A DNA stretch of 63,574 nucleotides, counting the filler. It is 8 parts of 8 records of this genome, joined end to end, with 100 filler letters (N's around TTAATTAATTAA, not from the genome) between each part and the next. Parts side by side here need not be neighbours in the genome. Positions count along the whole stretch, not along the records: positions 16,636 to 31,073 come from SRR31147125_7950; 7 more parts are not named here. The stretch is one strand, 5' to 3'. A program made the position numbers and the translations under genes. The notes under the pieces are model-generated. The model was not told the origin of the DNA. It was given only the letters and a program-made list of their open reading frames with translations, and did no database searches. Positions 1-63,574 of the stretch are shown here, in pieces. Numbering within the stretch: position 1 is the first letter of the stretch; the number at the start of each line of letters is the position of its first letter.

Positions 1-333
1 GATCTTGAGCAAAATGCTGAGTTTTCGGATGGAAACTAGTTGCTCATACAAAACGAAGGTATCATGTTCAAAGAGAAGGGTATTTCAGAATATGCATAGT
101 GTCTTTTGTTAGATGCTTTTGTTTTTCCACTGAGCATGCACAAAAGAGAACTGTTGACTTTATTGATCGCAATTCGATACTATTCCGAAAGATCTACACA
201 ACACCATATTTCTTTTCATTATAGCTTAATAACGCAGCCTTATTACATGGTACAAGGAAAGTGTTATTATACGAAATGTTGACCTTAACCTTTCGATATC
301 TGGATATGTAATATAACTCTGCAGGGTTCAACA

Positions 334-1981
334 ATGCACATTGCATCTATAAAATACTTCACCGGAAACGGAAAGATTGAATGCACAAATCACGCGATCA
401 CCATCAAGGGTGAAGGTTCAATTTCACAACACAAAGAGGAATCTTGTCGATGTCTGTTTGTAATAAAGACAGACGATTTCGAATATTTTCGAGCTTTCGG
501 CCACACCGTCATTGATCGCGGAACGAAACACCAAAAATACCGCTTTCCAGGTATATGCTTGGTCATACAAGAGTCCCGCTTCTCGACAGTGGATTTCGAT
601 CAACGGCCCAGGTTAGACGAAGTATCCATGCGTTGTTGCAAAAAGCTCATCAGCAGGAGGACAGCAATGTCTACCTGCTTGGGGTTACTAACGAAATATT
701 CGATATGCTCAGAAAAAAGCCGAGCGTCCCCGGTGAGTTGCAGATGAGCGAATTCGAGACTATTCATGACCATTCCACTTCCGAGGTGACTAACGGAAAT
801 CAAGCAGATCTGTTAAACAATCTGTTTCTCGGCATCTCGGACCAGGCAGATAAAATTCGATCTTTTATCACGTGTGCAGCAAAAAGCGACGATGAAGTTC
901 TCATTCTCGGTGAGACGGGAACCGGCAAGGAAGTAATCGCCAGAGCAATTCATCTGCTTCAGTTTGGAAATCTTGAAAACATGTACGTAATCAACTGTGC
1001 CGCCATTTCCGAGAGCCTGCTGGAATCCGAGTTGTTCGGGTATAAGAAGGGAGCGTTCACCGGAGCGGACAGGGATAAAATTGGGTTGTGGGAATTATCC
1101 CGGGGCGGGACCCTGTTTCTTGACGAAATCGGCGACTTGTCCCCCTCCCATCAGGCCAAAATTCTCAGGGCGCTTGCGGAAAAGAAAATCAGGCCGGTAG
1201 GAGGATCTCGTCAGGTACGTGTCAACGCTCGGATTATTGCCGCCACCAATGTTGATCTTGTCTCACGGGTCACATCAGGAGAATTCCGTGATGATCTGTA
1301 TTATCGGCTCAATACGTTCCCCATTTTCGTTCCACCGCTGAGAGACAGGAGGGAAGACATCTCCATTCTCGCGTCAACCTTCTGGAAAGATATCAAACCG
1401 GAATATGCACCGCCACTCAGTGACGACATCTACGGAGCATTGGAAAATCGCGCCTGGCCCGGCAACGTGAGGGTGCTCCATTCCTTCCTGCGGTGCCTGA
1501 GAACTCTGAATCATGATAGATTGTCGACAGGAAAAGCGATCACCGTCAAAGATCTTCATTTTGCTTTTGCCTACCACGGACAGCAAGGTTTTCTTCCGCA
1601 GGCCGGTATTTCGAGTGATGAGGTACTCCTCCATCCCGCCCATTGTCTGCGTCGATTGAAACGGATAAGTGACATCTTTTTTCCATACGATTTGCTATTA
1701 CCAGGTTACTGGATAATGGTGATATCAACGACATCCATCAAAATTCGATTCTCAATAACATCCAGGAGCTGCACATGCTCTGCAGAACAGAGGATGCAGT
1801 TTTATTCCATTCGGTTCCAACCTTCAACGAGGTGTACGGCTGCGCGATGAGCCTCAACAATATAAGCGAAGAGATGTTTAGCGCTCCCACCGATCATACA
1901 CCTTCATGGATAGAGATCTCAGAAAAGATCTCATGGAGTCTGCAGTTCGTTTTTGATGAAATAGAGCGCATAACATCGTAG
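334..1981 (+). CDS. Sigma54-dependent enhancer-binding protein (AAA+), apparently split over three ORFs (334-747, 555-1850, 1775-1981) by frameshifts; no REC domain or Fis-type HTH recognisable
   Basis: Walker [24 protein letters not shown], Walker [23 protein letters not shown]. After the T-run at ~1677-1682 another frame reads open into ORF 1775-1981. The 5' join with ORF 334 is less certain. Confidence 0.8.
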
Positions 1982-2186
1982 CCGAGAGCCCCTCTCTCCA
2001 ATCCCTCCTTCAATCCGGTTGAGAGCTGTTTCATTCAGTCTTCTGTTCTGTCTTTGTTCAAGCCAAAACACGGTATACCAAACTGCGCAGAGAGCTGTTG
2101 ACTTGTGTGGTATGTAATTTGCTCTTGCAAACTATAACAACCACACCACTCACCATTCTCTCTATCACCACAACGCAGGAATTGAC

Positions 2187-2558
2187 ATGAAATACTTCTG
2201 GAAAGCCATCGGCTTCATCTGTGCTGTCAGCGCCACGATATGTGTCTGCATCAGCGTAGCCTATTTATTTTATCCGACTCAATACGGGCGAGCGAGAGCA
2301 AACATTGATATCATGAGAAAACATTATGAAATCAGATACTTTGGGTTGACCTTCTGGGACGATCATTATCACTCGTTTTTCCAGGATTACGGCATCAGGT
2401 ATGTGCGGATAGCCGGATGCGTCGTTAACCTCCCCATCATTGAAAGCACCAAATCCTACAACGAGACAATGCGTGATGCGATCCTGCGGGATCTGGGGCT
2501 GGATGTGAACATTATTCTGAAGAGCGGTCCACTCAATCTGTCCGATCGGGAGGAGTAA
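2187..2558 (+). CDS. Small membrane-anchored hypothetical protein (FEKKY-like pattern)
   Basis: N-terminal hydrophobic helix, YGI..AGCVV..YN pattern, AGGA upstream of ATG. Confidence 0.55.
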   Translation: MKYFWKAIGFICAVSATICVCISVAYLFYPTQYGRARANIDIMRKHYEIRYFGLTFWDDHYHSFFQDYGIRYVRIAGCVVNLPIIESTKSYNETMRDAILRDLGLDVNIILKSGPLNLSDREE

Positions 2559-2661
2559 GTCAACCAGCTTCCGTCATCCGCCTTAAAGTCAACACCCCCT
2601 TCCTGAAGATTAAGCAATTATAGTACTGAAATAACTCTAAATATATTCACCCTCACCTGCC

Positions 2662-2677
2662 TGGTACGATCTTTGCG
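2662..2677 (+). promoter_or_regulatory. Sigma54 -24/-12 promoter
   Basis: TGGTACG-ATCT-TTGC with GG and GC 12 bp apart, ~50 bp upstream of the ATPase start; an enhancer-binding protein is encoded just upstream. Confidence 0.75.
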
Positions 2678-2727
2678 ACTATCCACAAATAAGCAACACC
2701 ATTCAACATGAACATGGAGGACACGCA

Positions 2728-4640
2728 ATGACGAAGCTGCCAGCAGAAAACACCGGGCTCGCAGAGGAACTGCAGAAATTTGCTGAACGCGGGATACAGG
2801 TGGACCGGAACCGGCTCAAAAAGGATATGTGTGAGCAGTTTATCGATCCCCGCGAGTGGTACCGGGAATCCGTAGTCAACGCCTTCGATGCAGACGCCAC
2901 TGCATGCTGGATTTCAGGGAAAGAAAACGAGCAGACGATGACGATCACTCTTGCAGACAATGGTCACGGAATGGATAAGAAGGGTATCCTGGACTTCAAC
3001 ATGCTCTACCGCTCCGTTAAATCATCCACCTTCAACGCTGCCGTCGGCCAGTTCGGAGTTGGCAAGCTCAGTGTCGCCGCCATTAAAGGTCAGAAAAAAT
3101 TCGTGATGATTACCTCCACCGGGGAGGAAACCTGGCGGATGAAGGCAAACTGCCTGCTTGACGACGATGTGATCCTCCTGGAAAAACTCGACGTCCCCCT
3201 GCCCCAGGGAACCACAATCGAAATTACCTTCGACCGAGAAGAAATCAGCCTGGCGCGTGAGTTGGAGGAGGCTGAAAAGATACTCCGAACCTATCTGAAG
3301 TATAAGGACATCGCGATATGCATCACCAACTCCGACTCGGGTTCCAGTCGCTGGCTTCATCCCCTTGGGTGGGATTCCCAGGTGATACACACTCAGGCTG
3401 ATCCTTATTCGCGCAGGTATCTGCTGGACTTCGACTCGATACAATTCGATGTTGTACTGTCGATCGGTACAACGAGTCACGAAGTATACAAGCAGCGCGT
3501 TCTGATCACCAACCGCTACAATCTGCTCTTTTTCGGACAGGAAAAAGCAATGGAGATCCCCTTTCTCTCGATACGGGTTGACAGTGACGATTTCGAAGTC
3601 CCTATCGGAAGACATTGCTTGAGTAATGAATCTGAGCTGACCCCCTTGTCAAACAAGATCTGGGCTGACCTGCTGCCCCAGTTTATAACCGAAACAATAA
3701 GGACTTATCAAAGAGGGTTTCCGCGAAGTGACTGTCACCTCTACAGCAAGGTGGAAGAAATGCTGTGCGCCTTGATGCTCTGCAAGGGGGCGCCGGAGAA
3801 CCCATGGAACCGTTTCCCGCTGTTCATTGTCAAAAACGGAGAGCGGCAATCACTGATCGAGCTGCAGGACCAATTGATCGAGAAAGGCAAGCTCTATCTT
3901 GAAGATGAAGTGACGATGGGCGCAGACTATTCGATATACGACGCGCCGGTCCTTGCCAAAAAACAGCCGAAGGGGGGCGATGAATTAATCGAAACATTGT
4001 TCGATGAATACGTTATCAGGCTGGGATCTCACAACATCATCTTTGAGCAACCGGGCAGCAGACACTGCACCCTCAATCCGCTCGAAGAGAAATTTCAGCA
4101 CTATCTCGGTTTTCATCCGTTTATAACCGAAATGAATTTTCTCAAACAGCAGGGAGAAAACAGCAGCGGCATCTTCGGGTTCAACGGGGAGTCACAGGAG
4201 GAACTGGAGCGACTGGCCGGGGTTTTCAAGGAATCCAGGGAAGCCATTAAAAGTCTGGAAGAGATCAACTGGCGCGCCAACTATCTGGTGCACCAGGACG
4301 GTAGGACCCCGTGCACCTCACAGTTGTTCCTCTACAGCAATAAAACCGTCGTTCTCAATCTTCATCACGACGAAGTCAAAAAATTCGTTGCCCTTACCAG
4401 GACGTCTCCAGCCCTCGCTGGACATTGGGCGCTGGCCATGTGCCTGACGAGCGGGGAAAAGATACTACCCGAGCTATCGGCGCAGGTACGCGAGGATCTC
4501 GTCCTGATGGATGCCATCGCAAAATGCGGAACAAAAAAATTCCGGAGCTGTTGCAAAAAGAAGCGGAGGCGGATCACACAAACCGGGCGATTCAGGATTT
4601 CATACGCAAATCAAGAGGTGACTCGGCCTGGATGGATTAA
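2728..4640 (+). CDS. HSP90/GHKL-family ATPase 1; true C-terminus probably in ORF 4425-4640 after a frameshift at the A-run near 4533
   Basis: RESVVNAFDA, DNGHGMD, GQFGVGKLS, GTTIEI Bergerat-fold motifs; LNLHHDEVK resembles the HtpG C-terminal LxINxxHP motif; GGAGG SD. Confidence 0.75.
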
Positions 4641-4657
4641 GAACAAGGGGAAAGACT

Positions 4658-5533
4658 ATGGAAGACAGCAAGAAAGCGGCGGTGGTGGAAGAAATCAGAC
4701 TGGAAACAGGCATTGACATAGACATCGGTGAGGCCTGGGCCAAACTCCGAAGCAGCCAGTTCGGCGGCAATCCCGGACGGGGATTCAGTGAACTGATACA
4801 AAACGCGATTGACAGCTACCCCAATCACCTGCCCTGGGAGGAAAAACGTGTCGACATAGAGACGGAAGGAAACGAAATTTCGATTACCGATTTCGGCGAG
4901 GGGCTGGACCGCACGCGATTACGGCTCCTCACCACGCTCGGTGGCACCGACAAGGATCTCGACCCCGACAAAATCGGTAAATTCGGAATCGGGTTCGTAT
5001 CGATCTTCAACCCAAAACTCGAAACGAAACGAGTACGGGTTCTGACGTGCTGCGAAGGGAAGTTCGCTGAACTCCGCTTCACGATCACCGATTCCGCTAG
5101 ACGACCGGTAATCGATACGAAGATGCACGACGCCCCTTTTTCCTTCAGCACGAGAATCATAGTGGAATTCTGCAACGCTGAGGCACCTGAGCACTGCGTC
5201 AGTGACGCCAAAAAAAGACTTGAATACTATCCCTGCAACATCACCATCGACGGGGAGCCGTTTCCTTCCATCTGGCAGCGGGCACGCAGCAAACAAGCAC
5301 TCTTCTTCTCCGAAGGAAGCTGCTATGGATTTCTCGATCAAACTGACTGGAACAAGTGGACAACGATTCTCTGCAAATACGAATACCTGTTACGAATCCC
5401 GCTCCCCTATCTTCTCACCGGCGGACCGCATACACATAACGATTTGCGAGACTATCACGGCTGGGAAGTTCCGTATCTGCCCCAATTTACCATATCAATC
5501 AATTGCAACGACCTTGCGGTGACGATCAGCAGG
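4658..5533 (+). CDS. HSP90/GHKL-family ATPase 2, truncated by contig end
   Basis: ELIQNAIDS, DFGEGLD, GKFGIGFVS motifs. Confidence 0.75.
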
Positions 5534-5633
5534 NNNNNNNNNNNNNNNNNNNNNNNNNNNNNNNNNNNNNNNNNNNNTTAATTAATTAANNNNNNNNNNN
5601 NNNNNNNNNNNNNNNNNNNNNNNNNNNNNNNNN
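5534..5633. other. Artificial contig spacer; same structure at 10834-10933, 16536-16635, 31074-31173, 36268-36367, 44984-45083, 52350-52449
   Basis: N-run, TTAATTAATTAA (stops in all six frames), N-run; 100 bp each time. Confidence 0.98.
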
Positions 5634-6532
5634 CCTGTCATTATTTGAACAGGTGTTTTTTTACTTGTTGTAGTGCCATCACCTAGTTGACCGTAGTAAT
5701 TATAGCCTGTTGCCCACAGTGTACCATCTGCCTTTAATATCATTGTATAATATTCACCTGAGGATACGCTTGATACTCCTGTCATTATTTGAATAGGTGT
5801 TTTTTTATTGGCTCTAGTTCCATCACCCAGTTGACCATTGTCATTAGAACCTGTTGCCCATAAGCTTCCATCTGCCCTCAATATCATTGTATGGTATCCA
5901 CCTGAGGATACGCTCTTTATTTTAGCCACTACTGTTATGTCAAAAGTTGTTGTTTTGTCTTGATAAGTAGCTGTTACTGTTTTTGTTCCATATGAACTAC
6001 TATCAAATCCTGTAAATGTTATATTAGTGTTACTAATTACAGTTGTTGAATTATCACTATAGGTAGCTGTTATGACTAAACCAGTAGTGTCTAAACTGTC
6101 TCCTATATAGTAACTACTTTTACTTATAGCAGTCGTTATTGTTATACTTGATAAGGACGCTGCCACAACAGTTACGTCAAAAGTAGTAGTTTTCCCTTGA
6201 TAAGTGACAATAATTGTTTTTGTTCCAGCACTACTTGTATCAAATCCAAAAATAGTTAAACTACCATTATCAACAACTGCTGTACTACCATTATCGTAAC
6301 TAGCTGTCACAACTAGTCCGCTCAAGTCTAAATTACTATCACCAATATTATATGATGTAATTGTTGGAGCAGTTGTTACTGCTATACTCGACAATATAGC
6401 ACCAGCAGGGGTTGTGTTATCATCACCTTTGTGATCCCCCATACATCCTGCTAATAAAATCATAGTTAGTAAAGAAATCGTTAATAAAAATATTCTATTA
6501 ATAAAATTGTTCTTTCTCAAAATTTCACCCAT
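5634..6532 (-). CDS. Lipoprotein with two bacterial Ig-like repeats and RCC1-like repeats, 3'-truncated
   Basis: Lipobox LAGC; two ..LDxxGLVVTAxY..GFDxSSxGTKT..TYQxKTTTFD repeats; RCC1-type GxLWATGxNxxGQLGDGT repeats. Confidence 0.85.
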
Positions 6533-6604
6533 ATTTCCTCCATTAAATGTTAACTACATTAGCATTCAAAACTCTTATATATGCAATATCAAATATACTA
6601 GCAA

Positions 6605-7222
6605 TTAAAACTCTACCACTAAAGCCACGTTTCCCGCAACACCTGAGAAATCTAGATCTAAGTTGTCAAACTCAACTTTACTCTCTCTATAGCCTACTCG
6701 TGCCTGCAAACCTAATGTCTCGCTAAATTTAGCTTTATACTGGACACCAGCTTTGTAACCAAATGCTGAATCAGTATCCTCATCTACCAGGTATGAATCA
6801 TCATAATATATCCCTGAGTTGTAAATACCAAGCGCTGTATAAACTGATACGCTCGCTGAAGAGGCTAAACCATAGTTTGATTCCCCTGACAATAGCTCGT
6901 ATTCCATTAGTAGAAGGGTCCCCATTGTTCCTGCCTGATAGTCCAGGTCAGACCACTCTGCCTCAATTGCTTCAAAATCAAGACCTATTTTGAATTTTTC
7001 TGTAATATTTGTCCTGATTCCTCCGTGATATGACATTGCATTATCTACATCTTCTGTACTCAAATCATTGATTTCATCCAAGCTAGTCTGATTATATCCA
7101 AGTCCAAAGTATATATCCATATTTTCTCCAAATGCAAATGTGTTAACACTAAAAACCACTATTAGGGCTAACATTAAAAATATGTTTATTTGTTTTGTTT
7201 TATTCTCTCTTATTTTTTTCAT
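6605..7222 (-). CDS. Outer-membrane beta-barrel protein
   Basis: Signal peptide, alternating beta-strand pattern, C-terminal Phe. Confidence 0.7.
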   Translation of the reverse strand: MKKIRENKTKQINIFLMLALIVVFSVNTFAFGENMDIYFGLGYNQTSLDEINDLSTEDVDNAMSYHGGIRTNITEKFKIGLDFEAIEAEWSDLDYQAGTMGTLLLMEYELLSGESNYGLASSASVSVYTALGIYNSGIYYDDSYLVDEDTDSAFGYKAGVQYKAKFSETLGLQARVGYRESKVEFDNLDLDFSGVAGNVALVVEF

Positions 7223-7361
7223 TATTATTTCCTTTCTTAAAAATATAAATGTGACAATAGTTCCTGCATCTAAAAATAACTACTTGGCCAGTGCAGTTAC
7301 ATTTTATTTTTAAGAGTCGACTCATTTAAAACTTACTTTTTTATTTCTTTGATCTAGATAT

Positions 7362-8661
7362 TTAATCTATATATTTAAAAACTAAAAATAATTTAAAACC
7401 TTCAGCTGTATTCTCTGCATAGATGTTTCCTTCCATATTTTGCATTATCTTTTTGCAGATACTAAGTCCCAAACCATAACCAGTTTTATCTTTAATATTT
7501 GAACCCCTATAATATTCAGAAAAAATATATTTTAATTCATTTTGAGGTACTTTAGAACCACTATTTGCTATTGATATAATTTGATAATAATCCTCCATAT
7601 AGTAATCTATAGTCAGGCTATTTAAATCTCCGTATTTTAGAGCGTTTTCAATTATATTTTCAAATACTTGAGTTATCAGTTCCAAATTTGAGTAAATTAA
7701 CCAATCATTCTCTAAAATTTTCTTAGAGTAGTTCATTTTGAAAAGTTCTATCTTTTGCTCAATAATTTTATTTAAAAGTCCGTAAATTTTAGAAAAGTAT
7801 ATCTCCTCGTTTTGAGATTTTTCATCATACATGGTCACCTCAGAGATGTTTGGATTTAACAATTTTTTACTTAATTTCTCTATCTCTTGACTCTTCTCTA
7901 AAATTACTTCATAAGCTTTATCTCTATCTTCCTTGCTCTCATATATCTCATCTTTTAATAAAATTGCATAATTTTTTATTGAAGCAAGTGGTGTTTTTAT
8001 ATCGTGGGATAAACTTGCAGTTAAAGTATTTTTCTCTTTTTCCAACTGAATTCTTCTCTTTTTTCTCTTTAGTTATCTCCTTTTGCAGTAAATCTAACCC
8101 CCAGAAGAATTTATTGAATAATATATCGCTTTTTTCTATTTTTATATCCTCAAAATATGCTCTTACTATCCGCTCAGGAACACCTTCTAACTTTTTAATA
8201 GGCTCTAAATAATATTTATTCAAATATATCAGGAATAGCGATGCAATTAAAAAGGGAAATAACAGTAATAACGTTAAAACTATTTTGTTAACTGACATGT
8301 TAGTTTTATTATTAATATAATATTTTACAATTAAATTTGAATTCCCAACAGGTAAAAAAACTATTTTGAACTTTGAGTAATCTCTAATACTAAAAAGCTT
8401 TATTTTATCTTGCTCTGAAATATTGTTGTAGTTTACAAAATCAATTTTTTCAATTATTCCCAACTCGTTTTTATTTAAACTTGATACAATTTCATCGTTT
8501 AATTTAACATTCTCTGAAAACCTATTGTGGATTCTATTAATGGTAATTTTATAGGATTTACTCTTTAATTCTTTGCTATTTACCACTCTGTATAAAATCA
8601 ATGAATATATCATACACAAAACAATCGATATTATTCCTAATTTTTTAATCTCACTACTCAT
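7362..8661 (-). CDS. Sensor histidine kinase, split by one extra A near 8060
   Basis: Two TM helices in 7948-8661; SHDIKTPL H-box, ENALKY and GYGLGLSI in 7362-8045; removing one A gives the continuous EKKRRIQLEKEKN. Confidence 0.9.
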
Positions 8662-9328
8662 ATTTATATCCTATCCCCCACACCGTTTTTATCTTTTCCG
8701 GCTTCTTGGGATTTTTCTCAATTTTCTCACGAAGTTTATTTATATGAACTGTCAGAGTAGAGTAATCACTCTCACTATCTATTCCCCATACAGAGTTAAA
8801 TAATCTTTCTTTATACATTGGCACGCCTTTATTTTGTAAGAGCAATTTTAAGAGTTCAAACTCCTTCAATGTTAATACAAGTTTTTCGGAATCTAACATA
8901 ACTTCCTGTTTAACTATATCGATTATTAGGTTCCCATCAATAATTTTTTCAGAGTTTAATTTAAAATCATATGACCTTCTAAACTGTGCTTTCACTCTAG
9001 CAAGTAGTTCTTTCACTGAGTAAGGTTTCTCAATATAATCATCTGCTCCCAACTCCAGGCCCAAAATTTTGTCATTCTCCTCAGTTTTAGCACTAATTAT
9101 TATTATTGGAATATTAGATTTTTTCCTAACATTTTCGCATATTGTTAAACCATCTACTCCTGGTAACATTATGTCCAGTATCAGTAGTTTCACGGGATTT
9201 AACATTAAATAATCTAAGGCAGCTTTCCCGTTACTAATAAGTTTCACAGAATAGCCATTCTTACTAAAGTAATCTTGAGTTACTCGCGCTAACTCTTTAT
9301 CATCTTCAACTAACAATATTTGCTTCAT
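8654..9328 (-). CDS. OmpR-family response regulator
   Basis: LLVEDD, LDIMLPG, GADDYIEKP, TVWGIGYK. Confidence 0.95.
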   Translation of the reverse strand: MKQILLVEDDKELARVTQDYFSKNGYSVKLISNGKAALDYLMLNPVKLLILDIMLPGVDGLTICENVRKKSNIPIIIISAKTEENDKILGLELGADDYIEKPYSVKELLARVKAQFRRSYDFKLNSEKIIDGNLIIDIVKQEVMLDSEKLVLTLKEFELLKLLLQNKGVPMYKERLFNSVWGIDSESDYSTLTVHINKLREKIEKNPKKPEKIKTVWGIGYKYE

Positions 9329-9340
9329 TTCCCACCATCC

Positions 9341-10105
9341 TTAAAAATTCAGATTGTTTAACCAGTTAGAAAGTCTCATCTCTCTATCTTTTATTTTCGT
9401 GGTGTCTTTATCAAATTTCCCAAGTTTAATTTCATCTACTATACTTCCGTCAAGCATATATAGGACTCTTTCACTCCTTACAGCTATTTTGGGGTCATGT
9501 GTAACCATCATTATACTTGTGCCATCACTATTTATGGAGTTGAATATATCCATTACATCCTTTGCTGAGTTATGATTTAGTGCCCCTGTTGGTTCATCAG
9601 CAAAGATAAGCTCAGGCTTATTAATTAATGCTCGACAGATAGCTGCTCTTTGAAGTTGCCCTCCTGATACTTGGGATATATCGTAACTGCATAGTTCAAT
9701 TATATCCATTTTTTTCATCAATTTAATTGCATATTTATTAATCTTTGGTCGCTTAAGCTTTTTTAAAGTATAGGCAGGCATAATTATATTGTCCATTATA
9801 CCTAGATTCTTTAAGAAATTCATCTGCTGAAACACAAAGCCCATTCTTTCTAAACGAATTTTACCTAGTTCTTTCTCATTTAATTTTTCAAGCTTAACTC
9901 CCGAAAAATCAACATTACCAGCTGTCATTTTATCCATTCCACTTACGTTATAGAGTAGCGTACTCTTACCAGAACCAGAAGGCCCCATTACAGATATGAA
10001 CTCCCCGTTAACTATCTCAAACGAAATATTTCTCAATATATGATTCTGCTTTTTATCAACAGTAAATGATTTACATAATTTTTCAACTTTTAATATATTT
10101 TCCAT
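9341..10105 (-). CDS. ABC transporter ATP-binding protein (LolD/MacB-like)
   Basis: GPSGSGKST, SGGQLQR, ADEPTGAL, VTHD. Confidence 0.95.
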   Translation of the reverse strand: MENILKVEKLCKSFTVDKKQNHILRNISFEIVNGEFISVMGPSGSGKSTLLYNVSGMDKMTAGNVDFSGVKLEKLNEKELGKIRLERMGFVFQQMNFLKNLGIMDNIIMPAYTLKKLKRPKINKYAIKLMKKMDIIELCSYDISQVSGGQLQRAAICRALINKPELIFADEPTGALNHNSAKDVMDIFNSINSDGTSIMMVTHDPKIAVRSERVLYMLDGSIVDEIKLGKFDKDTTKIKDREMRLSNWLNNLNF

Positions 10106-10151
10106 AGCCCCTCCCTGTATGTTTTTTTAAGTCTAAATATTGCCTAAAAAT

Positions 10152-10833
10152 TTATTCTCGATTAATTTTTCTAAATCCAAGTTTTTCGATATTCCTTAAG
10201 TTAATAAATGTTATCAGGGTAACTAAAGTCATTAACAAGAAAGGAGTGATAAAAAATGTATAAAAGCCATCACGCTCAAGATTAATTTTTGGTGCGCCAA
10301 AGATTGATAACAATAAGCTAAAAATATCCTCGCCCAATATATTTGTAATTATCAAACCAAACAGAATCGCTAAATAAAATATAGTTAATATTTTAAACTG
10401 ATACTCTACTTTAATATCTCTACTAGATATTCCTATACTCTTTTTAATAACTATCTCTTCACTATCTTTAGCTATTGTTACTTTTAGAAATAGCGAAGTT
10501 ATTAGAAGCACAATAGCTATAACTAAAATAGCACTTATTTTTGTGAGAAAATCCAGTTGTTGAATCGTATATGCAAATGTTTCTTTGAAATACTCCTGAG
10601 TTTTATAAACTTTTAAATTATCAAATTCGCTCTCGTATTTGTTTTTTAGCTCATCTAATTTATCTATATTAGAATTTACATTTATTGTATACCAGGAAAT
10701 AGTTTCTGGATTTGCCCTAATATCTGCCTTGGCAGTTTTTCCGCCGTTAGTTATATCCTGATATATTCCACTAACTAAAAAACTCTGCACTGAATCCTCT
10801 ATTACAACATCCAAATTATCGCCAACACTTTTT
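10152..10833 (-). CDS. ABC transporter permease (FtsX-like), 5'-truncated
   Basis: C-terminal TM helices with the EIVIKKSIG motif, adjacent to the ATPase. Confidence 0.8.
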
Positions 10834-10933
10834 NNNNNNNNNNNNNNNNNNNNNNNNNNNNNNNNNNNNNNNNNNNNTTAATTAATTAANNNNNNNNNNN
10901 NNNNNNNNNNNNNNNNNNNNNNNNNNNNNNNNN

Positions 10934-12116
10934 CATCATCACCTTTATCAACAAGCTGGACCGTGAGGGGATGGACCCACTCTCTCTTTTCGAGGATATC
11001 GAAGAGAAACTTCAGATCGAATGCACCCCCATCACTTGGCCCATCGGCATGGGTAAGCTGTTCCGAGGCGTCTATCATCTGCACAATCAATCTTTGGGAC
11101 TGCTTTCCCCCGGCTACACTCCGACCGACGGTGACGGTATCGAAATCAACGACCTGGATGATCCTGCTTTGGACGAGGCGTTGGAGAGTCAGGCCGCAGA
11201 ACTTAGGGATGATATTGAACTGATTCAAGGTGCGTCCGACCCCTTTGATATGGAACAATACCTGAAAGGCTCCCAGACACCCGTTTTTTTTGGAAGTGCC
11301 ATCAACAATTTCGGCGTCCGGGAAATGCTGGATTCCTTTGTTGAGATGGCCCCCTCTCCTGGTATCAGGCAAAGCGCCACTCGAGATGTGTCGCCGGAGG
11401 AAGCCGCCTTTTCCGGATTTACCTTTAAAATTCAAGCGAACATGGATCCGGCCCATCGAGACAGAATCGCCTTTTTCAGAATCTGCTCCGGTAAGTTCAA
11501 ACGAGGAATGAAGGTCCGTCACCACCGCATCAATAAAGATGTGATTCTCTCCAATGCCACCATCTTCATGGCCCAGGAGAGAAGCAACGTGGATGAAGCC
11601 TACCCAGGGGACATCATCGGGATTCATAACCACGGTACCATCAAAATCGGAGATACCTTTACCACTAAAGAGCCGTTGAAATTCCTGGGAATCCCAAGCT
11701 TTGCACCGGAACATTTCAGGCGCGTGCTTCTGAAAAACCCCATGAAGACCAAAGCCTTGCAAAAGGGGCTTCTTCAGTTGGCGGAAGAGGGAACGATCCA
11801 GCTGTTTCGTCCTAAATTCGGTAACGATTATATCCTTGGCGCGGTGGGGGTATTGCAGTTCGATGTCACCATGGCCCGGCTCGAGGCGGAGTATGGCGTG
11901 GATGCCGGACACGAACCGGTGGATCTGTCGGTTGCCAGGTGGGTGACCTGTGAGCGGCCGGAACGACTGAAAGAATTTATTCGGAAAAACGAATCCTCCA
12001 TTGCCATAGACTCCGAAGGATGGACCACCTTTCTCACCACCAGTGAATATCAACTGGGATTTGCCATGGAGGCGTGGCCGGATATCGAATTTCATAAAAC
12101 AAGGGAATACAATTAA
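10934..12116 (+). CDS. prfC: Peptide chain release factor 3, 5'-truncated
   Basis: [46 protein letters not shown]. Confidence 0.96.
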
Positions 12117-12422
12117 ATAAACTTCCATGATTGCCGAGCATCACGACGATGCATGAACGTCATTTTATTACAGGGCATTATGGAGACTTTCTAATAAACA
12201 CCCATGAGTGGATCACTCACAACGAAAGGTGAAAGCCCATTTCCATCTGTGTTTATCTGTGATTGTTTTCTAACAAACGGACATATCAGGCAACCTGATA
12301 CAACAAACCAATGAACGTCCGAAAACCTGTAAATAAGGGGGCTTTCACAAAATCTTAATTATAACAGCGAAGTTGCTGTAACCACATCAAAACATAACTA
12401 CACATTTCGAAGGGAGAAAACA

Positions 12423-14005
12423 ATGAAGGTTCTTGTCAGTGACAAGATGGGTGACGCTGGACTTGAGATATTCAGAAACGAAGAGGGCATTGAACTGGAT
12501 GTCAAAACCGGCCTGACCCCGGAAGAACTCAAGGAGATCATTGGAGAGTATGATGGACTGGCCATCCGAAGCGCCACAAAGGTGACAAGTGAGATCATCG
12601 AAGCAGCAACCAATCTAAAAGTGGTTGGTCGGGCCGGTATCGGTCTGGATAACGTGGACATTCCCGAAGCGACTAAAAAAGGGATCGCTGTCATGAATAC
12701 CCCCGGCGGTAACACCCGCACTACAGCGGAACACGCTATCGCCATGATGATGTCCCTCACCCGAAACATTCCCATGGGAACCTCCACCCTCAAGGACTCC
12801 CAGTGGGAGAAGAAAAACCTTCAGGGACGCGAGCTGTTCAACAAAACCATTGGTGTCATCGGCTTCGGTAACATCGGCTCCATCGTTGCTTCCCTTGCCC
12901 AGGGATTGCAAATGAAAGTGATCATTTTCGATCCCTATGTCACTGCTGAGCACATCGAAAAAGCGGGGTACGAGTATGTCACCCTAGATGAGCTCTATGT
13001 TCGTTCCGACTACATCACCATTCATGTGCCCAAACTGGAGAGCACCACCAATCTCTTGAACAAAGAGACCTTCGCAAAGATGAAAGACGGTGTCATGGTC
13101 ATCAACTGCGCTCGCGGCGGTATCATCCATGAAGGGGATCTTTACAATGCCATCGTAGAAGGAAAGGTGGCCGGGGCTGCATTGGACGTATTTGAAACCG
13201 AGCCCCCCAGGACAATCCCCTGCTGACGCTGAAACAGGTGATTGCAACGCCTCACTTAGGTGCGTCCACCAAGGAAGCTCAAACCAATGTGGCTGTTGCC
13301 GTTGCCAATCAGATCATCGCTTACCTCAAGCATGACACCGTCATCAACGCTGTCAATGTTCCCTCCGTCACGGGTGAACTTCTTAAGAAACTTCAGCCTT
13401 ACCTGTATTTGGCTGAGCGCATCGGAAAGATGCACACCTACATGACCACCGGTCCCATCAAAGAAATTCAGGTGGAGTATGCCGGTAATTTCATGGATCT
13501 TGATCTCAAACCGGTCACTTTGGCCATGGTTCGAGGTATTCTGACCCCCAAGGTGAAGTATGAGGTGAACTCCGTCAATGCCACTTCCCTTGCCGAAGAG
13601 ATGGGAATTAAAATCTCCGAAACCAAAAGCCAGGAGAGCGCCCACTACATTAATTTGATTCGTACCCGGGTCATCTATGAAAATGATGAAACCCATCTGA
13701 TTTCCGGTACGATTTTCGGAAAAGACGATGCCCGTATTATCCGGATCAACAAATTCCGTCTGGAAGTGATTCCCGAAGGCTATCTGGCCCTGATCCATAA
13801 CAAGGACGTGCCCGGTGCCATCGGCGCCATCGGCACCTGCCTCGGTGACAACAATATCAATATCGGACGAATGATGGTGGGACGTGAAGATGATGGGGAT
13901 CGAAATATCATATTTATCCGCACCGATACGCCGATTCCGGAAAATGTATCCAACGAGATCGAAGCACTGGATAAAGTTCACTCCATCATTAATTTCGAGC
14001 TTTAA
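12423..14005 (+). CDS. serA: D-3-phosphoglycerate dehydrogenase with C-terminal ASB/ACT domains, frameshift at C-run ~13204
   Basis: GRAGIGLDNVD, GFGNIG, INCARGG, TPHLGAST, ACT-like C-terminus. Confidence 0.95.
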
Positions 14006-14053
14006 CTTTCTTTGGGGATGGAGTTCAAATCTGTCCCCGCTGAATGAGTTTAA

Positions 14054-14781
14054 ATGAATCTCATCCTTCTCTTCCAAAATGATTTTATCACCTCGAACCG
14101 CGTCACTCTCCAAGGGAGACGACTGACCCACCTGAAAAAGTTCATCGGGCCAAACCGGGGGATTCATTGTCCGTTGGTCTTCTCAACGGTTCCATGGGCA
14201 AGGGCCTCATCACGCAGATGGAATCGGACATGGTGGAAATGGAAATCACCCTTGACACCGCCCCCCCACCCCCATTGCCATTGACGCTACTGCTTGCCCT
14301 GCCCCGCCCTAAAATGCTCAAACGGATTCTTCAATCCATCTCATCCCTTGGCGTAAAGGAGATCTATCTCATCAATACCTGGCGGGTGGAAAAGTGTTTC
14401 TGGTCTTCGGCACTGCTTGAAAAAAAGAAAATGGAAGCTGAACTGATTTTGGGGTTGGAGCAGGCAAAAGATACGCTCATGCCGAAAATTCACCTCAAAC
14501 GCCTGTTCATGCCGTTTGTAACAAAAGAGCTTCCGGAACTTATCGACGCCAAGTCCGATTCCGCCCATCCCTCCACACTCATTACAGCCCACCCCGGTGG
14601 ATCAACAGCCTGCCCGAAACATCTGCAACACCACACCTTCCTTGCCATGGGGCCGGAAGGCGGATTTATTGATGCTGAAGTGGCTTCCTTTGAGAAAGCA
14701 GGCTTTACAACCGTTCATTTAGGCCGCAGAATTTTGAGACTGGAGACCGCTGTACCCTATATCATTTCAAAGTTTTTTTAG
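14054..14781 (+). CDS. rsmE: 16S rRNA m3U1498 methyltransferase, frameshift at G-run ~14157
   Basis: LALPRPKML, GLEQAKD, GPEGGF, LGRRILRLETA. Confidence 0.9.
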
Positions 14782-14990
14782 CGGTTGATATTTCCCGTCC
14801 CCTGCTCTTTTCTCGGAAGTTTTTCCCGGAACCGTCACTCCCTTTTTGAATACCGATTCCATCTTTGTTTTTTGCTCTTACCATTTGCCTATTTCACCCG
14901 TTTAGCCTAAGATAACATCTTCGAGCATATCTGTGTTAACAGCAATTTTTTGATTTTTTTTACTATCAAGTTCACAATAGGATGACATCC

Positions 14991-15176
14991 ATGAAAAAAA
15001 AAACAAGCCCCTAAGCCCCCCAAAGTAGACCCGGAGCGTCAAATGGCCTTTGACAGTCTTCCCCCCATATTCGACACAGCATGGATGACACCGAACAAGC
15101 GCTTTTCCTCCATGCAGAAGAGTGGCCGGAATCTCTATTTCAAAAACTTGAGGAATTTATCATCCCCAAGACATAA
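14991..15176 (+). CDS. Small hypothetical protein broken by two homopolymer indels
   Basis: Reconstructed reading MKKKQAPKPPKVDPERQMAFDSLPPHIRHSMDDTEQALFLHAEEWPESLFQKLEEFIIPKT*, with AGGA upstream. Confidence 0.5.
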
Positions 15177-15290
15177 CGCACCGAATCGCTTTATAAATTG
15201 GGATCCTGCATTTACGTGTCACTCCATAGAACGTCCCGATAAAAAGCCATTTACCGTTAGTTGCCGATAAAAAACACATGAGGTTTATCG

Positions 15291-16535
15291 ATGAAAACAA
15301 TCAGTATAAAATGGAAAATTCTTGGTATTGTTCTGCTTGGCCCCGTAATCATTGCCCTCATCCTTGCGGTACAGCGAGTCAATGACATTAAGAGTTGGGC
15401 AAAAAAAACCACCATTGAAAAAAGTCAGGCCATTGTGCTGACGGCTGAAGCCGGCAGAGAAGAGATGGCAGCCAAGCTGAAACAAGGGATCATCAAACCC
15501 TTTGATCAACTGACTTCCACAAATATTATGGAAGCGGTGCCCATCATTACGGCCATCCATATGGCCAGAAACAATGAAAATGAACTCGGTTACCAATTCA
15601 GGGTCCCAAAATTCAACCCAAGAAACCCTGAAAACGCTCCCACGGATATTGAGGCCACCGTCCTCAAAGAGATGAAAGTGGCCAATCTGGATGAGAAGAT
15701 TCTCATTGAAGAGAGTCAGATTCGTTATTTCAAATCGGTTCGGCTCACCCAGGAGTGTCTTTTCTGCCACGGCTCCCCCAAAGGAAAGAAAGATCCCACA
15801 GGTGGAATTATGGAGGGATGGAAAGTGGGAGAGATCCATGGGGCGTTCGAGATCATCTCTTCTCTTGAAGCTGCCAACAAAGCCATTACCCAGGCAAAAA
15901 TCTCCATATCCCTTTGGACTTTGGGAATCCTTATTGTCATCAGCGGTATTGTATGGGTTTTGATCAGAATAAACCTGCTTACCCCCCTTGAAGTCTCAAG
16001 GCTATTTATCGACGGCATTTCAAATGGGGATCTGGCGGGAAGCATCGACGTCTCATCAAAAGACGAATTCGGAGAGATGCAGGAGAATCTCAACAGCATG
16101 GCAGCCAGTCTTCGCGCCATGATGATGGATATCTCCGCAAACAGTCAGGTGCTTTTCAATGCATCGGGCGGCCTCAACGATGTTGCCAACTCCCTCTCTT
16201 CAGGATCTGAAAAAACATCCGGAAATGCCAATACCGTTGCCGTTGCCGCAGAAGAGATGAGTGCCAACATGAACTCCGTTGCCGCCGCCATGGAAGAGGC
16301 ATCCACCAACATCGGCATTGTGGCCACATCTGCCGAAGATATTACACGAAACATCAACATCATCTCCAGCAATTCGGAAAAAGCCCGGGAAATCACGGAT
16401 AAAGCCGTAGACCAAGCCACAACGGCATCACAGCGGGTGGATAAACTGGGACGGGCGGCCATGGAAATCGGCAAATTCACCGAAGCCATCAGCAACATCT
16501 CCGAGCAGACCAATCTTCTGGCGCTCAATGCCACC
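15291..16535 (+). CDS. Methyl-accepting chemotaxis protein with periplasmic DUF3365/Tll0287-like heme-c sensor, 3'-truncated
   Basis: TM, PRNPENAP..CLFCH..WKVGEIHGAF, TM, HAMP, ISEQTNLLALNA. Confidence 0.9.
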
Positions 16536-16635
16536 NNNNNNNNNNNNNNNNNNNNNNNNNNNNNNNNNNNNNNNNNNNNTTAATTAATTAANNNNNNNNN
16601 NNNNNNNNNNNNNNNNNNNNNNNNNNNNNNNNNNN

Positions 16636-17337
16636 CTGTTTGGTCATGAAAAAGGTGCTTTTACCGGGGCTCAAAGTCGGCGTAAGGGAAAATTTGAAAT
16701 GGCTGACCGTGGTACACTGTTTCTGGATGAGATTGGTAACATTAGCCAAAAGATGCAGATGGAATTATTGCGTGTTCTTGAAACGAAACAATTCACACGT
16801 GTAGGTGGTAATCAATTAATAAACGTGGATATCCGTCTTATTTGTGCTACGAATAAAAATTTGGAAATGGGCGTTAAGGATGGTAGTTTCCGGGAAGATC
16901 TGTACTATCGGATAAATGTATTTACAATTATTTTACCGCCACTTCGGGAACGTCGTTCAGATATACCTTTACTGGCCCATCATTTTGTGACAAAATATTC
17001 CCAGATCATGAACAAGTCCATTTCGGAAATAGAACCGGAAGCGATGGATCTTTTAATACGACACGACTGGCCAGGTAATGTACGTGAATTAGAAAACGCA
17101 ATAGAGCGAGCCATGGTAGTGGGGCATCCTCCAAAATTAAAAGCTCAGGATTTGCCGTTCCAACTCATTGATAACGTTAAAGAACCACAGGTGGATTCTC
17201 TTGCTGCGGCGGAAAAAAGACATGTTTCTTATGTTTTATCAAAGACGTCCTGGAATATTAGTCAGGCAGCTGGATTGCTGGAAATTGACAGAGTTACATT
17301 ATACAATAAGATAAAAAAGTATGGCTTGCAAAAGTAG
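16636..17337 (+). CDS. Sigma54-dependent transcriptional regulator, 5'-truncated
   Basis: [31 protein letters not shown], Fis-type HTH. Confidence 0.93.
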   Translation: MFGHEKGAFTGAQSRRKGKFEMADRGTLFLDEIGNISQKMQMELLRVLETKQFTRVGGNQLINVDIRLICATNKNLEMGVKDGSFREDLYYRINVFTIILPPLRERRSDIPLLAHHFVTKYSQIMNKSISEIEPEAMDLLIRHDWPGNVRELENAIERAMVVGHPPKLKAQDLPFQLIDNVKEPQVDSLAAAEKRHVSYVLSKTSWNISQAAGLLEIDRVTLYNKIKKYGLQK

Positions 17338-17887
17338 CCTTTCAGATGCCATCAAACTTGTTCCCATTCAGATTTCAGACAAAACTCTTATTTCCAATCT
17401 GGCGCAGGAGATATCACAACATTTAGGTTGCGACGTCATGACGATTGATCTGGAATTTGACGCCACCTATGCACACGATCCCAGACGTGGTCAATATAAT
17501 TCTTCTGAAATACTTTTAGGGCTTAAACACCTGACAGATCCAGGTGCTCACAAAGTGATAGCTGTTACTGAGCTCGACTTATTTATCCCCATCCTTACAT
17601 TTGTATTTGGTGAAGCGCAATTAAATGGTTCATTTGCGGTTGTTTCCACTTTTCGGTTACGGCCTGAATATTATGGCCTGCCCAGAGATGATGCTCTCGT
17701 CGAAAAAAGACTGCTGAAAGAAACCATTCATGAATTAGGTCATACTTTTGGATTGCGTCATTGTCCTGATTATAATTGCGTTTTACATGCTTCTACTTAT
17801 GTTGATGAAATTGACCTGAAAACATCCAATTTTTGTTCTGCATGCCAGGAGAAATTAGATGTTTTCAGAAAAAATGATCCATTATAA
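17321..17887 (+). CDS. Archaemetzincin-family Zn metalloprotease (M54)
   Basis: HELGHTFGLRHC-x4-C motif, FVFGEA, C-terminal FCxxC. Confidence 0.9.
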   Translation: MACKSSLSDAIKLVPIQISDKTLISNLAQEISQHLGCDVMTIDLEFDATYAHDPRRGQYNSSEILLGLKHLTDPGAHKVIAVTELDLFIPILTFVFGEAQLNGSFAVVSTFRLRPEYYGLPRDDALVEKRLLKETIHELGHTFGLRHCPDYNCVLHASTYVDEIDLKTSNFCSACQEKLDVFRKNDPL

Positions 17888-17918
17888 AACATCACGCCAA
17901 TAGTGTTTCCAACATGTC

Positions 17919-19426
17919 CTAGATAGGGGGTGAAGCATGGCATTCATAGCAGCCAGTTTCCCGCCATTCCTCGCCAATATCAACCGGGTGTTTGAATTCG
18001 AGCGATTGTTGTGATGAGGCATACTGCATTTCATTGTTACTGCCCTGTGCCGTGATGATATGACAATCATCGCACTTGTTTGAGATTGTTTGTCCTGATT
18101 CACTCACATGACGTCCGTCATGACATCGATAACACCCTCCACTTGTCATATGTCCAATGTGTTCCGGATAGTATTCCCAGCGAACTCCCATTTCAGGGAA
18201 AATATTTTTTGAAAAAGCATTTTGCAAACCGGTGATCGATTTTTCTAACGCTGCAGGATTTTTATCAATAATCTCAGGATAATTGTCCTCGTAAAAGGTT
18301 TGTAAATACGCAGCTACTTCTTCCAATGCTTGCTCTTTAGATTCATATTCCTGACTACATGCTTCGACAGCAGCTTGTTTAATCATGGGTAGAATTGTAT
18401 CCATTTGTCCGGATGCAAGAGCAATATTGGTAAATTTTGAAGGATCACGATATATGTGACTTGGTCTGTTATGGCAATCTATACAATCCATAGTTCGTTT
18501 TTCGCTAAACTCTGTTTCACTCTCATCAAAAGGCTCATCTTCGTCGTTGAAGATGACCTGTTCACCGGTTTTCAAATTGGTCATTATGACTCTGGGAATA
18601 CTGGATCTCTTTTCGTTGGTGGTTATATATTCGATTTGAATATCCGGATTTATGTGCCAGTGAATGCCTGAACTTTGCCCAAGAGCCGGATTACCGCCAC
18701 CCGTATTCAAAAGCATATCGATTTCCCAACGGGTATTTTCTTCATCAGGCAGGAAATAGAATTCCCTGCGCTGCTGTTTACCATAAATTTTTTGTGGCCA
18801 GTGACATTCTTCGCAGGTCTCCCGGGCAGGACGTAAATTTTCAATAGGTGTTGGAATGGGGCGTGGATAGCTGTTTGTAATGGTTGCATAGACCTGATAT
18901 AATCCACTCATTTTTGATTTTACATACCAATTTGCTCCGGTACCTACATGGCATTCAGCACAGGTAACGCGTGCGTGTGGAGAGGATTGATAAGCTGTAA
19001 ATTCAGGGATCATCAGATTATGACAAAGGGTTCCACAAAACGTGTTGGATTCTGTAAAATGATAAGCCTCATAACTACCCAGAGCAGAAAGGAAGAAGAA
19101 CATGAGCGTTCCAATTGTAAATATGATGGTTCCATTACGATGCCTTGTCAGGTTTAAATTTAATATAGGTAATTCATTGGGAGGCATTGCCTCTTCTTTT
19201 TTTGTTTTTTTATTCGCAGAAACATTCCAAGTGGTATGAGCACCAGACCCAGAATAATAAATGCAGGGATGGCAATAAAAATGACAATTCCGACATAGGC
19301 TTTGTCTAGAGTGGAAATGGAAGATAACACATAAAGAAAAATAAACATAAATAATGAAATAAGTGCAATAGCTGTGCCGGCATAAGACACTGTGTTATAG
19401 TATGATTTTGGTAACCGCAGCTTCAT
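17919..19426 (-). CDS. Membrane-bound NapC/NirT-like multiheme cytochrome c (6 CxxCH + 1 CxxxCH), frameshift at T-run ~19200
   Basis: Three N-terminal TM helices over ORFs 19160-19426 and 17919-19187; FCGTLCH, CAECH, CEECH, CIDCH, CYRCH, CDDCH, CYECH. Confidence 0.88.
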
Positions 19427-19710
19427 AATTTCCCCTTTTGCATTTGAAAAGTTAACAATAAAATTTAATTATGTTTAGGTTAAGCTATTAATACAGTTGA
19501 TAATAAACAATGATATATATGTCAAAATAAACTACAATAAGAAAATTGCTGGTCGAAAGAATGGCTTTTATGGCTAGTGGTAAAAATATAGTTAACGTCG
19601 TTATAAAAAAATGAACAAACGCTGAACATTTGGATTACGATGGAATATGCCCGTAACATTCTCTTTCTGGTATATTATTATTATGCCCGATTGAATAGCA
19701 TATTTTATCT

Positions 19711-21384
19711 TCATTTTGATTCATATGTTTTTTTTCGGTACCTTGAGTAAAGCAAAGAAAGTAACAGAATGACGATTCCCACGGCCAGGAACAGGATCAC
19801 TCTAAAGCCGGCACTTAATCGTGACATGTCAATGAGAAAGACATGAATAACAGTGGCAAATATTGTCAGAATTGCCAACCATCGATATTTAATATTTTTT
19901 AGCAACAGGCTCAAGCCAAAGTAAAAAAGAACAGCACCAAGCCAGGCCAGACTAACGACATTTCCTGGAACAGCAAAATAAAGGCCATAGAGTACAATAA
20001 TATATGTACACGCCAGGTAGGTATTTCTTATAAAGTCTGTTTTTAATTCCAGACGTTCTTTTTTCCAATTCAATACGCGCGCGCTTGTTAATGCTGTGAT
20101 CGCGTAACTCAGATTCACAAAATTATGTGATGTAGAAAAGGGAAGATAAATCAGAAAGATGCTCACGTAAATGATAATATTAGCAACGATGATAATTCTG
20201 GATCGGAACCAAAGGGCTGTGATGATAACAAGCAAACTTTGCCATGAAAGCCAGATAAAATAATCAGGATATTTATACTGTGCAAATATAGCTACACTTA
20301 AAGCCAGATAACCAAAGCTGGCATAAATGGAAGTCGAATATTTACTTTTTGTTTTTTTCCAATTAAAGATGGCAATGGTCATGAAGAATAAAAAAGTTAA
20401 AAAACCAAGCAGGCTGATCTGTGTTTTGAAAAATATCTGGACATTCAAAGCACCAATCAGCATAATTCCCATACCATTGAAAACAGTTAATACTATTTCA
20501 AAAAATCCGGAATAGGAATCCCTTCTTCTAAATATATTAGCTAATCCATAAATGGCTCCGTATAGTACCAGGTAAAATAGATCATTATGGTGATTCACTA
20601 TGGGCTTGATTGGATGACCTAATACTGGACTATTAAATAACCAGAGTAAATGAGCTGAGTAAACCATGATTAAGCTCAAAATGGCAGCTGTGTGCCAGTT
20701 AAATTTGATTAACAAATATACAGCCGTTGCTGCGGAGATCACAAAGAGTGCTAACGTGACCTGAGCATGTTCACTGATGATGGCTGTTGCAAAACATAGG
20801 ATCAACTGGATGATTGCAAGGATTTCACTCTGCTTTTTTATGGATATATATATATTTATCCCGAGTACAAAAATGAGGAGAATTAAACCAAATACCTTGC
20901 CTGGAATCAGGGGATTGGAACTGAAAAAATGTAATTTTAATGTGGCAAAATATAACAGAACCTGACAACCGCCAAAAAGAATTCGTGAAAGATACAAGTA
21001 GGATTTTTGCCAATAACGAGCTAGTCCAAAGAGTAAAACGACTGCCACAAATCCTAATAGACTGGCAAAAAAGGGTGGAATCATAGGTAAAGGATAACTA
21101 ATAAAAAAGGCCATACCCATTAATAATACAATAGCTCCTACCCGTGCAAGCCAGTATTCACCAATTTCGACTTCGAGGGAGACTTTATCTGCCGTCCTTG
21201 TTTCTTCTCCTTCATCTGTAATTTTGATCGCATTATCAGTACTACCTTTTAAAGGCGTCTCGTCTGGAGATAAATCGAGATAATTTTCAATGCGTTTCAC
21301 TCTGATTTCCAGACGCTGCAAAAGCTCCAGAATATTTTGTGAATTTTTCTGAATGTTGTTGTCTTTAACGGTCATGAATACCAT
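19711..21384 (-). CDS. Polytopic membrane protein, DUF2339-like
   Basis: N-terminal RVKRIE coil, LEVEIGEYWLARVG, many TM helices, terminal RVILFLAVG. Confidence 0.75.
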   Translation of the reverse strand: MVFMTVKDNNIQKNSQNILELLQRLEIRVKRIENYLDLSPDETPLKGSTDNAIKITDEGEETRTADKVSLEVEIGEYWLARVGAIVLLMGMAFFISYPLPMIPPFFASLLGFVAVVLLFGLARYWQKSYLYLSRILFGGCQVLLYFATLKLHFFSSNPLIPGKVFGLILLIFVLGINIYISIKKQSEILAIIQLILCFATAIISEHAQVTLALFVISAATAVYLLIKFNWHTAAILSLIMVYSAHLLWLFNSPVLGHPIKPIVNHHNDLFYLVLYGAIYGLANIFRRRDSYSGFFEIVLTVFNGMGIMLIGALNVQIFFKTQISLLGFLTFLFFMTIAIFNWKKTKSKYSTSIYASFGYLALSVAIFAQYKYPDYFIWLSWQSLLVIITALWFRSRIIIVANIIIYVSIFLIYLPFSTSHNFVNLSYAITALTSARVLNWKKERLELKTDFIRNTYLACTYIIVLYGLYFAVPGNVVSLAWLGAVLFYFGLSLLLKNIKYRWLAILTIFATVIHVFLIDMSRLSAGFRVILFLAVGIVILLLSLLYSRYRKKTYESK

Positions 21385-21548
21385 TTCTCCATTTTTAGTA
21401 GAATCAAAAATTAAATTCTAATGGTAATGGTAGATTGAATATTCAGCAACGGAATTATGACAATCCACGATAAAATGATTGAGAAATGTTGTTAAAAAAA
21501 GTATTAATCAAATATTCAGATCAAACACATTCTGATTTGCCGAACGTT

Positions 21549-22796
21549 TCAGGATCGTGATTTTTCACTCCCTCGAATATAAAATACAAGTAGACTAGCA
21601 ACCAATAATGTTAATACAACCATGATCACTAACATTTTCTTGCGGTTTCCTACTTCTTTTAAAGCAAGCTGACCAATTTCAACAGCATTGTTTGCAGCCT
21701 CTAGACCCTTGTCAGTGCTTGATTCGACTTTATCAGTTGAAAATGTATGAATCAGAGTTTTTGCCTGAATCAGCGCGTCTTTAGCGTTGGGTAAATTCAA
21801 TTTTTCATCTTTGATTTCAACACCAGCACGTTGTGCTTTTAATAATAATTCTTCAGCAGAGGAAATTTTGTTCTCCAGGCTCTCAATGGCTTTATGCATT
21901 TGTGCGGCATTATTGAATCCGATGGAATTTTCTTCGTGACATTGAATACAGATGGCCGGTTCTTCAGTCCCAAGGACGACCTCTGCAGCAGGTTGAACCG
22001 CATGGTTGCCGTGACACGCTTCACACTCTGAAAGGCCCAATTCATCAAATGCCGATTTATGCGGGCTTGCCGAGAAATATTCAGATTGGACATAATGACA
22101 AGTGCCGCATATATTGGCAATTGAGGTAATTCCCGGTGGAACAGCACCATGGTTACCATGGCAATCATTGCACGTCGGTGCACTCAAATCACCCTTTTCG
22201 TATAACATGATAGCATGTATACTTGTTTTGTATTCATCATATTGATCTGTACCAATCGAGTATCCTGTCATATAATCCGGATCCGAATGGCATTGTTTGC
22301 ATAAAGTTGCTAAATTTGTCGGGTATACAGGTGCTGTAGGATCTTTGACTTTTTTGATATCATGAATACCATGACAGTTTGTGCAGGTGGCAACTTTTGT
22401 ATCACCTTTGGCTAGCAACAGACCATGCTGACTCGTTAAATATCGATCATATTGATCCACCGGAAAATTGGGATCAAAATTACGCATAAATGTGACATTA
22501 CTATGACAATTTGCACATAATTGAGGTGTTTCAAAGGAAGTTGGTTTTCCTTTAAAGCCTTTGGCCACGGACATTGACAAGTCCGGGTCCTCCTGTGTCG
22601 GATCACCCCCATGACAACCTTGACAAGATATCTGTGGATTCTGGTGAGCACTTGTTTGCATTTGTTTTACCGGATTGGCGAGAAGAGAATCCAGTTCCAC
22701 ATGACAAGTAACACATGTGTTAGTAGAAGTATCACTTTGCCCGTACGCAAATACAGCGTAAAAAATCCCGAGAATTACAAATTTATATTTTTTCAA
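21549..22796 (-). CDS. Nonaheme cytochrome c with signal peptide and C-terminal membrane anchor, probable acceptor subunit of the Rieske/cyt b complex
   Basis: Nine CxxCH motifs; C-terminal hydrophobic helix; directly downstream of cytochrome b. Confidence 0.9.
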   Translation of the reverse strand: MKKYKFVILGIFYAVFAYGQSDTSTNTCVTCHVELDSLLANPVKQMQTSAHQNPQISCQGCHGGDPTQEDPDLSMSVAKGFKGKPTSFETPQLCANCHSNVTFMRNFDPNFPVDQYDRYLTSQHGLLLAKGDTKVATCTNCHGIHDIKKVKDPTAPVYPTNLATLCKQCHSDPDYMTGYSIGTDQYDEYKTSIHAIMLYEKGDLSAPTCNDCHGNHGAVPPGITSIANICGTCHYVQSEYFSASPHKSAFDELGLSECEACHGNHAVQPAAEVVLGTEEPAICIQCHEENSIGFNNAAQMHKAIESLENKISSAEELLLKAQRAGVEIKDEKLNLPNAKDALIQAKTLIHTFSTDKVESSTDKGLEAANNAVEIGQLALKEVGNRKKMLVIMVVLTLLVASLLVFYIRGSEKSRS

Positions 22797-22834
22797 GATT
22801 ATGCCCTCTTACAAATGATTTTATTTGATCAATT

Positions 22835-23914
22835 TTAATCGAACAGATATGATACCATTGTCATAACTATGATGTAAATAGCTAAAATAATACCGATCAT
22901 CGTATATAAAGGGCTCTTAAGGTTTTTTTGTGAACGCCTGTCAAAAAAGGGAACCAATGCCCAAAATAAAAAACCAATGCCAATGCTTAAAATAGCAATT
23001 GCTTCGCCATCCAGAGTTAAGATTTTACCGGGAATATATTTCAACGTCTGAAATAAAAATACAAAAAACCATTCCGGTTTAATTCCCGGAGGCGCAGGCG
23101 CAAAAGGATCTGCCTTGTCACCTAATTCCCAGGGGAAAATGGCTGCCAGTATACCCAATAGTCCAAGTACAACAAGCCAGCCAACTGCATCACGCAGGAT
23201 AAAATCGGGAAAAAATTTCATGTTTTTTGGATTTTGTTTAAATTCCTGCGAGAGTGAGGGAGGTACGCTCATTCCTTGTGCTTGTATAAAAAGAAGATGA
23301 ATGCCAAGAAACAAAATCGTTATCATGGGCAGTAAAGCTACGTGGAATCCAAAAAAGCGGGTTAAAGTTGCGCCGGTGACTTCTTCACCCCCACGCAAAA
23401 ATATGAGCACATCATGACCAATAACAGGTATAACGGTTGCCATTTCCGTGCCAACCTTTGTGGCAAAGAAAGAGAGTTTGTCCCATGGTAAGAGATAACC
23501 TGAAAAACCGAATGCCAAGGCTAACACAAGAAGTAGCACACCAGACAACCATGTCATTTCTCTTGGCTTCCGATACGCTTTCATAAAATAGGTGCTAAAC
23601 ATGTGTACAAAGAGGAAAAAAATCATAAGATTGGCACCCCAGCTGTGAATGGATCGAATGAGCCAGCCAAAGCGCACAGAGGTCATAATGAACTCGACAG
23701 ATTCATACGCATTTTCTGCAGAAGGACGATAATAGAGAAGCAAGAGAATGCCTGTAAACACCTGGATGATATACAGGAAGAGAGTGATTCCCCCGATTCC
23801 ATACCAAAAATGATATTTGTGTACTGGTACGACTTTTTTATCCATAAAAGTATTCATACCACTAAGGTCAATGCGTTCTTCAAACCAATCTTGTAGCTGA
23901 TTTAATAGTTTCAC
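22835..23914 (-). CDS. qcrB: Cytochrome b of a Rieske/cyt b complex (probable GTG start at 23914)
   Basis: [34 protein letters not shown]. Confidence 0.93.
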
Positions 23915-23927
23915 TGAACTTGTACTC

Positions 23928-24380
23928 CTATGCTTTTTTTGAAACGATAATATCTTCCCCGCTAATGAAAACATTAAAAGTTTCTAAAGGGGCAGGAGGT
24001 GGGCCTGAGGCAACATTGCCATTAAGGTCAAAATTGGCGTTATGACAAGCGCACCAAATGAGTTTGGCGTCTTCCCGGTATTGCACTGTGCACTGGAGAT
24101 GAGTACATACGGCAGAAAAGGCGCGATATTCCCCATCAGGTAAATGAATCAATATAGCTGGTTTGTTGCCAAACGGAAAAAGTTTAGCACTATTGGGTTT
24201 GAGTTCATCAATGGATGCCGCTTTTACGGAATTCTGGGTCGACTCTGGTACTTCGGGGGGCATAATAAAGCGCCAGACAGGATAAAATAACATTCCCAAA
24301 AAAGCAAAAAGGCTGGATAAAAAACTCCCAACAAGAAATTTCCGTCTTTTCGTATTTGTATTAACCATAAAGCACTCCAA
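23928..24380 (-). CDS. qcrA: Rieske 2Fe-2S subunit
   Basis: Tat-like RRKFL plus TM; CTHLQC and CACHNA; GPPPAPL. Confidence 0.93.
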
Positions 24381-24479
24381 AATGGATTTACAAGTTCAGA
24401 AAAACTATAATAAACTTAATGGTGCTTCGCAATTGAAAGACAAAAATAATAAGCAAAAAAAAACGTGAAATTTTAAAAA

Positions 24480-24941
24480 TTAATAGTCAGACTTTAATAA
24501 ACTTTTGGGATCATTGAGTAACTGGGGACAGGCTAAATAAACATCGCAGGTTCGGCAATTCTTGTTCGCTTTTTTGCACGAGGTATCTGATAGTATCCAA
24601 CAGGGTAAGGCGTTTTCAGTGAAGGCTCGACAGTTTTGATGACATTCTTTTGGACAATTTAAAATTCGCCAACAGGGTGTTAATGCCGCCAGGTGTTTGA
24701 TGGCTTCGATATTTAATCTATGAACTCTAATCATTTTAATGATTAATTCGAGATAGATTATATCATGTCTTGAATAAAGTCGGCGTTTTGTATCTGTTTT
24801 AAATGGGATGATTAAACCACTCTGTTCGTACATTCTAAGAGTCGGAACAGCGACACCTAATTTTTTTGCCGCGTGGCCAATGGTGTAAACCGGTTCATAA
24901 TACATACTTGCTCTACTGTCAACGATCATAGCATTCCTCAT
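24480..24941 (-). CDS. MerR-family (HspR-like HTH) regulator with Cys-rich two-CW-type C-terminal domain
   Basis: YTIGHAAKKLGVAVPTLRMYEQSGLI..RRLYS; PCW..CP..C..C..PCW..C..CxxCDVY. Confidence 0.88.
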   Translation of the reverse strand: MRNAMIVDSRASMYYEPVYTIGHAAKKLGVAVPTLRMYEQSGLIIPFKTDTKRRLYSRHDIIYLELIIKMIRVHRLNIEAIKHLAALTPCWRILNCPKECHQNCRAFTENALPCWILSDTSCKKANKNCRTCDVYLACPQLLNDPKSLLKSDY

Positions 24942-24956
24942 TCTATATTTTCAACG

Positions 24957-24998
24957 ATAGATTATATATATTTATTGACATTTTGTCAAGGTAAATTA
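24957..24998 (-). promoter_or_regulatory. Consensus sigma70 promoter with palindromic operator over the -35 box (copy 1)
   Basis: Minus strand TTGACA-17 nt-TATAAT; dyad TTGACA-N3-TGTCAA at 24975-24989. Confidence 0.85.
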
Positions 24999-25314
24999 TG
25001 TCAAGATTGTAATGCGTAACATTTATTATTTTACATATTTAAACCAGAAATTGTCATATTTACCATGATTATTATTTGTCTATGCAGTCGATCTTTGATT
25101 CATTGCAAGATAAAATTCTGTGGAGCATTGACATGTTTCTGACTATGAAAGTTTATTACCATGATTTCATTAAATTAAAACTTTTTTAAATTCATATTTA
25201 CAAATAGCCGGGATGATGCGTGTCTGGTACAATATCAGTAACATAATTCAAAAGTGGACCATCAGTTGGTATTCTTTCATTCAAATATCATTTTTTACTC
25301 ATCGTTTCTATAAA

Positions 25315-25353
25315 AGAAAAGCCGGTGTGAAACTTTATGACACCGGCTTTTCT
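25315..25353 (-). terminator. Intrinsic terminator after the large cytochrome
   Basis: AGAAAAGCCGGTGT..ACACCGGCTTTTCT hairpin with T-tract. Confidence 0.8.
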
Positions 25354-25392
25354 GGTGTTGTATGGAAATTTTGACGGTCAGTCCATATGAGA

Positions 25393-27978
25393 TTATTTCA
25401 GGAATACCATTTTTTTAGAGAATGTCTGGGATCTCGATTCTAATCTATACAAGTATGTTCCTGCACTGACCATTTGACCATTATCATCATGACCATCCCA
25501 TATTAAAGTATGATATCCGCTCGCAAATGTGCCGTTAGCCAATGTACGAACGTGTACACCACGAATGTCATAGACATTGACAACGATTTTTTCGCTTTGA
25601 GGAATACCAAATTCAATCACTGTTGTTGGATTGAATGGATTTGGATAGTTTTGGGCCAGGCTGAATTCCGTTGGTATAGAACCTTCTCTTGATTCTACAT
25701 TAGTAACCAGAACGCTTGCCTCATCGGAGGTTTCACTCTCGTTCCTGTTAAAATCAACAGCTGATATTTTATAATAGTATGTTTTCTGTGCTGTTAATTC
25801 AGAGTCTACAAAATCAGTACCCGTAAGTGAGGCAATCAGATTTTCTTCTGAAGGAATAAATCCACTGACTTCACTGCGATAGACTGCAAAGTAATTGAAA
25901 TCCTCATCCACAGGATCTTCCCATGAGAGAATGACGTCATTTCCAGCAGATATCGCCAGCAGCCCTGATGGAGCCATAGGATCAAGATTGTCCAAAGAAT
26001 AACCTTCAGACGGTACAGATTCATGGGCATCTCCGGAACGTGTTATTCCAACTATTTTAAATGTCGTCATAACAGTATCACCAGGTGTTGCGTTATAAAC
26101 CGTTGGAACAACCAGTCCATAACGAGCGCTACCGTCAGCGGTGTGTTGTCCAACACCTGTCCATACATCCCCATCGAGTCGTTTAACAGTGTAGGTCACG
26201 ATTGGATCAACAGCGATTCCGTCATCAACCAATTTGTCCCAAATGATCAGTACTTGTTTACCCTGATCGTCCGGTACATCATCTATAGCAACAATGTCAC
26301 CTACGCCAGAATTGTTAATAACTGCTTGTATGGTTACATTTAAAAGAGCGACAGTAAATGCAGGATTATGAACACCGAGACTGCGATCTTCCTCGATCAG
26401 AAAATAGTTGTACGCAGCAGTTTTTTCAGTAGCAGTGTAAATATAGTTTTCATCTCTTGCTTCTACTTCTAAAGAATCTTTTGGATGCAGCAACAAAGCT
26501 AGGTTATGTAATAATCCCTCGACCTCATGTTGTAGCCCTTCAGCTTCGCCATCACCATCATGGTCTGCATTGCCATTATAATAGTATTTTTTCTCAGCAA
26601 AGCTCGTTCCAACATCGCCATGACAATCCTGACAAATGGCCACGTTATCATTACCGTTTATATCAACGACACTGAAAGAATGAGCTCCTGCGGTTAATAC
26701 ATTATCCTCTTCGTCTACATGTCCCGGAGCCATGTGACAGGTAACACAGGTGTTTTCAATCTCAGTATGAGCGGAAATTGGAAGCTTTTTGCCAAAAGTG
26801 GGAACATTTACACCAAACAACACTTCAGCCTGTGGGCCATGATGTGGTTCGGGTCTGCTGGTTTGAACTCTTTCTAAAGCAATACGGCGGCTATTATGAC
26901 AGTTAGCGCAGAGATTTCCTCTTCCACCATCTAAAACATCGCCATTGGGAAGTTCAACAGGATCCACTGTTCTAAGCTGATGAGCATTTTCGGCACTGTG
27001 TGGCTCATGGCAGGTTGCACAAGTAATCGCAGTCGCTTCAGGTGCTTCTAGCAGGTCTTGTCTGCCACCTTTAAGAAACTCTACAAATCCGGCACCGCTG
27101 TGACAGGGAGCGCAGCTTGTTCTTGAAGCGAATCTTAACAACTCTGGATTACCATGTTTTGACACATCCCATTGTTCAGGATAAACATGATGTGTACCTG
27201 CATCGTGGCAGAGTGCACAATTGTCGGAGCCTAAGGGGGCAACCATTTTTGAATCAGATGTGGTACCAAAGTGTTCACTTCCCGGGCCATGACACGATTC
27301 ACATTGAATGTTTGCCCGTTTCATGGCTGAGGGATACAGCGCTACAGTAGAATCATACACTCCTTCAGCAAGCGTTTGAGGGAACGCAAAAACAAAGTCG
27401 TCAAAGCCCATATTGGAAGCATTGACGTCGTAACCAACTGTATGGCAGGTGATACAGTTAGCACCATAATGACTGCTAGCTGTTCCATTCAGGCCTCGTA
27501 CCAGCATATCGGAATGACCGGTCTCAGCCCATTGTGCCGCTTTATCACCGTGACAATTCGCACAGCCACCATCTTCCATTCCTGTATATGTGCCGGCATT
27601 AATTGTTACCGATGCAGTTTCAGTACCGTCAGCAAATTCAACAACGTATGTTCCAACAACATCCGGCGTAAATACAGCAACCTGAGTAGCTGTATCAACA
27701 TCCACTGTTACAGTAATTGCGGCTGCTGAATTTGTTGGTGCCTGAGTGACAGTCCAGGTTGGCGAAACCAAACTTTGCCCGTCAACAGATCCTTCCAGAT
27801 ACATTTGAGTTTCAACACCAACGTTTAGCAATCCATTGAACGCGCGGTCGAAAACATCTAATGTATCACTATCGGCATCTCTGGGAGAGATACCATGGGT
27901 TCCCAAAGTCAGAGTTTGGGAAAAAACGACTGCACTACAAAGTAATGCGATTAATAAAAATACGACTGTTTTGTGCAT
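25393..27978 (-). CDS. Exported nonaheme cytochrome c with N-terminal beta-rich domain, FN3-like domain and C-terminal T9SS type-A/FlgD-Ig domain
   Basis: Signal peptide after GGGAGG SD (start 27978); nine CxxCH; EEDRSLGVHN; DHDGDGEAE Ca-loop-like motif; FSLAQNYPNPFNPTT..KKMVFLK. Confidence 0.88.
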   Translation of the reverse strand: MHKTVVFLLIALLCSAVVFSQTLTLGTHGISPRDADSDTLDVFDRAFNGLLNVGVETQMYLEGSVDGQSLVSPTWTVTQAPTNSAAAITVTVDVDTATQVAVFTPDVVGTYVVEFADGTETASVTINAGTYTGMEDGGCANCHGDKAAQWAETGHSDMLVRGLNGTASSHYGANCITCHTVGYDVNASNMGFDDFVFAFPQTLAEGVYDSTVALYPSAMKRANIQCESCHGPGSEHFGTTSDSKMVAPLGSDNCALCHDAGTHHVYPEQWDVSKHGNPELLRFASRTSCAPCHSGAGFVEFLKGGRQDLLEAPEATAITCATCHEPHSAENAHQLRTVDPVELPNGDVLDGGRGNLCANCHNSRRIALERVQTSRPEPHHGPQAEVLFGVNVPTFGKKLPISAHTEIENTCVTCHMAPGHVDEEDNVLTAGAHSFSVVDINGNDNVAICQDCHGDVGTSFAEKKYYYNGNADHDGDGEAEGLQHEVEGLLHNLALLLHPKDSLEVEARDENYIYTATEKTAAYNYFLIEEDRSLGVHNPAFTVALLNVTIQAVINNSGVGDIVAIDDVPDDQGKQVLIIWDKLVDDGIAVDPIVTYTVKRLDGDVWTGVGQHTADGSARYGLVVPTVYNATPGDTVMTTFKIVGITRSGDAHESVPSEGYSLDNLDPMAPSGLLAISAGNDVILSWEDPVDEDFNYFAVYRSEVSGFIPSEENLIASLTGTDFVDSELTAQKTYYYKISAVDFNRNESETSDEASVLVTNVESREGSIPTEFSLAQNYPNPFNPTTVIEFGIPQSEKIVVNVYDIRGVHVRTLANGTFASGYHTLIWDGHDDNGQMVSAGTYLYRLESRSQTFSKKMVFLK

Positions 27979-29138
27979 AATACCTCCCATAGTTAAATTT
28001 GCACTCCTGATTTATCAATTTAGATTGTAGAGTCATCACCTCCTTAAAAATGCTAGATGTTTTTGTTTCAATTAAAACCATCAAAAGTAGTTTTAATGTA
28101 CCTATTCTGATTTATATAGCATGTATGATATAATTCAATTAATTTACAGCGATGAGATTCAAGAAAATAAAATCCTTGCCTTTGGCGAAAATAGGAGTAA
28201 CAGACCCTATGGATTGAAACTGTGGTGATTTCATCAGTGAGTATAGACAGGGCATTATCATGAGCATAACATAACAGTCTGACGTCCTGGCAATATTATA
28301 ATGTATTCTGGAGTTCAGAACATGTGACAGAAAAACAATCGATATCTGCCGTTCGGTAAAATAATTATGAAATCTGCTAATTTACCTAAAGAGGATGCTT
28401 TTCTACTTTGCTGTTAGAGCTTGGTGAGCAATGCTGCTTTTAATCTATTCTGGTTTGACCAGCATAATTCAGGAACCCAATATAAACACGGCTTGAGATA
28501 GAATGAAATGTCTTCAACAATGTTCAGCCTCGAAAGAAAAACTGCACGGAAAATGTCCTGCTTTATGAACCAGCCAAATATATTCCACAAAGAGTTTTAT
28601 TTAATAATTAAACGCAATTAACGCGCTTACACATTGTGTAATGTGAAAAAAAATGACAAAGACGTGCGATTACGTGAAAATATCAATAGTTAATCACACC
28701 TGATATTTTAGGGATGAAAATCAAATTTGGATAAATTAACCTGACATTACAGGTGCGACCATTATTTCTTGTATTATCACAAAAGGCAATCATTAGTAAA
28801 TAATAGAAAAGTTTTCTAACTGTTCTACATTATTGAAAAAAATGATGGGACGATTAATACTTTAAAATTTGGCTGTAAATTCTACGAGTTGCCTGTTACC
28901 CTTTTTGTCCAATCAATAAACTTTTAGCTTTATTCGTAATCAGTTATAATTCACTTAATCAGTTTAATGCAATGATTGGATCTGTCTTACATGTGATAAT
29001 TAAAACATTCTTTTTGTACAAGAAAAGAATCGGAATAACAGAACTTTATTTGCATCAATCTGGCTCGTTTAAATAATAAGCTCTTTTTAGATTAAGGAAA
29101 AGTATGCTAAGCATACGAGAAAAGCTATATTGACGACT

Positions 29139-29180
29139 ATAGATTATATATATTTCTTGACATTTTGTCAAGATAAATTA
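29139..29180 (-). promoter_or_regulatory. Second copy of the promoter/operator (40/42 identical to copy 1)
   Basis: ATAGATTATATATATTTCTTGACATTTTGTCAAGATAAATTA; dyad TCTTGACA-N3-TGTCAAGA. Confidence 0.85.
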
Positions 29181-29414
29181 AATTATTATTGAGTTTTGAA
29201 TGTAATTTTCACATTCATTAATCAAGCAATCTAAAAAATAAACCAATTCCATATATTTCCTGCTTTTGTGAGAATAAAGCCTGTATAAAACTATGTTAAT
29301 ATATAAAAATTAGTAAAATATGATGTGATCAAAAACAAAGGAGGTGATCAACTCCCTAAAACTATAAAATATCTTAATTAGTGAGGTGGCTTATCAAGAA
29401 ACGTTGGAGGTGGT

Positions 29415-30986
29415 ATGAATACTAGATTATTAATAACGTTAATGTTGTTTTCGTGTTTAGTCTTACCATTTTTATCCGGAAGCTCTCTGACATTTGCTAC
29501 ACCTGATTATTATTTGGGTGATAATGAAACCAATTGTGCCGGCTGTCATGGTGACGTAGTAAACAGTTGGAAAGTAACAGCCCACGCCTCGGCTCACGAT
29601 TCCATATCGTTCCTTGGATTTAGTTGTTTAGAATGTCATAACGTCGGTTGGAATACAGATGTTGTAAATTACGGTGCTGATGAGTATATTTTAGCTGGTG
29701 AAGAAAATGCTTATACTGTGACAGATTCGACAAATTTTTTCAGAGTCAAAAATATACAATGCGAAAACTGTCATGGTCCTCTTGGTAAAGAAGACAGAAC
29801 ATTTCTTGGATTTGCCGAACACCAGGAGGCGGCTGTCGTAAGTTTTGCTCCTGAAAACTGTGGTGTTTGCCACCAGGGTAGTCACCACCCAACCTTTCCG
29901 GAATGGGAAATGTCCAAACATGCCAAATCCAAAGCAACTACTATTCCAGGTGGTGCATTCGATTTTATCGCATCGAATCCTGGTTGTGCCGGATGTCATA
30001 CGGCTGAAGGTTTTCTCCAGTTTATTGAGCAGGAAGAATTAGAACCCAACGTTGATCCACCTGGCGATGCCGGCAATGATCTTACCTGTGCCGCTTGTCA
30101 TAATCCCCATGATAATACAAATCATGCCCAATTGCGAATGACTGTTGAAGAAATTTGCGTCAAATGTCACAATCCGGAATATAATCCGGATGAGGTAGGA
30201 GAACCGGATGGTTCGGATGTTCACCATTCCACCGCTTTTATGTTTGAAGGTAAAGGTGGTTATGAATATGAGGGATTTGATTATGCAAGTTCCGCGCATA
30301 CATTTGTTGTTACCGAGAAATGCGTCGAGTGTCACGTATTCATGACGCCATTTGTGGGTGAACCGGAAGAGATACCAGCATATACCGGACATACCTTTGA
30401 ACCTCAGGGAGGTTCTTGTGTTGAGTGCCACGAGGATTTTGATGTTGAAGCGGAGAGTTTTGATTATCGTGGTATTCAAACCCGAATTGATAGCCTTTCT
30501 CACGTACTTGAAGAAATGCTTACCATGGCATCAACAGCCGATTCTCTTACGCCTGCATTTTTGCGTGCCCGATTTAATCTCGAGTTTGTTCATGCAGACG
30601 GCAGCCATGGAATTCATAACACAAAATACGCAGAGGGACTGCTGGTATCCGCGATTCAAAACTATATTGAAACAGATGTTGCAACCAGCGATGGCGCAAC
30701 TCTACCTATGACATATTCTCTGGAACAAAACTATCCAAATCCATTCAACCCAACCACTATAATCACATTTAATCTGCCCAAGTCTGAACGTATCAGACTC
30801 ACCATCTATAATTTAGCAGGAGTCCTGGTGCGCCGGCTTGTTGATAACCAATTAGCAGCCGGTCAACATGATTATTCCTGGAACGGATATAATGAATATG
30901 GGCAACTGGTTAGTGCAGGAGCTTATATTTACAGGTTGGAATCCGAGTCTACCGCCATCACCAAAAAGATGATACTACTCAAATAA
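29415..30986 (+). CDS. Exported nonaheme cytochrome c with C-terminal T9SS type-A/FlgD-Ig domain, paralog of 25393-27978
   Basis: Signal peptide; nine CxxCH; HADGSHGIHN; YSLEQNYPNPFNPTT..KKMILLK; GGAGG SD. Confidence 0.88.
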   Translation: MNTRLLITLMLFSCLVLPFLSGSSLTFATPDYYLGDNETNCAGCHGDVVNSWKVTAHASAHDSISFLGFSCLECHNVGWNTDVVNYGADEYILAGEENAYTVTDSTNFFRVKNIQCENCHGPLGKEDRTFLGFAEHQEAAVVSFAPENCGVCHQGSHHPTFPEWEMSKHAKSKATTIPGGAFDFIASNPGCAGCHTAEGFLQFIEQEELEPNVDPPGDAGNDLTCAACHNPHDNTNHAQLRMTVEEICVKCHNPEYNPDEVGEPDGSDVHHSTAFMFEGKGGYEYEGFDYASSAHTFVVTEKCVECHVFMTPFVGEPEEIPAYTGHTFEPQGGSCVECHEDFDVEAESFDYRGIQTRIDSLSHVLEEMLTMASTADSLTPAFLRARFNLEFVHADGSHGIHNTKYAEGLLVSAIQNYIETDVATSDGATLPMTYSLEQNYPNPFNPTTIITFNLPKSERIRLTIYNLAGVLVRRLVDNQLAAGQHDYSWNGYNEYGQLVSAGAYIYRLESESTAITKKMILLK

Positions 30987-31003
30987 AAAAAATAAGAATT
31001 AGT

Positions 31004-31043
31004 AAAGCCGGCATCTGTTTTCATCCAGGTGCCGGCTTTTTTT
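31004..31043 (+). terminator. Intrinsic terminator
   Basis: AAAGCCGGCA..TGCCGGC followed by T7. Confidence 0.85.
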
Positions 31044-31046
31044 GTG

Positions 31047-31073
31047 GTGTGCCCGGCATGGCCAGGACACTCG
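31047..31073 (+). mobile_element. 5' end of a class C group II intron (or intron fragment), cut by contig end
   Basis: GTGTGCCCGGCATGG begins 4 nt after the terminator T-tract, matching the known IIC 5' end and target preference. Confidence 0.7.
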
Positions 31074-31450
31074 NNNNNNNNNNNNNNNNNNNNNNNNNNN
31101 NNNNNNNNNNNNNNNNNTTAATTAATTAANNNNNNNNNNNNNNNNNNNNNNNNNNNNNNNNNNNNNNNNNNNNTTAAAATAAGAGTATCCTGTTGTTATT
31201 TACTAAAGAAATACTCCCCAAACAGCCGATAGAGAAAAAGTCAGAATAATTATACCTTAATTTACCAGCATATAAAAGATCTAGCAGTACAAGAAACCAG
31301 CTTTAACCGAAAATAATGATTTTTTTTAAATCAAACTACCTTTAAATAGTAAAATAACTATATATAATGTTGTAAAAATTCAATATAATGTTAAAATAGC
31401 ATTGTAATAGAGGGTTAGTGCTATCCCGTGTAATAGAAGACAGGTAACAG

Positions 31451-32200
31451 ATGACTGAAACAGACAACACCGAACTATGGAAACGCTACAAAGAAGATGG
31501 TGACAGAGACGCCTTCGAAGAACTTGTTGCAGCGTATCTGCCTATGGTAAAGGTTACTGTAGGGCGCATGTCTGTAAATGTACCATCATATGTCGACAGA
31601 GAAGATCTCTACTCTGCTGGCTGTATGGGGCTGCTTTCTGCTGTCCAGCGCTATGACAGCACCCGAGAGGCCAAATTCACGACCTATGCCCTCACTCGAA
31701 TTCGCGGATCAATTATCGATGAACTACGCAACCACGACACACTCGGTCGTGTAACCCGTGATAGAGTCACCAGAATAAACAATGCAGAGCAGGAGATTCG
31801 TAGCACCGGCGGGGAGCTTACTGCAGAATCTATTGCTGATAAAGCAGGTCTCAGCCTCAATGAATACTGGGATGCAGAGATTGGCGAACAGGCAACACGT
31901 GTTATCCGCATTTCAGACTCACCGGATAATGACAACCATTCCTTTGCTGACGTACTGGCAAACAAGAAAAAAACCAATGAACCAGGTTACAGCATAGAAG
32001 TCACTGAAGTAATCGAACTCATCTATGACATGCTTGATGAAAAAGAACAGCTGCTCGTTGTCCTCTATTATCAGGAGGAACTCACACTCAAAGAGATAGG
32101 CAGAGTTATGAATGTCTCAGAGAGCCGAGTCTGTCAGATCCATACCGCCATGACCAATAAAATACGTGGTAAACTGGAGAAAAAAGGTATCTACCTCTAA
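31451..32200 (+). CDS. fliA: FliA/WhiG-family sigma factor
   Basis: DREDLYSAG, KFTTYALTRIRGSIIDELR, LYYQEELTLKEIGRVMNVSESRVCQIH. Confidence 0.92.
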   Translation: MTETDNTELWKRYKEDGDRDAFEELVAAYLPMVKVTVGRMSVNVPSYVDREDLYSAGCMGLLSAVQRYDSTREAKFTTYALTRIRGSIIDELRNHDTLGRVTRDRVTRINNAEQEIRSTGGELTAESIADKAGLSLNEYWDAEIGEQATRVIRISDSPDNDNHSFADVLANKKKTNEPGYSIEVTEVIELIYDMLDEKEQLLVVLYYQEELTLKEIGRVMNVSESRVCQIHTAMTNKIRGKLEKKGIYL

Positions 32201-32353
32201 ACTCCATTTGAAAGAATATAATGAAAGTCGGCTGTGCCAACTTTTATCGGATTTATTTATTGCAATATAGTAATAAATGAAGTATACTTAGTTTGATGAA
32301 CTGTACAAAATATACTTACCGGGAAGAATAACCGAGATAAGGAGCTAAAAATA

Positions 32354-32629
32354 ATGGATAATAATGTTTCAGGAATTAATGGTATGATTGGTAATGCCCC
32401 TGCACGCAAAGTCAAGCAGGTATACCAGTTCCAGCAGAGCAGCATCTCCCGTGCGGCAGATTCAGTCAAGCTTTCAAATGATGTTATGACAGTCAGAGGT
32501 GCAGAGCAGTTACGCCTTGATAAGATCATGGAGATCCGCCAACAGATTGCCGACGGCACATATCTTACAGCAGAAAAGCTTGATTCCGCTCTCGACAGCG
32601 CTCTTGACGACACGCTGAAAAATCTTTAA
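32354..32629 (+). CDS. flgM: Anti-sigma28 factor FlgM
   Basis: DSVKLS..RLDKIMEIRQQIADGTY, next to fliA. Confidence 0.8.
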   Translation: MDNNVSGINGMIGNAPARKVKQVYQFQQSSISRAADSVKLSNDVMTVRGAEQLRLDKIMEIRQQIADGTYLTAEKLDSALDSALDDTLKNL

Positions 32630-32657
32630 ATCTTTATAGTCTAATTCTATAAACAAT

Positions 32658-32691
32658 AAAAGGAACTGATATAAATATCAGTTCCTTTTTT
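32658..32691. terminator. Bidirectional intrinsic terminator
   Basis: AAAAGGAACTGATA-TAAA-TATCAGTTCCTTTT between convergent genes. Confidence 0.85.
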
Positions 32692-32714
32692 ATATGCAAT
32701 AATATGAGGTATTA

Positions 32715-33197
32715 CTACTCTGCTTCTTTTACCCGAACATTCGACATCCCGTACTCAATCCCTTCAAGCCCCCTGCTCTCAAGAACCTCCAGAAGCTCAC
32801 TCTCCGCCGGCGTATAACTAGTCACCTCCCCACATATCCCCTTACCTTCATTCTTCATATTATAATAATAAACAGTCACAAAGACTTTCGCACCCACAAC
32901 CGGATGAAAATAAATATCTCCCCCAACCCATGGCGTACCAGTAGAACTCTTACAGATCCCGCAAAACCTAGCCCCCGGCGTGAATTCACCAAAAGACTCA
33001 AGCAGTTCAAACTCAACCTTTTTACTGATATAATGCTCCTGCTCATCAATCACACTCACCTCCCGCACAACAGCAAGAGCTTTGATCTGCGATTCTGCAA
33101 TTTGTTTGATATAAACCTGCGGCGGCATCACCGCAAAAGCAGTAACAATAGAAAAGAAACAAAGAACAACAAGAAATCCGCTTAATTGTTTACGCAT
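32715..33197 (-). CDS. Exported hypothetical protein (probable start MRKQLSG)
   Basis: Signal peptide ending AFA; no family recognised. Confidence 0.6.
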   Translation of the reverse strand: MRKQLSGFLVVLCFFSIVTAFAVMPPQVYIKQIAESQIKALAVVREVSVIDEQEHYISKKVEFELLESFGEFTPGARFCGICKSSTGTPWVGGDIYFHPVVGAKVFVTVYYYNMKNEGKGICGEVTSYTPAESELLEVLESRGLEGIEYGMSNVRVKEAE

Positions 33198-33625
33198 AAA
33201 CAAACCTGCTTTCAAAAAATCACTGGAGGTAGATATAGTCACTTGACATATATAAAAATTTAAAACTCTTGTATACCTATATTCTACAATCAAGCATATA
33301 CCAAAGGCAACCAAAATCTTAATTCTCTGTCAAAATACTTATTAAAACAACTCCTGATTGACAGATATTGCTTCACATGCAAAATGTCAGACTTTGAATC
33401 ATTACCAGATAACAACTTCCATTAATCAGAGTCAGCAGCATATCAACAATACCCATAATTATATCTATTCTATTTTTACAGTGCTACAGCTTGTACATAG
33501 CCACAAAGACCTCCGGCACAGTCATACTCAGTCCTGATTAATCATAATACCTATTGTCGCTTCCTGCATCTTCTCAGAAAGGCTTATCCGTATCTGCATG
33601 AAAGTCATAATCTCTTCAAATCAAA

Positions 33626-35086
33626 TCACTCTGCGGTTTCTCCACGGGTCAAAACACTAATGCAATTCTTCCCTGCATCCTTAGCAAGATAAAGCGCTTT
33701 ATCAGCACGGTCAATAATATTCCTGACAGAATCATCAGCTGCAAAAGTGGTAACTCCAAAACTGGCAGTTATACCACCGGCAACAATTTTTTGCAACTCA
33801 CTATCATCAACAATAGCCTTACGAAGCTTCTCAGCAATCTGCTCAGCGTTAAAAGCATCAGAGTCTATCAGCAATATAGAAAACTCCTCTCCTCCCCAAC
33901 GTGAAACATAGTCTGAATCTCTTATTTTTGCCTTTAATAACTCAGCAACCCGTATCAGAACCTTATCACCTACTGGATGACCGTAAGTATCATTTACTGG
34001 TTTAAAATCATCAATATCAAAAAAGATAAAACTTTTATTGTGCTTATCACGTTTGTACTGCAGCCAGACCTTCTTAAAGCTCTCATTAAATGTTCTCCGG
34101 TTAGCAAGCTGTGTAAGAGTGTCATAATGTGCAAAATAATTAAGTTTACTGGTATAAGCAGAAATAGTGCGCAGAATAATAAAAATAATAACCGAGGTAA
34201 TTATTAGTGAAATTATAAGGTTTATCAATAATTGCTGCCGTAATTTACCAGTAAACTGTGATAATGTTGCTTCAACAACCAGGTATAACCCCAACTGTTT
34301 TATATACTTACTCTTTACCAAATACTCTTTTGAATCGTACTCATACGCAGTAACACTTGATTTTTTTTCCAACAGTTCAGGCAGCAATTGGCTTGTCTTA
34401 TCTATCTCAAAAAGCCTTGTATTCTCACTTATCCCATCTTCAGAGAGAATAATCCCGCCCTGCTTATTCATGAGAAAAACATCGAGATTAAAATACTCTT
34501 TAAACCGATGAAACATCTTTGAAATATATGAGGTTCTAAATACGACACCTACAACCCCGAGGAATTTATGATTCTCATCGTAAATTTTATAATTAAAAAA
34601 CAATAATAAGTCATTATCAATTAATGCGTTACTATCGACATTGATCTCATGATCAACCTCTTGATGCTTGAACCTGAAATACCAGCTATTATGCTCTTTA
34701 TCTGGAGATAAAATCTCCAAAACACCCTCTTCAGTATAATATTTTTTAGTCTCATCAGAGACAAGAAAAGTATGCGAAAACCCATATTTTTCCTGTATTG
34801 TACTGAGATAATCAACAATCTTATCAGTACGCTGCTCCTCATTTACAACCCAGTCAAGCACAAACGTATCACTTGACATCATAGAAGATATAAGGCTTGG
34901 TTCAATAATAACCTTCTGAATATCAGTGTATATATTATCGGTTGATAGCGGTAAAGAACTCTCCTGCAGCTGCTTACGTGTCTGCTCAAATGCACTCCAG
35001 TAATTAGCTATAGACAGACCAAAAGAAAGCAGAATTATCAGAAAACAGATAAACCAGACAACATGATTTTTCACGATATACTTCAT
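33626..35086 (-). CDS. Membrane sensor diguanylate cyclase (Cache-like periplasmic domain + GGDEF)
   Basis: Two TMs; DTLTQLANRR, DIDDFKPVNDTYGH, RWGGEEF. Confidence 0.93.
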   Translation of the reverse strand: MKYIVKNHVVWFICFLIILLSFGLSIANYWSAFEQTRKQLQESSLPLSTDNIYTDIQKVIIEPSLISSMMSSDTFVLDWVVNEEQRTDKIVDYLSTIQEKYGFSHTFLVSDETKKYYTEEGVLEILSPDKEHNSWYFRFKHQEVDHEINVDSNALIDNDLLLFFNYKIYDENHKFLGVVGVVFRTSYISKMFHRFKEYFNLDVFLMNKQGGIILSEDGISENTRLFEIDKTSQLLPELLEKKSSVTAYEYDSKEYLVKSKYIKQLGLYLVVEATLSQFTGKLRQQLLINLIISLIITSVIIFIILRTISAYTSKLNYFAHYDTLTQLANRRTFNESFKKVWLQYKRDKHNKSFIFFDIDDFKPVNDTYGHPVGDKVLIRVAELLKAKIRDSDYVSRWGGEEFSILLIDSDAFNAEQIAEKLRKAIVDDSELQKIVAGGITASFGVTTFAADDSVRNIIDRADKALYLAKDAGKNCISVLTRGETAE

Positions 35087-35632
35087 ATCAATCGACTCTT
35101 TCTACTGAAATCCCACCTAAAAATGAAAATGCAATTAGCATATTAAGCCCTAAAAGACCAAGCTTAATGCACAAAACAATCATACTTGATTATACATCTA
35201 ATGCAAACCCAAATATGCTTAAATTTCAATATGCAAAGCTACAACAAAAAGCTCTATCTGCAATGGTATAGAAATGATAAACACCTCATCGCTAAAGAGT
35301 ATGCCCAGACACTCCTTATTACAGACAACCCTCCCCTGAAGACGGACTCCATTGATAATGCAATTCTTAAGATCACAAATAATGAAATATATACTTACAA
35401 TTATACAAAATCATTGAAGTATTTTCTGAAATATAGAACGCAACACTCTTCAACAACACCTGACAGACAAAATGTGTGTCAAACAACCAGCAACCTGTAC
35501 ACGCCAGTTCTATGAATGAATTAATATATTTTTGCTTTACAATAATATCAATACAGGTTATCATTTCACCACACGCAACACTAAACCTTATATTTACTTT
35601 AGTGCCAACAAATTTTAGTATTTTTCTGTAGG

Positions 35633-36267
35633 ATGTATATTGAAATGTCTAGCTCCTTAAGCTCTGAGAACCAAGAGCATGTATTGGCTGAATTAGAAAA
35701 AGCAGGAAGAAAGCTTTCTACACGGAGACTGGCTGAAAGGTTGCGGTTAGCTGGAGTAGATATACCTAATTATAAAATTAACAGAATACTTAGAGAACTA
35801 TATAGTGAAAACCGCATACGTAACGATCTTAATAAATGGTATCTTCCAACGACCAAACGCCATAGCTCAGTTATCAAGTGAGATATTTAGAGCTCCTGGA
35901 GGTGGCTGTTTCTCAGAAGGCGAGGTTGAGGAAGTGACAAGTCTCGTCAAGCGCATACTTCTCGATAATAACTACCGAGGTACCCTTAGAGTTATTACGC
36001 CTTTCAATACGCAAAAGAAAAGGCTTCAAGATAGGATTTTTGATGGTAACATTCCAAGCCACATAGTCGAAGGTTGTAAACTGCATGTGGATACGGTTCA
36101 TGGCTTTCAAGGCGATGAAAGGGATGTAATTATCTTCAGCCTCTGTGCAGGAGAGGATATGCCCCGTGGCTCTATGGGATTTATACGGAATAATGGCAAT
36201 CTATTTAATGTCGCAGCAAGCAGGGCGAGAGTTGTTCTCCATATTATTGGCAATAAATCCTGGGCTG
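35633..36267 (+). pseudogene. Winged-helix-like N-terminus joined out of frame to the C-terminal AAA_12 part of a DNA2/NAM7-type SF1 helicase
   Basis: VITPFNTQ, DTVHGFQGDERD, LFNVAASRAR; no Walker A/B half upstream. Confidence 0.6.
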
Positions 36268-36367
36268 NNNNNNNNNNNNNNNNNNNNNNNNNNNNNNNNN
36301 NNNNNNNNNNNTTAATTAATTAANNNNNNNNNNNNNNNNNNNNNNNNNNNNNNNNNNNNNNNNNNNN

Positions 36368-36751
36368 AAAAAAGGGCTTAAAATCGACGTGCAGTTAATG
36401 CCCATAGACATACGGCTTTACTTTAATGAAGGTCAAATGCGACAGGTATTGATGAATATTCTGTTAAACGCCATTCAGGCCAGTCCTGTGCATGGGGTAA
36501 TAAGTATGAGTGCAAATCAAAATAAACAAAAAGTATTTCTAAAAGTCAGGGATGACGGACCAGGCCTTTCTGAGGAAACAAAAAAACATCTTTTTGAACC
36601 ATTTTTTACCAACAAACCAGACGGAACCGGATTGGGGCTTGCCATTTCCAAAAGAATAATGGATAATCATAACGGTCGAATTCGTATTGATTCTGCTTCT
36701 GAAAAGGGTGCTATATTTATTCTGGAATTTGAGAAAAGTTATGAAAAATAA
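36368..36751 (+). CDS. Sensor histidine kinase, C-terminal HATPase fragment
   Basis: QVLMNILLNAIQA, DDGPG, FEPFFT, GTGLGLAIS. Confidence 0.9.
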   Translation, partial: KKGLKIDVQLMPIDIRLYFNEGQMRQVLMNILLNAIQASPVHGVISMSANQNKQKVFLKVRDDGPGLSEETKKHLFEPFFTNKPDGTGLGLAISKRIMDNHNGRIRIDSASEKGAIFILEFEKSYEK

Positions 36752-38093
36752 TCAAGATGAAATACTACTCATTGACGATGATATCAGCTTATGCACAGTT
36801 GTCTCGCATCAGCTGGAAAGTATGGGCTATGTGGTTACGGTTGCCAATAATGGTGAACGTGGTCTGGAGTCGTTCAATAAATCCGAATATAACCTCGTTT
36901 TGCTGGATTTACGTATGCCGGGCATGCACGGTATGGACGTCTTGCAAAGGATTCGATCGATAAATAATCAAATACCGATTATCATTATTTCCGCACATGG
37001 AACAGTTGACGATGCCATCAAAGCCTGTCACATGGGAGCGGATGATTATGTAACCAAACCTTTTGCCAAAGAACAGCTTTTATTTGCCATTGAAAAGGTA
37101 TTTCGCTTCAAACAGCTGGAAAATGATAACCGTCGATTGAGAAGTGAGCTCTCGGAAAAGTACCAATTGGGCCGTATTATCACTAAAAATAAAGCCATGT
37201 CTACCCTTCTTGACATGGCTTCCCGGGCAGCTCAGAGTGATGCCAGTGTGCTTCTCCTGGGTGAAAGCGGTACCGGTAAAGAATTACTGGCACGAGCCAT
37301 TCATCAAGAGTCACCACGACGAGATAAATCTTTTGTTGCCGTGAATTGTCCGTCTATTCCGGAATCGTTGATTGAGAGCGAATTATTTGGCCATGAAAAA
37401 GGTGCTTTTACCGGTGCATTGAGGGCAAAACCAGGTAAATTTGAGCTGGCTCATGAAGGAACGGTATTTTTAGATGAAATTGGGGATTTAAAGCTGGATT
37501 TGCAGGCGAAATTACTGCGTGTGTTGCAAGAACAGGAAATCGAACGGGTAGGCAGCCTGAAACCCATTAAAATTAATGTTCGAATAATTGCCGCGACGAA
37601 TCAGGATTTATTGAAATTGGTCAAAAACGGGCGCTTTCGTGAGGACCTTTATTACCGGCTGAATGTCATCCCTCTGTCTATCCCGGCTTTACGGGATCGC
37701 AAAGATGATATACCACTATTAGTAGATTACTTTGTACAAAAATATGCGACAAGAGAATTAAAGGTAGATCCGGCTTTTATCGAGCAACTCATGCATTATG
37801 ATTGGCCAGGTAATGTGCGCGAGCTGGAAAATATCGTGCAAAGAGCGACTGTCTTATGTCCCGGAGAAACGCTGGAATGCGATTTTGACGAATTCATCGA
37901 GAAGCCGCGCGTCCGGCTTGAAGGAAAATCTGAAAATTCACATAGGTCGCTTGAGGAGATCGAGAGACAGGCTATTATTACGGCTTTGCAGAAGAACCAA
38001 AATAATCAAACTCGTGCGGCAAAAGAACTTGAGATACCCAGGCATGTGCTTATCTATCGCATGAAAAAACTGGGGATAGCTTCTAATAAATAG
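36741..38093 (+). CDS. NtrC-family sigma54 response regulator
   Basis: REC domain, GESGTGKE, GAFTGA, WPGNVRELEN, Fis HTH. Confidence 0.95.
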   Translation: MKNNQDEILLIDDDISLCTVVSHQLESMGYVVTVANNGERGLESFNKSEYNLVLLDLRMPGMHGMDVLQRIRSINNQIPIIIISAHGTVDDAIKACHMGADDYVTKPFAKEQLLFAIEKVFRFKQLENDNRRLRSELSEKYQLGRIITKNKAMSTLLDMASRAAQSDASVLLLGESGTGKELLARAIHQESPRRDKSFVAVNCPSIPESLIESELFGHEKGAFTGALRAKPGKFELAHEGTVFLDEIGDLKLDLQAKLLRVLQEQEIERVGSLKPIKINVRIIAATNQDLLKLVKNGRFREDLYYRLNVIPLSIPALRDRKDDIPLLVDYFVQKYATRELKVDPAFIEQLMHYDWPGNVRELENIVQRATVLCPGETLECDFDEFIEKPRVRLEGKSENSHRSLEEIERQAIITALQKNQNNQTRAAKELEIPRHVLIYRMKKLGIASNK

Positions 38094-38220
38094 AATTCTT
38101 CTTACCTTTACAAATTTACTCCATTTTAAAAATACTTTCCAAATAAAGTAAAGCCAGCTTTTATAGTGTCTAATTAATTCCCGGAAAATTTAAATCTCTA
38201 ACCAGGATCTTTACGTCACC

Positions 38221-38257
38221 TGTAAAATTGTCTACAAAAGTTGTAGAATATTATACA
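38221..38257. promoter_or_regulatory. Tandem enhancer (UAS) sites
   Basis: TGTA-N8-TACA at 38221-38236 and 38242-38257, 21 bp apart, about 90-120 bp upstream of a sigma54 promoter. Confidence 0.7.
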
Positions 38258-38343
38258 ATCGAAATCTGGTAAAAGATTTTATCACACTATACAAGTCGAG
38301 TTAAGGCTCTTATAATAAGTAATATACGTATGTTATTGAAGAA

Positions 38344-38359
38344 TGGCATGGGCGTTGCA
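38344..38359 (+). promoter_or_regulatory. Sigma54 -24/-12 promoter of the efflux operon
   Basis: TGGCATG-GGCG-TTGCA. Confidence 0.8.
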
Positions 38360-38387
38360 TATAGAATGAGTAATTGGATTATTTTGA

Positions 38388-38678
38388 GTGAAAAAAATGA
38401 AAATACATTATTACACATTACTCTTTTTATTGATCGGCCTGTTTGGATTTATCCTGTTTTTTCCGGTTCCCATATCGGCTACGGATTGTTGTCTTTGGCA
38501 CTATTTATTCCATGAGGAGCAAACAAAAATGGCTGTGTTATCACATGTACATATGAATCATCACCATATGATCCGGGATTATATTTTTCCCTATGGATTT
38601 ATATGGTGGATGAGTATCGCATTTTTATACTGGAGCATCAAAAAATTATCTGAGAAAGGTGAAAGAAAAGTAAAATGA
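38388..38678 (+). CDS. Small two-TM His/Cys/Met-rich protein
   Basis: DCCLWH..HVHMNHHHM between two hydrophobic segments; ATGA overlap with the next gene. Confidence 0.6.
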   Translation: MKKMKIHYYTLLFLLIGLFGFILFFPVPISATDCCLWHYLFHEEQTKMAVLSHVHMNHHHMIRDYIFPYGFIWWMSIAFLYWSIKKLSEKGERKVK

Positions 38679-39943
38679 GGTTCGTTAAATTACTTTTATT
38701 GGTGTTTATTTTCAGCAGAATCGGATTTGCGCAAGTGGAGGTACCAGAGCAACTTACAGGATTCATAGAAATAGCTCTAAAAGACAATCCGAGAATTGAA
38801 GCCGCTTTACAGCGTGTCAACGCCCTTGATAAAGTTGTACCCCAGGCAGGGGCTCTTCCGGATCCGCAGTTAACGCTTGGTTTAATGAATCTGCCTGTGA
38901 ACAGTTTTGATTTTGATCAGGAGCCCATGACCGGAAAATTGATCTCCATCATGCACATGTTTCCCTTTCCAGGTAAATTGGGTTTTTCAACAGATATAGC
39001 TGAATTTGAAACTCAGGCAGGCGTATATCGTCAGCAAGAGATACGCAATCAGGTCGTGACCATGGTGAAGAAAGTTTATTATGATTTATATGTCGCTGAT
39101 CGCGCCATTGAAATTGTACAGGCCAATCAAACTCTTATTGAGCAGTTTGTGAGTGTGGCAGAGACAAAGTATGCCACTGGATCCGGATTGCAACAGGATG
39201 TTTTGCGGGCTCAGCTAGAGTTGTCAAAGATGGAAGATGATCTGATTATGTGGCAACAAAAAAGAAAGATTATTGAGGCAAAACTCAATGCACTATTAGA
39301 TCGTCCCGCACATACCCTGATAGATATAACCAATTCAGAGTTGCCATTACCTGATGATGTTTTAGCAAAAGTGGAATTGGAGAAAATCGAGAGTGACAGA
39401 CCCTTGTTATTAGCCTGGAAAGCGATGTTGAATAAAGCCGACATAGCTGTCAAGCTCGCGCGTCGGGATTACTGGCCGAATTTTACAGTAGGTGCCAGCT
39501 ATAGTCAACGGGATAATCTGAAAAATGGCGCGACGATGCACGACTTTTTTTCAGCCACGGTTTCATTGAACATTCCTCTTTATTTTAATCGCAAACAAAA
39601 GCCAAAAGTACAGCAAAAACAATTTGATCTTGTTTCTCTTCAGTCTGAATATGAGAGCGTGCGGAATGATGTCCTTGCTGAGATCGAGGGTTTGCGCGCA
39701 GAATTGGTGCGAAATCAAAAACGAGTTGATCTTTACAAGGAAGGCATTTTGTTGCAGGCGCAACAATCACTGGAATCAGCCTTAGCCGGATATCAGGTTG
39801 GGAAGGTGGATTTTATTACACTGATCAATAACTGGATGTTATTGCAAAATTATGAATTGCAATTTTATCGCGCATTGGCCGATTACTGGAAGGCTTCAGC
39901 CAGTTACGAGTTTGCACTGGGACGGGATTTGATACAAGAGTAA
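38675..39943 (+). CDS. TolC/CusC-family outer-membrane efflux protein
   Basis: QAGALPDP, FPFPGKL, YATGSGLQQDVLRAQ, YQVGKVDF. Confidence 0.9.
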   Translation: MRFVKLLLLVFIFSRIGFAQVEVPEQLTGFIEIALKDNPRIEAALQRVNALDKVVPQAGALPDPQLTLGLMNLPVNSFDFDQEPMTGKLISIMHMFPFPGKLGFSTDIAEFETQAGVYRQQEIRNQVVTMVKKVYYDLYVADRAIEIVQANQTLIEQFVSVAETKYATGSGLQQDVLRAQLELSKMEDDLIMWQQKRKIIEAKLNALLDRPAHTLIDITNSELPLPDDVLAKVELEKIESDRPLLLAWKAMLNKADIAVKLARRDYWPNFTVGASYSQRDNLKNGATMHDFFSATVSLNIPLYFNRKQKPKVQQKQFDLVSLQSEYESVRNDVLAEIEGLRAELVRNQKRVDLYKEGILLQAQQSLESALAGYQVGKVDFITLINNWMLLQNYELQFYRALADYWKASASYEFALGRDLIQE

Positions 39944-39994
39944 CGCATGGAAAAAAGTGAATAATGTGATATTATTCAGGGAGTGAGATATAAA

Positions 39995-41748
39995 ATGAAC
40001 TTAAAGACATTAGCCATATTAATATTAGGTATTCTGGTTGGCGGCACCGTCACCTATCTGGTTGTGCCAAAGGGTGTCTCAACGACTTCCAGCATGTCGG
40101 AAGAAAATAAACAACTTTATTCATGCGGCATGCACCCGGAAGTGCTGTCAGAGGAACCAGGTGATTGTCCTATTTGCAATATGAAGTTGACACCGATAAA
40201 AAGCAGTGCCCAGGAATCAGAGGGGCCGGACAAAAAGGCGAAATATTGTACTGGCAAGCTCCAATGGACCCCACAGAAATTTACGAAAAGCCTGGTAAAT
40301 CAAAAATGGGAATGGATTTGGTCCCGGTCTATGAGGGTGAGGAAGCAGGTGGGAGTGGCAGTATTACAATTGATGGCGCTATTCAACAAAATATGAATTT
40401 GCGGACTGCTATGGTGGAGCGCCGGCCAGTTTCACGAGTCATTCGTGCGTATGGTAAAGTGACTTATGCGCAGGATAAACAATTTTCAGTCAATACAAAA
40501 TTGAATGGCTGGATCGAAAAACTCTATGTGAACACAGCCGGTCAGCGAGTTCGCAAGGGCGAACCATTATTAGAGATTTATTCACCCGAATTGGTTTCTA
40601 CCCAGGAAGAGTATCTGCTGGCTTTGCGGAATTCAGAAAAAATGGCCTCCAGTTCTTTTGAACGTGTTCGTCAGGGAGCACAGACATTGCTGACTTCTGC
40701 AAGAAATCGTCTGGAGTACTGGGATATTTCAACCGAAGAAATAATGAAAATTGAAAAGACGGGTCAGGTACAACGGACCATTTTGCTAAGAGCACCAATC
40801 AACGGTGTTGTGACCCACAAGGCCGTTGTCCAGGGCGATAAAGTTATGTCAGGAATGGATCTTTTTCACATCGCTGACCTGAATAAAATCTGGGTTGAAG
40901 CGACGGTTTATGAATCAGAGCTCCCATTAGTAAAGGAAGGCCAGAAAGCTGACCTGATGCTGGATTATCAGCCAGGTGAAGTCATTAGGGGTAAGGTTGA
41001 ATTTATATATCCTTATCTCGATCAGAAATCACAGGCAGTAAATGTCAGGATGGTATTTAATAATTCAAAAGGTCTTTTAAAACCGGATATGTACGCAACA
41101 GTCAGCATTCACAGCCCTGTTGTGAGTGACGCGCTCGTGATACCAACGGAATCCGTGATCCATTCCGGCAAACGAAAAATTGTTTTTGTGACGAAAGATG
41201 AGGGTAAGTTCGAACCGCGCGAAATCCGCCTCGGTGCTGAAGGGGATGATGGTTATGTACAAGTCCTGTCTGGCTTGTTTGACCACGAAAAAGTCGTTTC
41301 CTCCGGTCAATTCTTGCTGGATTCGGAAAGTCGCACTCGTGAAGCCATTGCCAAGATGCGAGCTGCAGCCAGGATGTCGGGCGAAAAGCCTGTACAAAAG
41401 AATATGGAGAGCATGAAGCAAGCTGAAGAAAAGCAGGAAGCCCATTCAGAGCATTCGCATGAAATGGATCAAGCGGATATGGAAACCAGTCATGAAGGGC
41501 ATGATCATGCAGAACAGAAATTATACGCTTGCTCCATGCATCCGGATTTTATGACCAGTAATCCAAACGGGAAATGCCCGGAATGCGGTATGAAACTGAC
41601 ACCCATCAAAGAGATGGCTGATCAGGTGGATCCTGATAACGCACAATGGTATACATGTCCTATGCACCTTGATTTTGTGACAACAGATAAGGATGGGCGT
41701 TGTCCGGAGTGTGGGATGAAGCTGGATAAAATGAGCAAGAGTGAATGA
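39995..41748 (+). CDS. cusB: CusB-type RND periplasmic adaptor with heavy-metal-binding motifs, frameshift ~40232
   Basis: YSCGMHP, YWQAPMDP..KSKMGMDLVP, YSPELVSTQEEYL, two further CxMH..CPECGM motifs, His-rich linker. Confidence 0.88.
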
Positions 41749-41783
41749 CCCACTTTCATAAATAATAGAAAACGGAAAAGAAC

Positions 41784-44700
41784 ATGTTAGAAAAAATTAT
41801 TGAATGGTCTGTTCATAATCGTGTACTGGTTATTATTGGCATGGTTGCCATTATATTCGCCGGATTCTATGCCATTCAGAATACGCCTGTGGATGCCATT
41901 CCGGATTTGAGTGATGTGCAGGTTATTATCATGACAGAATATGCCGGACAGGGGCCGAATGTGGTGGAAGATCAGGTGACCTATCCGCTTACAACAGCCA
42001 TGCTGGCCGTACCTTATGCCAAGGTCGTGCGCGGCTATTCCTTTTTCGGTCTCTCCATGGTTTATATTATTTTTGAGGATGGAACCGATCTGTACTGGGC
42101 CCGGAGCCGGGTATTGGAATATCTCAACTTTGCCGCCAACCGCCTGCCCCAGGGTGTGACACCGCAGTTAGGACCGGATGCAACCGGTGTAGGCTGGGTT
42201 TATGAATATGTGCTGGATGGAGGTGATACGGTGGATTTGCAACAGTTACGTTCCATTCAGGATTGGTATTTGCGTTACGAACTGGCCAGTGTTCCGGGTG
42301 TCAGTGAAGTGGCCAGTATAGGTGGTTTTGTCAAGCAATACCAGGTGGAAGTCGATCCTGTAAAGCTGCAGGCTCTGAATATCCCATTGCAAAAAGTGCG
42401 GATGGCTATCAAAAACAGCAACAATGATGTGGGAGGCCGTCTGGTGGAGATGGGAGAAACAGAATTTATGGTTCGGGGATTGGGTTATATAAAATCTGTG
42501 CAAGATTTAAAAAGTGTTCCAGTGGGCATGGGTCCCAATAATTCGCCTATACTGTTAAAGGATGTGGCGCATGTGCACATTGGACCTGAGTTACGCCGGG
42601 GTCTCGCAGAATGGAATGGACAGGGGGAAACTGTCGGTGGTATCATCGTGATGCGATACGGCGAAAATGCGTTAAAGGTCATCGATAATGTCAAAATGAA
42701 ACTGGAAGAGTTGAAAAAGGGCTTACCCGAAGGTGTGACCATCAAAACAGCCTACGATCGATCCACATTGATAAAAAGAGCGATAAGTACTCTAAAGGAA
42801 AAGCTGTTGGAAGAGAGTATCGTTGTTGCCCTGGTGATTATGGTCTTTTTATTACATCTTCGCAGTTCTTTTGTGGCCATCATTACTCTTCCCTTGGGAG
42901 TTTTGATCGCTTTCATTGTCATGCATGCGCAAGGATTAAACGCGAATATTATGTCGCTTGGAGGTATTGCCATTGCCATCGGCGCCATGGTGGATGCGGT
43001 TATTGTGATGATTGAAAACGTCCATAAACATATGGAACGAGGCGAGCTCCTGGGTGAAAAGGACCACTGGGCGATGATCACTAAAGCCTCGAAAGAGGTT
43101 GGGCCTGCTCTATTTTATTCTTTGCTCATCATCACATTATCCTTTTTGCCGGTTTTTACCCTGCAGCAACAGGAAGGCAGATTGTTTAAACCTCTCGCAT
43201 TCACCAAAACCTATGCTATGGCTGCTTCGGCTTTTCTGGCCATTACTGTTGTGCCGGTACTGATGGGCTATCTCATTCGTGGTAAAATCAGATCAGAAGA
43301 AAAACATCCATTGAGCCGATTTTTGATCCGAATCTATCGCCCGGTTATTCATTTCGTGTTACGCCACAAGATAGGCACCATAATCGTAGCTGTTTTAATT
43401 GTTCTGGTTAGCTTTTTCCCGTTCACCCGGCTGGGATCCGAGTTTATGCCACCATTAAATGAGGGTGATTTGCTTTATATGCCGACCACCTTGCCGGGCA
43501 TATCTGTTACAAAAGCCAAAGAATTGTTACAGCAGACCGATAAAATCATTGCCAGTTTCCCGGAGGTGGAATCGGTCTTTGGTAAAATTGGTCGGGCGGA
43601 AACAGCCACAGATCCGGCACCTTTGACCATGATCGAAACCACTATTATTCTTAAAGATAAAAAAGAATGGCGGCCGGGCATGAACATGGACAAATTGATT
43701 GAGGAATTGAACGATGCGGTTCAATTTCCGGGTCTGACAAATGCCTGGACCATGCCTATAAGAACCCGGATTGATATGCTCAGCACAGGCATCAAGACAC
43801 CGGTTGGTATCAAACTTATGGGCCCTGATTTGCAAATTCTGAGTGATTTGGGTGAAGAGATCGAGGCCGTGATCAGAACCGTGCCGGGAACGGCCAGTGT
43901 TATTTCGGAACGCGTGACTGGCGGCAATTATCTTGATTTTACCATCAAACGTGAAGCGGCGGCACGATATGGTTTGACGGTTGGTGATGTGCAGGCGATC
44001 ATCATGTCGGCCATTGGTGGTATGAATGTGAGTACAGCAGTGGAGGGATTGGAACGATATCCCATTAATGTGCGTTATAGTCGGGAGCTTCGTGATAACA
44101 TATCGGCCTTAAACCGGGTGCTTATTCCCACCCCTGGTGGAGCGCACATACCGCTTGGTCAGGTGGCCGATCTGGAAGTGAAAAAAGGCCCTGCCGGTAT
44201 CAAGAGTGAAAACGCGCGCCGGACAGCGTGGTTATATGTGGATTTAAAGGATATCGATGTAGGTACGTATGTAAAAAAGGCCAGGGACATCGTTGATAGT
44301 CATGTTACTTTTCCGGCCGGGTACAGCATTGTGTGGAGCGGTCAGTATGAATATATGCAACGGGCACAGGAGCGTTTGCGGGTTGTGGTACCCATTACAT
44401 TGATGATTATTTTTCTGTTATTGTATTTTAATTTCAAGAATATAACGGAAAGTCTCATAATAATGCTGTCACTGCCATTCGCGCTTGTGGGAGGTGTCTG
44501 GCTCATGTGGTTCAGTGGTTACAATATGAGCGTGGCTGTGGTGGTTGGATTCATCGCTCTGGCCGGTGTGGCAGCGGAAACCGGTGTGGTGATGCTGTTG
44601 TATATGGATAATGCCTATAAGGACCGGCTAAAACAAGGCCTGATGAAAACAAAATCAGACCTGCATGCGGCCGTGGTGCATGGCGCTGTGGAGCGAGTCC

Positions 44701-44897
44701 GGCCGAAACTGATGACTGTGATGACAACGATTATGGGACTGCTACCAATTATGTGGAGTCATGGCACCGGTTCCCAGGTCATGAAACGAATTGCCGCACC
44801 CATGGTCGGTGGATTAATCACCTCCACAATACTGACACTGGTTGTTATTCCAGCCATCTATTTCCTGTGGATGGGCAGAGGATTGGCCGAGGAGTGA
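41784..44897 (+). CDS. cusA: CusA/CzcA heavy-metal RND transporter (Cu/Ag type)
   Basis: DAIPDLSDVQVII, GPDATGVGW, EFMPPLNEGDLLYMP, APLTMIET, RPKLMT. Confidence 0.95.
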   Translation: MLEKIIEWSVHNRVLVIIGMVAIIFAGFYAIQNTPVDAIPDLSDVQVIIMTEYAGQGPNVVEDQVTYPLTTAMLAVPYAKVVRGYSFFGLSMVYIIFEDGTDLYWARSRVLEYLNFAANRLPQGVTPQLGPDATGVGWVYEYVLDGGDTVDLQQLRSIQDWYLRYELASVPGVSEVASIGGFVKQYQVEVDPVKLQALNIPLQKVRMAIKNSNNDVGGRLVEMGETEFMVRGLGYIKSVQDLKSVPVGMGPNNSPILLKDVAHVHIGPELRRGLAEWNGQGETVGGIIVMRYGENALKVIDNVKMKLEELKKGLPEGVTIKTAYDRSTLIKRAISTLKEKLLEESIVVALVIMVFLLHLRSSFVAIITLPLGVLIAFIVMHAQGLNANIMSLGGIAIAIGAMVDAVIVMIENVHKHMERGELLGEKDHWAMITKASKEVGPALFYSLLIITLSFLPVFTLQQQEGRLFKPLAFTKTYAMAASAFLAITVVPVLMGYLIRGKIRSEEKHPLSRFLIRIYRPVIHFVLRHKIGTIIVAVLIVLVSFFPFTRLGSEFMPPLNEGDLLYMPTTLPGISVTKAKELLQQTDKIIASFPEVESVFGKIGRAETATDPAPLTMIETTIILKDKKEWRPGMNMDKLIEELNDAVQFPGLTNAWTMPIRTRIDMLSTGIKTPVGIKLMGPDLQILSDLGEEIEAVIRTVPGTASVISERVTGGNYLDFTIKREAAARYGLTVGDVQAIIMSAIGGMNVSTAVEGLERYPINVRYSRELRDNISALNRVLIPTPGGAHIPLGQVADLEVKKGPAGIKSENARRTAWLYVDLKDIDVGTYVKKARDIVDSHVTFPAGYSIVWSGQYEYMQRAQERLRVVVPITLMIIFLLLYFNFKNITESLIIMLSLPFALVGGVWLMWFSGYNMSVAVVVGFIALAGVAAETGVVMLLYMDNAYKDRLKQGLMKTKSDLHAAVVHGAVERVRPKLMTVMTTIMGLLPIMWSHGTGSQVMKRIAAPMVGGLITSTILTLVVIPAIYFLWMGRGLAEE

Positions 44898-44953
44898 ATG
44901 AATGCCAATAAAATATGTAGTAGCAAAGTGAGCACAGAATGCAACGATTAATC

Positions 44954-44981
44954 TCCGTCCCAAGTTGCAACTTGGGACGGA
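44954..44981. repeat. Perfect 28-bp palindrome, REP-like
   Basis: TCCGTCCCAAGTTG|CAACTTGGGACGGA at contig end. Confidence 0.7.
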
Positions 44982-45083
44982 ACNNNNNNNNNNNNNNNNN
45001 NNNNNNNNNNNNNNNNNNNNNNNNNNNTTAATTAATTAANNNNNNNNNNNNNNNNNNNNNNNNNNNNNNNNNNNNNNNNNNNN

Positions 45084-45507
45084 CAGTATTGAGCTTCTGG
45101 CCTTTCTCAACATTGAAGGCATCCTGGATAAGCGTTCGGATCTCATTGCGGGATCCTTCAGACCAATCGAGGATACATTCATCAATAAGCTCTTTGGCAA
45201 CCTGCAGGCGCTCATCGAAGGTGATAGAATCCTGGATCGCAATAAGAACCCGGTACCGGCCATCAAAGCTATTGAGCGTGATATTGCCTTTCTTCCCGCC
45301 ATGCTTCAGTCCATACTGCTGCGCAGAAAGATCAATAAAAGCTCTTACAGTATCCATTGTATCGCGTTTGAATTGAGCGATTTCTCCGGATTTGGTCTTT
45401 GATTTCTCGACGATCTCATTCACCAGATCATGGCGTAATAGATCAACTTCCTTTATCTGGTCCTTAGGGACCAGACGTCCTTTCGCATCAGTTAAGTAAT
45501 CTTTCAT
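45084..45507 (-). CDS. DUF3164-family Mu-like phage protein, truncated
   Basis: DAKGRLVP, GGKKGNITLNSFDG, FDERLQVAKELIDEC. Confidence 0.85.
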
Positions 45508-45572
45508 TTCGTTATGCTCCTTGTCTCTTTTTCATCCGGCTTAACCAGCCGTGGATTTTACGTAGATCATTG

Positions 45573-45995
45573 CTATTGCAAAATTTCAGAGAAGACCTGT
45601 TCATATTCCTTAAAAAACCCATCTAAGCGTGCTTTCCATTGTTCTCCCAGGACTTCCTTCGCCTTTTCTTCCAGGCGATAGACCATTTGCTCCTGTGAGG
45701 TGTGTTGAGTCTTTTTAGGATCAACAATAAACGTTTTAACCGGTGTAAACCCGGCTCGCTTAAAAAGGTCCAGGACTTTCTCAAGCTGGCTCTCATCCAA
45801 ATGACTGCAGGAGCGGTGGCCAGTTAATTGTTCCAGGGAACGTCGGTACCGATCCTCACTCATGGGAATTGAATCTTTACAACCGCATCCACATTGTTCT
45901 TTGGTATCAGGGACCAGTGATCCGCATGCTACGCATTCGCAAGTGTGGGAACGGGCTACATGGATGAGCTGAATGAGTTTTTTACTTCTGTCCAT
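45573..45995 (-). CDS. GemA/gp16 (DUF1018)-like protein with Cys-rich insertion
   Basis: LIQLIHVA..MSEDRYR..LTGHRSCSHL..LEKVLD..GF; C-terminus probably frameshifted at the A-run ~45612. Confidence 0.7.
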   Translation of the reverse strand: MDRSKKLIQLIHVARSHTCECVACGSLVPDTKEQCGCGCKDSIPMSEDRYRRSLEQLTGHRSCSHLDESQLEKVLDLFKRAGFTPVKTFIVDPKKTQHTSQEQMVYRLEEKAKEVLGEQWKARLDGFFKEYEQVFSEILQ

Positions 45996-46449
45996 GTTTT
46001 CTCTCCGTTGTAGGCCGGATGATGATCGAAGGATCAACTAACCGGTACATTCTTTTATCGTGGTTCTTATACTTTCGAGGAACGAGTTCCACATATCCAA
46101 GTTTGATATAATGCCGAATCAAGTACTTCACATATTCTTTACTGCAACCCGTATAGAGAGCTGTCTGATGGGAAGTGAAGGTTGTTTCGCATCGCCAGTA
46201 ATTCCAGATACGGTCTGCCGTATCTCCAGGGACTGGGGCATCATGAGTATATAAGTAACCTTCATCAGTCACTTCCACATGCCCCTGTGCTCGTAGATTC
46301 GAAATAGCTGTATAAATCCGTTTTCTTGTTTTTTTATCGTTACCAAAAACACTAAATATTTCTTCTCTGGAAACGACACGGTTCTTGGTTTTTAGAAAAA
46401 TGCGGATTTGTTTACTGAATACACCGGTTCGAAAGATTACGTCTGTCAT
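45982..46449 (-). CDS. Winged-helix-like phage protein (separate gene, artefactually fused to MuB in the ORF track)
   Basis: Own GGAGG SD and ATGA overlap at 46446-46449. Confidence 0.65.
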   Translation of the reverse strand: MTDVIFRTGVFSKQIRIFLKTKNRVVSREEIFSVFGNDKKTRKRIYTAISNLRAQGHVEVTDEGYLYTHDAPVPGDTADRIWNYWRCETTFTSHQTALYTGCSKEYVKYLIRHYIKLGYVELVPRKYKNHDKRMYRLVDPSIIIRPTTERKHGQK

Positions 46450-47340
46450 ATTTTGCTGATAACCTCCGGAGTGACAGCGCCGATCCCTGAAGAGTTCAGG
46501 ACTTTTACATATAGCCATGGCATCGCTTACTACCAGCCGGAAATCTCCTCTGGAGCGTAAAAGCAGCTCTTCACAGACATCTGGTCGATTGGAGATCATT
46601 ATTCCTATGGCTTGCTCATAAAAGAGAGCAATGTCTATTTTTGAGACTTTGCTGAAGTTAACAATAGGTTTGCGGACTCGGCTCAATCGCCTGGGTTCTT
46701 CAGCCATCCGCTGGTAAAGCATTTCTTCTCCGACTAAGAGGAGGGGAAGGTCGCAGCGTTCATTTAAACCGCGAAGCATTTCCAGGAGTTTTGTCGGCAT
46801 TTTGTCTGCTTCATCAATGATTACCAGACGTCTTACCATCCTGGTTGCTTCCCGGATCAGATCAACATTCTTTTCAAATGTTCGGTTTTTAATGCCAGTT
46901 AGCTCATAGGAAATTTGTCTGGCGAGCATGGTATGAGTATACCCATCCACAAATAGGACATATGCAGCATCACGATTTGTACTGATATAGTGTTTTGCCG
47001 ATGCTGTTTTCCCTCGGCCTGCTGTACCTTTCACTAGGCCGATTGATGAAGTGAGATTAGGATTATCCATCAGGTCACTTGCTAATTCAAAGAATGATTT
47101 CACATTCGGAGTTGAGATGAAGGTAGTATGATCAACCCGGAATTTCCTGATTAGCTCAAGTTGGATATTGACGCCTTTTTTAGAAAGGGTCTCGATAATC
47201 TCATGTTCCTTTTGCTCCCATCCTTTGTAGTCTCGTTTCAGGATCCGGCTGATAAGTGATTTATCAACACCCGCGATCCTGGCCGCTTCTGATTGACTCA
47301 GTGCTGCCTGTTCTAGGACAGCCGCCAACTTACCGTTCAT
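46446..47340 (-). CDS. MuB-like AAA+ transposition protein with N-terminal HTH
   Basis: GTAGRGKT, LVIIDEAD, LLVGEE; removing one A at ~46504 gives ..CKVLNSSGIGAVTPEVISKI*. Confidence 0.85.
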
Positions 47341-49472
47341 ATATTTCCTCCCATAACTTTGTAGGTATCCCAGTACCGCTTATCTTCATCTGACATCGAT
47401 GCTTCATATAGTTGGGAAAAATCAGAATCCTGAGCGGTTAGGGCATACCCTTTGATGATGCTATCCAAGCACCATTTATATCGATCAGCCGGGGAAGCCC
47501 AGGCTGCCGGTCGCATTTGAAATACGTTCTCATTACTTGTTTCTTTTCGTTTTGTAACAGCATCTGTTAACTGCTGTTGAGTCATTTTTGGTTGTTGTTT
47601 TTCCTGATTATCTGAAGCATCGGTTAGGCGCTTCTTAGCTTCAGTTTTTACAACAATACCTTTGATTCTGCCTGTGAGATGTCGGTAAGCAGCAGTGACT
47701 GCTTGCATCTGTTTTTTCTTCCAGGCCATAGCTTCTTTGAGGTGTTTGTCATTGAGCATGTGATAGACCCTGGCTTTGAATAATGGCCGTATAGATCCAT
47801 CAGGAGTTACAGCGAATGTTTTCTTTGGGTCATAGGGGTTGTAACGAATCTCAATTGGCTTACCTTCAAAATGGTTGATGCCGATAGCAGGATCGATCAG
47901 ACCATCAGAGCCAACCTGCAGATCTTCACCTTTATAAGGAATACCATCTATGAGCACCTGGCCTTTGGTGACCTTTCTCCTGATACGGTTCAGGAAGATG
48001 AAATCACATTCAGTTTCGTTGATAAAAACCGGTCTCCATCCGGCCTTGTATTTCTGCATGAGCTTTTCAGTAGGACTCATACCTAAGCTGCTATGCTTGC
48101 GTTTCTCATAAGTCTCAAGGGCTTTGATTGTCTTTACGATGAATTCTGAATAGGTAAGTAGAAACCCCTGTTTCTCCTGGGATTTTAATCGCATTGTGGC
48201 TAGTTCTTCTTCAGCTGCAGTACCGTGGAGATCCTTTATTTTTCCAGGGAGAGCCATATCGGTAAGGATCTGTTCGAGAGTCCTGAAGAAACGTTCGATC
48301 GGTTTCGCCTTTGCGTTCTTTACTTTGGCGAAAATTCGACGGTTTTGTTTCTTCCATTCAAAAGAAGTCTTAGTAAGTGAAACGATATTTCCATCATCAT
48401 CAGTTACCGCATAACCGCCTTGAGTTTTGTACAGGTCCGAGATATCAGCATTATCCATTCCATATGCCTGGATATCGGAAATAATTTCATTGATTGCTTT
48501 TGAAAGTTCTGGTTTTCCATTATCGTTATAGGTGCATTCAAAGCGGCCAAATCGCTTCATGCCCATATACAGTGCCATCTTGACAGTTGAGGAATTGTAT
48601 TTCTTATCGAAAGCTATTCCATAAGGTAGCCTGGTTGCCATATCAATCCAGAGATAGCATTCCGGACGGATAAGCTTCCCGTTATCATCGGTTACCCACC
48701 AATCAAAAATATGCTGGTCTCCCACGACAATCTGCATAGGCCGCAGTGCATCTAGATCCCGCAGCACATAGAAGTGATTGTCCAGTGCTCTCAGTCCACC
48801 TTTAGCATATGACTCCAAGAGCGGAACCATAGAACTGAGGTGTTCATATGCAGAGGATCTGCCGCCTATTTTCCAGCCGTATTTTTCAGCTTCTATCTGC
48901 AAGGCTTTATAAGCTGTTAATTTCGTACATGCACCAACTTCTTTAATTGCTTTCAAGTAGTAGCCTTTAAGCCATGTAATTGCTTCTTCATCCCAACTTG
49001 ATAATGAACGAAGGGTTTGAGTTGATTGCTGATTGCCAAGTTGCTCAGCTTCCCTGCAGATCCTATAGACTGATTGGGCTGATGTGCCATACATAGAGGC
49101 GACAGCATTTACCCAGTCGACCTTTTTCATATGAATGGGTTTATTTGCTACTTTCTGATAGATTGCGAATTTCCTTTTCTGTTTTTCCGCCTTCCCACCG
49201 GTCAGGTTCTCCATCCCCATTGTGATGCTTCTAGAAGTAGCTGCCAGTTGTGCCCCAGGGGATAGTTCATGTAGTACTGTCGGGAGAATAGAAGTATCTG
49301 GATGTTGGTTGATATATCGGACTTGAATGCTTTCCGGAAGAGAGGATAACGGGATCATGTATCCCCGACCATCCCGGATAGCCTGCAATTCATTTGACTG
49401 GATCTTTTGTTGTACGCTGCGGGCTGTCAGCTCCATGAGTGAAGCAACTTCCGCGGTCTTCAAATAGATCAT
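47337..49472 (-). CDS. MuA-like DDE transposase
   Basis: VGDQHIFD, YNDNGK, AKAKPIERFF; GGAGG SD before MIYLKT. Confidence 0.92.
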   Translation of the reverse strand: MIYLKTAEVASLMELTARSVQQKIQSNELQAIRDGRGYMIPLSSLPESIQVRYINQHPDTSILPTVLHELSPGAQLAATSRSITMGMENLTGGKAEKQKRKFAIYQKVANKPIHMKKVDWVNAVASMYGTSAQSVYRICREAEQLGNQQSTQTLRSLSSWDEEAITWLKGYYLKAIKEVGACTKLTAYKALQIEAEKYGWKIGGRSSAYEHLSSMVPLLESYAKGGLRALDNHFYVLRDLDALRPMQIVVGDQHIFDWWVTDDNGKLIRPECYLWIDMATRLPYGIAFDKKYNSSTVKMALYMGMKRFGRFECTYNDNGKPELSKAINEIISDIQAYGMDNADISDLYKTQGGYAVTDDDGNIVSLTKTSFEWKKQNRRIFAKVKNAKAKPIERFFRTLEQILTDMALPGKIKDLHGTAAEEELATMRLKSQEKQGFLLTYSEFIVKTIKALETYEKRKHSSLGMSPTEKLMQKYKAGWRPVFINETECDFIFLNRIRRKVTKGQVLIDGIPYKGEDLQVGSDGLIDPAIGINHFEGKPIEIRYNPYDPKKTFAVTPDGSIRPLFKARVYHMLNDKHLKEAMAWKKKQMQAVTAAYRHLTGRIKGIVVKTEAKKRLTDASDNQEKQQPKMTQQQLTDAVTKRKETSNENVFQMRPAAWASPADRYKWCLDSIIKGYALTAQDSDFSQLYEASMSDEDKRYWDTYKVMGGNI

Positions 49473-49562
49473 CCGACGGCCTCCTTTGTTAATCTCTCTA
49501 TGAAAGGGTAAAAACTCATTTTTCTTGTTTACCCTTTTTATGAGAGTTGATAGAATTTTCAT

Positions 49563-49973
49563 ATGAAGAACTTTGAAATGGATTATTACCAGATTCTGGA
49601 AGCGTTTGATTCTTTTGTTGAGGAATTCGTTTTTCCTGATTATGAATTGGAGAAGTACAACATTCTGACAGATTTTGGAAAGTTACGTCCTCAGGATCGT
49701 GTCCATCTTCGGGCAGATCATTATCAGGATGTATCTGAGATTGCAAAGAGATGTTGCTATTTTGTGTTTTTTGAAGGGAGTCCTTTTCCAACCCTTGCAG
49801 AGGTGTCTCAGACGGTTCGCCTTGGACTTTACGACCGTGTAATGATGATAAAATCATTTTTCTTAAGTCAGATAAAACTTGAGAAGGTTGTTCAATTTTC
49901 GGATGAACGACACCTTCAGGCTTTTTTCTGTGGATGCCTTGAGTTGAATTCGGAGGAATCGAAAAACAATTAG
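49563..49973 (+). CDS. Hypothetical protein antisense to the early operon
   Basis: 136-codon ORF with globular composition; overlaps a low-complexity minus-strand ORF. Confidence 0.45.
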   Translation: MKNFEMDYYQILEAFDSFVEEFVFPDYELEKYNILTDFGKLRPQDRVHLRADHYQDVSEIAKRCCYFVFFEGSPFPTLAEVSQTVRLGLYDRVMMIKSFFLSQIKLEKVVQFSDERHLQAFFCGCLELNSEESKNN

Positions 49974-49997
49974 TTGATTTCATATAAGTTACCTGCT

Positions 49998-50291
49998 TTA
50001 TAAAGATTCGATTGATATGAGACACCACTGATTTGCGCCTATATCACATATTGGATATGCCAGGCAGATGGAACAAAACTGCAGCCTGGTTCGTATGACC
50101 GTTTCTTTAACACCGGTTATCCGTGCTATCTCCTTGACAGTAATTGTGTCGGGGTAATAGGGGAGCGAATTGACAATTAATTCATCTGCGCTATCAAGAT
50201 TTACTTTTTTGCGGACAAGCTGCTTTCCATGGCGACCATTCAAATGTTCTACATTGGATCCACTTGGTTCAAGATTTATAACATCACTCAT
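49998..50291 (-). CDS. Small HTH-like phage protein
   Basis: ITVKEIARITGVKETVIRTRL; GGAGG SD. Confidence 0.6.
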   Translation of the reverse strand: MSDVINLEPSGSNVEHLNGRHGKQLVRKKVNLDSADELIVNSLPYYPDTITVKEIARITGVKETVIRTRLQFCSICLAYPICDIGANQWCLISIESL

Positions 50292-50299
50292 AATGCCTC

Positions 50300-50674
50300 C
50301 TACCAGATCACTACTTGCCCGTGGTAGGGTAAGCCATATTTTGGGCCTAGCTGATTAGCCAGTGAAGTAATTGATCGATACCCACATTTGTGTGCCAGCA
50401 ATCTTGCTGCTCGTTTGGTCAGGACTTTTCCTTCAAGTTCCATGTATACTGATCTGAACCGTCTGCCCTGTTTTAGGGAGAAGGGTATAGATTTCTTCAC
50501 TCTAACTGCACGTGTGATTACAGCCTCAGCTTTCCAAGGATGTGTGGTATGCAGCCTGATAGATTGACTGGGGATAATAGGACCGGCGGCCATATGGGTG
50601 ATTGCTTTATTTGTTAATCCGAAGGATATACGCCACCATGCACGACTTGGGTACCAGATATTTGCTCTACTCAT
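50300..50674 (-). CDS. Hypothetical protein, weakly ASCH/PUA-like
   Basis: A..GY.S..L...Y..P.HGQVVIW C-terminus. Confidence 0.45.
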   Translation of the reverse strand: MSRANIWYPSRAWWRISFGLTNKAITHMAAGPIIPSQSIRLHTTHPWKAEAVITRAVRVKKSIPFSLKQGRRFRSVYMELEGKVLTKRAARLLAHKCGYRSITSLANQLGPKYGLPYHGQVVIW

Positions 50675-50677
50675 GAA

Positions 50678-51058
50678 TTACTTACCTCCCTGAAGATCTT
50701 CAAATGCCTGAATGATGTTTTGTATACTCACTAAGGCCATTGGAGTGTCGTCTTTTCTTGAGGCTGAAATCAAAGTGAAACCGCAATCTTCAGTTAGTTC
50801 TGGCAATGAATTAAGTTCAAGATAGGCTTGAGGAAGTGAAAGGTTCGGACGTGTCATATCAATGATAATCCCTGATCCATATTTCAGTCCGGATATGAAA
50901 GGAACCATACTTCCAACTGGAAGTTTAGATTTTACAAATGAATGGAATTCTTCCAGTACATCTTCAAGGTCATCTAATTCTTCTTTCACATCCAATATTC
51001 CGTCATATGATCCGGATTCATTGAACATCTCAATGTTGATATTTCTTGGTTTGCTCAT
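50678..51058 (-). CDS. Hypothetical phage protein
   Basis: AGGAG SD, tightly packed in operon. Confidence 0.55.
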   Translation of the reverse strand: MSKPRNINIEMFNESGSYDGILDVKEELDDLEDVLEEFHSFVKSKLPVGSMVPFISGLKYGSGIIIDMTRPNLSLPQAYLELNSLPELTEDCGFTLISASRKDDTPMALVSIQNIIQAFEDLQGGK

Positions 51059-51068
51059 GCCTATTCTC

Positions 51069-51389
51069 CTATGCACCGAGTTTCCGGAGAAACTGGTTGT
51101 TCGAATTGTTAAATACCTGTTCTGCCTTTTTCAGATCATCCCAGCTTTTGTAGTTGAGCATCTTTGCGATGAAGTCCTGCAATTCCTTGGAGTTGCGTTT
51201 TCCCCATATGACCTTGGATACCATGTCGAAATGACAGTCATAGTGATCAGCGATTTTACGCATGGATATACCACGACGGGAAAGCAACCAGGTAATGAAG
51301 GAACCTTGGGCGACATTCTTAGAAATGGTGGGAGCATGGGTTGTAATTACCTTGCTCTCATCTTTGACGGCAATCGGAAGTGAGTTCAT
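51069..51389 (-). CDS. Ner-like HTH regulator
   Basis: RRGISMRKIADHY..VSKVIWGKRNS..IAKML. Confidence 0.7.
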   Translation of the reverse strand: MNSLPIAVKDESKVITTHAPTISKNVAQGSFITWLLSRRGISMRKIADHYDCHFDMVSKVIWGKRNSKELQDFIAKMLNYKSWDDLKKAEQVFNNSNNQFLRKLGA

Positions 51390-52183
51390 TAGCTATCTCC
51401 TTTTGGATAAAGTTTTCCCATGGTCACCTGGGTGTGCATTTCCTGGAGTCGTTTGGCCATGTTTTCGATAAGTCGAATTTGTGTTTCCCGGCTCGGGAAG
51501 GTGTTGATGTATTCTTCTATGCGATAGAACATCCAGATCTGGTCTCGTTCAATAACAGATGGTTCCAGAAATTCTTTGTTGCGTTGCTGACAGTTATAAT
51601 AGGCAAGCACTTCCTCATTTCCCATGTTGGTGGGATCGGGGGATCCAGTTGTTGGTAATCCCTGGAAGTAGTCTGCCGGCAGCCTGTTGGGATCAATCAT
51701 CTCACCTTGAGCAACCTGATGCTGCTGATAGAGCTTGTCAGTGAACTTGTCCCAGTCTTCTGGTTTTACCCCTGTTGATTCATACTCTTGGATAAGCTGC
51801 TTGTGGTAATCTTCTTTCTGCTGTTTAAGGATTTTCTTCCTAGCCAGGAGTTCTTCAGACTCCAAGAGACGTTGTTCTTCAGGGATGAATCGTTCGAGCC
51901 ATAAATTTGCCGTTCTCTTGGTTATACCTATTGATTGGCAATAACTAGCCCATGTATAGGTGTTAACTGGGAAATTTTTCCCGGTTGATATACGATTTTC
52001 ATTCGGGTTTCCAGATGACGATAAGATATTTCGAGCGAGGTATAATTCCTCAACAATCTCTACAGTCAGATGTTTCCACTTATATACAGTTTGAGCCATG
52101 GTTTTCACAGACTCGTCAAAATCCCATGATTCCATACGTTTGGCATAGTTTTTTGAAATAAGAGCTTTGTTATCTTGCCCCAT
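51389..52183 (-). CDS. Hypothetical phage protein, first gene of the early operon
   Basis: GGAGG SD; TWASYCQSIGITKRTANLW HTH-like segment. Confidence 0.65.
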   Translation of the reverse strand: MGQDNKALISKNYAKRMESWDFDESVKTMAQTVYKWKHLTVEIVEELYLARNILSSSGNPNENRISTGKNFPVNTYTWASYCQSIGITKRTANLWLERFIPEEQRLLESEELLARKKILKQQKEDYHKQLIQEYESTGVKPEDWDKFTDKLYQQHQVAQGEMIDPNRLPADYFQGLPTTGSPDPTNMGNEEVLAYYNCQQRNKEFLEPSVIERDQIWMFYRIEEYINTFPSRETQIRLIENMAKRLQEMHTQVTMGKLYPKGDS

Positions 52184-52244
52184 AAAACTCGCTGTCCTCC
52201 TCTTGTGTGCTGAATATTTCAGGCTTATACTGTCGATATGTCGA

Positions 52245-52308
52245 CTAGATATTTCTAATAGTAATCCAAAATATCTAGCGTGTCAATAATAAAGCTAGAA
52301 ATTTCTAG
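52245..52308. promoter_or_regulatory. Phage early promoter and three repressor operators
   Basis: Minus strand TTGACA(52281-86)-17-TACTAT; CTAGATATTTCTAA, TCCAAAATATCTAG and perfect CTAGAAATTTCTAG; divergent ATG at 52324. Confidence 0.7.
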
Positions 52309-52449
52309 TTTGTGGGAGTTTTTATGATTTGGCCGGAAATTCTCGGTGANNNNNNNNNNNNNNNNNNNNNNNNNNNNNNNNNNNNNNNNNNNNTTAATTA
52401 ATTAANNNNNNNNNNNNNNNNNNNNNNNNNNNNNNNNNNNNNNNNNNNN

Positions 52450-52994
52450 TGGTTGATTATGTAGATTCAAAGGGTGAAGCGAGAAAAATGTATGGGATGG
52501 ATCGCAAATCCTTTTCTATTCTGGTGATGGGGTTCAGTGGGGAGAAAGCTCTTCAGTGGAAGATCAAATTCTACGATGCGTTCGAGGCTATGGAACGAAT
52601 TCTTCTCCGACAGATGAACGAATCATGGAAGTCGGCCCGAGTTGAAGGAAAGGGTTGCCGGAGTGATCTCACCGACTCAATCAAAAAGGTTGTCGATCTG
52701 GCAGAGTCCCAGGGAAGCAATAATGCGCATCGGTATTACACCACGTTCACAAAGCTGATTTACTCCAAGCTGTTCGGTCTGAAAAAGGTACCTGATGGAT
52801 TCCGTGACTCTTTGGATGACGCCTCTCTCAAGCGGCTTCGGATTATCGAAACACAAGTTTCTCTGTGGATCGATGACGTTGTGGTCTCAATCTCTGATTA
52901 TCACGATGTTTACAAAGTGGTGAAAGAGAAGATTGATTCACTGATTTTGCTGGTAGGTGCTCCCGATCAGCAAGGGGTGATTGCGGCCGCATGA
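52450..52994 (+). CDS. Rha-family phage regulatory protein, 5'-truncated
   Basis: YVDSKGEARKMYGMDRKSFSILVMGFSGEKALQWKIKFYDAFEAME. Confidence 0.9.
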
Positions 52995-53133
52995 TGGAAG
53001 AGGGGCCGAGTCCGAAAATTGAGATCCTCAGACCCGGCTCGACGGAAAACATGGGCGAGGGATCTTCCGGTTTAAACTTATGGGTCCGGAAGATCCCCGC
53101 TGAACATCAAAATGGTACAGGAGGCAAAGACGC

Positions 53134-55684
53134 ATGGCAAGAGAACATTTCAAAACACCACTGTCACTTGAGTATTTTGACAAGACGGGACTCTCATCAA
53201 GGATAGGTGGGCCTCAAAAAGATTGGCACATGATCGTTATCAAAGAGTTGGTCGATAATGGCTTGGATTCAGCAGAGGGGCTAAAGGAATCTTTCCCTCA
53301 AATAGAAATCACTGTCGATGAAAACGGTACTCTTTCGGTTCGGGACAACGGTGATGGTATCCCCGCCAGTGTTATCAATGGAACGTTGGATTTTTCCCAT
53401 AAGATTTCCAGCAAGGACGGGTATGTCCTCCCCTCTCGTGGTAAGTGGGGCCATGGCCTCAAGTTTCCTTTTGCCGTCCCCCTGGTGTGTGGGGCACCAG
53501 AAAATCGAGTTGATATTCACTCTCATGGTCTCAAGCATGAAATTCGTCTTGAGATGAACGTCAATGGGACCCCAAAAATCTATGACCCAGTGACCACAGA
53601 GTCTGAGTTTGCAAAAAGTGGAAGTTTTTTTGAATTTCATGAGTTTTTGAAACATGTATTCAAACCAGAAAAAAATCTTTATTTTTTGCAAATCTGATAG
53701 AAATGGTTCGGCTGTTTTCCGCTTGTAATCCTCATGCTCGTTTTTCAGGGAGCATTTGCGGAAAAGATTTTTTATTCGACAGAAAGGGGCCGTTTAAGAA
53801 GTGGGATCCGGGGAAATTGGTGATTGAGTGGTACGCGGAGAGAGACTTTAAAAAATTACTGCAATCCGCCAACCGTAACCAGGGGAACGTTTCTCTTAAC
53901 AAATTCATTAGGGCATTTTCTGGATTCACTGATACTGGAATTTGTAAACGACTTTGTGAATTCATTGACCTCAAATCACAAGACGGTATCGAGGCGCTTC
54001 TTGAATCGAAAATGAAGCGGCAATGGCTTTTAGGTGAAATGAAAGAACTTAGAGAGGACAAAGAGATAAAGCCTCACCGCCTCGGTTTCCTTGATGAAGA
54101 TCACATGATTGATACTTGGGGTGTTCCCGGTGCAAGGATCAAGCATAAAAAGGGGAGCGGGAGGTCTGGCGATTTACCATACACCATGGACGTTTTCTTC
54201 ATGGAGCATGCGGAAATATCATATCAAAGGCCGTCAATCCTACTCAATCACAGTGCTTTGGTTAATGGATCTCTCGTTGAGTGGGATGACTTGACAGAAG
54301 GATGTTTGTTTGAGCAACGGGATCACTTCGATATTTTAGTTCATGTCTGCACACCTATGGATCTTTTTCTGTCAGCCGGAAAAAATAAGCTCTACCTTCC
54401 CGACAAAGGCATGGAAAATCTTCTCGGCAAGATGATCCAACAGGCTTCAACTGAGTGGACAAAATGCAAGCGGCAAATATTGAAAGGAGAGAGCCCCATA
54501 CGGAAGAAAAAAGCAACGACTCCCCAAAAAAAGCAAACCATAAAAGCCGTTGCTTTCGAGGTGATGGAGTGGGCCTACATGGACGTTTCGGAGAATAACA
54601 CCCTCCCTGCTAAAGCAAGACAGATCATGTATAAGGCTCGAAAAAAGATCATTGAGATCACGGGTAATCCAAAACCATGGGCTAAAGACTCCACTTTTAC
54701 CCAAGGGTACCTACCTGAGTTTATGGAAACGTTCCCGGAGCTGACGAAAGATTGGCAGGTTGTTTATGACAATAGGGGGCACTTGCTCGAACCATGGGGA
54801 AGTATCTTTGAGGTTGGGACACTTTCCATAGATGAATATATAGACGGGTTTGCTGCACCCTCGATCTCTCCCGGTGGCGATCTGCTTCCCCCTTCGGTAT
54901 CCCCTGCTAACATTTCCCTACACGGCCATGAAGCCCAATATCAGTTCGTCCTTTACATTGAAAAAGAAGGATTCTTCCCCTTGTTCGACGCCGTGAAACT
55001 ACGCCAGAGGTACGACATAGCGATCATAAGCAATAAAGGATATGCGGTAACATCAGCCAAGAAGTTTTTTGAAAAGGTATCTCCAAATGGCGTGACGATC
55101 CTGGTGGTTCACGACTTTGATAAAGATGGTCTGAATATTTCCCATACTATTGAGAATGACTCGAAACGGTATGCGTATAAAGTAAAACCCCGTGTCATCG
55201 ATATTGGATTCCGGCTTGAAGATATCCTTCACTTGGATGGTGAGGAAGTCCCCTATTCAAAGAAAAAATTCAAGAAAGATCCCCGAATCGCCATGATGAA
55301 AAAAGGTGTGACCGAGGATGAAGCAAACTATCTTGTTAGGGAAAAAAGGATGGCGCTTGGCATGGTCGTCGTGTCGAATTGAACGAGATGGGGTCACGGG
55401 AGTTTATCGACTTCTTGGAACGAAAGTTTGAAGAGCATGGGGTCAGGAAGGTTGTTCCAGACAATCAGGTGCTTTCATCGACCTATGAAGCGATAGCCAG
55501 GGCAAAGAAAAAACAGGCTTATCTTGAAGATATCGTCAAGTCCGTAATACCTGACATCGAGGCCAAGCTCTCTTCATTTGATGGGGTAGAGGTTGATGTT
55601 CCTGAAAACCTCCATGACATCGTTGCGGATAGGATAGATGGACAGCCGGTCAACTGGATATCAGCATTGAGAGAAATTGCATAA
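53134..55684 (+). CDS. Type IIB topoisomerase with fused B and A parts (topoisomerase VIII-like), split into three ORFs by two apparent homopolymer frameshifts
   Basis: KELVDNGLDS, DNGDGI, SRGKWGHGLK (GHKL); NPHA; ARQIMY (WHD catalytic Tyr candidate); IEKEGF and HDFDKDG (Toprim); RVELNEM restored across the second shift. Confidence 0.8.
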
Positions 55685-55854
55685 CCACCCTGCCCGGTAA
55701 CGATCCGGGCGTCACATATGGAGTAATCATCATGACAGCACAACTTCGAGTAATCGAATCACCACCGGCACCACTCGGGGCGATATAACGATGTTACCAC
55801 ACAATAGCGCGTTTAAGTATCTGATTTTTATCATAAAAGTTTTCTTGCACGCCA

Positions 55855-55897
55855 TTGTATTAATTATATTCATAATGTATAGTAATAGTTATGAATA
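55855..55897 (+). promoter_or_regulatory. Putative promoter with overlapping inverted repeat
   Basis: TTGTAT-17-TATAGT; TATTCATAA-N13-TTATGAATA. Confidence 0.5.
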
Positions 55898-55934
55898 GTA
55901 ATCATAACAATCACGCGATATCGGGGAGGACGAT

Positions 55935-56147
55935 ATGAAAATACTAGAAGCACCGGAAGAACACTGGGCAGCAGCAGCCCTACGGAAACAGCCCATCCCG
56001 AGTGTCGCAAGGGCACTCAACGTATCAACAAACTATCTCAGGTGTGTGTTAAACGGCACGCATAATCCGTCAAAATCTTTGGATGAGAGAATTGAGAAGT
56101 TGGTTAACGAATTGTCAAGTGATGCTTCCGAAAGACCGGCGGCATGA
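55935..56147 (+). CDS. Small Cro/XRE-like HTH protein
   Basis: VARALNVSTNYLRCVLNGTHNPS; GGAGG SD. Confidence 0.75.
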   Translation: MKILEAPEEHWAAAALRKQPIPSVARALNVSTNYLRCVLNGTHNPSKSLDERIEKLVNELSSDASERPAA

Positions 56148-56608
56148 GTGAGGCGATAACAATGACAAAGCGATTGGCGGAGAAACAACAGGGATTTGCA
56201 GATCTATACGAGGGGAATGCAACGCAGGCGGCAGAGATGGCCGGATATAAACACCCAAAGGATGCTGGAAGCCGTTGTCTGAAAAATGTCGAGATTTGTC
56301 GATTAATTCAAGAAAGACGACAGGGTGAGATTCAGCCTGAAATTGCTTCCCGTATAGATCGACAGATGTTTTGGACAAAAATCATTCGTGATGAATCCTT
56401 GCCGATGAGAGAACGCCTGAAAGCTTCTGAGCTGCTAGGTAAGTCTGAAGGTGACTTTTTGAATAAGGTCGCTGTCGAAGGGGATGTTGATATCGATCTT
56501 AAAAGCAAACTTAGGGCTGAGATCGAGAGGGAAATGGTTAAAGAGACATTTGAAAGGATCGAGCAGCAAAACAGAGAGCGGGATCCTGACGACCCGTGCT
56601 TGATTTAA
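56144..56608 (+). CDS. terS: Terminase small subunit
   Basis: KQQGFADLY..NATQAAEMAGY..GSRCLKNVEI; RLKASELLGK. Confidence 0.85.
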   Translation: MSEAITMTKRLAEKQQGFADLYEGNATQAAEMAGYKHPKDAGSRCLKNVEICRLIQERRQGEIQPEIASRIDRQMFWTKIIRDESLPMRERLKASELLGKSEGDFLNKVAVEGDVDIDLKSKLRAEIEREMVKETFERIEQQNRERDPDDPCLI

Positions 56609-56611
56609 AAG

Positions 56612-57079
56612 GTGGGCAATATGGCTGAAAAACCTGCAAAAACAGGCAAGAAGCAGGGCGGATCAGGTCGTTTTCAGAAAGGTCAATCCGGTAATCCAAA
56701 AGGAAGGAAACCCGGTACCCGGAACAAAGCCACCATTGCAGCACAAACACTGCTTCAGGGGGAAACGGAAGCACTTACCCGTAGGTGTGTTGAGATGGCC
56801 ATGGAAGGTGATACCACGGCCATGCGGCTTTGCCTGGAACGCATTGTTCCTCCCTGCAAGGATGTGCCGGTTGAGATCAAGCTTCCGCCTGTCACTAGTG
56901 CTGCAAAGCTGTCAAAAGCCACAGCAAAGATTGTCAGGGAGGTTGCTGCCGGGAACCTGACTCCAAGTCAAGGGGAGGCTATGACCCGGTTGCTCAGTCA
57001 TCATCAAAAAGCGTTGGAGTTGGCAGATCTCGACCAGCGGATCAAAACATTGGAAGATGCCATAGATAATGGGAGATGA
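56612..57079 (+). CDS. DUF5681-domain protein
   Basis: GRFQKGQSGNPKGRKPG, AMEGDTTAMRLCLERI. Confidence 0.8.
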   Translation: MGNMAEKPAKTGKKQGGSGRFQKGQSGNPKGRKPGTRNKATIAAQTLLQGETEALTRRCVEMAMEGDTTAMRLCLERIVPPCKDVPVEIKLPPVTSAAKLSKATAKIVREVAAGNLTPSQGEAMTRLLSHHQKALELADLDQRIKTLEDAIDNGR

Positions 57080-57363
57080 GAAAAATGAGTATACAGACAC
57101 GGATTAAAAATTTGGAAAAGAGCTTGGCTTCCGACGCGGACGGAGAAGTGAAAATCAAAGTCACCGTCCATGACGATGAAGAAGAATATGAGCGGGAGTA
57201 TTCAATCTTCCAGGCAAAGAAACGCCTTGGGATGCTGAGTCCGAAAAAGATCCGGAACACCATTTGGGTTGGGCCGGAAACCGATGAGGAAGATCCCTAT
57301 ACCGACCTTACGGAAGTCAAGGCAAAGGCGATCCTGAAAAAATATGAAGAGGTAGCAGCATGA
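57076..57363 (+). CDS. Small hypothetical protein, paralog A1
   Basis: MSIQTRIKNLEK; ATGA coupling. Confidence 0.75.
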   Translation: MRKMSIQTRIKNLEKSLASDADGEVKIKVTVHDDEEEYEREYSIFQAKKRLGMLSPKKIRNTIWVGPETDEEDPYTDLTEVKAKAILKKYEEVAA

Positions 57364-57653
57364 GTTTGAAAACGCGGGTGAAGAATCTGGAAAAGAAAAT
57401 GGGAGCAGATAAGGAATGTGAAGTTCCGACCAGGCTCATACGATCTTCTCCCGAAGAGTGGAAGTTGAAAAAGATGGTGCATGAGGCGAGAAAGATCTTG
57501 GGGTTGCTGACACTCAAGCAGATCCGCAACCGCATCTTTGTCGGAACTGAAGAGGTTCAGCATCTTTATGAGGATATGACGAAAGCCGAGGCAAAAGCGG
57601 TATTGGCCGAGTATGGCGATAACATTGATCTTGATGAGGGAGTACCGGCATGA
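57360..57653 (+). CDS. Small hypothetical protein, paralog A2
   Basis: MSLKTRVKNLEK; GAGG SD; ATGA coupling. Confidence 0.75.
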   Translation: MSLKTRVKNLEKKMGADKECEVPTRLIRSSPEEWKLKKMVHEARKILGLLTLKQIRNRIFVGTEEVQHLYEDMTKAEAKAVLAEYGDNIDLDEGVPA

Positions 57654-57952
57654 GTTTGAAAACACGGATTCAAAAGTTGGAAGAGAAAGCTGACCTGGAT
57701 GACGATAAAACTATCCTGTTGACGTGGGACAGTACACCAGGGGAATTGATAGAGCTCTCTTATGGAAATAATAAATGGCGACGTTCTTCCGAAGAAAGCA
57801 ATGATGACTTTATGCGTCGGATAAAAAAAGATGGTGATGGAAGGTCGGCCGCGTTTTGGTGGGAAGAGCTGTCAGAAGGATCGATTGAGGCAAAAGGGAG
57901 TATGGAAATGATGAACCTTCCTCATGAAGAAATGTTGGAGTTGTTGGATTAG
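57650..57952 (+). CDS. Small hypothetical protein, paralog B1
   Basis: MSLKTRIQKLEE; GGAG SD; ATGA coupling. Confidence 0.75.
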   Translation: MSLKTRIQKLEEKADLDDDKTILLTWDSTPGELIELSYGNNKWRRSSEESNDDFMRRIKKDGDGRSAAFWWEELSEGSIEAKGSMEMMNLPHEEMLELLD

Positions 57953-57992
57953 GTGATTGACCCATTATGCAAGGGGCAAATGAGGTGACAGC

Positions 57993-58286
57993 ATGAGCAA
58001 TCTTAAAAAGAGAATCATGGATCTGGAAAAAAAGATTCCCAAGAATGGCAATGAGCCCATCATCGTCCATTGGGATGAACCTGGGGAACTGATCAAGATT
58101 GATCGATGGGAACGGCGACTTGATGAAAGTGAGGATAGTTTTGTCTCTCGGGTGAAAAAGTTGGCCGCAGATACCATGGAAAATGTGATGTTCTTGTGGG
58201 GTGAGGTTAAGGGAGCCGCTGATGTGAAGGGTTCCTTCAGTGTTTCAAACTTATCTCATGAAGAGGCATTGGATCAGTTAGCGTAA
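57993..58286 (+). CDS. Small hypothetical protein, paralog B2
   Basis: MSNLKKRIMDLEK; GAGGTG SD. Confidence 0.75.
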   Translation: MSNLKKRIMDLEKKIPKNGNEPIIVHWDEPGELIKIDRWERRLDESEDSFVSRVKKLAADTMENVMFLWGEVKGAADVKGSFSVSNLSHEEALDQLA

Positions 58287-58307
58287 GTTAGGCAAAGGGC
58301 GCTAGAT

Positions 58308-58353
58308 GAAGGGCCGGTATCTTCCTGGAATGGGGGATGTCGGCCTTTCTTTT
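58308..58353 (+). terminator. Probable intrinsic terminator ending the terS operon
   Basis: GC-rich stem with G-U pairs followed by TTTT. Confidence 0.6.
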
Positions 58354-58532
58354 AATTTGGGAAATGCTTCATGGAAACCCCGTGGAACACTTGATCTTAT
58401 AACTCCGGAACTGCCCATTTACCATCTGCTTTAAATATTTATTGTTTTGAATTCTAAAGAATTAGAAACTAAATATTGACACTCAAGGCCACTTTTTATA
58501 AAGTGAGATAAATCATTCATAAGGGAGTGGTC

Positions 58533-59267
58533 ATGAAAAAAGCATTCGGATATTTGAGAGTCAGTGGTAAAGGCCAGGTCGAGGGAGATGGATTCCCCAG
58601 GCAGGAAAAAGCGATCAAGGATTATGCTACTACAAATGGATTTGAGATTGTTCGGTTCTACAAAGAGGAAGGTGTCTCAGGCACATTACAGGATAGACCG
58701 GCTTTAACCGATCTCATGCTTGATCTTGAAGAGAATGGCCACGGGATAAAGACTGTGATCATCGAGCGCGTTGACCGCCTTGCAAGGGATCTGATGATTC
58801 AAGAGGGTATTCTCCATGACATGGGTAAAGATGGAGTCTCCATCATCTCCGTCACTGATGGTGATTTATTGGAGGATGACCCTACTCGTAAGCTGGTGCG
58901 CCAGGTGTTGGGTGCCATTGCCGAGTATGACAAGTCCATGACGGTACTCAAGCTGAAGGCGGCCAGGGATCGGAAGCGAAGGAAGACCGGGAAATGTGAG
59001 GGCCGGAAGTCCTATGCGGAATCTAACCCCGAATTGATAGCGGAGATCAAGCGGTTACGTCGTAAGCCCAGGAAGGGGAAGCGGTTGTCACTGCAGAAGA
59101 CTGTTGACGCTCTCAATAATCAAGGATTCAAGACGGCCACCGGTAAGCCATTCACACTATCGGCATTGAAAAACATCATCTACACATCAATGAACCCAGA
59201 ACGGTTAAAGAAAAATGCAATCAAAGCAGTCCAGGAAAAACGAGAAAAACATGGAGCTGACGGGTAG
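58533..59267 (+). CDS. Serine recombinase (resolvase family)
   Basis: GYLRVS, EEGVSG, DRPAL, VDRLARD. Confidence 0.92.
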   Translation: MKKAFGYLRVSGKGQVEGDGFPRQEKAIKDYATTNGFEIVRFYKEEGVSGTLQDRPALTDLMLDLEENGHGIKTVIIERVDRLARDLMIQEGILHDMGKDGVSIISVTDGDLLEDDPTRKLVRQVLGAIAEYDKSMTVLKLKAARDRKRRKTGKCEGRKSYAESNPELIAEIKRLRRKPRKGKRLSLQKTVDALNNQGFKTATGKPFTLSALKNIIYTSMNPERLKKNAIKAVQEKREKHGADG

Positions 59268-59391
59268 AGCAAAGCTGACATCGGCTATCATGGAAGCGAT
59301 GAGCAACGGATTATCGATGGATGATATTAAGAAGATATTTGAATCCCGTCTGGATCTGAAGCGCATCAGAATGGACGCGAAGTCAAAGTAG
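59215..59391 (+). CDS. Small hypothetical protein not in the ORF track
   Basis: ..MELTGRAKLTSAIMEAMSNGLSMDDIKKIFESRLDLKRIRMDAKSK*, followed by a GGGCC..GGCCC-T-run hairpin. Confidence 0.4.
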   Translation: MQSKQSRKNEKNMELTGRAKLTSAIMEAMSNGLSMDDIKKIFESRLDLKRIRMDAKSK

Positions 59392-60358
59392 CCGACTACT
59401 TATTGTTCAATACCACAGGGGCCACCACCGGCCCTTTTTTCATATCAAAAACGTAGTGATATGATTTCAAACCGTATAACTACGCCGGGAGGAATCAATG
59501 TACGTGTCCGTTATCAAGTCTACGGCCAAACGGGGTAAGACCTGGCAATGGACAAAAGGTGAAAGCAATGCCCTTAAAATCCAAAGAACTTCATGAATGT
59601 CACTGATGGAGACACCTATGAAAGCACCAGAGACCCGTATATCTCCGGAGAGAAGATTATCCGTGAACCGCGTCCATCATACATATTGAAAGCGGGAGAA
59701 ATACCCTCGTATTTGATGTGGCTTTTCATTTTTTAATGTAATTGAGTTTATGCTTGCACCAAATGATTTGCGGGTGTAAAATTCTCATCTGTTAAATTTT
59801 GAAAGAATGGATACGTCAATTGGATGGAAAAAGCATTTTTCATTTTTATATCTTAAATATTTGATAGCATGGAAAACGAAGCTGTCTATTGTTTCTGATA
59901 TCATGGAAAGTTTCCATTTGTTTTTTACTGTTAACTTTTTTTATCATAAAATGCGTAACTCATCATGCTCTATTTTGCTGAAGTTGAAATGGCAACGGGG
60001 CTGATATGTAAAATTATGTCAACATTTATAGATTTCTTGAATATTTTATCCTATTCAAACAAGATTGCTCATAAGAAAAAATGAATTTTAAATTTTTGGT
60101 AAAGCTCATGTTTTCTTTGCCGAAACGGCCTGCTTCCGCACCTCAGTACGATCTTATCCTCTGTGTTGCATTATTGTCCATATTTTGCAATATCTGTATA
60201 TTAAGCGCATTGCTAGATACGAGTCATTAGTTGCAATAAAAGATATCATTGCGCAAGTTTTTGCTTGATTATTCGTATAGCAAAATTTACTGCAAGGCGG
60301 AACAGAAAGCCACGGGTCAGTAAAATAGCTGAGTTGTACAAAATATGATTCAGAGCGA

Positions 60359-61255
60359 ATGCTTATAACTCTAAACTTACAGGGAAATATGAAAATGGAA
60401 AAAATGGATGACTCTTTGAACAAAATTCTCAAACCAAGCATATGGCGATATATGTACTTTAGAGATCTTTTTGTTGCTATTATTAAAAGTGCAATTTGGT
60501 TGCCAATTTTATTTGTAGTGATAGAAGTTTTTTCTGGAAAGCAGTTCTTCACGGAAGATATTTATATTAGCCTAATAATCATAATTAGTTTTTTAGCCAC
60601 AATAGCTCCCGCAATCCATTACAGGAACAAATGGTGGGAGTTGAGAGAAGAACCAATAACCAAGTATCGCTATACAGATGAGCGTGGGCAAACGTTTGGC
60701 GTTATCAAGGCAATAACTGGCGATTATTGGATGACTGATAATTATAATTACCCTTTGAAAAATTCTCTTGGAGCCGAAAATGTGACATCTATGAAGGACA
60801 ATCCTGTTAAAGGACGGTTTTATGGGGGAATTCATGTACCAAATATTGCTCCTCGTGGGTGGAAGGTTCCAACTTCAGAAAATTGGCATAAGCTTTTTAA
60901 AGCCTACGGTAAATCTTTAGTGCACCTTGACGAAGCTGGATTTAATATTGAATCTATGGGACTCATGGAGCCTTCTTCTGAAGAAAATGGAGAAAAGTGT
61001 GGGACTCGCTATAATTCAAAGGACATATACTTTCTAACATCTTCATATCATCCAAAAGGAAATTTATTTGAAATTCTTTCTGTTTTTACACCCAATTTTA
61101 TATCATATTTTTTTCCGAAAGATTCTAAGTATTGTAATCGTATTCTTTTCAACGGGGTTAATGAACTAAAGGGTTTTTATGAGTTAGCCCACTGTAAATT
61201 TGTTCCTGTTCGTTGTATCGCAAAGGAAAGGCCTTCTGGGCTTCAGGAATTATAA
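60359..61255 (+). CDS. Membrane-anchored protein with FISUMP (Fib_succ_major)-like domain
   Basis: Two TMs; YWMTDN, GRFY, PRGWKVPTSENW, PVRCI. Confidence 0.7.
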   Translation: MLITLNLQGNMKMEKMDDSLNKILKPSIWRYMYFRDLFVAIIKSAIWLPILFVVIEVFSGKQFFTEDIYISLIIIISFLATIAPAIHYRNKWWELREEPITKYRYTDERGQTFGVIKAITGDYWMTDNYNYPLKNSLGAENVTSMKDNPVKGRFYGGIHVPNIAPRGWKVPTSENWHKLFKAYGKSLVHLDEAGFNIESMGLMEPSSEENGEKCGTRYNSKDIYFLTSSYHPKGNLFEILSVFTPNFISYFFPKDSKYCNRILFNGVNELKGFYELAHCKFVPVRCIAKERPSGLQEL

Positions 61256-61387
61256 ATGTGAAATTTAATTTTAATTATATTGCACATAAAGGGGATTCTG
61301 TGTGATTTCTAAATGACTGACTCAAGAACGGAGTATGATGTCTGGAAAAATGACTAATCAAACAAGTGGCTTTTTAAACGCAACAAA

Positions 61388-61470
61388 AGTTAACATTTCG
61401 GTCGACCTGACCGCGTGAACGGGAGGCGCTTTCCGCCAAGGCTGTTGGCGCGGCAGGTTACTTCGGCGTT
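61388..61470 (+). other. Integron attC site; its R' box GTTAGGC is displaced to 61590-61596 by an insertion
   Basis: TAAC core; arm GT[C]GACCTG[A]CCGCG pairs with CGCGGCAGGTTAC leaving the two typical extrahelical bases; ends in GTT. Confidence 0.75.
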
Positions 61471-61589
61471 GAGCCTGTAGAATAAGTGCTTTTTTCTGAA
61501 AATTAGATTTTTCAGCATTTATAAAATCAAGCACTTACAAAATGAAAAACCACCCTTTTTTCTTGAAGCGGGACTTATCCTACAGACTC
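61471..61589. mobile_element. 119-bp MITE
   Basis: 17-bp terminal inverted repeats (GAGCCTGTAGAATAAGT / ACTTATCCTACAGACTC, 15/17), GTT duplicated on both flanks. Confidence 0.75.
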
Positions 61590-61609
61590 GTTAGGCAATT
61601 GTAAAACAC

Positions 61610-62632
61610 ATGCATCTTCCAAAATATAAGCAAAATAATTCACAAGAACGTTTGGGGGTTAATGCCGTTGCCCAAGCTATAGCTAAAATTGGTCAAATTT
61701 GGCGTGAAACTCCAATGACTGATGTTGGTATTGATGGGCAAATTGAGTATGTTAGTCAGGAAGGTTTCGCAACAGGAAGAATGATTGCAGTTCAAATTAA
61801 ATCAGGGGTATCATTTTTTAATGAAAAAAATGAAAATTGGATTTTTTATCCTGAAACAAAACACAGGTTTTATTGGGAACGTTTTCCTTTACCAGTAATT
61901 ATAATTATTCATAATCCAGATACTGAATTGAGTTACTGGCAAGATGTTCGCCAAGCGATAAGGACAGTGGGGAATTCTAATACCAAAGGAATATTAATTC
62001 CAAAAGTAAATGTTCTTCAAGAAACTAGCGCACAAACGCTTTTTGAAATGTTTTCGGTTCTAGATCAAGATTTTATGACAATTGATAGCGTTTTGGGATA
62101 TTTAATTAAGACACAAAACAATAACGCTTCCTTGCCAATATCTTATTTTAACTTGTTCTGCTCTGGATTAATAAATTTTGGCCGTTCGTTGTACTTTGGT
62201 ATGGATTTGGTGATAAACATTTCTGAAAGTATTTTGGCCAGAAGACGTGATTTTGGGGGACCAGGTTTAGGTTCGTCAGATCATGACTTTTTGTTTAACT
62301 ATATTAAGTTCATTGTTCATCAACATATTGCTGATGTCGATTTCTCAGACTGTATGATAGATTGGTTTGATCGACACCGCCAGCCAACATTTATGGCAGC
62401 ATTAACATCTCGTGGAAAAGAGCTTATCAAACTTATCTATGATATTGAATGTCAATATAAAGACGAAGGAAAAATCTCAGAAACGGGAGATTTACACGCC
62501 GCTCAAGCAGGAATAATGCAGCTTTTGTTTAGCAGTATTGAGTCGGATAGAATTGCTCTGATCAATGAATTAGAGCATGAATTTTTAAAAGAGAATAAAC
62601 ATTATATCGATTTTACATGTCTCGGATTGTGA
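61610..62632 (+). CDS. DUF4365-domain (restriction-endonuclease-fold) protein, probable gene cassette
   Basis: ERLGVNAV..WRE..DVGIDGQIE..AVQIKSG..YW..PLPVI; starts 14 nt after GTTAGGC. Confidence 0.8.
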   Translation: MHLPKYKQNNSQERLGVNAVAQAIAKIGQIWRETPMTDVGIDGQIEYVSQEGFATGRMIAVQIKSGVSFFNEKNENWIFYPETKHRFYWERFPLPVIIIIHNPDTELSYWQDVRQAIRTVGNSNTKGILIPKVNVLQETSAQTLFEMFSVLDQDFMTIDSVLGYLIKTQNNNASLPISYFNLFCSGLINFGRSLYFGMDLVINISESILARRRDFGGPGLGSSDHDFLFNYIKFIVHQHIADVDFSDCMIDWFDRHRQPTFMAALTSRGKELIKLIYDIECQYKDEGKISETGDLHAAQAGIMQLLFSSIESDRIALINELEHEFLKENKHYIDFTCLGL

Positions 62633-63548
62633 CTTCTTTCCACGGACGGAATCTCAATCTTAAGTTGTGCAATCCGGAAGCAATGACCATAACCAGATCA
62701 GTGAAACCTTTAACCCAGTTTCGGCATTTGTCTTTAACAATTCTGTACCTTTTGACACCACTTATGACATGCTCTACTCTGATCCTTATTTTTGAAATAC
62801 CGCGATTTATAACTTTTTGTTCATGAGTTAAGTTTTTACCTCTTGGCTTTTTAGCTGGTTGCAAAATTAGAACATCTTCAGCAGAAAAGCCCTGAAAACC
62901 AGTATCCTGCAATAGGATACTCCCTTTCGGTAATCGGTACTCGGATTCATCTGCAATTTTTTTGTCATGCTTTTTTCCTTCCACTGTCGGCGTTAAGAAA
63001 ATGACTTCGCAGTTTGAGTTAGCAAGTATGTTATTTTTCACTGTATGGGCTTTCTTTTTTCCACTGTAATGCTCTTTCTTTTTTCCACTGTAATGCTCTT
63101 TTTGTTTTGCATTGTTTTTGGGACGTTGTATCATCCGCTCAGCACCATCATGTAAGTAAAGTGAGGCTTCCTTCTCGTCAAACGCCTGCATATCACGGCT
63201 GGGCAGAGCTTTTATTTTGTCCAGGGCAGATAACAAGATTGGCATGAGATAATGAATCCATAAATTTGCTTTCGACTGAGAGATTCCAAACAGTTGTCCA
63301 AGCGTGGTTTGAGTTGTATACTGCTTCATGTAGATCAGAATGAAAAAAAGCTGATCAGCAATACTTGAAAATGCTGAATTTTTGTAAGCGGTTGGTTTGT
63401 TAACTCTTTCTTTCCCTTCCAATGTTTGATTGCACTCAAGTAGCGCCTCTTCAAATGAAGGCAGAAGAGCATTGAATTCATCAAGTGTGTATCCTGTCAT
63501 AGATAGCAGTTCTGTTGGCTTGCATGCGGTTTTTTCAAAACTTGCCAT
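62613..63548 (-). mobile_element. IS transposase of IS5-superfamily/ISL2-like (DDE_Tnp_4) type
   Basis: DGAERMIQRPK, YSGKKKAHTVK, HDKK, QDTGFQG, RIRVEHVISGVKR. Confidence 0.9.
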
Positions 63549-63574
63549 GATATGGTCAATCTGCTCCGATTTTT

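Follow-up and report, generated by a model that had tools for sequence, protein, structure and literature searches.

Two nonaheme c-type cytochromes, here called A and B, belong to the OcwA/OmhA family and end in a tail that profile and fold support as a type A sorting domain of type IX secretion systems (T9SS). We propose, with a probability of roughly 0.6, that A and B act on the cell surface as the terminal redox proteins of an extracellular electron transfer chain. Judged from gene content, the set could move electrons from the inner membrane out of the cell, as a way for KSB1 and Ignavibacteria-like bacteria to respire external acceptors. The window (the whole stretch of DNA analyzed; 63,574 nucleotides, filler included) consists of several contigs joined with N spacers, and the finding on A and B is confined to the contig at positions 16636-31073, which carries the following features:

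16699-17887, plus strand: sigma-54 activator (truncated by the contig end) and archaemetzincin-family M54 peptidase
17919-19426, minus strand: ImcH-like inner-membrane cytochrome, CxxxCH plus six CxxCH, NapC/NirT homology
19711-21384, minus strand: DUF2339 polytopic membrane protein
21549-22796, minus strand: nonaheme c-type cytochrome, one C-terminal membrane helix
22835-23974, minus strand: fused cytochrome b (b6 plus subunit IV type), Qo motif PEWF, no cysteine
23928-24380, minus strand: Rieske 2Fe-2S protein, RR signal, CTHLQC...CACHNANFD
24480-24941, minus strand: MerR/HspR-like regulator, Cys-rich C terminus
24943-25009, minus strand: repeat element copy 1, 67 nt, upstream of the MerR-like gene and the Rieske cluster
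25315-25353, minus strand: 14-nt perfect inverted repeat after A, likely terminator
25393-27990, minus strand: cytochrome A, 865-aa ORF, probable start ATG 27978 with GGAGG ahead of it; signal peptide ends before Gln
27592-27918, minus strand: N-terminal β-domain of A
26311-27591, minus strand: OcwA-type nonaheme domain of A, His-His at 267/268 and 383/384
25705-26310, minus strand: two β-sandwich domains of A, Fn3-like
25396-25665, minus strand: predicted type A T9SS tail of A
29125-29191, no strand assigned: repeat element copy 2, 84% identical to copy 1, between the divergent A and B genes
29415-30986, plus strand: cytochrome B, 523 aa
29502-30668, plus strand: OcwA-type nonaheme domain of B, preceded by a signal peptide, His-His at 157/158 and 270/271
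30714-30983, plus strand: predicted type A T9SS tail of B, after a flexible linker
31004-31039, plus strand: intrinsic-terminator-like hairpin after B

A and B each possess a hydrophobic N terminus and exactly nine CxxCH motifs; among 20,000 shuffles per protein, the CxxCH count was never >2. Both contain a DxSxGxHN motif (at 535 in A and 395 in B) and end in the NYPNPFNPTT...KKM tail, which bears out the sequence-only reading of two paralogs with signal peptide, nine CxxCH motifs, DxSxGxHN, and this tail. Identity between the two proteins is 28% in the heme domain and 50% in the tail, and the sole cysteine outside the heme motifs sits in the signal peptide. Among proteins of solved structure, the nearest are OcwA and OmhA, both surface reductases (phmmer E 2e-23; Foldseek E 2e-11). 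Structure prediction, proposed earlier as a check, favors the same family: the model of B superposes on OcwA with Z 20.4 (PDB code 6I5B; rmsd 3.7 over 331 residues) and on OmhA with Z 19.4, with NrfA reaching no more than 15.8. For A, sequence comparison gives matches to 6I5B and 6QVM. With the full model of A, Fn3 proteins or tandems were the only kind among the best 50 Foldseek matches, and Pfam gave no match to its N-terminal and middle β-domains.

The His-His pairs 157/158 and 270/271 of B align with His-His 281/282 and 380/381 of OcwA. Across 108 relatives, one His of each pair is conserved in 104-108, and its partner is often Tyr or another residue. Both open heme sites of OcwA are retained in A and B, an observation that counts against the proposed role. 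By alignment, with models that contain no hemes and an unconfirmed identity of the ligand Met, an invariant His (295 in B, 408 in A) lies one position off an OcwA Met; heme 9 is probably bis-His instead of His/Met. The active-site heme motif CxxCK of NrfA and ONR is absent from A and B, in which all nine motifs are CxxCH. A quickly built tree that has no outgroup and carries a long-branch warning on the B clade assigns A and B to separate subfamilies, and a recent A/B duplication was rejected. The tree places B with paralogs that sit directly upstream of a barrel gene in KSB1 clusters. Natural A+B fusions with a single tail also exist (L004 and P0232).

The tail scores 32.7 bits (A) and 38.8 bits (B) against TIGR04183 (cut-off 23), lies above the cut-off of FlgD_ig in both proteins, and matches the C-terminal domain of PorU with Z 10.4 as well as that of PorZ, which agrees with its earlier assignment as a type A/FlgD-Ig tail. 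It is present in 30/30 family members retrieved with a heme-only profile, and in 117/120 best homologs of A and likewise of B when the queries contained the tail. The conduit 12-14-heme cytochromes and membrane-anchored nonahemes of the mapped loci do not carry it. We found no report of a T9SS-tagged multiheme cytochrome in the literature, nor any mention of such proteins in the paper on the porin-cytochrome (pcc) cluster of Ignavibacterium album, whose main text does not contain the word “secretion” (PMC4245776).

Genome-level tests (SprA, PorU, PorV, barrel, and others) refer to relatives of the source organism. SprA scored above the cut-off in 48/50 and 5/5 related genomes, PorU was found in 10/10 (with the GHG motif in 5/5), and PorV-like proteins in 5/5 (2 above cut-off), many PorV paralogs being kept. 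With a CcmF-type heme lyase in 5/5 genomes, the SprA, PorV, PorU, and cytochrome c maturation genes to be sought according to the sequence-only reading were all located in relatives. The export machinery is partly recovered, in that SprA, PorU, and PorV are present but GldK/L/M/N are not detectable: GldM was found in 0/50 and 0/121 related genomes, GldN in 0/50, GldL in 0/4, and full GldK above cut-off in 0/4, by searches whose controls gave matches and that very divergent homologs might escape. The T9SS of the host lineages is not canonical, as it has no detectable GldK/L/M/N energy chain. With none of these proteins found, export is putative and nothing on hand accounts for how it would be powered. 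The chain is described as essential for type A export in Flavobacterium (PMC12635249), which counts against the proposal. The T2SS secretin had no match in 3/5 genomes, among them both cultured Melioribacteraceae; it had matches in two (G171 and G006), and KSB1 may therefore export via a T2SS or pilus. A PorV/PorQ-like gene upstream of the tagged cytochromes in 13 Melioribacteraceae-like loci was set aside as lineage synteny.

On the contig, the adjacent Rieske, cytochrome b, and nonaheme genes described in the sequence-only reading all lie on the minus strand. The Rieske protein lacks the Ser and Tyr typical of high-potential Rieske proteins. By a known rule, the absence of these residues is linked to menaquinol oxidation, which suggests that this Rieske protein oxidizes menaquinol. 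Cytochrome b is without cysteine and therefore offers no attachment for heme ci. The membrane-anchored nonaheme, for which a sequence search gave no solved relative, would replace cytochrome c1 in the complex, and DUF2339 is a regular member of the cluster in relatives. The neighboring gene previously called NapC-like is present and has NapC/NirT homology, but its architecture (start 19426) is that of ImcH. The copy on the contig shows the heme motifs and a PF03264 match, and an intact relative (69-73% identity) has three membrane helices and seven heme motifs. The one-base frameshift near 19196 is probably an assembly error, since a second assembly, probably from the same reads and hence not independent, has an additional base there. 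In that assembly the contig is also unbroken, and a chimeric contig was rejected on this non-independent evidence.

Linkage and co-occurrence were assessed in 121 KSB1 and 81 Ignavibacteria genomes, a carrier being a genome that encodes the OcwA-type T9SS-tagged family. ImcH-like proteins occur in 40/46 KSB1 carriers compared with 11/75 non-carriers, and CbcL-like proteins are found in some relatives. The claimed linkage to quinol-oxidizing complexes holds in KSB1, where 22/46 carriers have ImcH or the Rieske-complex nonaheme no more than 12 kb away; outside KSB1 the Rieske genes are only loosely associated, and tight linkage as a family-wide trait was rejected (2/57 loci of the first set, 37 of the 57 with 5 kb or more of flank on each side). 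In G004 and G026, two genomes whose contigs are complete or long, the Rieske and tagged cytochrome genes are >1 Mb apart.

No β-barrel gene is found on the 14-kb contig, as stated earlier, and a porin gene is probably to be expected just beyond its end. A putative barrel is encoded by 46/46 KSB1 carriers (22/75 others) and 43/43 Ignavibacteria carriers (11/38 others), in raw counts uncorrected for kinship and genome size. It lies within 12 kb of a tagged gene in 25/46 and 6/43 carriers, respectively, and the barrel, ImcH, or Rieske-complex nonaheme does so in 32/46 KSB1 carriers (chance, ∼0.6 genomes per marker). Barrels were identified by weak sub-threshold Pfam matches together with Atlas neighbors and context; with regard to a possible homology to Geobacter OmbB/ExtB/ExtI, they gave no match to NCBIfam at 1e-4 and no meaningful match to PDB sequences. 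Wherever mapped, the barrel adjoins a 12-14-heme cytochrome; by script, an 11-14-heme gene follows it in 29/32 mapped loci, with two more seen in maps and one cut off. Several KSB1 genomes contain a same-strand cluster Rieske-cytochrome b-nonaheme-DUF2339-ImcH-B-barrel-14-heme, which is entire in L104/105, L113, L114, and L115. Because every sampled carrier also encodes a putative barrel, beside a 12-14-heme cytochrome, the tagged cytochromes appear to partner a porin-cytochrome conduit at its terminal, surface end rather than substitute for it, and the earlier proposal of a secretion-based route apart from such conduits is not upheld.

The two gene groups on the contig have a 67-nt promoter/operator element in common. 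Copy 1 contains a perfect TTGACA-17-TATAAT promoter and a palindrome (TTGACA-TTT-TGTCAA) that spans the -35 box, and copy 2 has -35 boxes in both directions. An intact TTGACA-N3-TGTCAA palindrome was found in none of ten related loci, so the evidence for a shared operator is confined to this contig. The MerR/HspR-like gene has an A-type gene as its neighbor in another four genomes (L005, L007, L017, and L112), and the sigma-54 activator and M54 peptidase pair also adjoins ImcH in an Ignavibacteria conduit cluster (L133). No sigma-54 promoter consensus is present upstream of A or B (12 matches in the whole window, 17 expected by chance), and no Rfam family matched the contig.

From domain identity, T9SS tag, co-occurrence, and gene linkage, which are direct results, we infer the physiology of five steps. 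A and B would be exported by Sec and receive their hemes in the periplasm from the Ccm system. The type A tail would then be recognized on the folded holo-cytochrome, which would pass through SprA with PorV; PorU would remove the tail and may fix the cytochrome at the surface. At the inner membrane, menaquinol would be oxidized by the Rieske/cytochrome b/nonaheme complex and the ImcH-like protein (CbcL-like in some relatives). Electrons would cross the outer membrane via a porin-cytochrome conduit (barrel, 12-14-heme cytochrome, and lipoprotein cytochrome) encoded elsewhere in the genome, and the OcwA-type cytochromes would pass them to external acceptors, e.g. Fe(III) minerals, humics, electrodes, or partner cells. 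In its widest form, at about even odds, the proposal is that a stripped-down T9SS (SprA-PorV-PorU, lacking the GldK/L/M/N energy chain on which Bacteroidia depend) in KSB1, Ignavibacteria, Calditrichota, and Marinisomatota exports OcwA-type cytochromes fully folded and with their hemes, either as single proteins or fused into proteins of 16-18 hemes, and that these are held at the surface, where they serve a conserved Rieske/ImcH-to-porin conduit as its terminal reductases.

Once exported by the T9SS, A and B might instead be surface enzymes that convert small substrates (nitrite, NO, hydroxylamine, sulfur oxyanions), or take part in electron uptake, which we regard as unlikely. The fold is also NrfA/ONR/MccA-like (Z 15-16 and 9.6), the His-His pockets above both five-coordinate hemes are retained, and OcwA is reported to reduce nitrite slowly and to turn over hydroxylamine in vitro (PMC6703420). 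I. album possesses a pcc cluster, yet is described as not growing on Fe(III) or Mn(IV) oxides (PMC4245776), and OmhA homologs of Dethiobacter are reported as expressed during Fe(II) oxidation (PMC10376724). However, the periplasm is accessible to small anions, so that export would be unnecessary, the catalytic CxxCK motif is missing, and the co-occurring ImcH is a quinol oxidase reported in Fe(III) reducers only (PMC6295460).

It is rather improbable that the tail is a plain Ig/FlgD-like module unused for export in motor-less hosts and that A and B are periplasmic carriers between the inner-membrane complexes and the barrel. The higher Pfam score of FlgD_ig over Por_Secre_tail, the missing GldK/L/M/N, and the position of tagged genes between ImcH and barrel in KSB1 clusters, as periplasmic shuttle genes might have, would fit this. 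Yet SprA, GHG-bearing PorU, and the many PorV paralogs are retained, the tail is always C-terminal, after a low-confidence linker and ending K-x-x-x-x-K, a tail-less 12-14-heme periplasmic cytochrome is already encoded, and a CTD-bearing xylanase of Rhodothermus marinus is cell-attached, as cited in PMC6539836. Least credible is that secretion replaces the conduit, the cytochromes being charged in the periplasm by the Rieske/ImcH modules and released as shuttles or bridging the outer membrane without a porin. The barrel is indeed absent from the contig and from the 20-kb syntenic region (L112) of the closest relative, G171, and is not within 12 kb in 21/46 KSB1 and 37/43 Ignavibacteria carriers. 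However, the barrel cluster of G171 sits on another contig, barrel-less carriers number 0/46 and 0/43, and one-way export leaves no route for recharging.

If A and B are T9SS-exported surface cytochromes, they would represent the first T9SS cargo with a respiratory role and evidence of motor-independent type IX export, and the family would mark extracellular respiration in 38% of the sampled KSB1 and more than half of the sampled Ignavibacteria genomes. This would explain how terminal cytochromes are placed at the surface of largely uncultured sediment and subsurface FCB bacteria, several without a detectable T2SS secretin. The gene set (tagged OcwA-type cytochrome, barrel, 12-14-heme cytochrome, and ImcH) would predict mineral, humic, or electrode respiration from metagenomes. 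Cultured Melioribacter and Stygiobacter would allow tests of SprA as a passage for a large protein with bound cofactors, and of type IX export without a gliding motor.

Like OcwA (Thermincola potens, 6I5B) and OmhA (Carboxydothermus ferrireducens, 6QVM), whose family combines a c554-like with an NrfA-like core, A and B have a nine-heme core and a C-terminal three-helix bundle. In contrast to both, they carry a T9SS tail and come from diderm hosts; B is without the extra β-domain of OcwA, and A adds N-terminal and Fn3-like domains. With the type A T9SS cargo of Bacteroidota (gingipains, ChiA; TIGR04183), they share the signal peptide and a C-terminal β-sandwich with YPNP and terminal Lys motifs, and SprA, PorV, and PorU occur in related genomes, whereas GldK/L/M/N were not found in the host lineages and the cargo is a heme-loaded respiratory protein. 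The pcc conduits (Geobacter OmbB-OmaB-OmcB and the predicted I. album IALB_1837-1840) were compared by description, not sequence. The I. album cluster is described as a ∼400-430-aa barrel, followed by a 14-heme cytochrome of ∼400 aa and a lipoprotein-like cytochrome that carries CxxxxCH repeats (PMC4245776), which resembles the conduits of the relatives, but conduit genes are not on this contig. ImcH of Geobacter sulfurreducens, also compared by description, likewise has three membrane helices, a first CxxxCH motif, seven heme motifs, and NapC/NirT homology (PMC4251993), but imcH is monocistronic there and here is clustered with the Rieske/cytochrome b complex and T9SS-tagged cytochromes. Caldithrix abyssi Cabys_2557-2558 (PMC5317091) and the Geobacter ExtP-like cytochrome b profile NF040969 also pair Rieske and cytochrome b without cytochrome c1, with a proposed feed to multiheme cytochromes. 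Unlike these, the complex here has its own membrane-anchored nonaheme and DUF2339 and is tied to outer-surface cytochrome genes, not Nap. In Shewanella, the T2SS places the folded holo-cytochromes MtrC and OmcA at the surface, where they are fed by a porin-cytochrome conduit. By analogy, the T9SS would play for A and B the role that the T2SS plays for MtrC/OmcA, with another fold, another secretion system, and probably sortase-type instead of lipid anchoring.

The window consists of several contigs joined end to end, and the one at 16636–31073 carries two divergent genes for tagged cytochromes, A (an 865-amino acid ORF) and B (523 amino acids), together with a gene group on the strand of A.

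25393–27990 (−): nonaheme cytochrome A, with a C-terminal type A T9SS sorting domain
downstream of A, same strand (−): MerR/HspR-like protein, Rieske protein, cytochrome b, membrane-anchored nonaheme, DUF2339 protein (19711–21384), NapC/NirT-like cytochrome
29415–30986 (+): nonaheme cytochrome B, with the same type of C-terminal domain

In Rieske proteins, Ser and Tyr mark a high potential. The NapC/NirT-like cytochrome has the architecture of ImcH, as defined in the accessible part of PMC4251993. A frameshift near 19196 in this ImcH-like gene is absent from another assembly, which probably derives from the same reads. Homopolymer runs at 19196, 21493, and 28536 show one-base differences between the two assemblies, and the window assembly may have dropped bases there. 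The uncharacterized DUF2339 family regularly belongs to the Rieske–cytochrome b–nonaheme–ImcH cluster (9 of 18 mapped genomes), and an archaemetzincin M54 peptidase and a sigma-54 activator adjoin ImcH in two lineages (17321–17887 in the window; L133:15146 in a relative).

One copy of a 67-nt promoter element precedes the MerR/Rieske cluster and a second lies in the A–B intergenic region; this repetition hints at one regulon for both gene groups. Both long leaders also contain AAGGAGGTGAT (28035–28045, minus strand; 29338–29348, plus strand); the two copies precede the true ribosome-binding sites, show no evident ORF, and are possibly sites for an RNA-binding regulator. Upstream of A-type genes, many relatives encode a lone receiver domain and a sigma-54 activator along with a sensor kinase that has a single CxxCH motif (L001:5629–9915; similar in L003, L011, L015, L040, and L048–L050). 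The sigma-54 activator family occurs at 17 of 58 loci, and this contig holds only a cut copy. Three separate contigs of the window carry other genes: a transposable-phage-like pair of Mu-like transposase and AAA ATPase, unrelated to A and B (45084–52349); a Topo VI-A/Spo11-type Toprim protein with a resolvase, DUF4365, and an IS transposase, which looks like a mobile element (52450–63574); and a sigma-54 response regulator with, as judged by eye, an outer-membrane efflux protein and a CusBA-type metal efflux pair (36368–44983).

A and B each possess nine CxxCH motifs and a DxSxGxHN motif, whereas shuffled versions reach two CxxCH motifs at most. In sequence searches, OcwA is the best solved relative of B (E 2e-23), and A matches OcwA and OmhA more weakly than B matches OcwA. 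For B, structural comparison of the AlphaFold model (pLDDT 90.7) puts OcwA and OmhA first, with Z-scores of 20.4 and 19.4, compared with at most 15.8 for NrfA. The model of A (pLDDT 90.5) shows an extra N-terminal β domain and two Fn3-like domains. OcwA has two open hemes with His-His pairs above them, according to the accessible part of PMC6703420; these pairs align with residues 157/158 and 270/271 of B and are also present in A, and one His per pair is nearly invariant in 108-row alignments. The T9SS tag proposed in the sequence-only reading is borne out: both C-terminal domains score above the TIGR04183 cut-off in a profile search, and, structurally, the tail of the B model matches the PorU C-terminal domain (Z 10.4), PorZ (8.6), and FlgD (8.6).

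The family is large. Among 8000 scored candidates, the two queries gave 2403 and 1146 matches, some through the tail alone, and the tail ends 117 of the 120 top homologues of each query. With a heme-only profile, it is present in all 30 fetched members (the best loci from 30 of 46 positive KSB1 genomes), and gene maps confirm it in nine further genomes of the 46. Homologues are labeled, among others, KSB1, Calditrichota, Ignavibacteria, and Marinimicrobia; cultured members come from Melioribacter sp. Ez-97 and Stygiobacter electus, both of which reduce Fe(III). Among the 233 homologues that retain a start Met, 198 show a Gln behind a small residue in the region of the signal peptide, a habit of exported Bacteroidota proteins at the signal-peptide end.

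A quick tree places A and B in separate subfamilies. In some natural proteins, A and B are fused and share one tail. Fusions with 16–18 hemes (A+B, A+A-like, or other+B; about 900–1100 amino acids) bear a single tail (L004:401–3616; P0232, P0162, P0008, P0015, and P0028; L050:6391–9183) and would represent very large cargo if exported folded. Further tailed multiheme families (seven-heme and others) recur within the same islands (L002:2757–4691, L003:7556–10555, L104:6860, L106:14033, L121:16562, and L125:4035). Tail-less, lipoprotein-looking forms comprise a full nonaheme (L010:12827–14587) and a five-heme form of the C-terminal module just downstream of a barrel cluster (L134:9836–10957).

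In the first locus set, the Rieske–cytochrome b–nonaheme cluster lies within 10 kb of the family gene at only 2 of 57 loci, and the nonaheme subunit occurs in 25 of 50 genomes. These loci instead feature putative outer-membrane β-barrels with 12–14-heme cytochromes, and CbcL-like proteins. We therefore sampled 121 genomes from the phylum of the closest syntenic relatives, which is also that of the relative G001 (labeled KSB1). Of these, 46 carry the family, 68 the barrel, and 37 the Rieske-complex nonaheme; close ImcH-like matches occur in 51 (63 at E 1e-80). In raw counts, uncorrected for kinship and genome size, the barrel is present in 46/46 carriers versus 22/75 other genomes (39/39 carriers without the seven query-building genomes); raw counts are 27/46 versus 10/75 for the nonaheme and 40/46 versus 11/75 for ImcH. 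The link to respiratory modules proposed in the sequence-only reading holds in KSB1, and close Rieske linkage is rare in the first set. On KSB1 draft contigs, the barrel lies within 12 kb of a family gene in 25, ImcH in 20, the nonaheme in 10, and any of them in 32 of the 46 carriers, against a chance expectation of about 0.6 per marker. The family matches 51 of 81 Ignavibacteria genomes, or 43 after removal of eight partial-match genomes; the barrel is found in 43/43 carriers versus 11/38 others (raw counts, likewise uncorrected), within 12 kb in only 6 of the 43.

Gene maps of 18 genomes, picked for showing linkage, reveal a same-strand run of Rieske–cytochrome b–nonaheme–DUF2339–(6-heme, 4-heme)–ImcH–B–barrel–14-heme in L113, L114, and L115, and L104/105 hold the same cluster in a variant order. 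In genome G171 the genes follow the order of this window, and the barrel cluster lies on a different contig. B of the window clusters with the mapped paralogues that adjoin the barrel (SH-aLRT 100, though B's clade has a long-branch warning).

For the export machinery, the search covered the genomes that contain 50 of the 57 full-match loci, all of them relatives (excluding L003, from the same genome as L002, and L027, L046, and L054–L057). The components named in the sequence-only reading were recovered there: SprA scores above cut-off in 48/50 genomes and in 5/5 further genomes, PorU above cut-off in 10/10, PorV-like genes occur in 5/5 (two above cut-off), and a CcmF-type lyase in 5/5, under the NrfE cut-off. 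SprA could be common throughout these phyla and therefore indicates availability rather than a specific link. GldN was found in 0/50 relatives' genomes, GldM in 0/50 and in 0/121 KSB1 genomes, and GldL and above-cut-off GldK in 0/4 each; as positive controls, GldM was detected in 10/41 genomes from the phylum of Melioribacter, and genome G071 contained all four Gld families. No T2SS secretin was found in 3/5 relatives' genomes, and the other two gave partial matches. F. johnsoniae cannot export type A cargo without GldK (accessible part of PMC12635249), and the failure to find GldK/L/M/N counts against a canonical T9SS in the relatives. SprA (with PorU and PorV where tested) without detected GldK/L/M/N is the pattern across G001–G050 and the 121-genome KSB1 sample. 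Judging from gene content, a motor-less T9SS possibly extends across several FCB lineages, independent of cytochromes. According to excerpts of PMC11285876, other phyla of the FCB group may possess T9SS components.

We favor, with a probability of roughly 0.6, a reading in which inner-membrane quinol oxidases feed a porin–cytochrome conduit, with A and B as its exported terminal reductases. Quinol would be oxidized by the inner-membrane oxidases and the electrons handed to the conduit, whereas A and B would be exported via SprA/PorV, processed by PorU, and act at the surface. The domains, tag, co-occurrence, and linkage are direct observations, and we infer the export and anchoring of A and B, the direction of electron flow, and the acceptor. 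That A and B are surface enzymes of another kind, or serve electron uptake, is unlikely; the co-occurrence of ImcH with the family speaks against it. Retention in the periplasm, to which the undetected Gld proteins lend some weight, appears improbable beside the tag, SprA, and PorU. A porin-free secretion route, the original proposal, is very unlikely, given the putative barrel in every sampled KSB1 and Ignavibacteria carrier. Porin profiles match this putative barrel only weakly, and its Atlas neighbors are barrels.

Among known systems, MtrC and OmcA are exported by the T2SS. Our literature search, which left most subscription journals outside and returned nothing on Stygiobacter, found no work joining the T9SS with multiheme cytochromes. 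For I. album, the accessible part of PMC4245776 reports a predicted pcc cluster with a 400-amino acid, 14-heme cytochrome and no growth on metal oxides. Porin–cytochrome clusters or iron reductase genes are reported for Ignavibacteria and KSB1 MAGs (excerpts of PMC7399161 and PMC10732223), and ImcH for M. roseus (excerpt of PMC6295460). The A/B system is real and widespread; it combines known parts in a way that appears not to have been described, as a form of extracellular electron transfer whose terminal cytochromes would be positioned by a reduced T9SS. Its closest counterparts, OcwA and OmhA, are surface cytochromes described for Gram-positive thermophiles; in the accessible part of PMC7829351, OcwA falls into one clade with nonahemes of Gram-negative bacteria, and the tree figure and supplements of that paper may list members of the A/B family.
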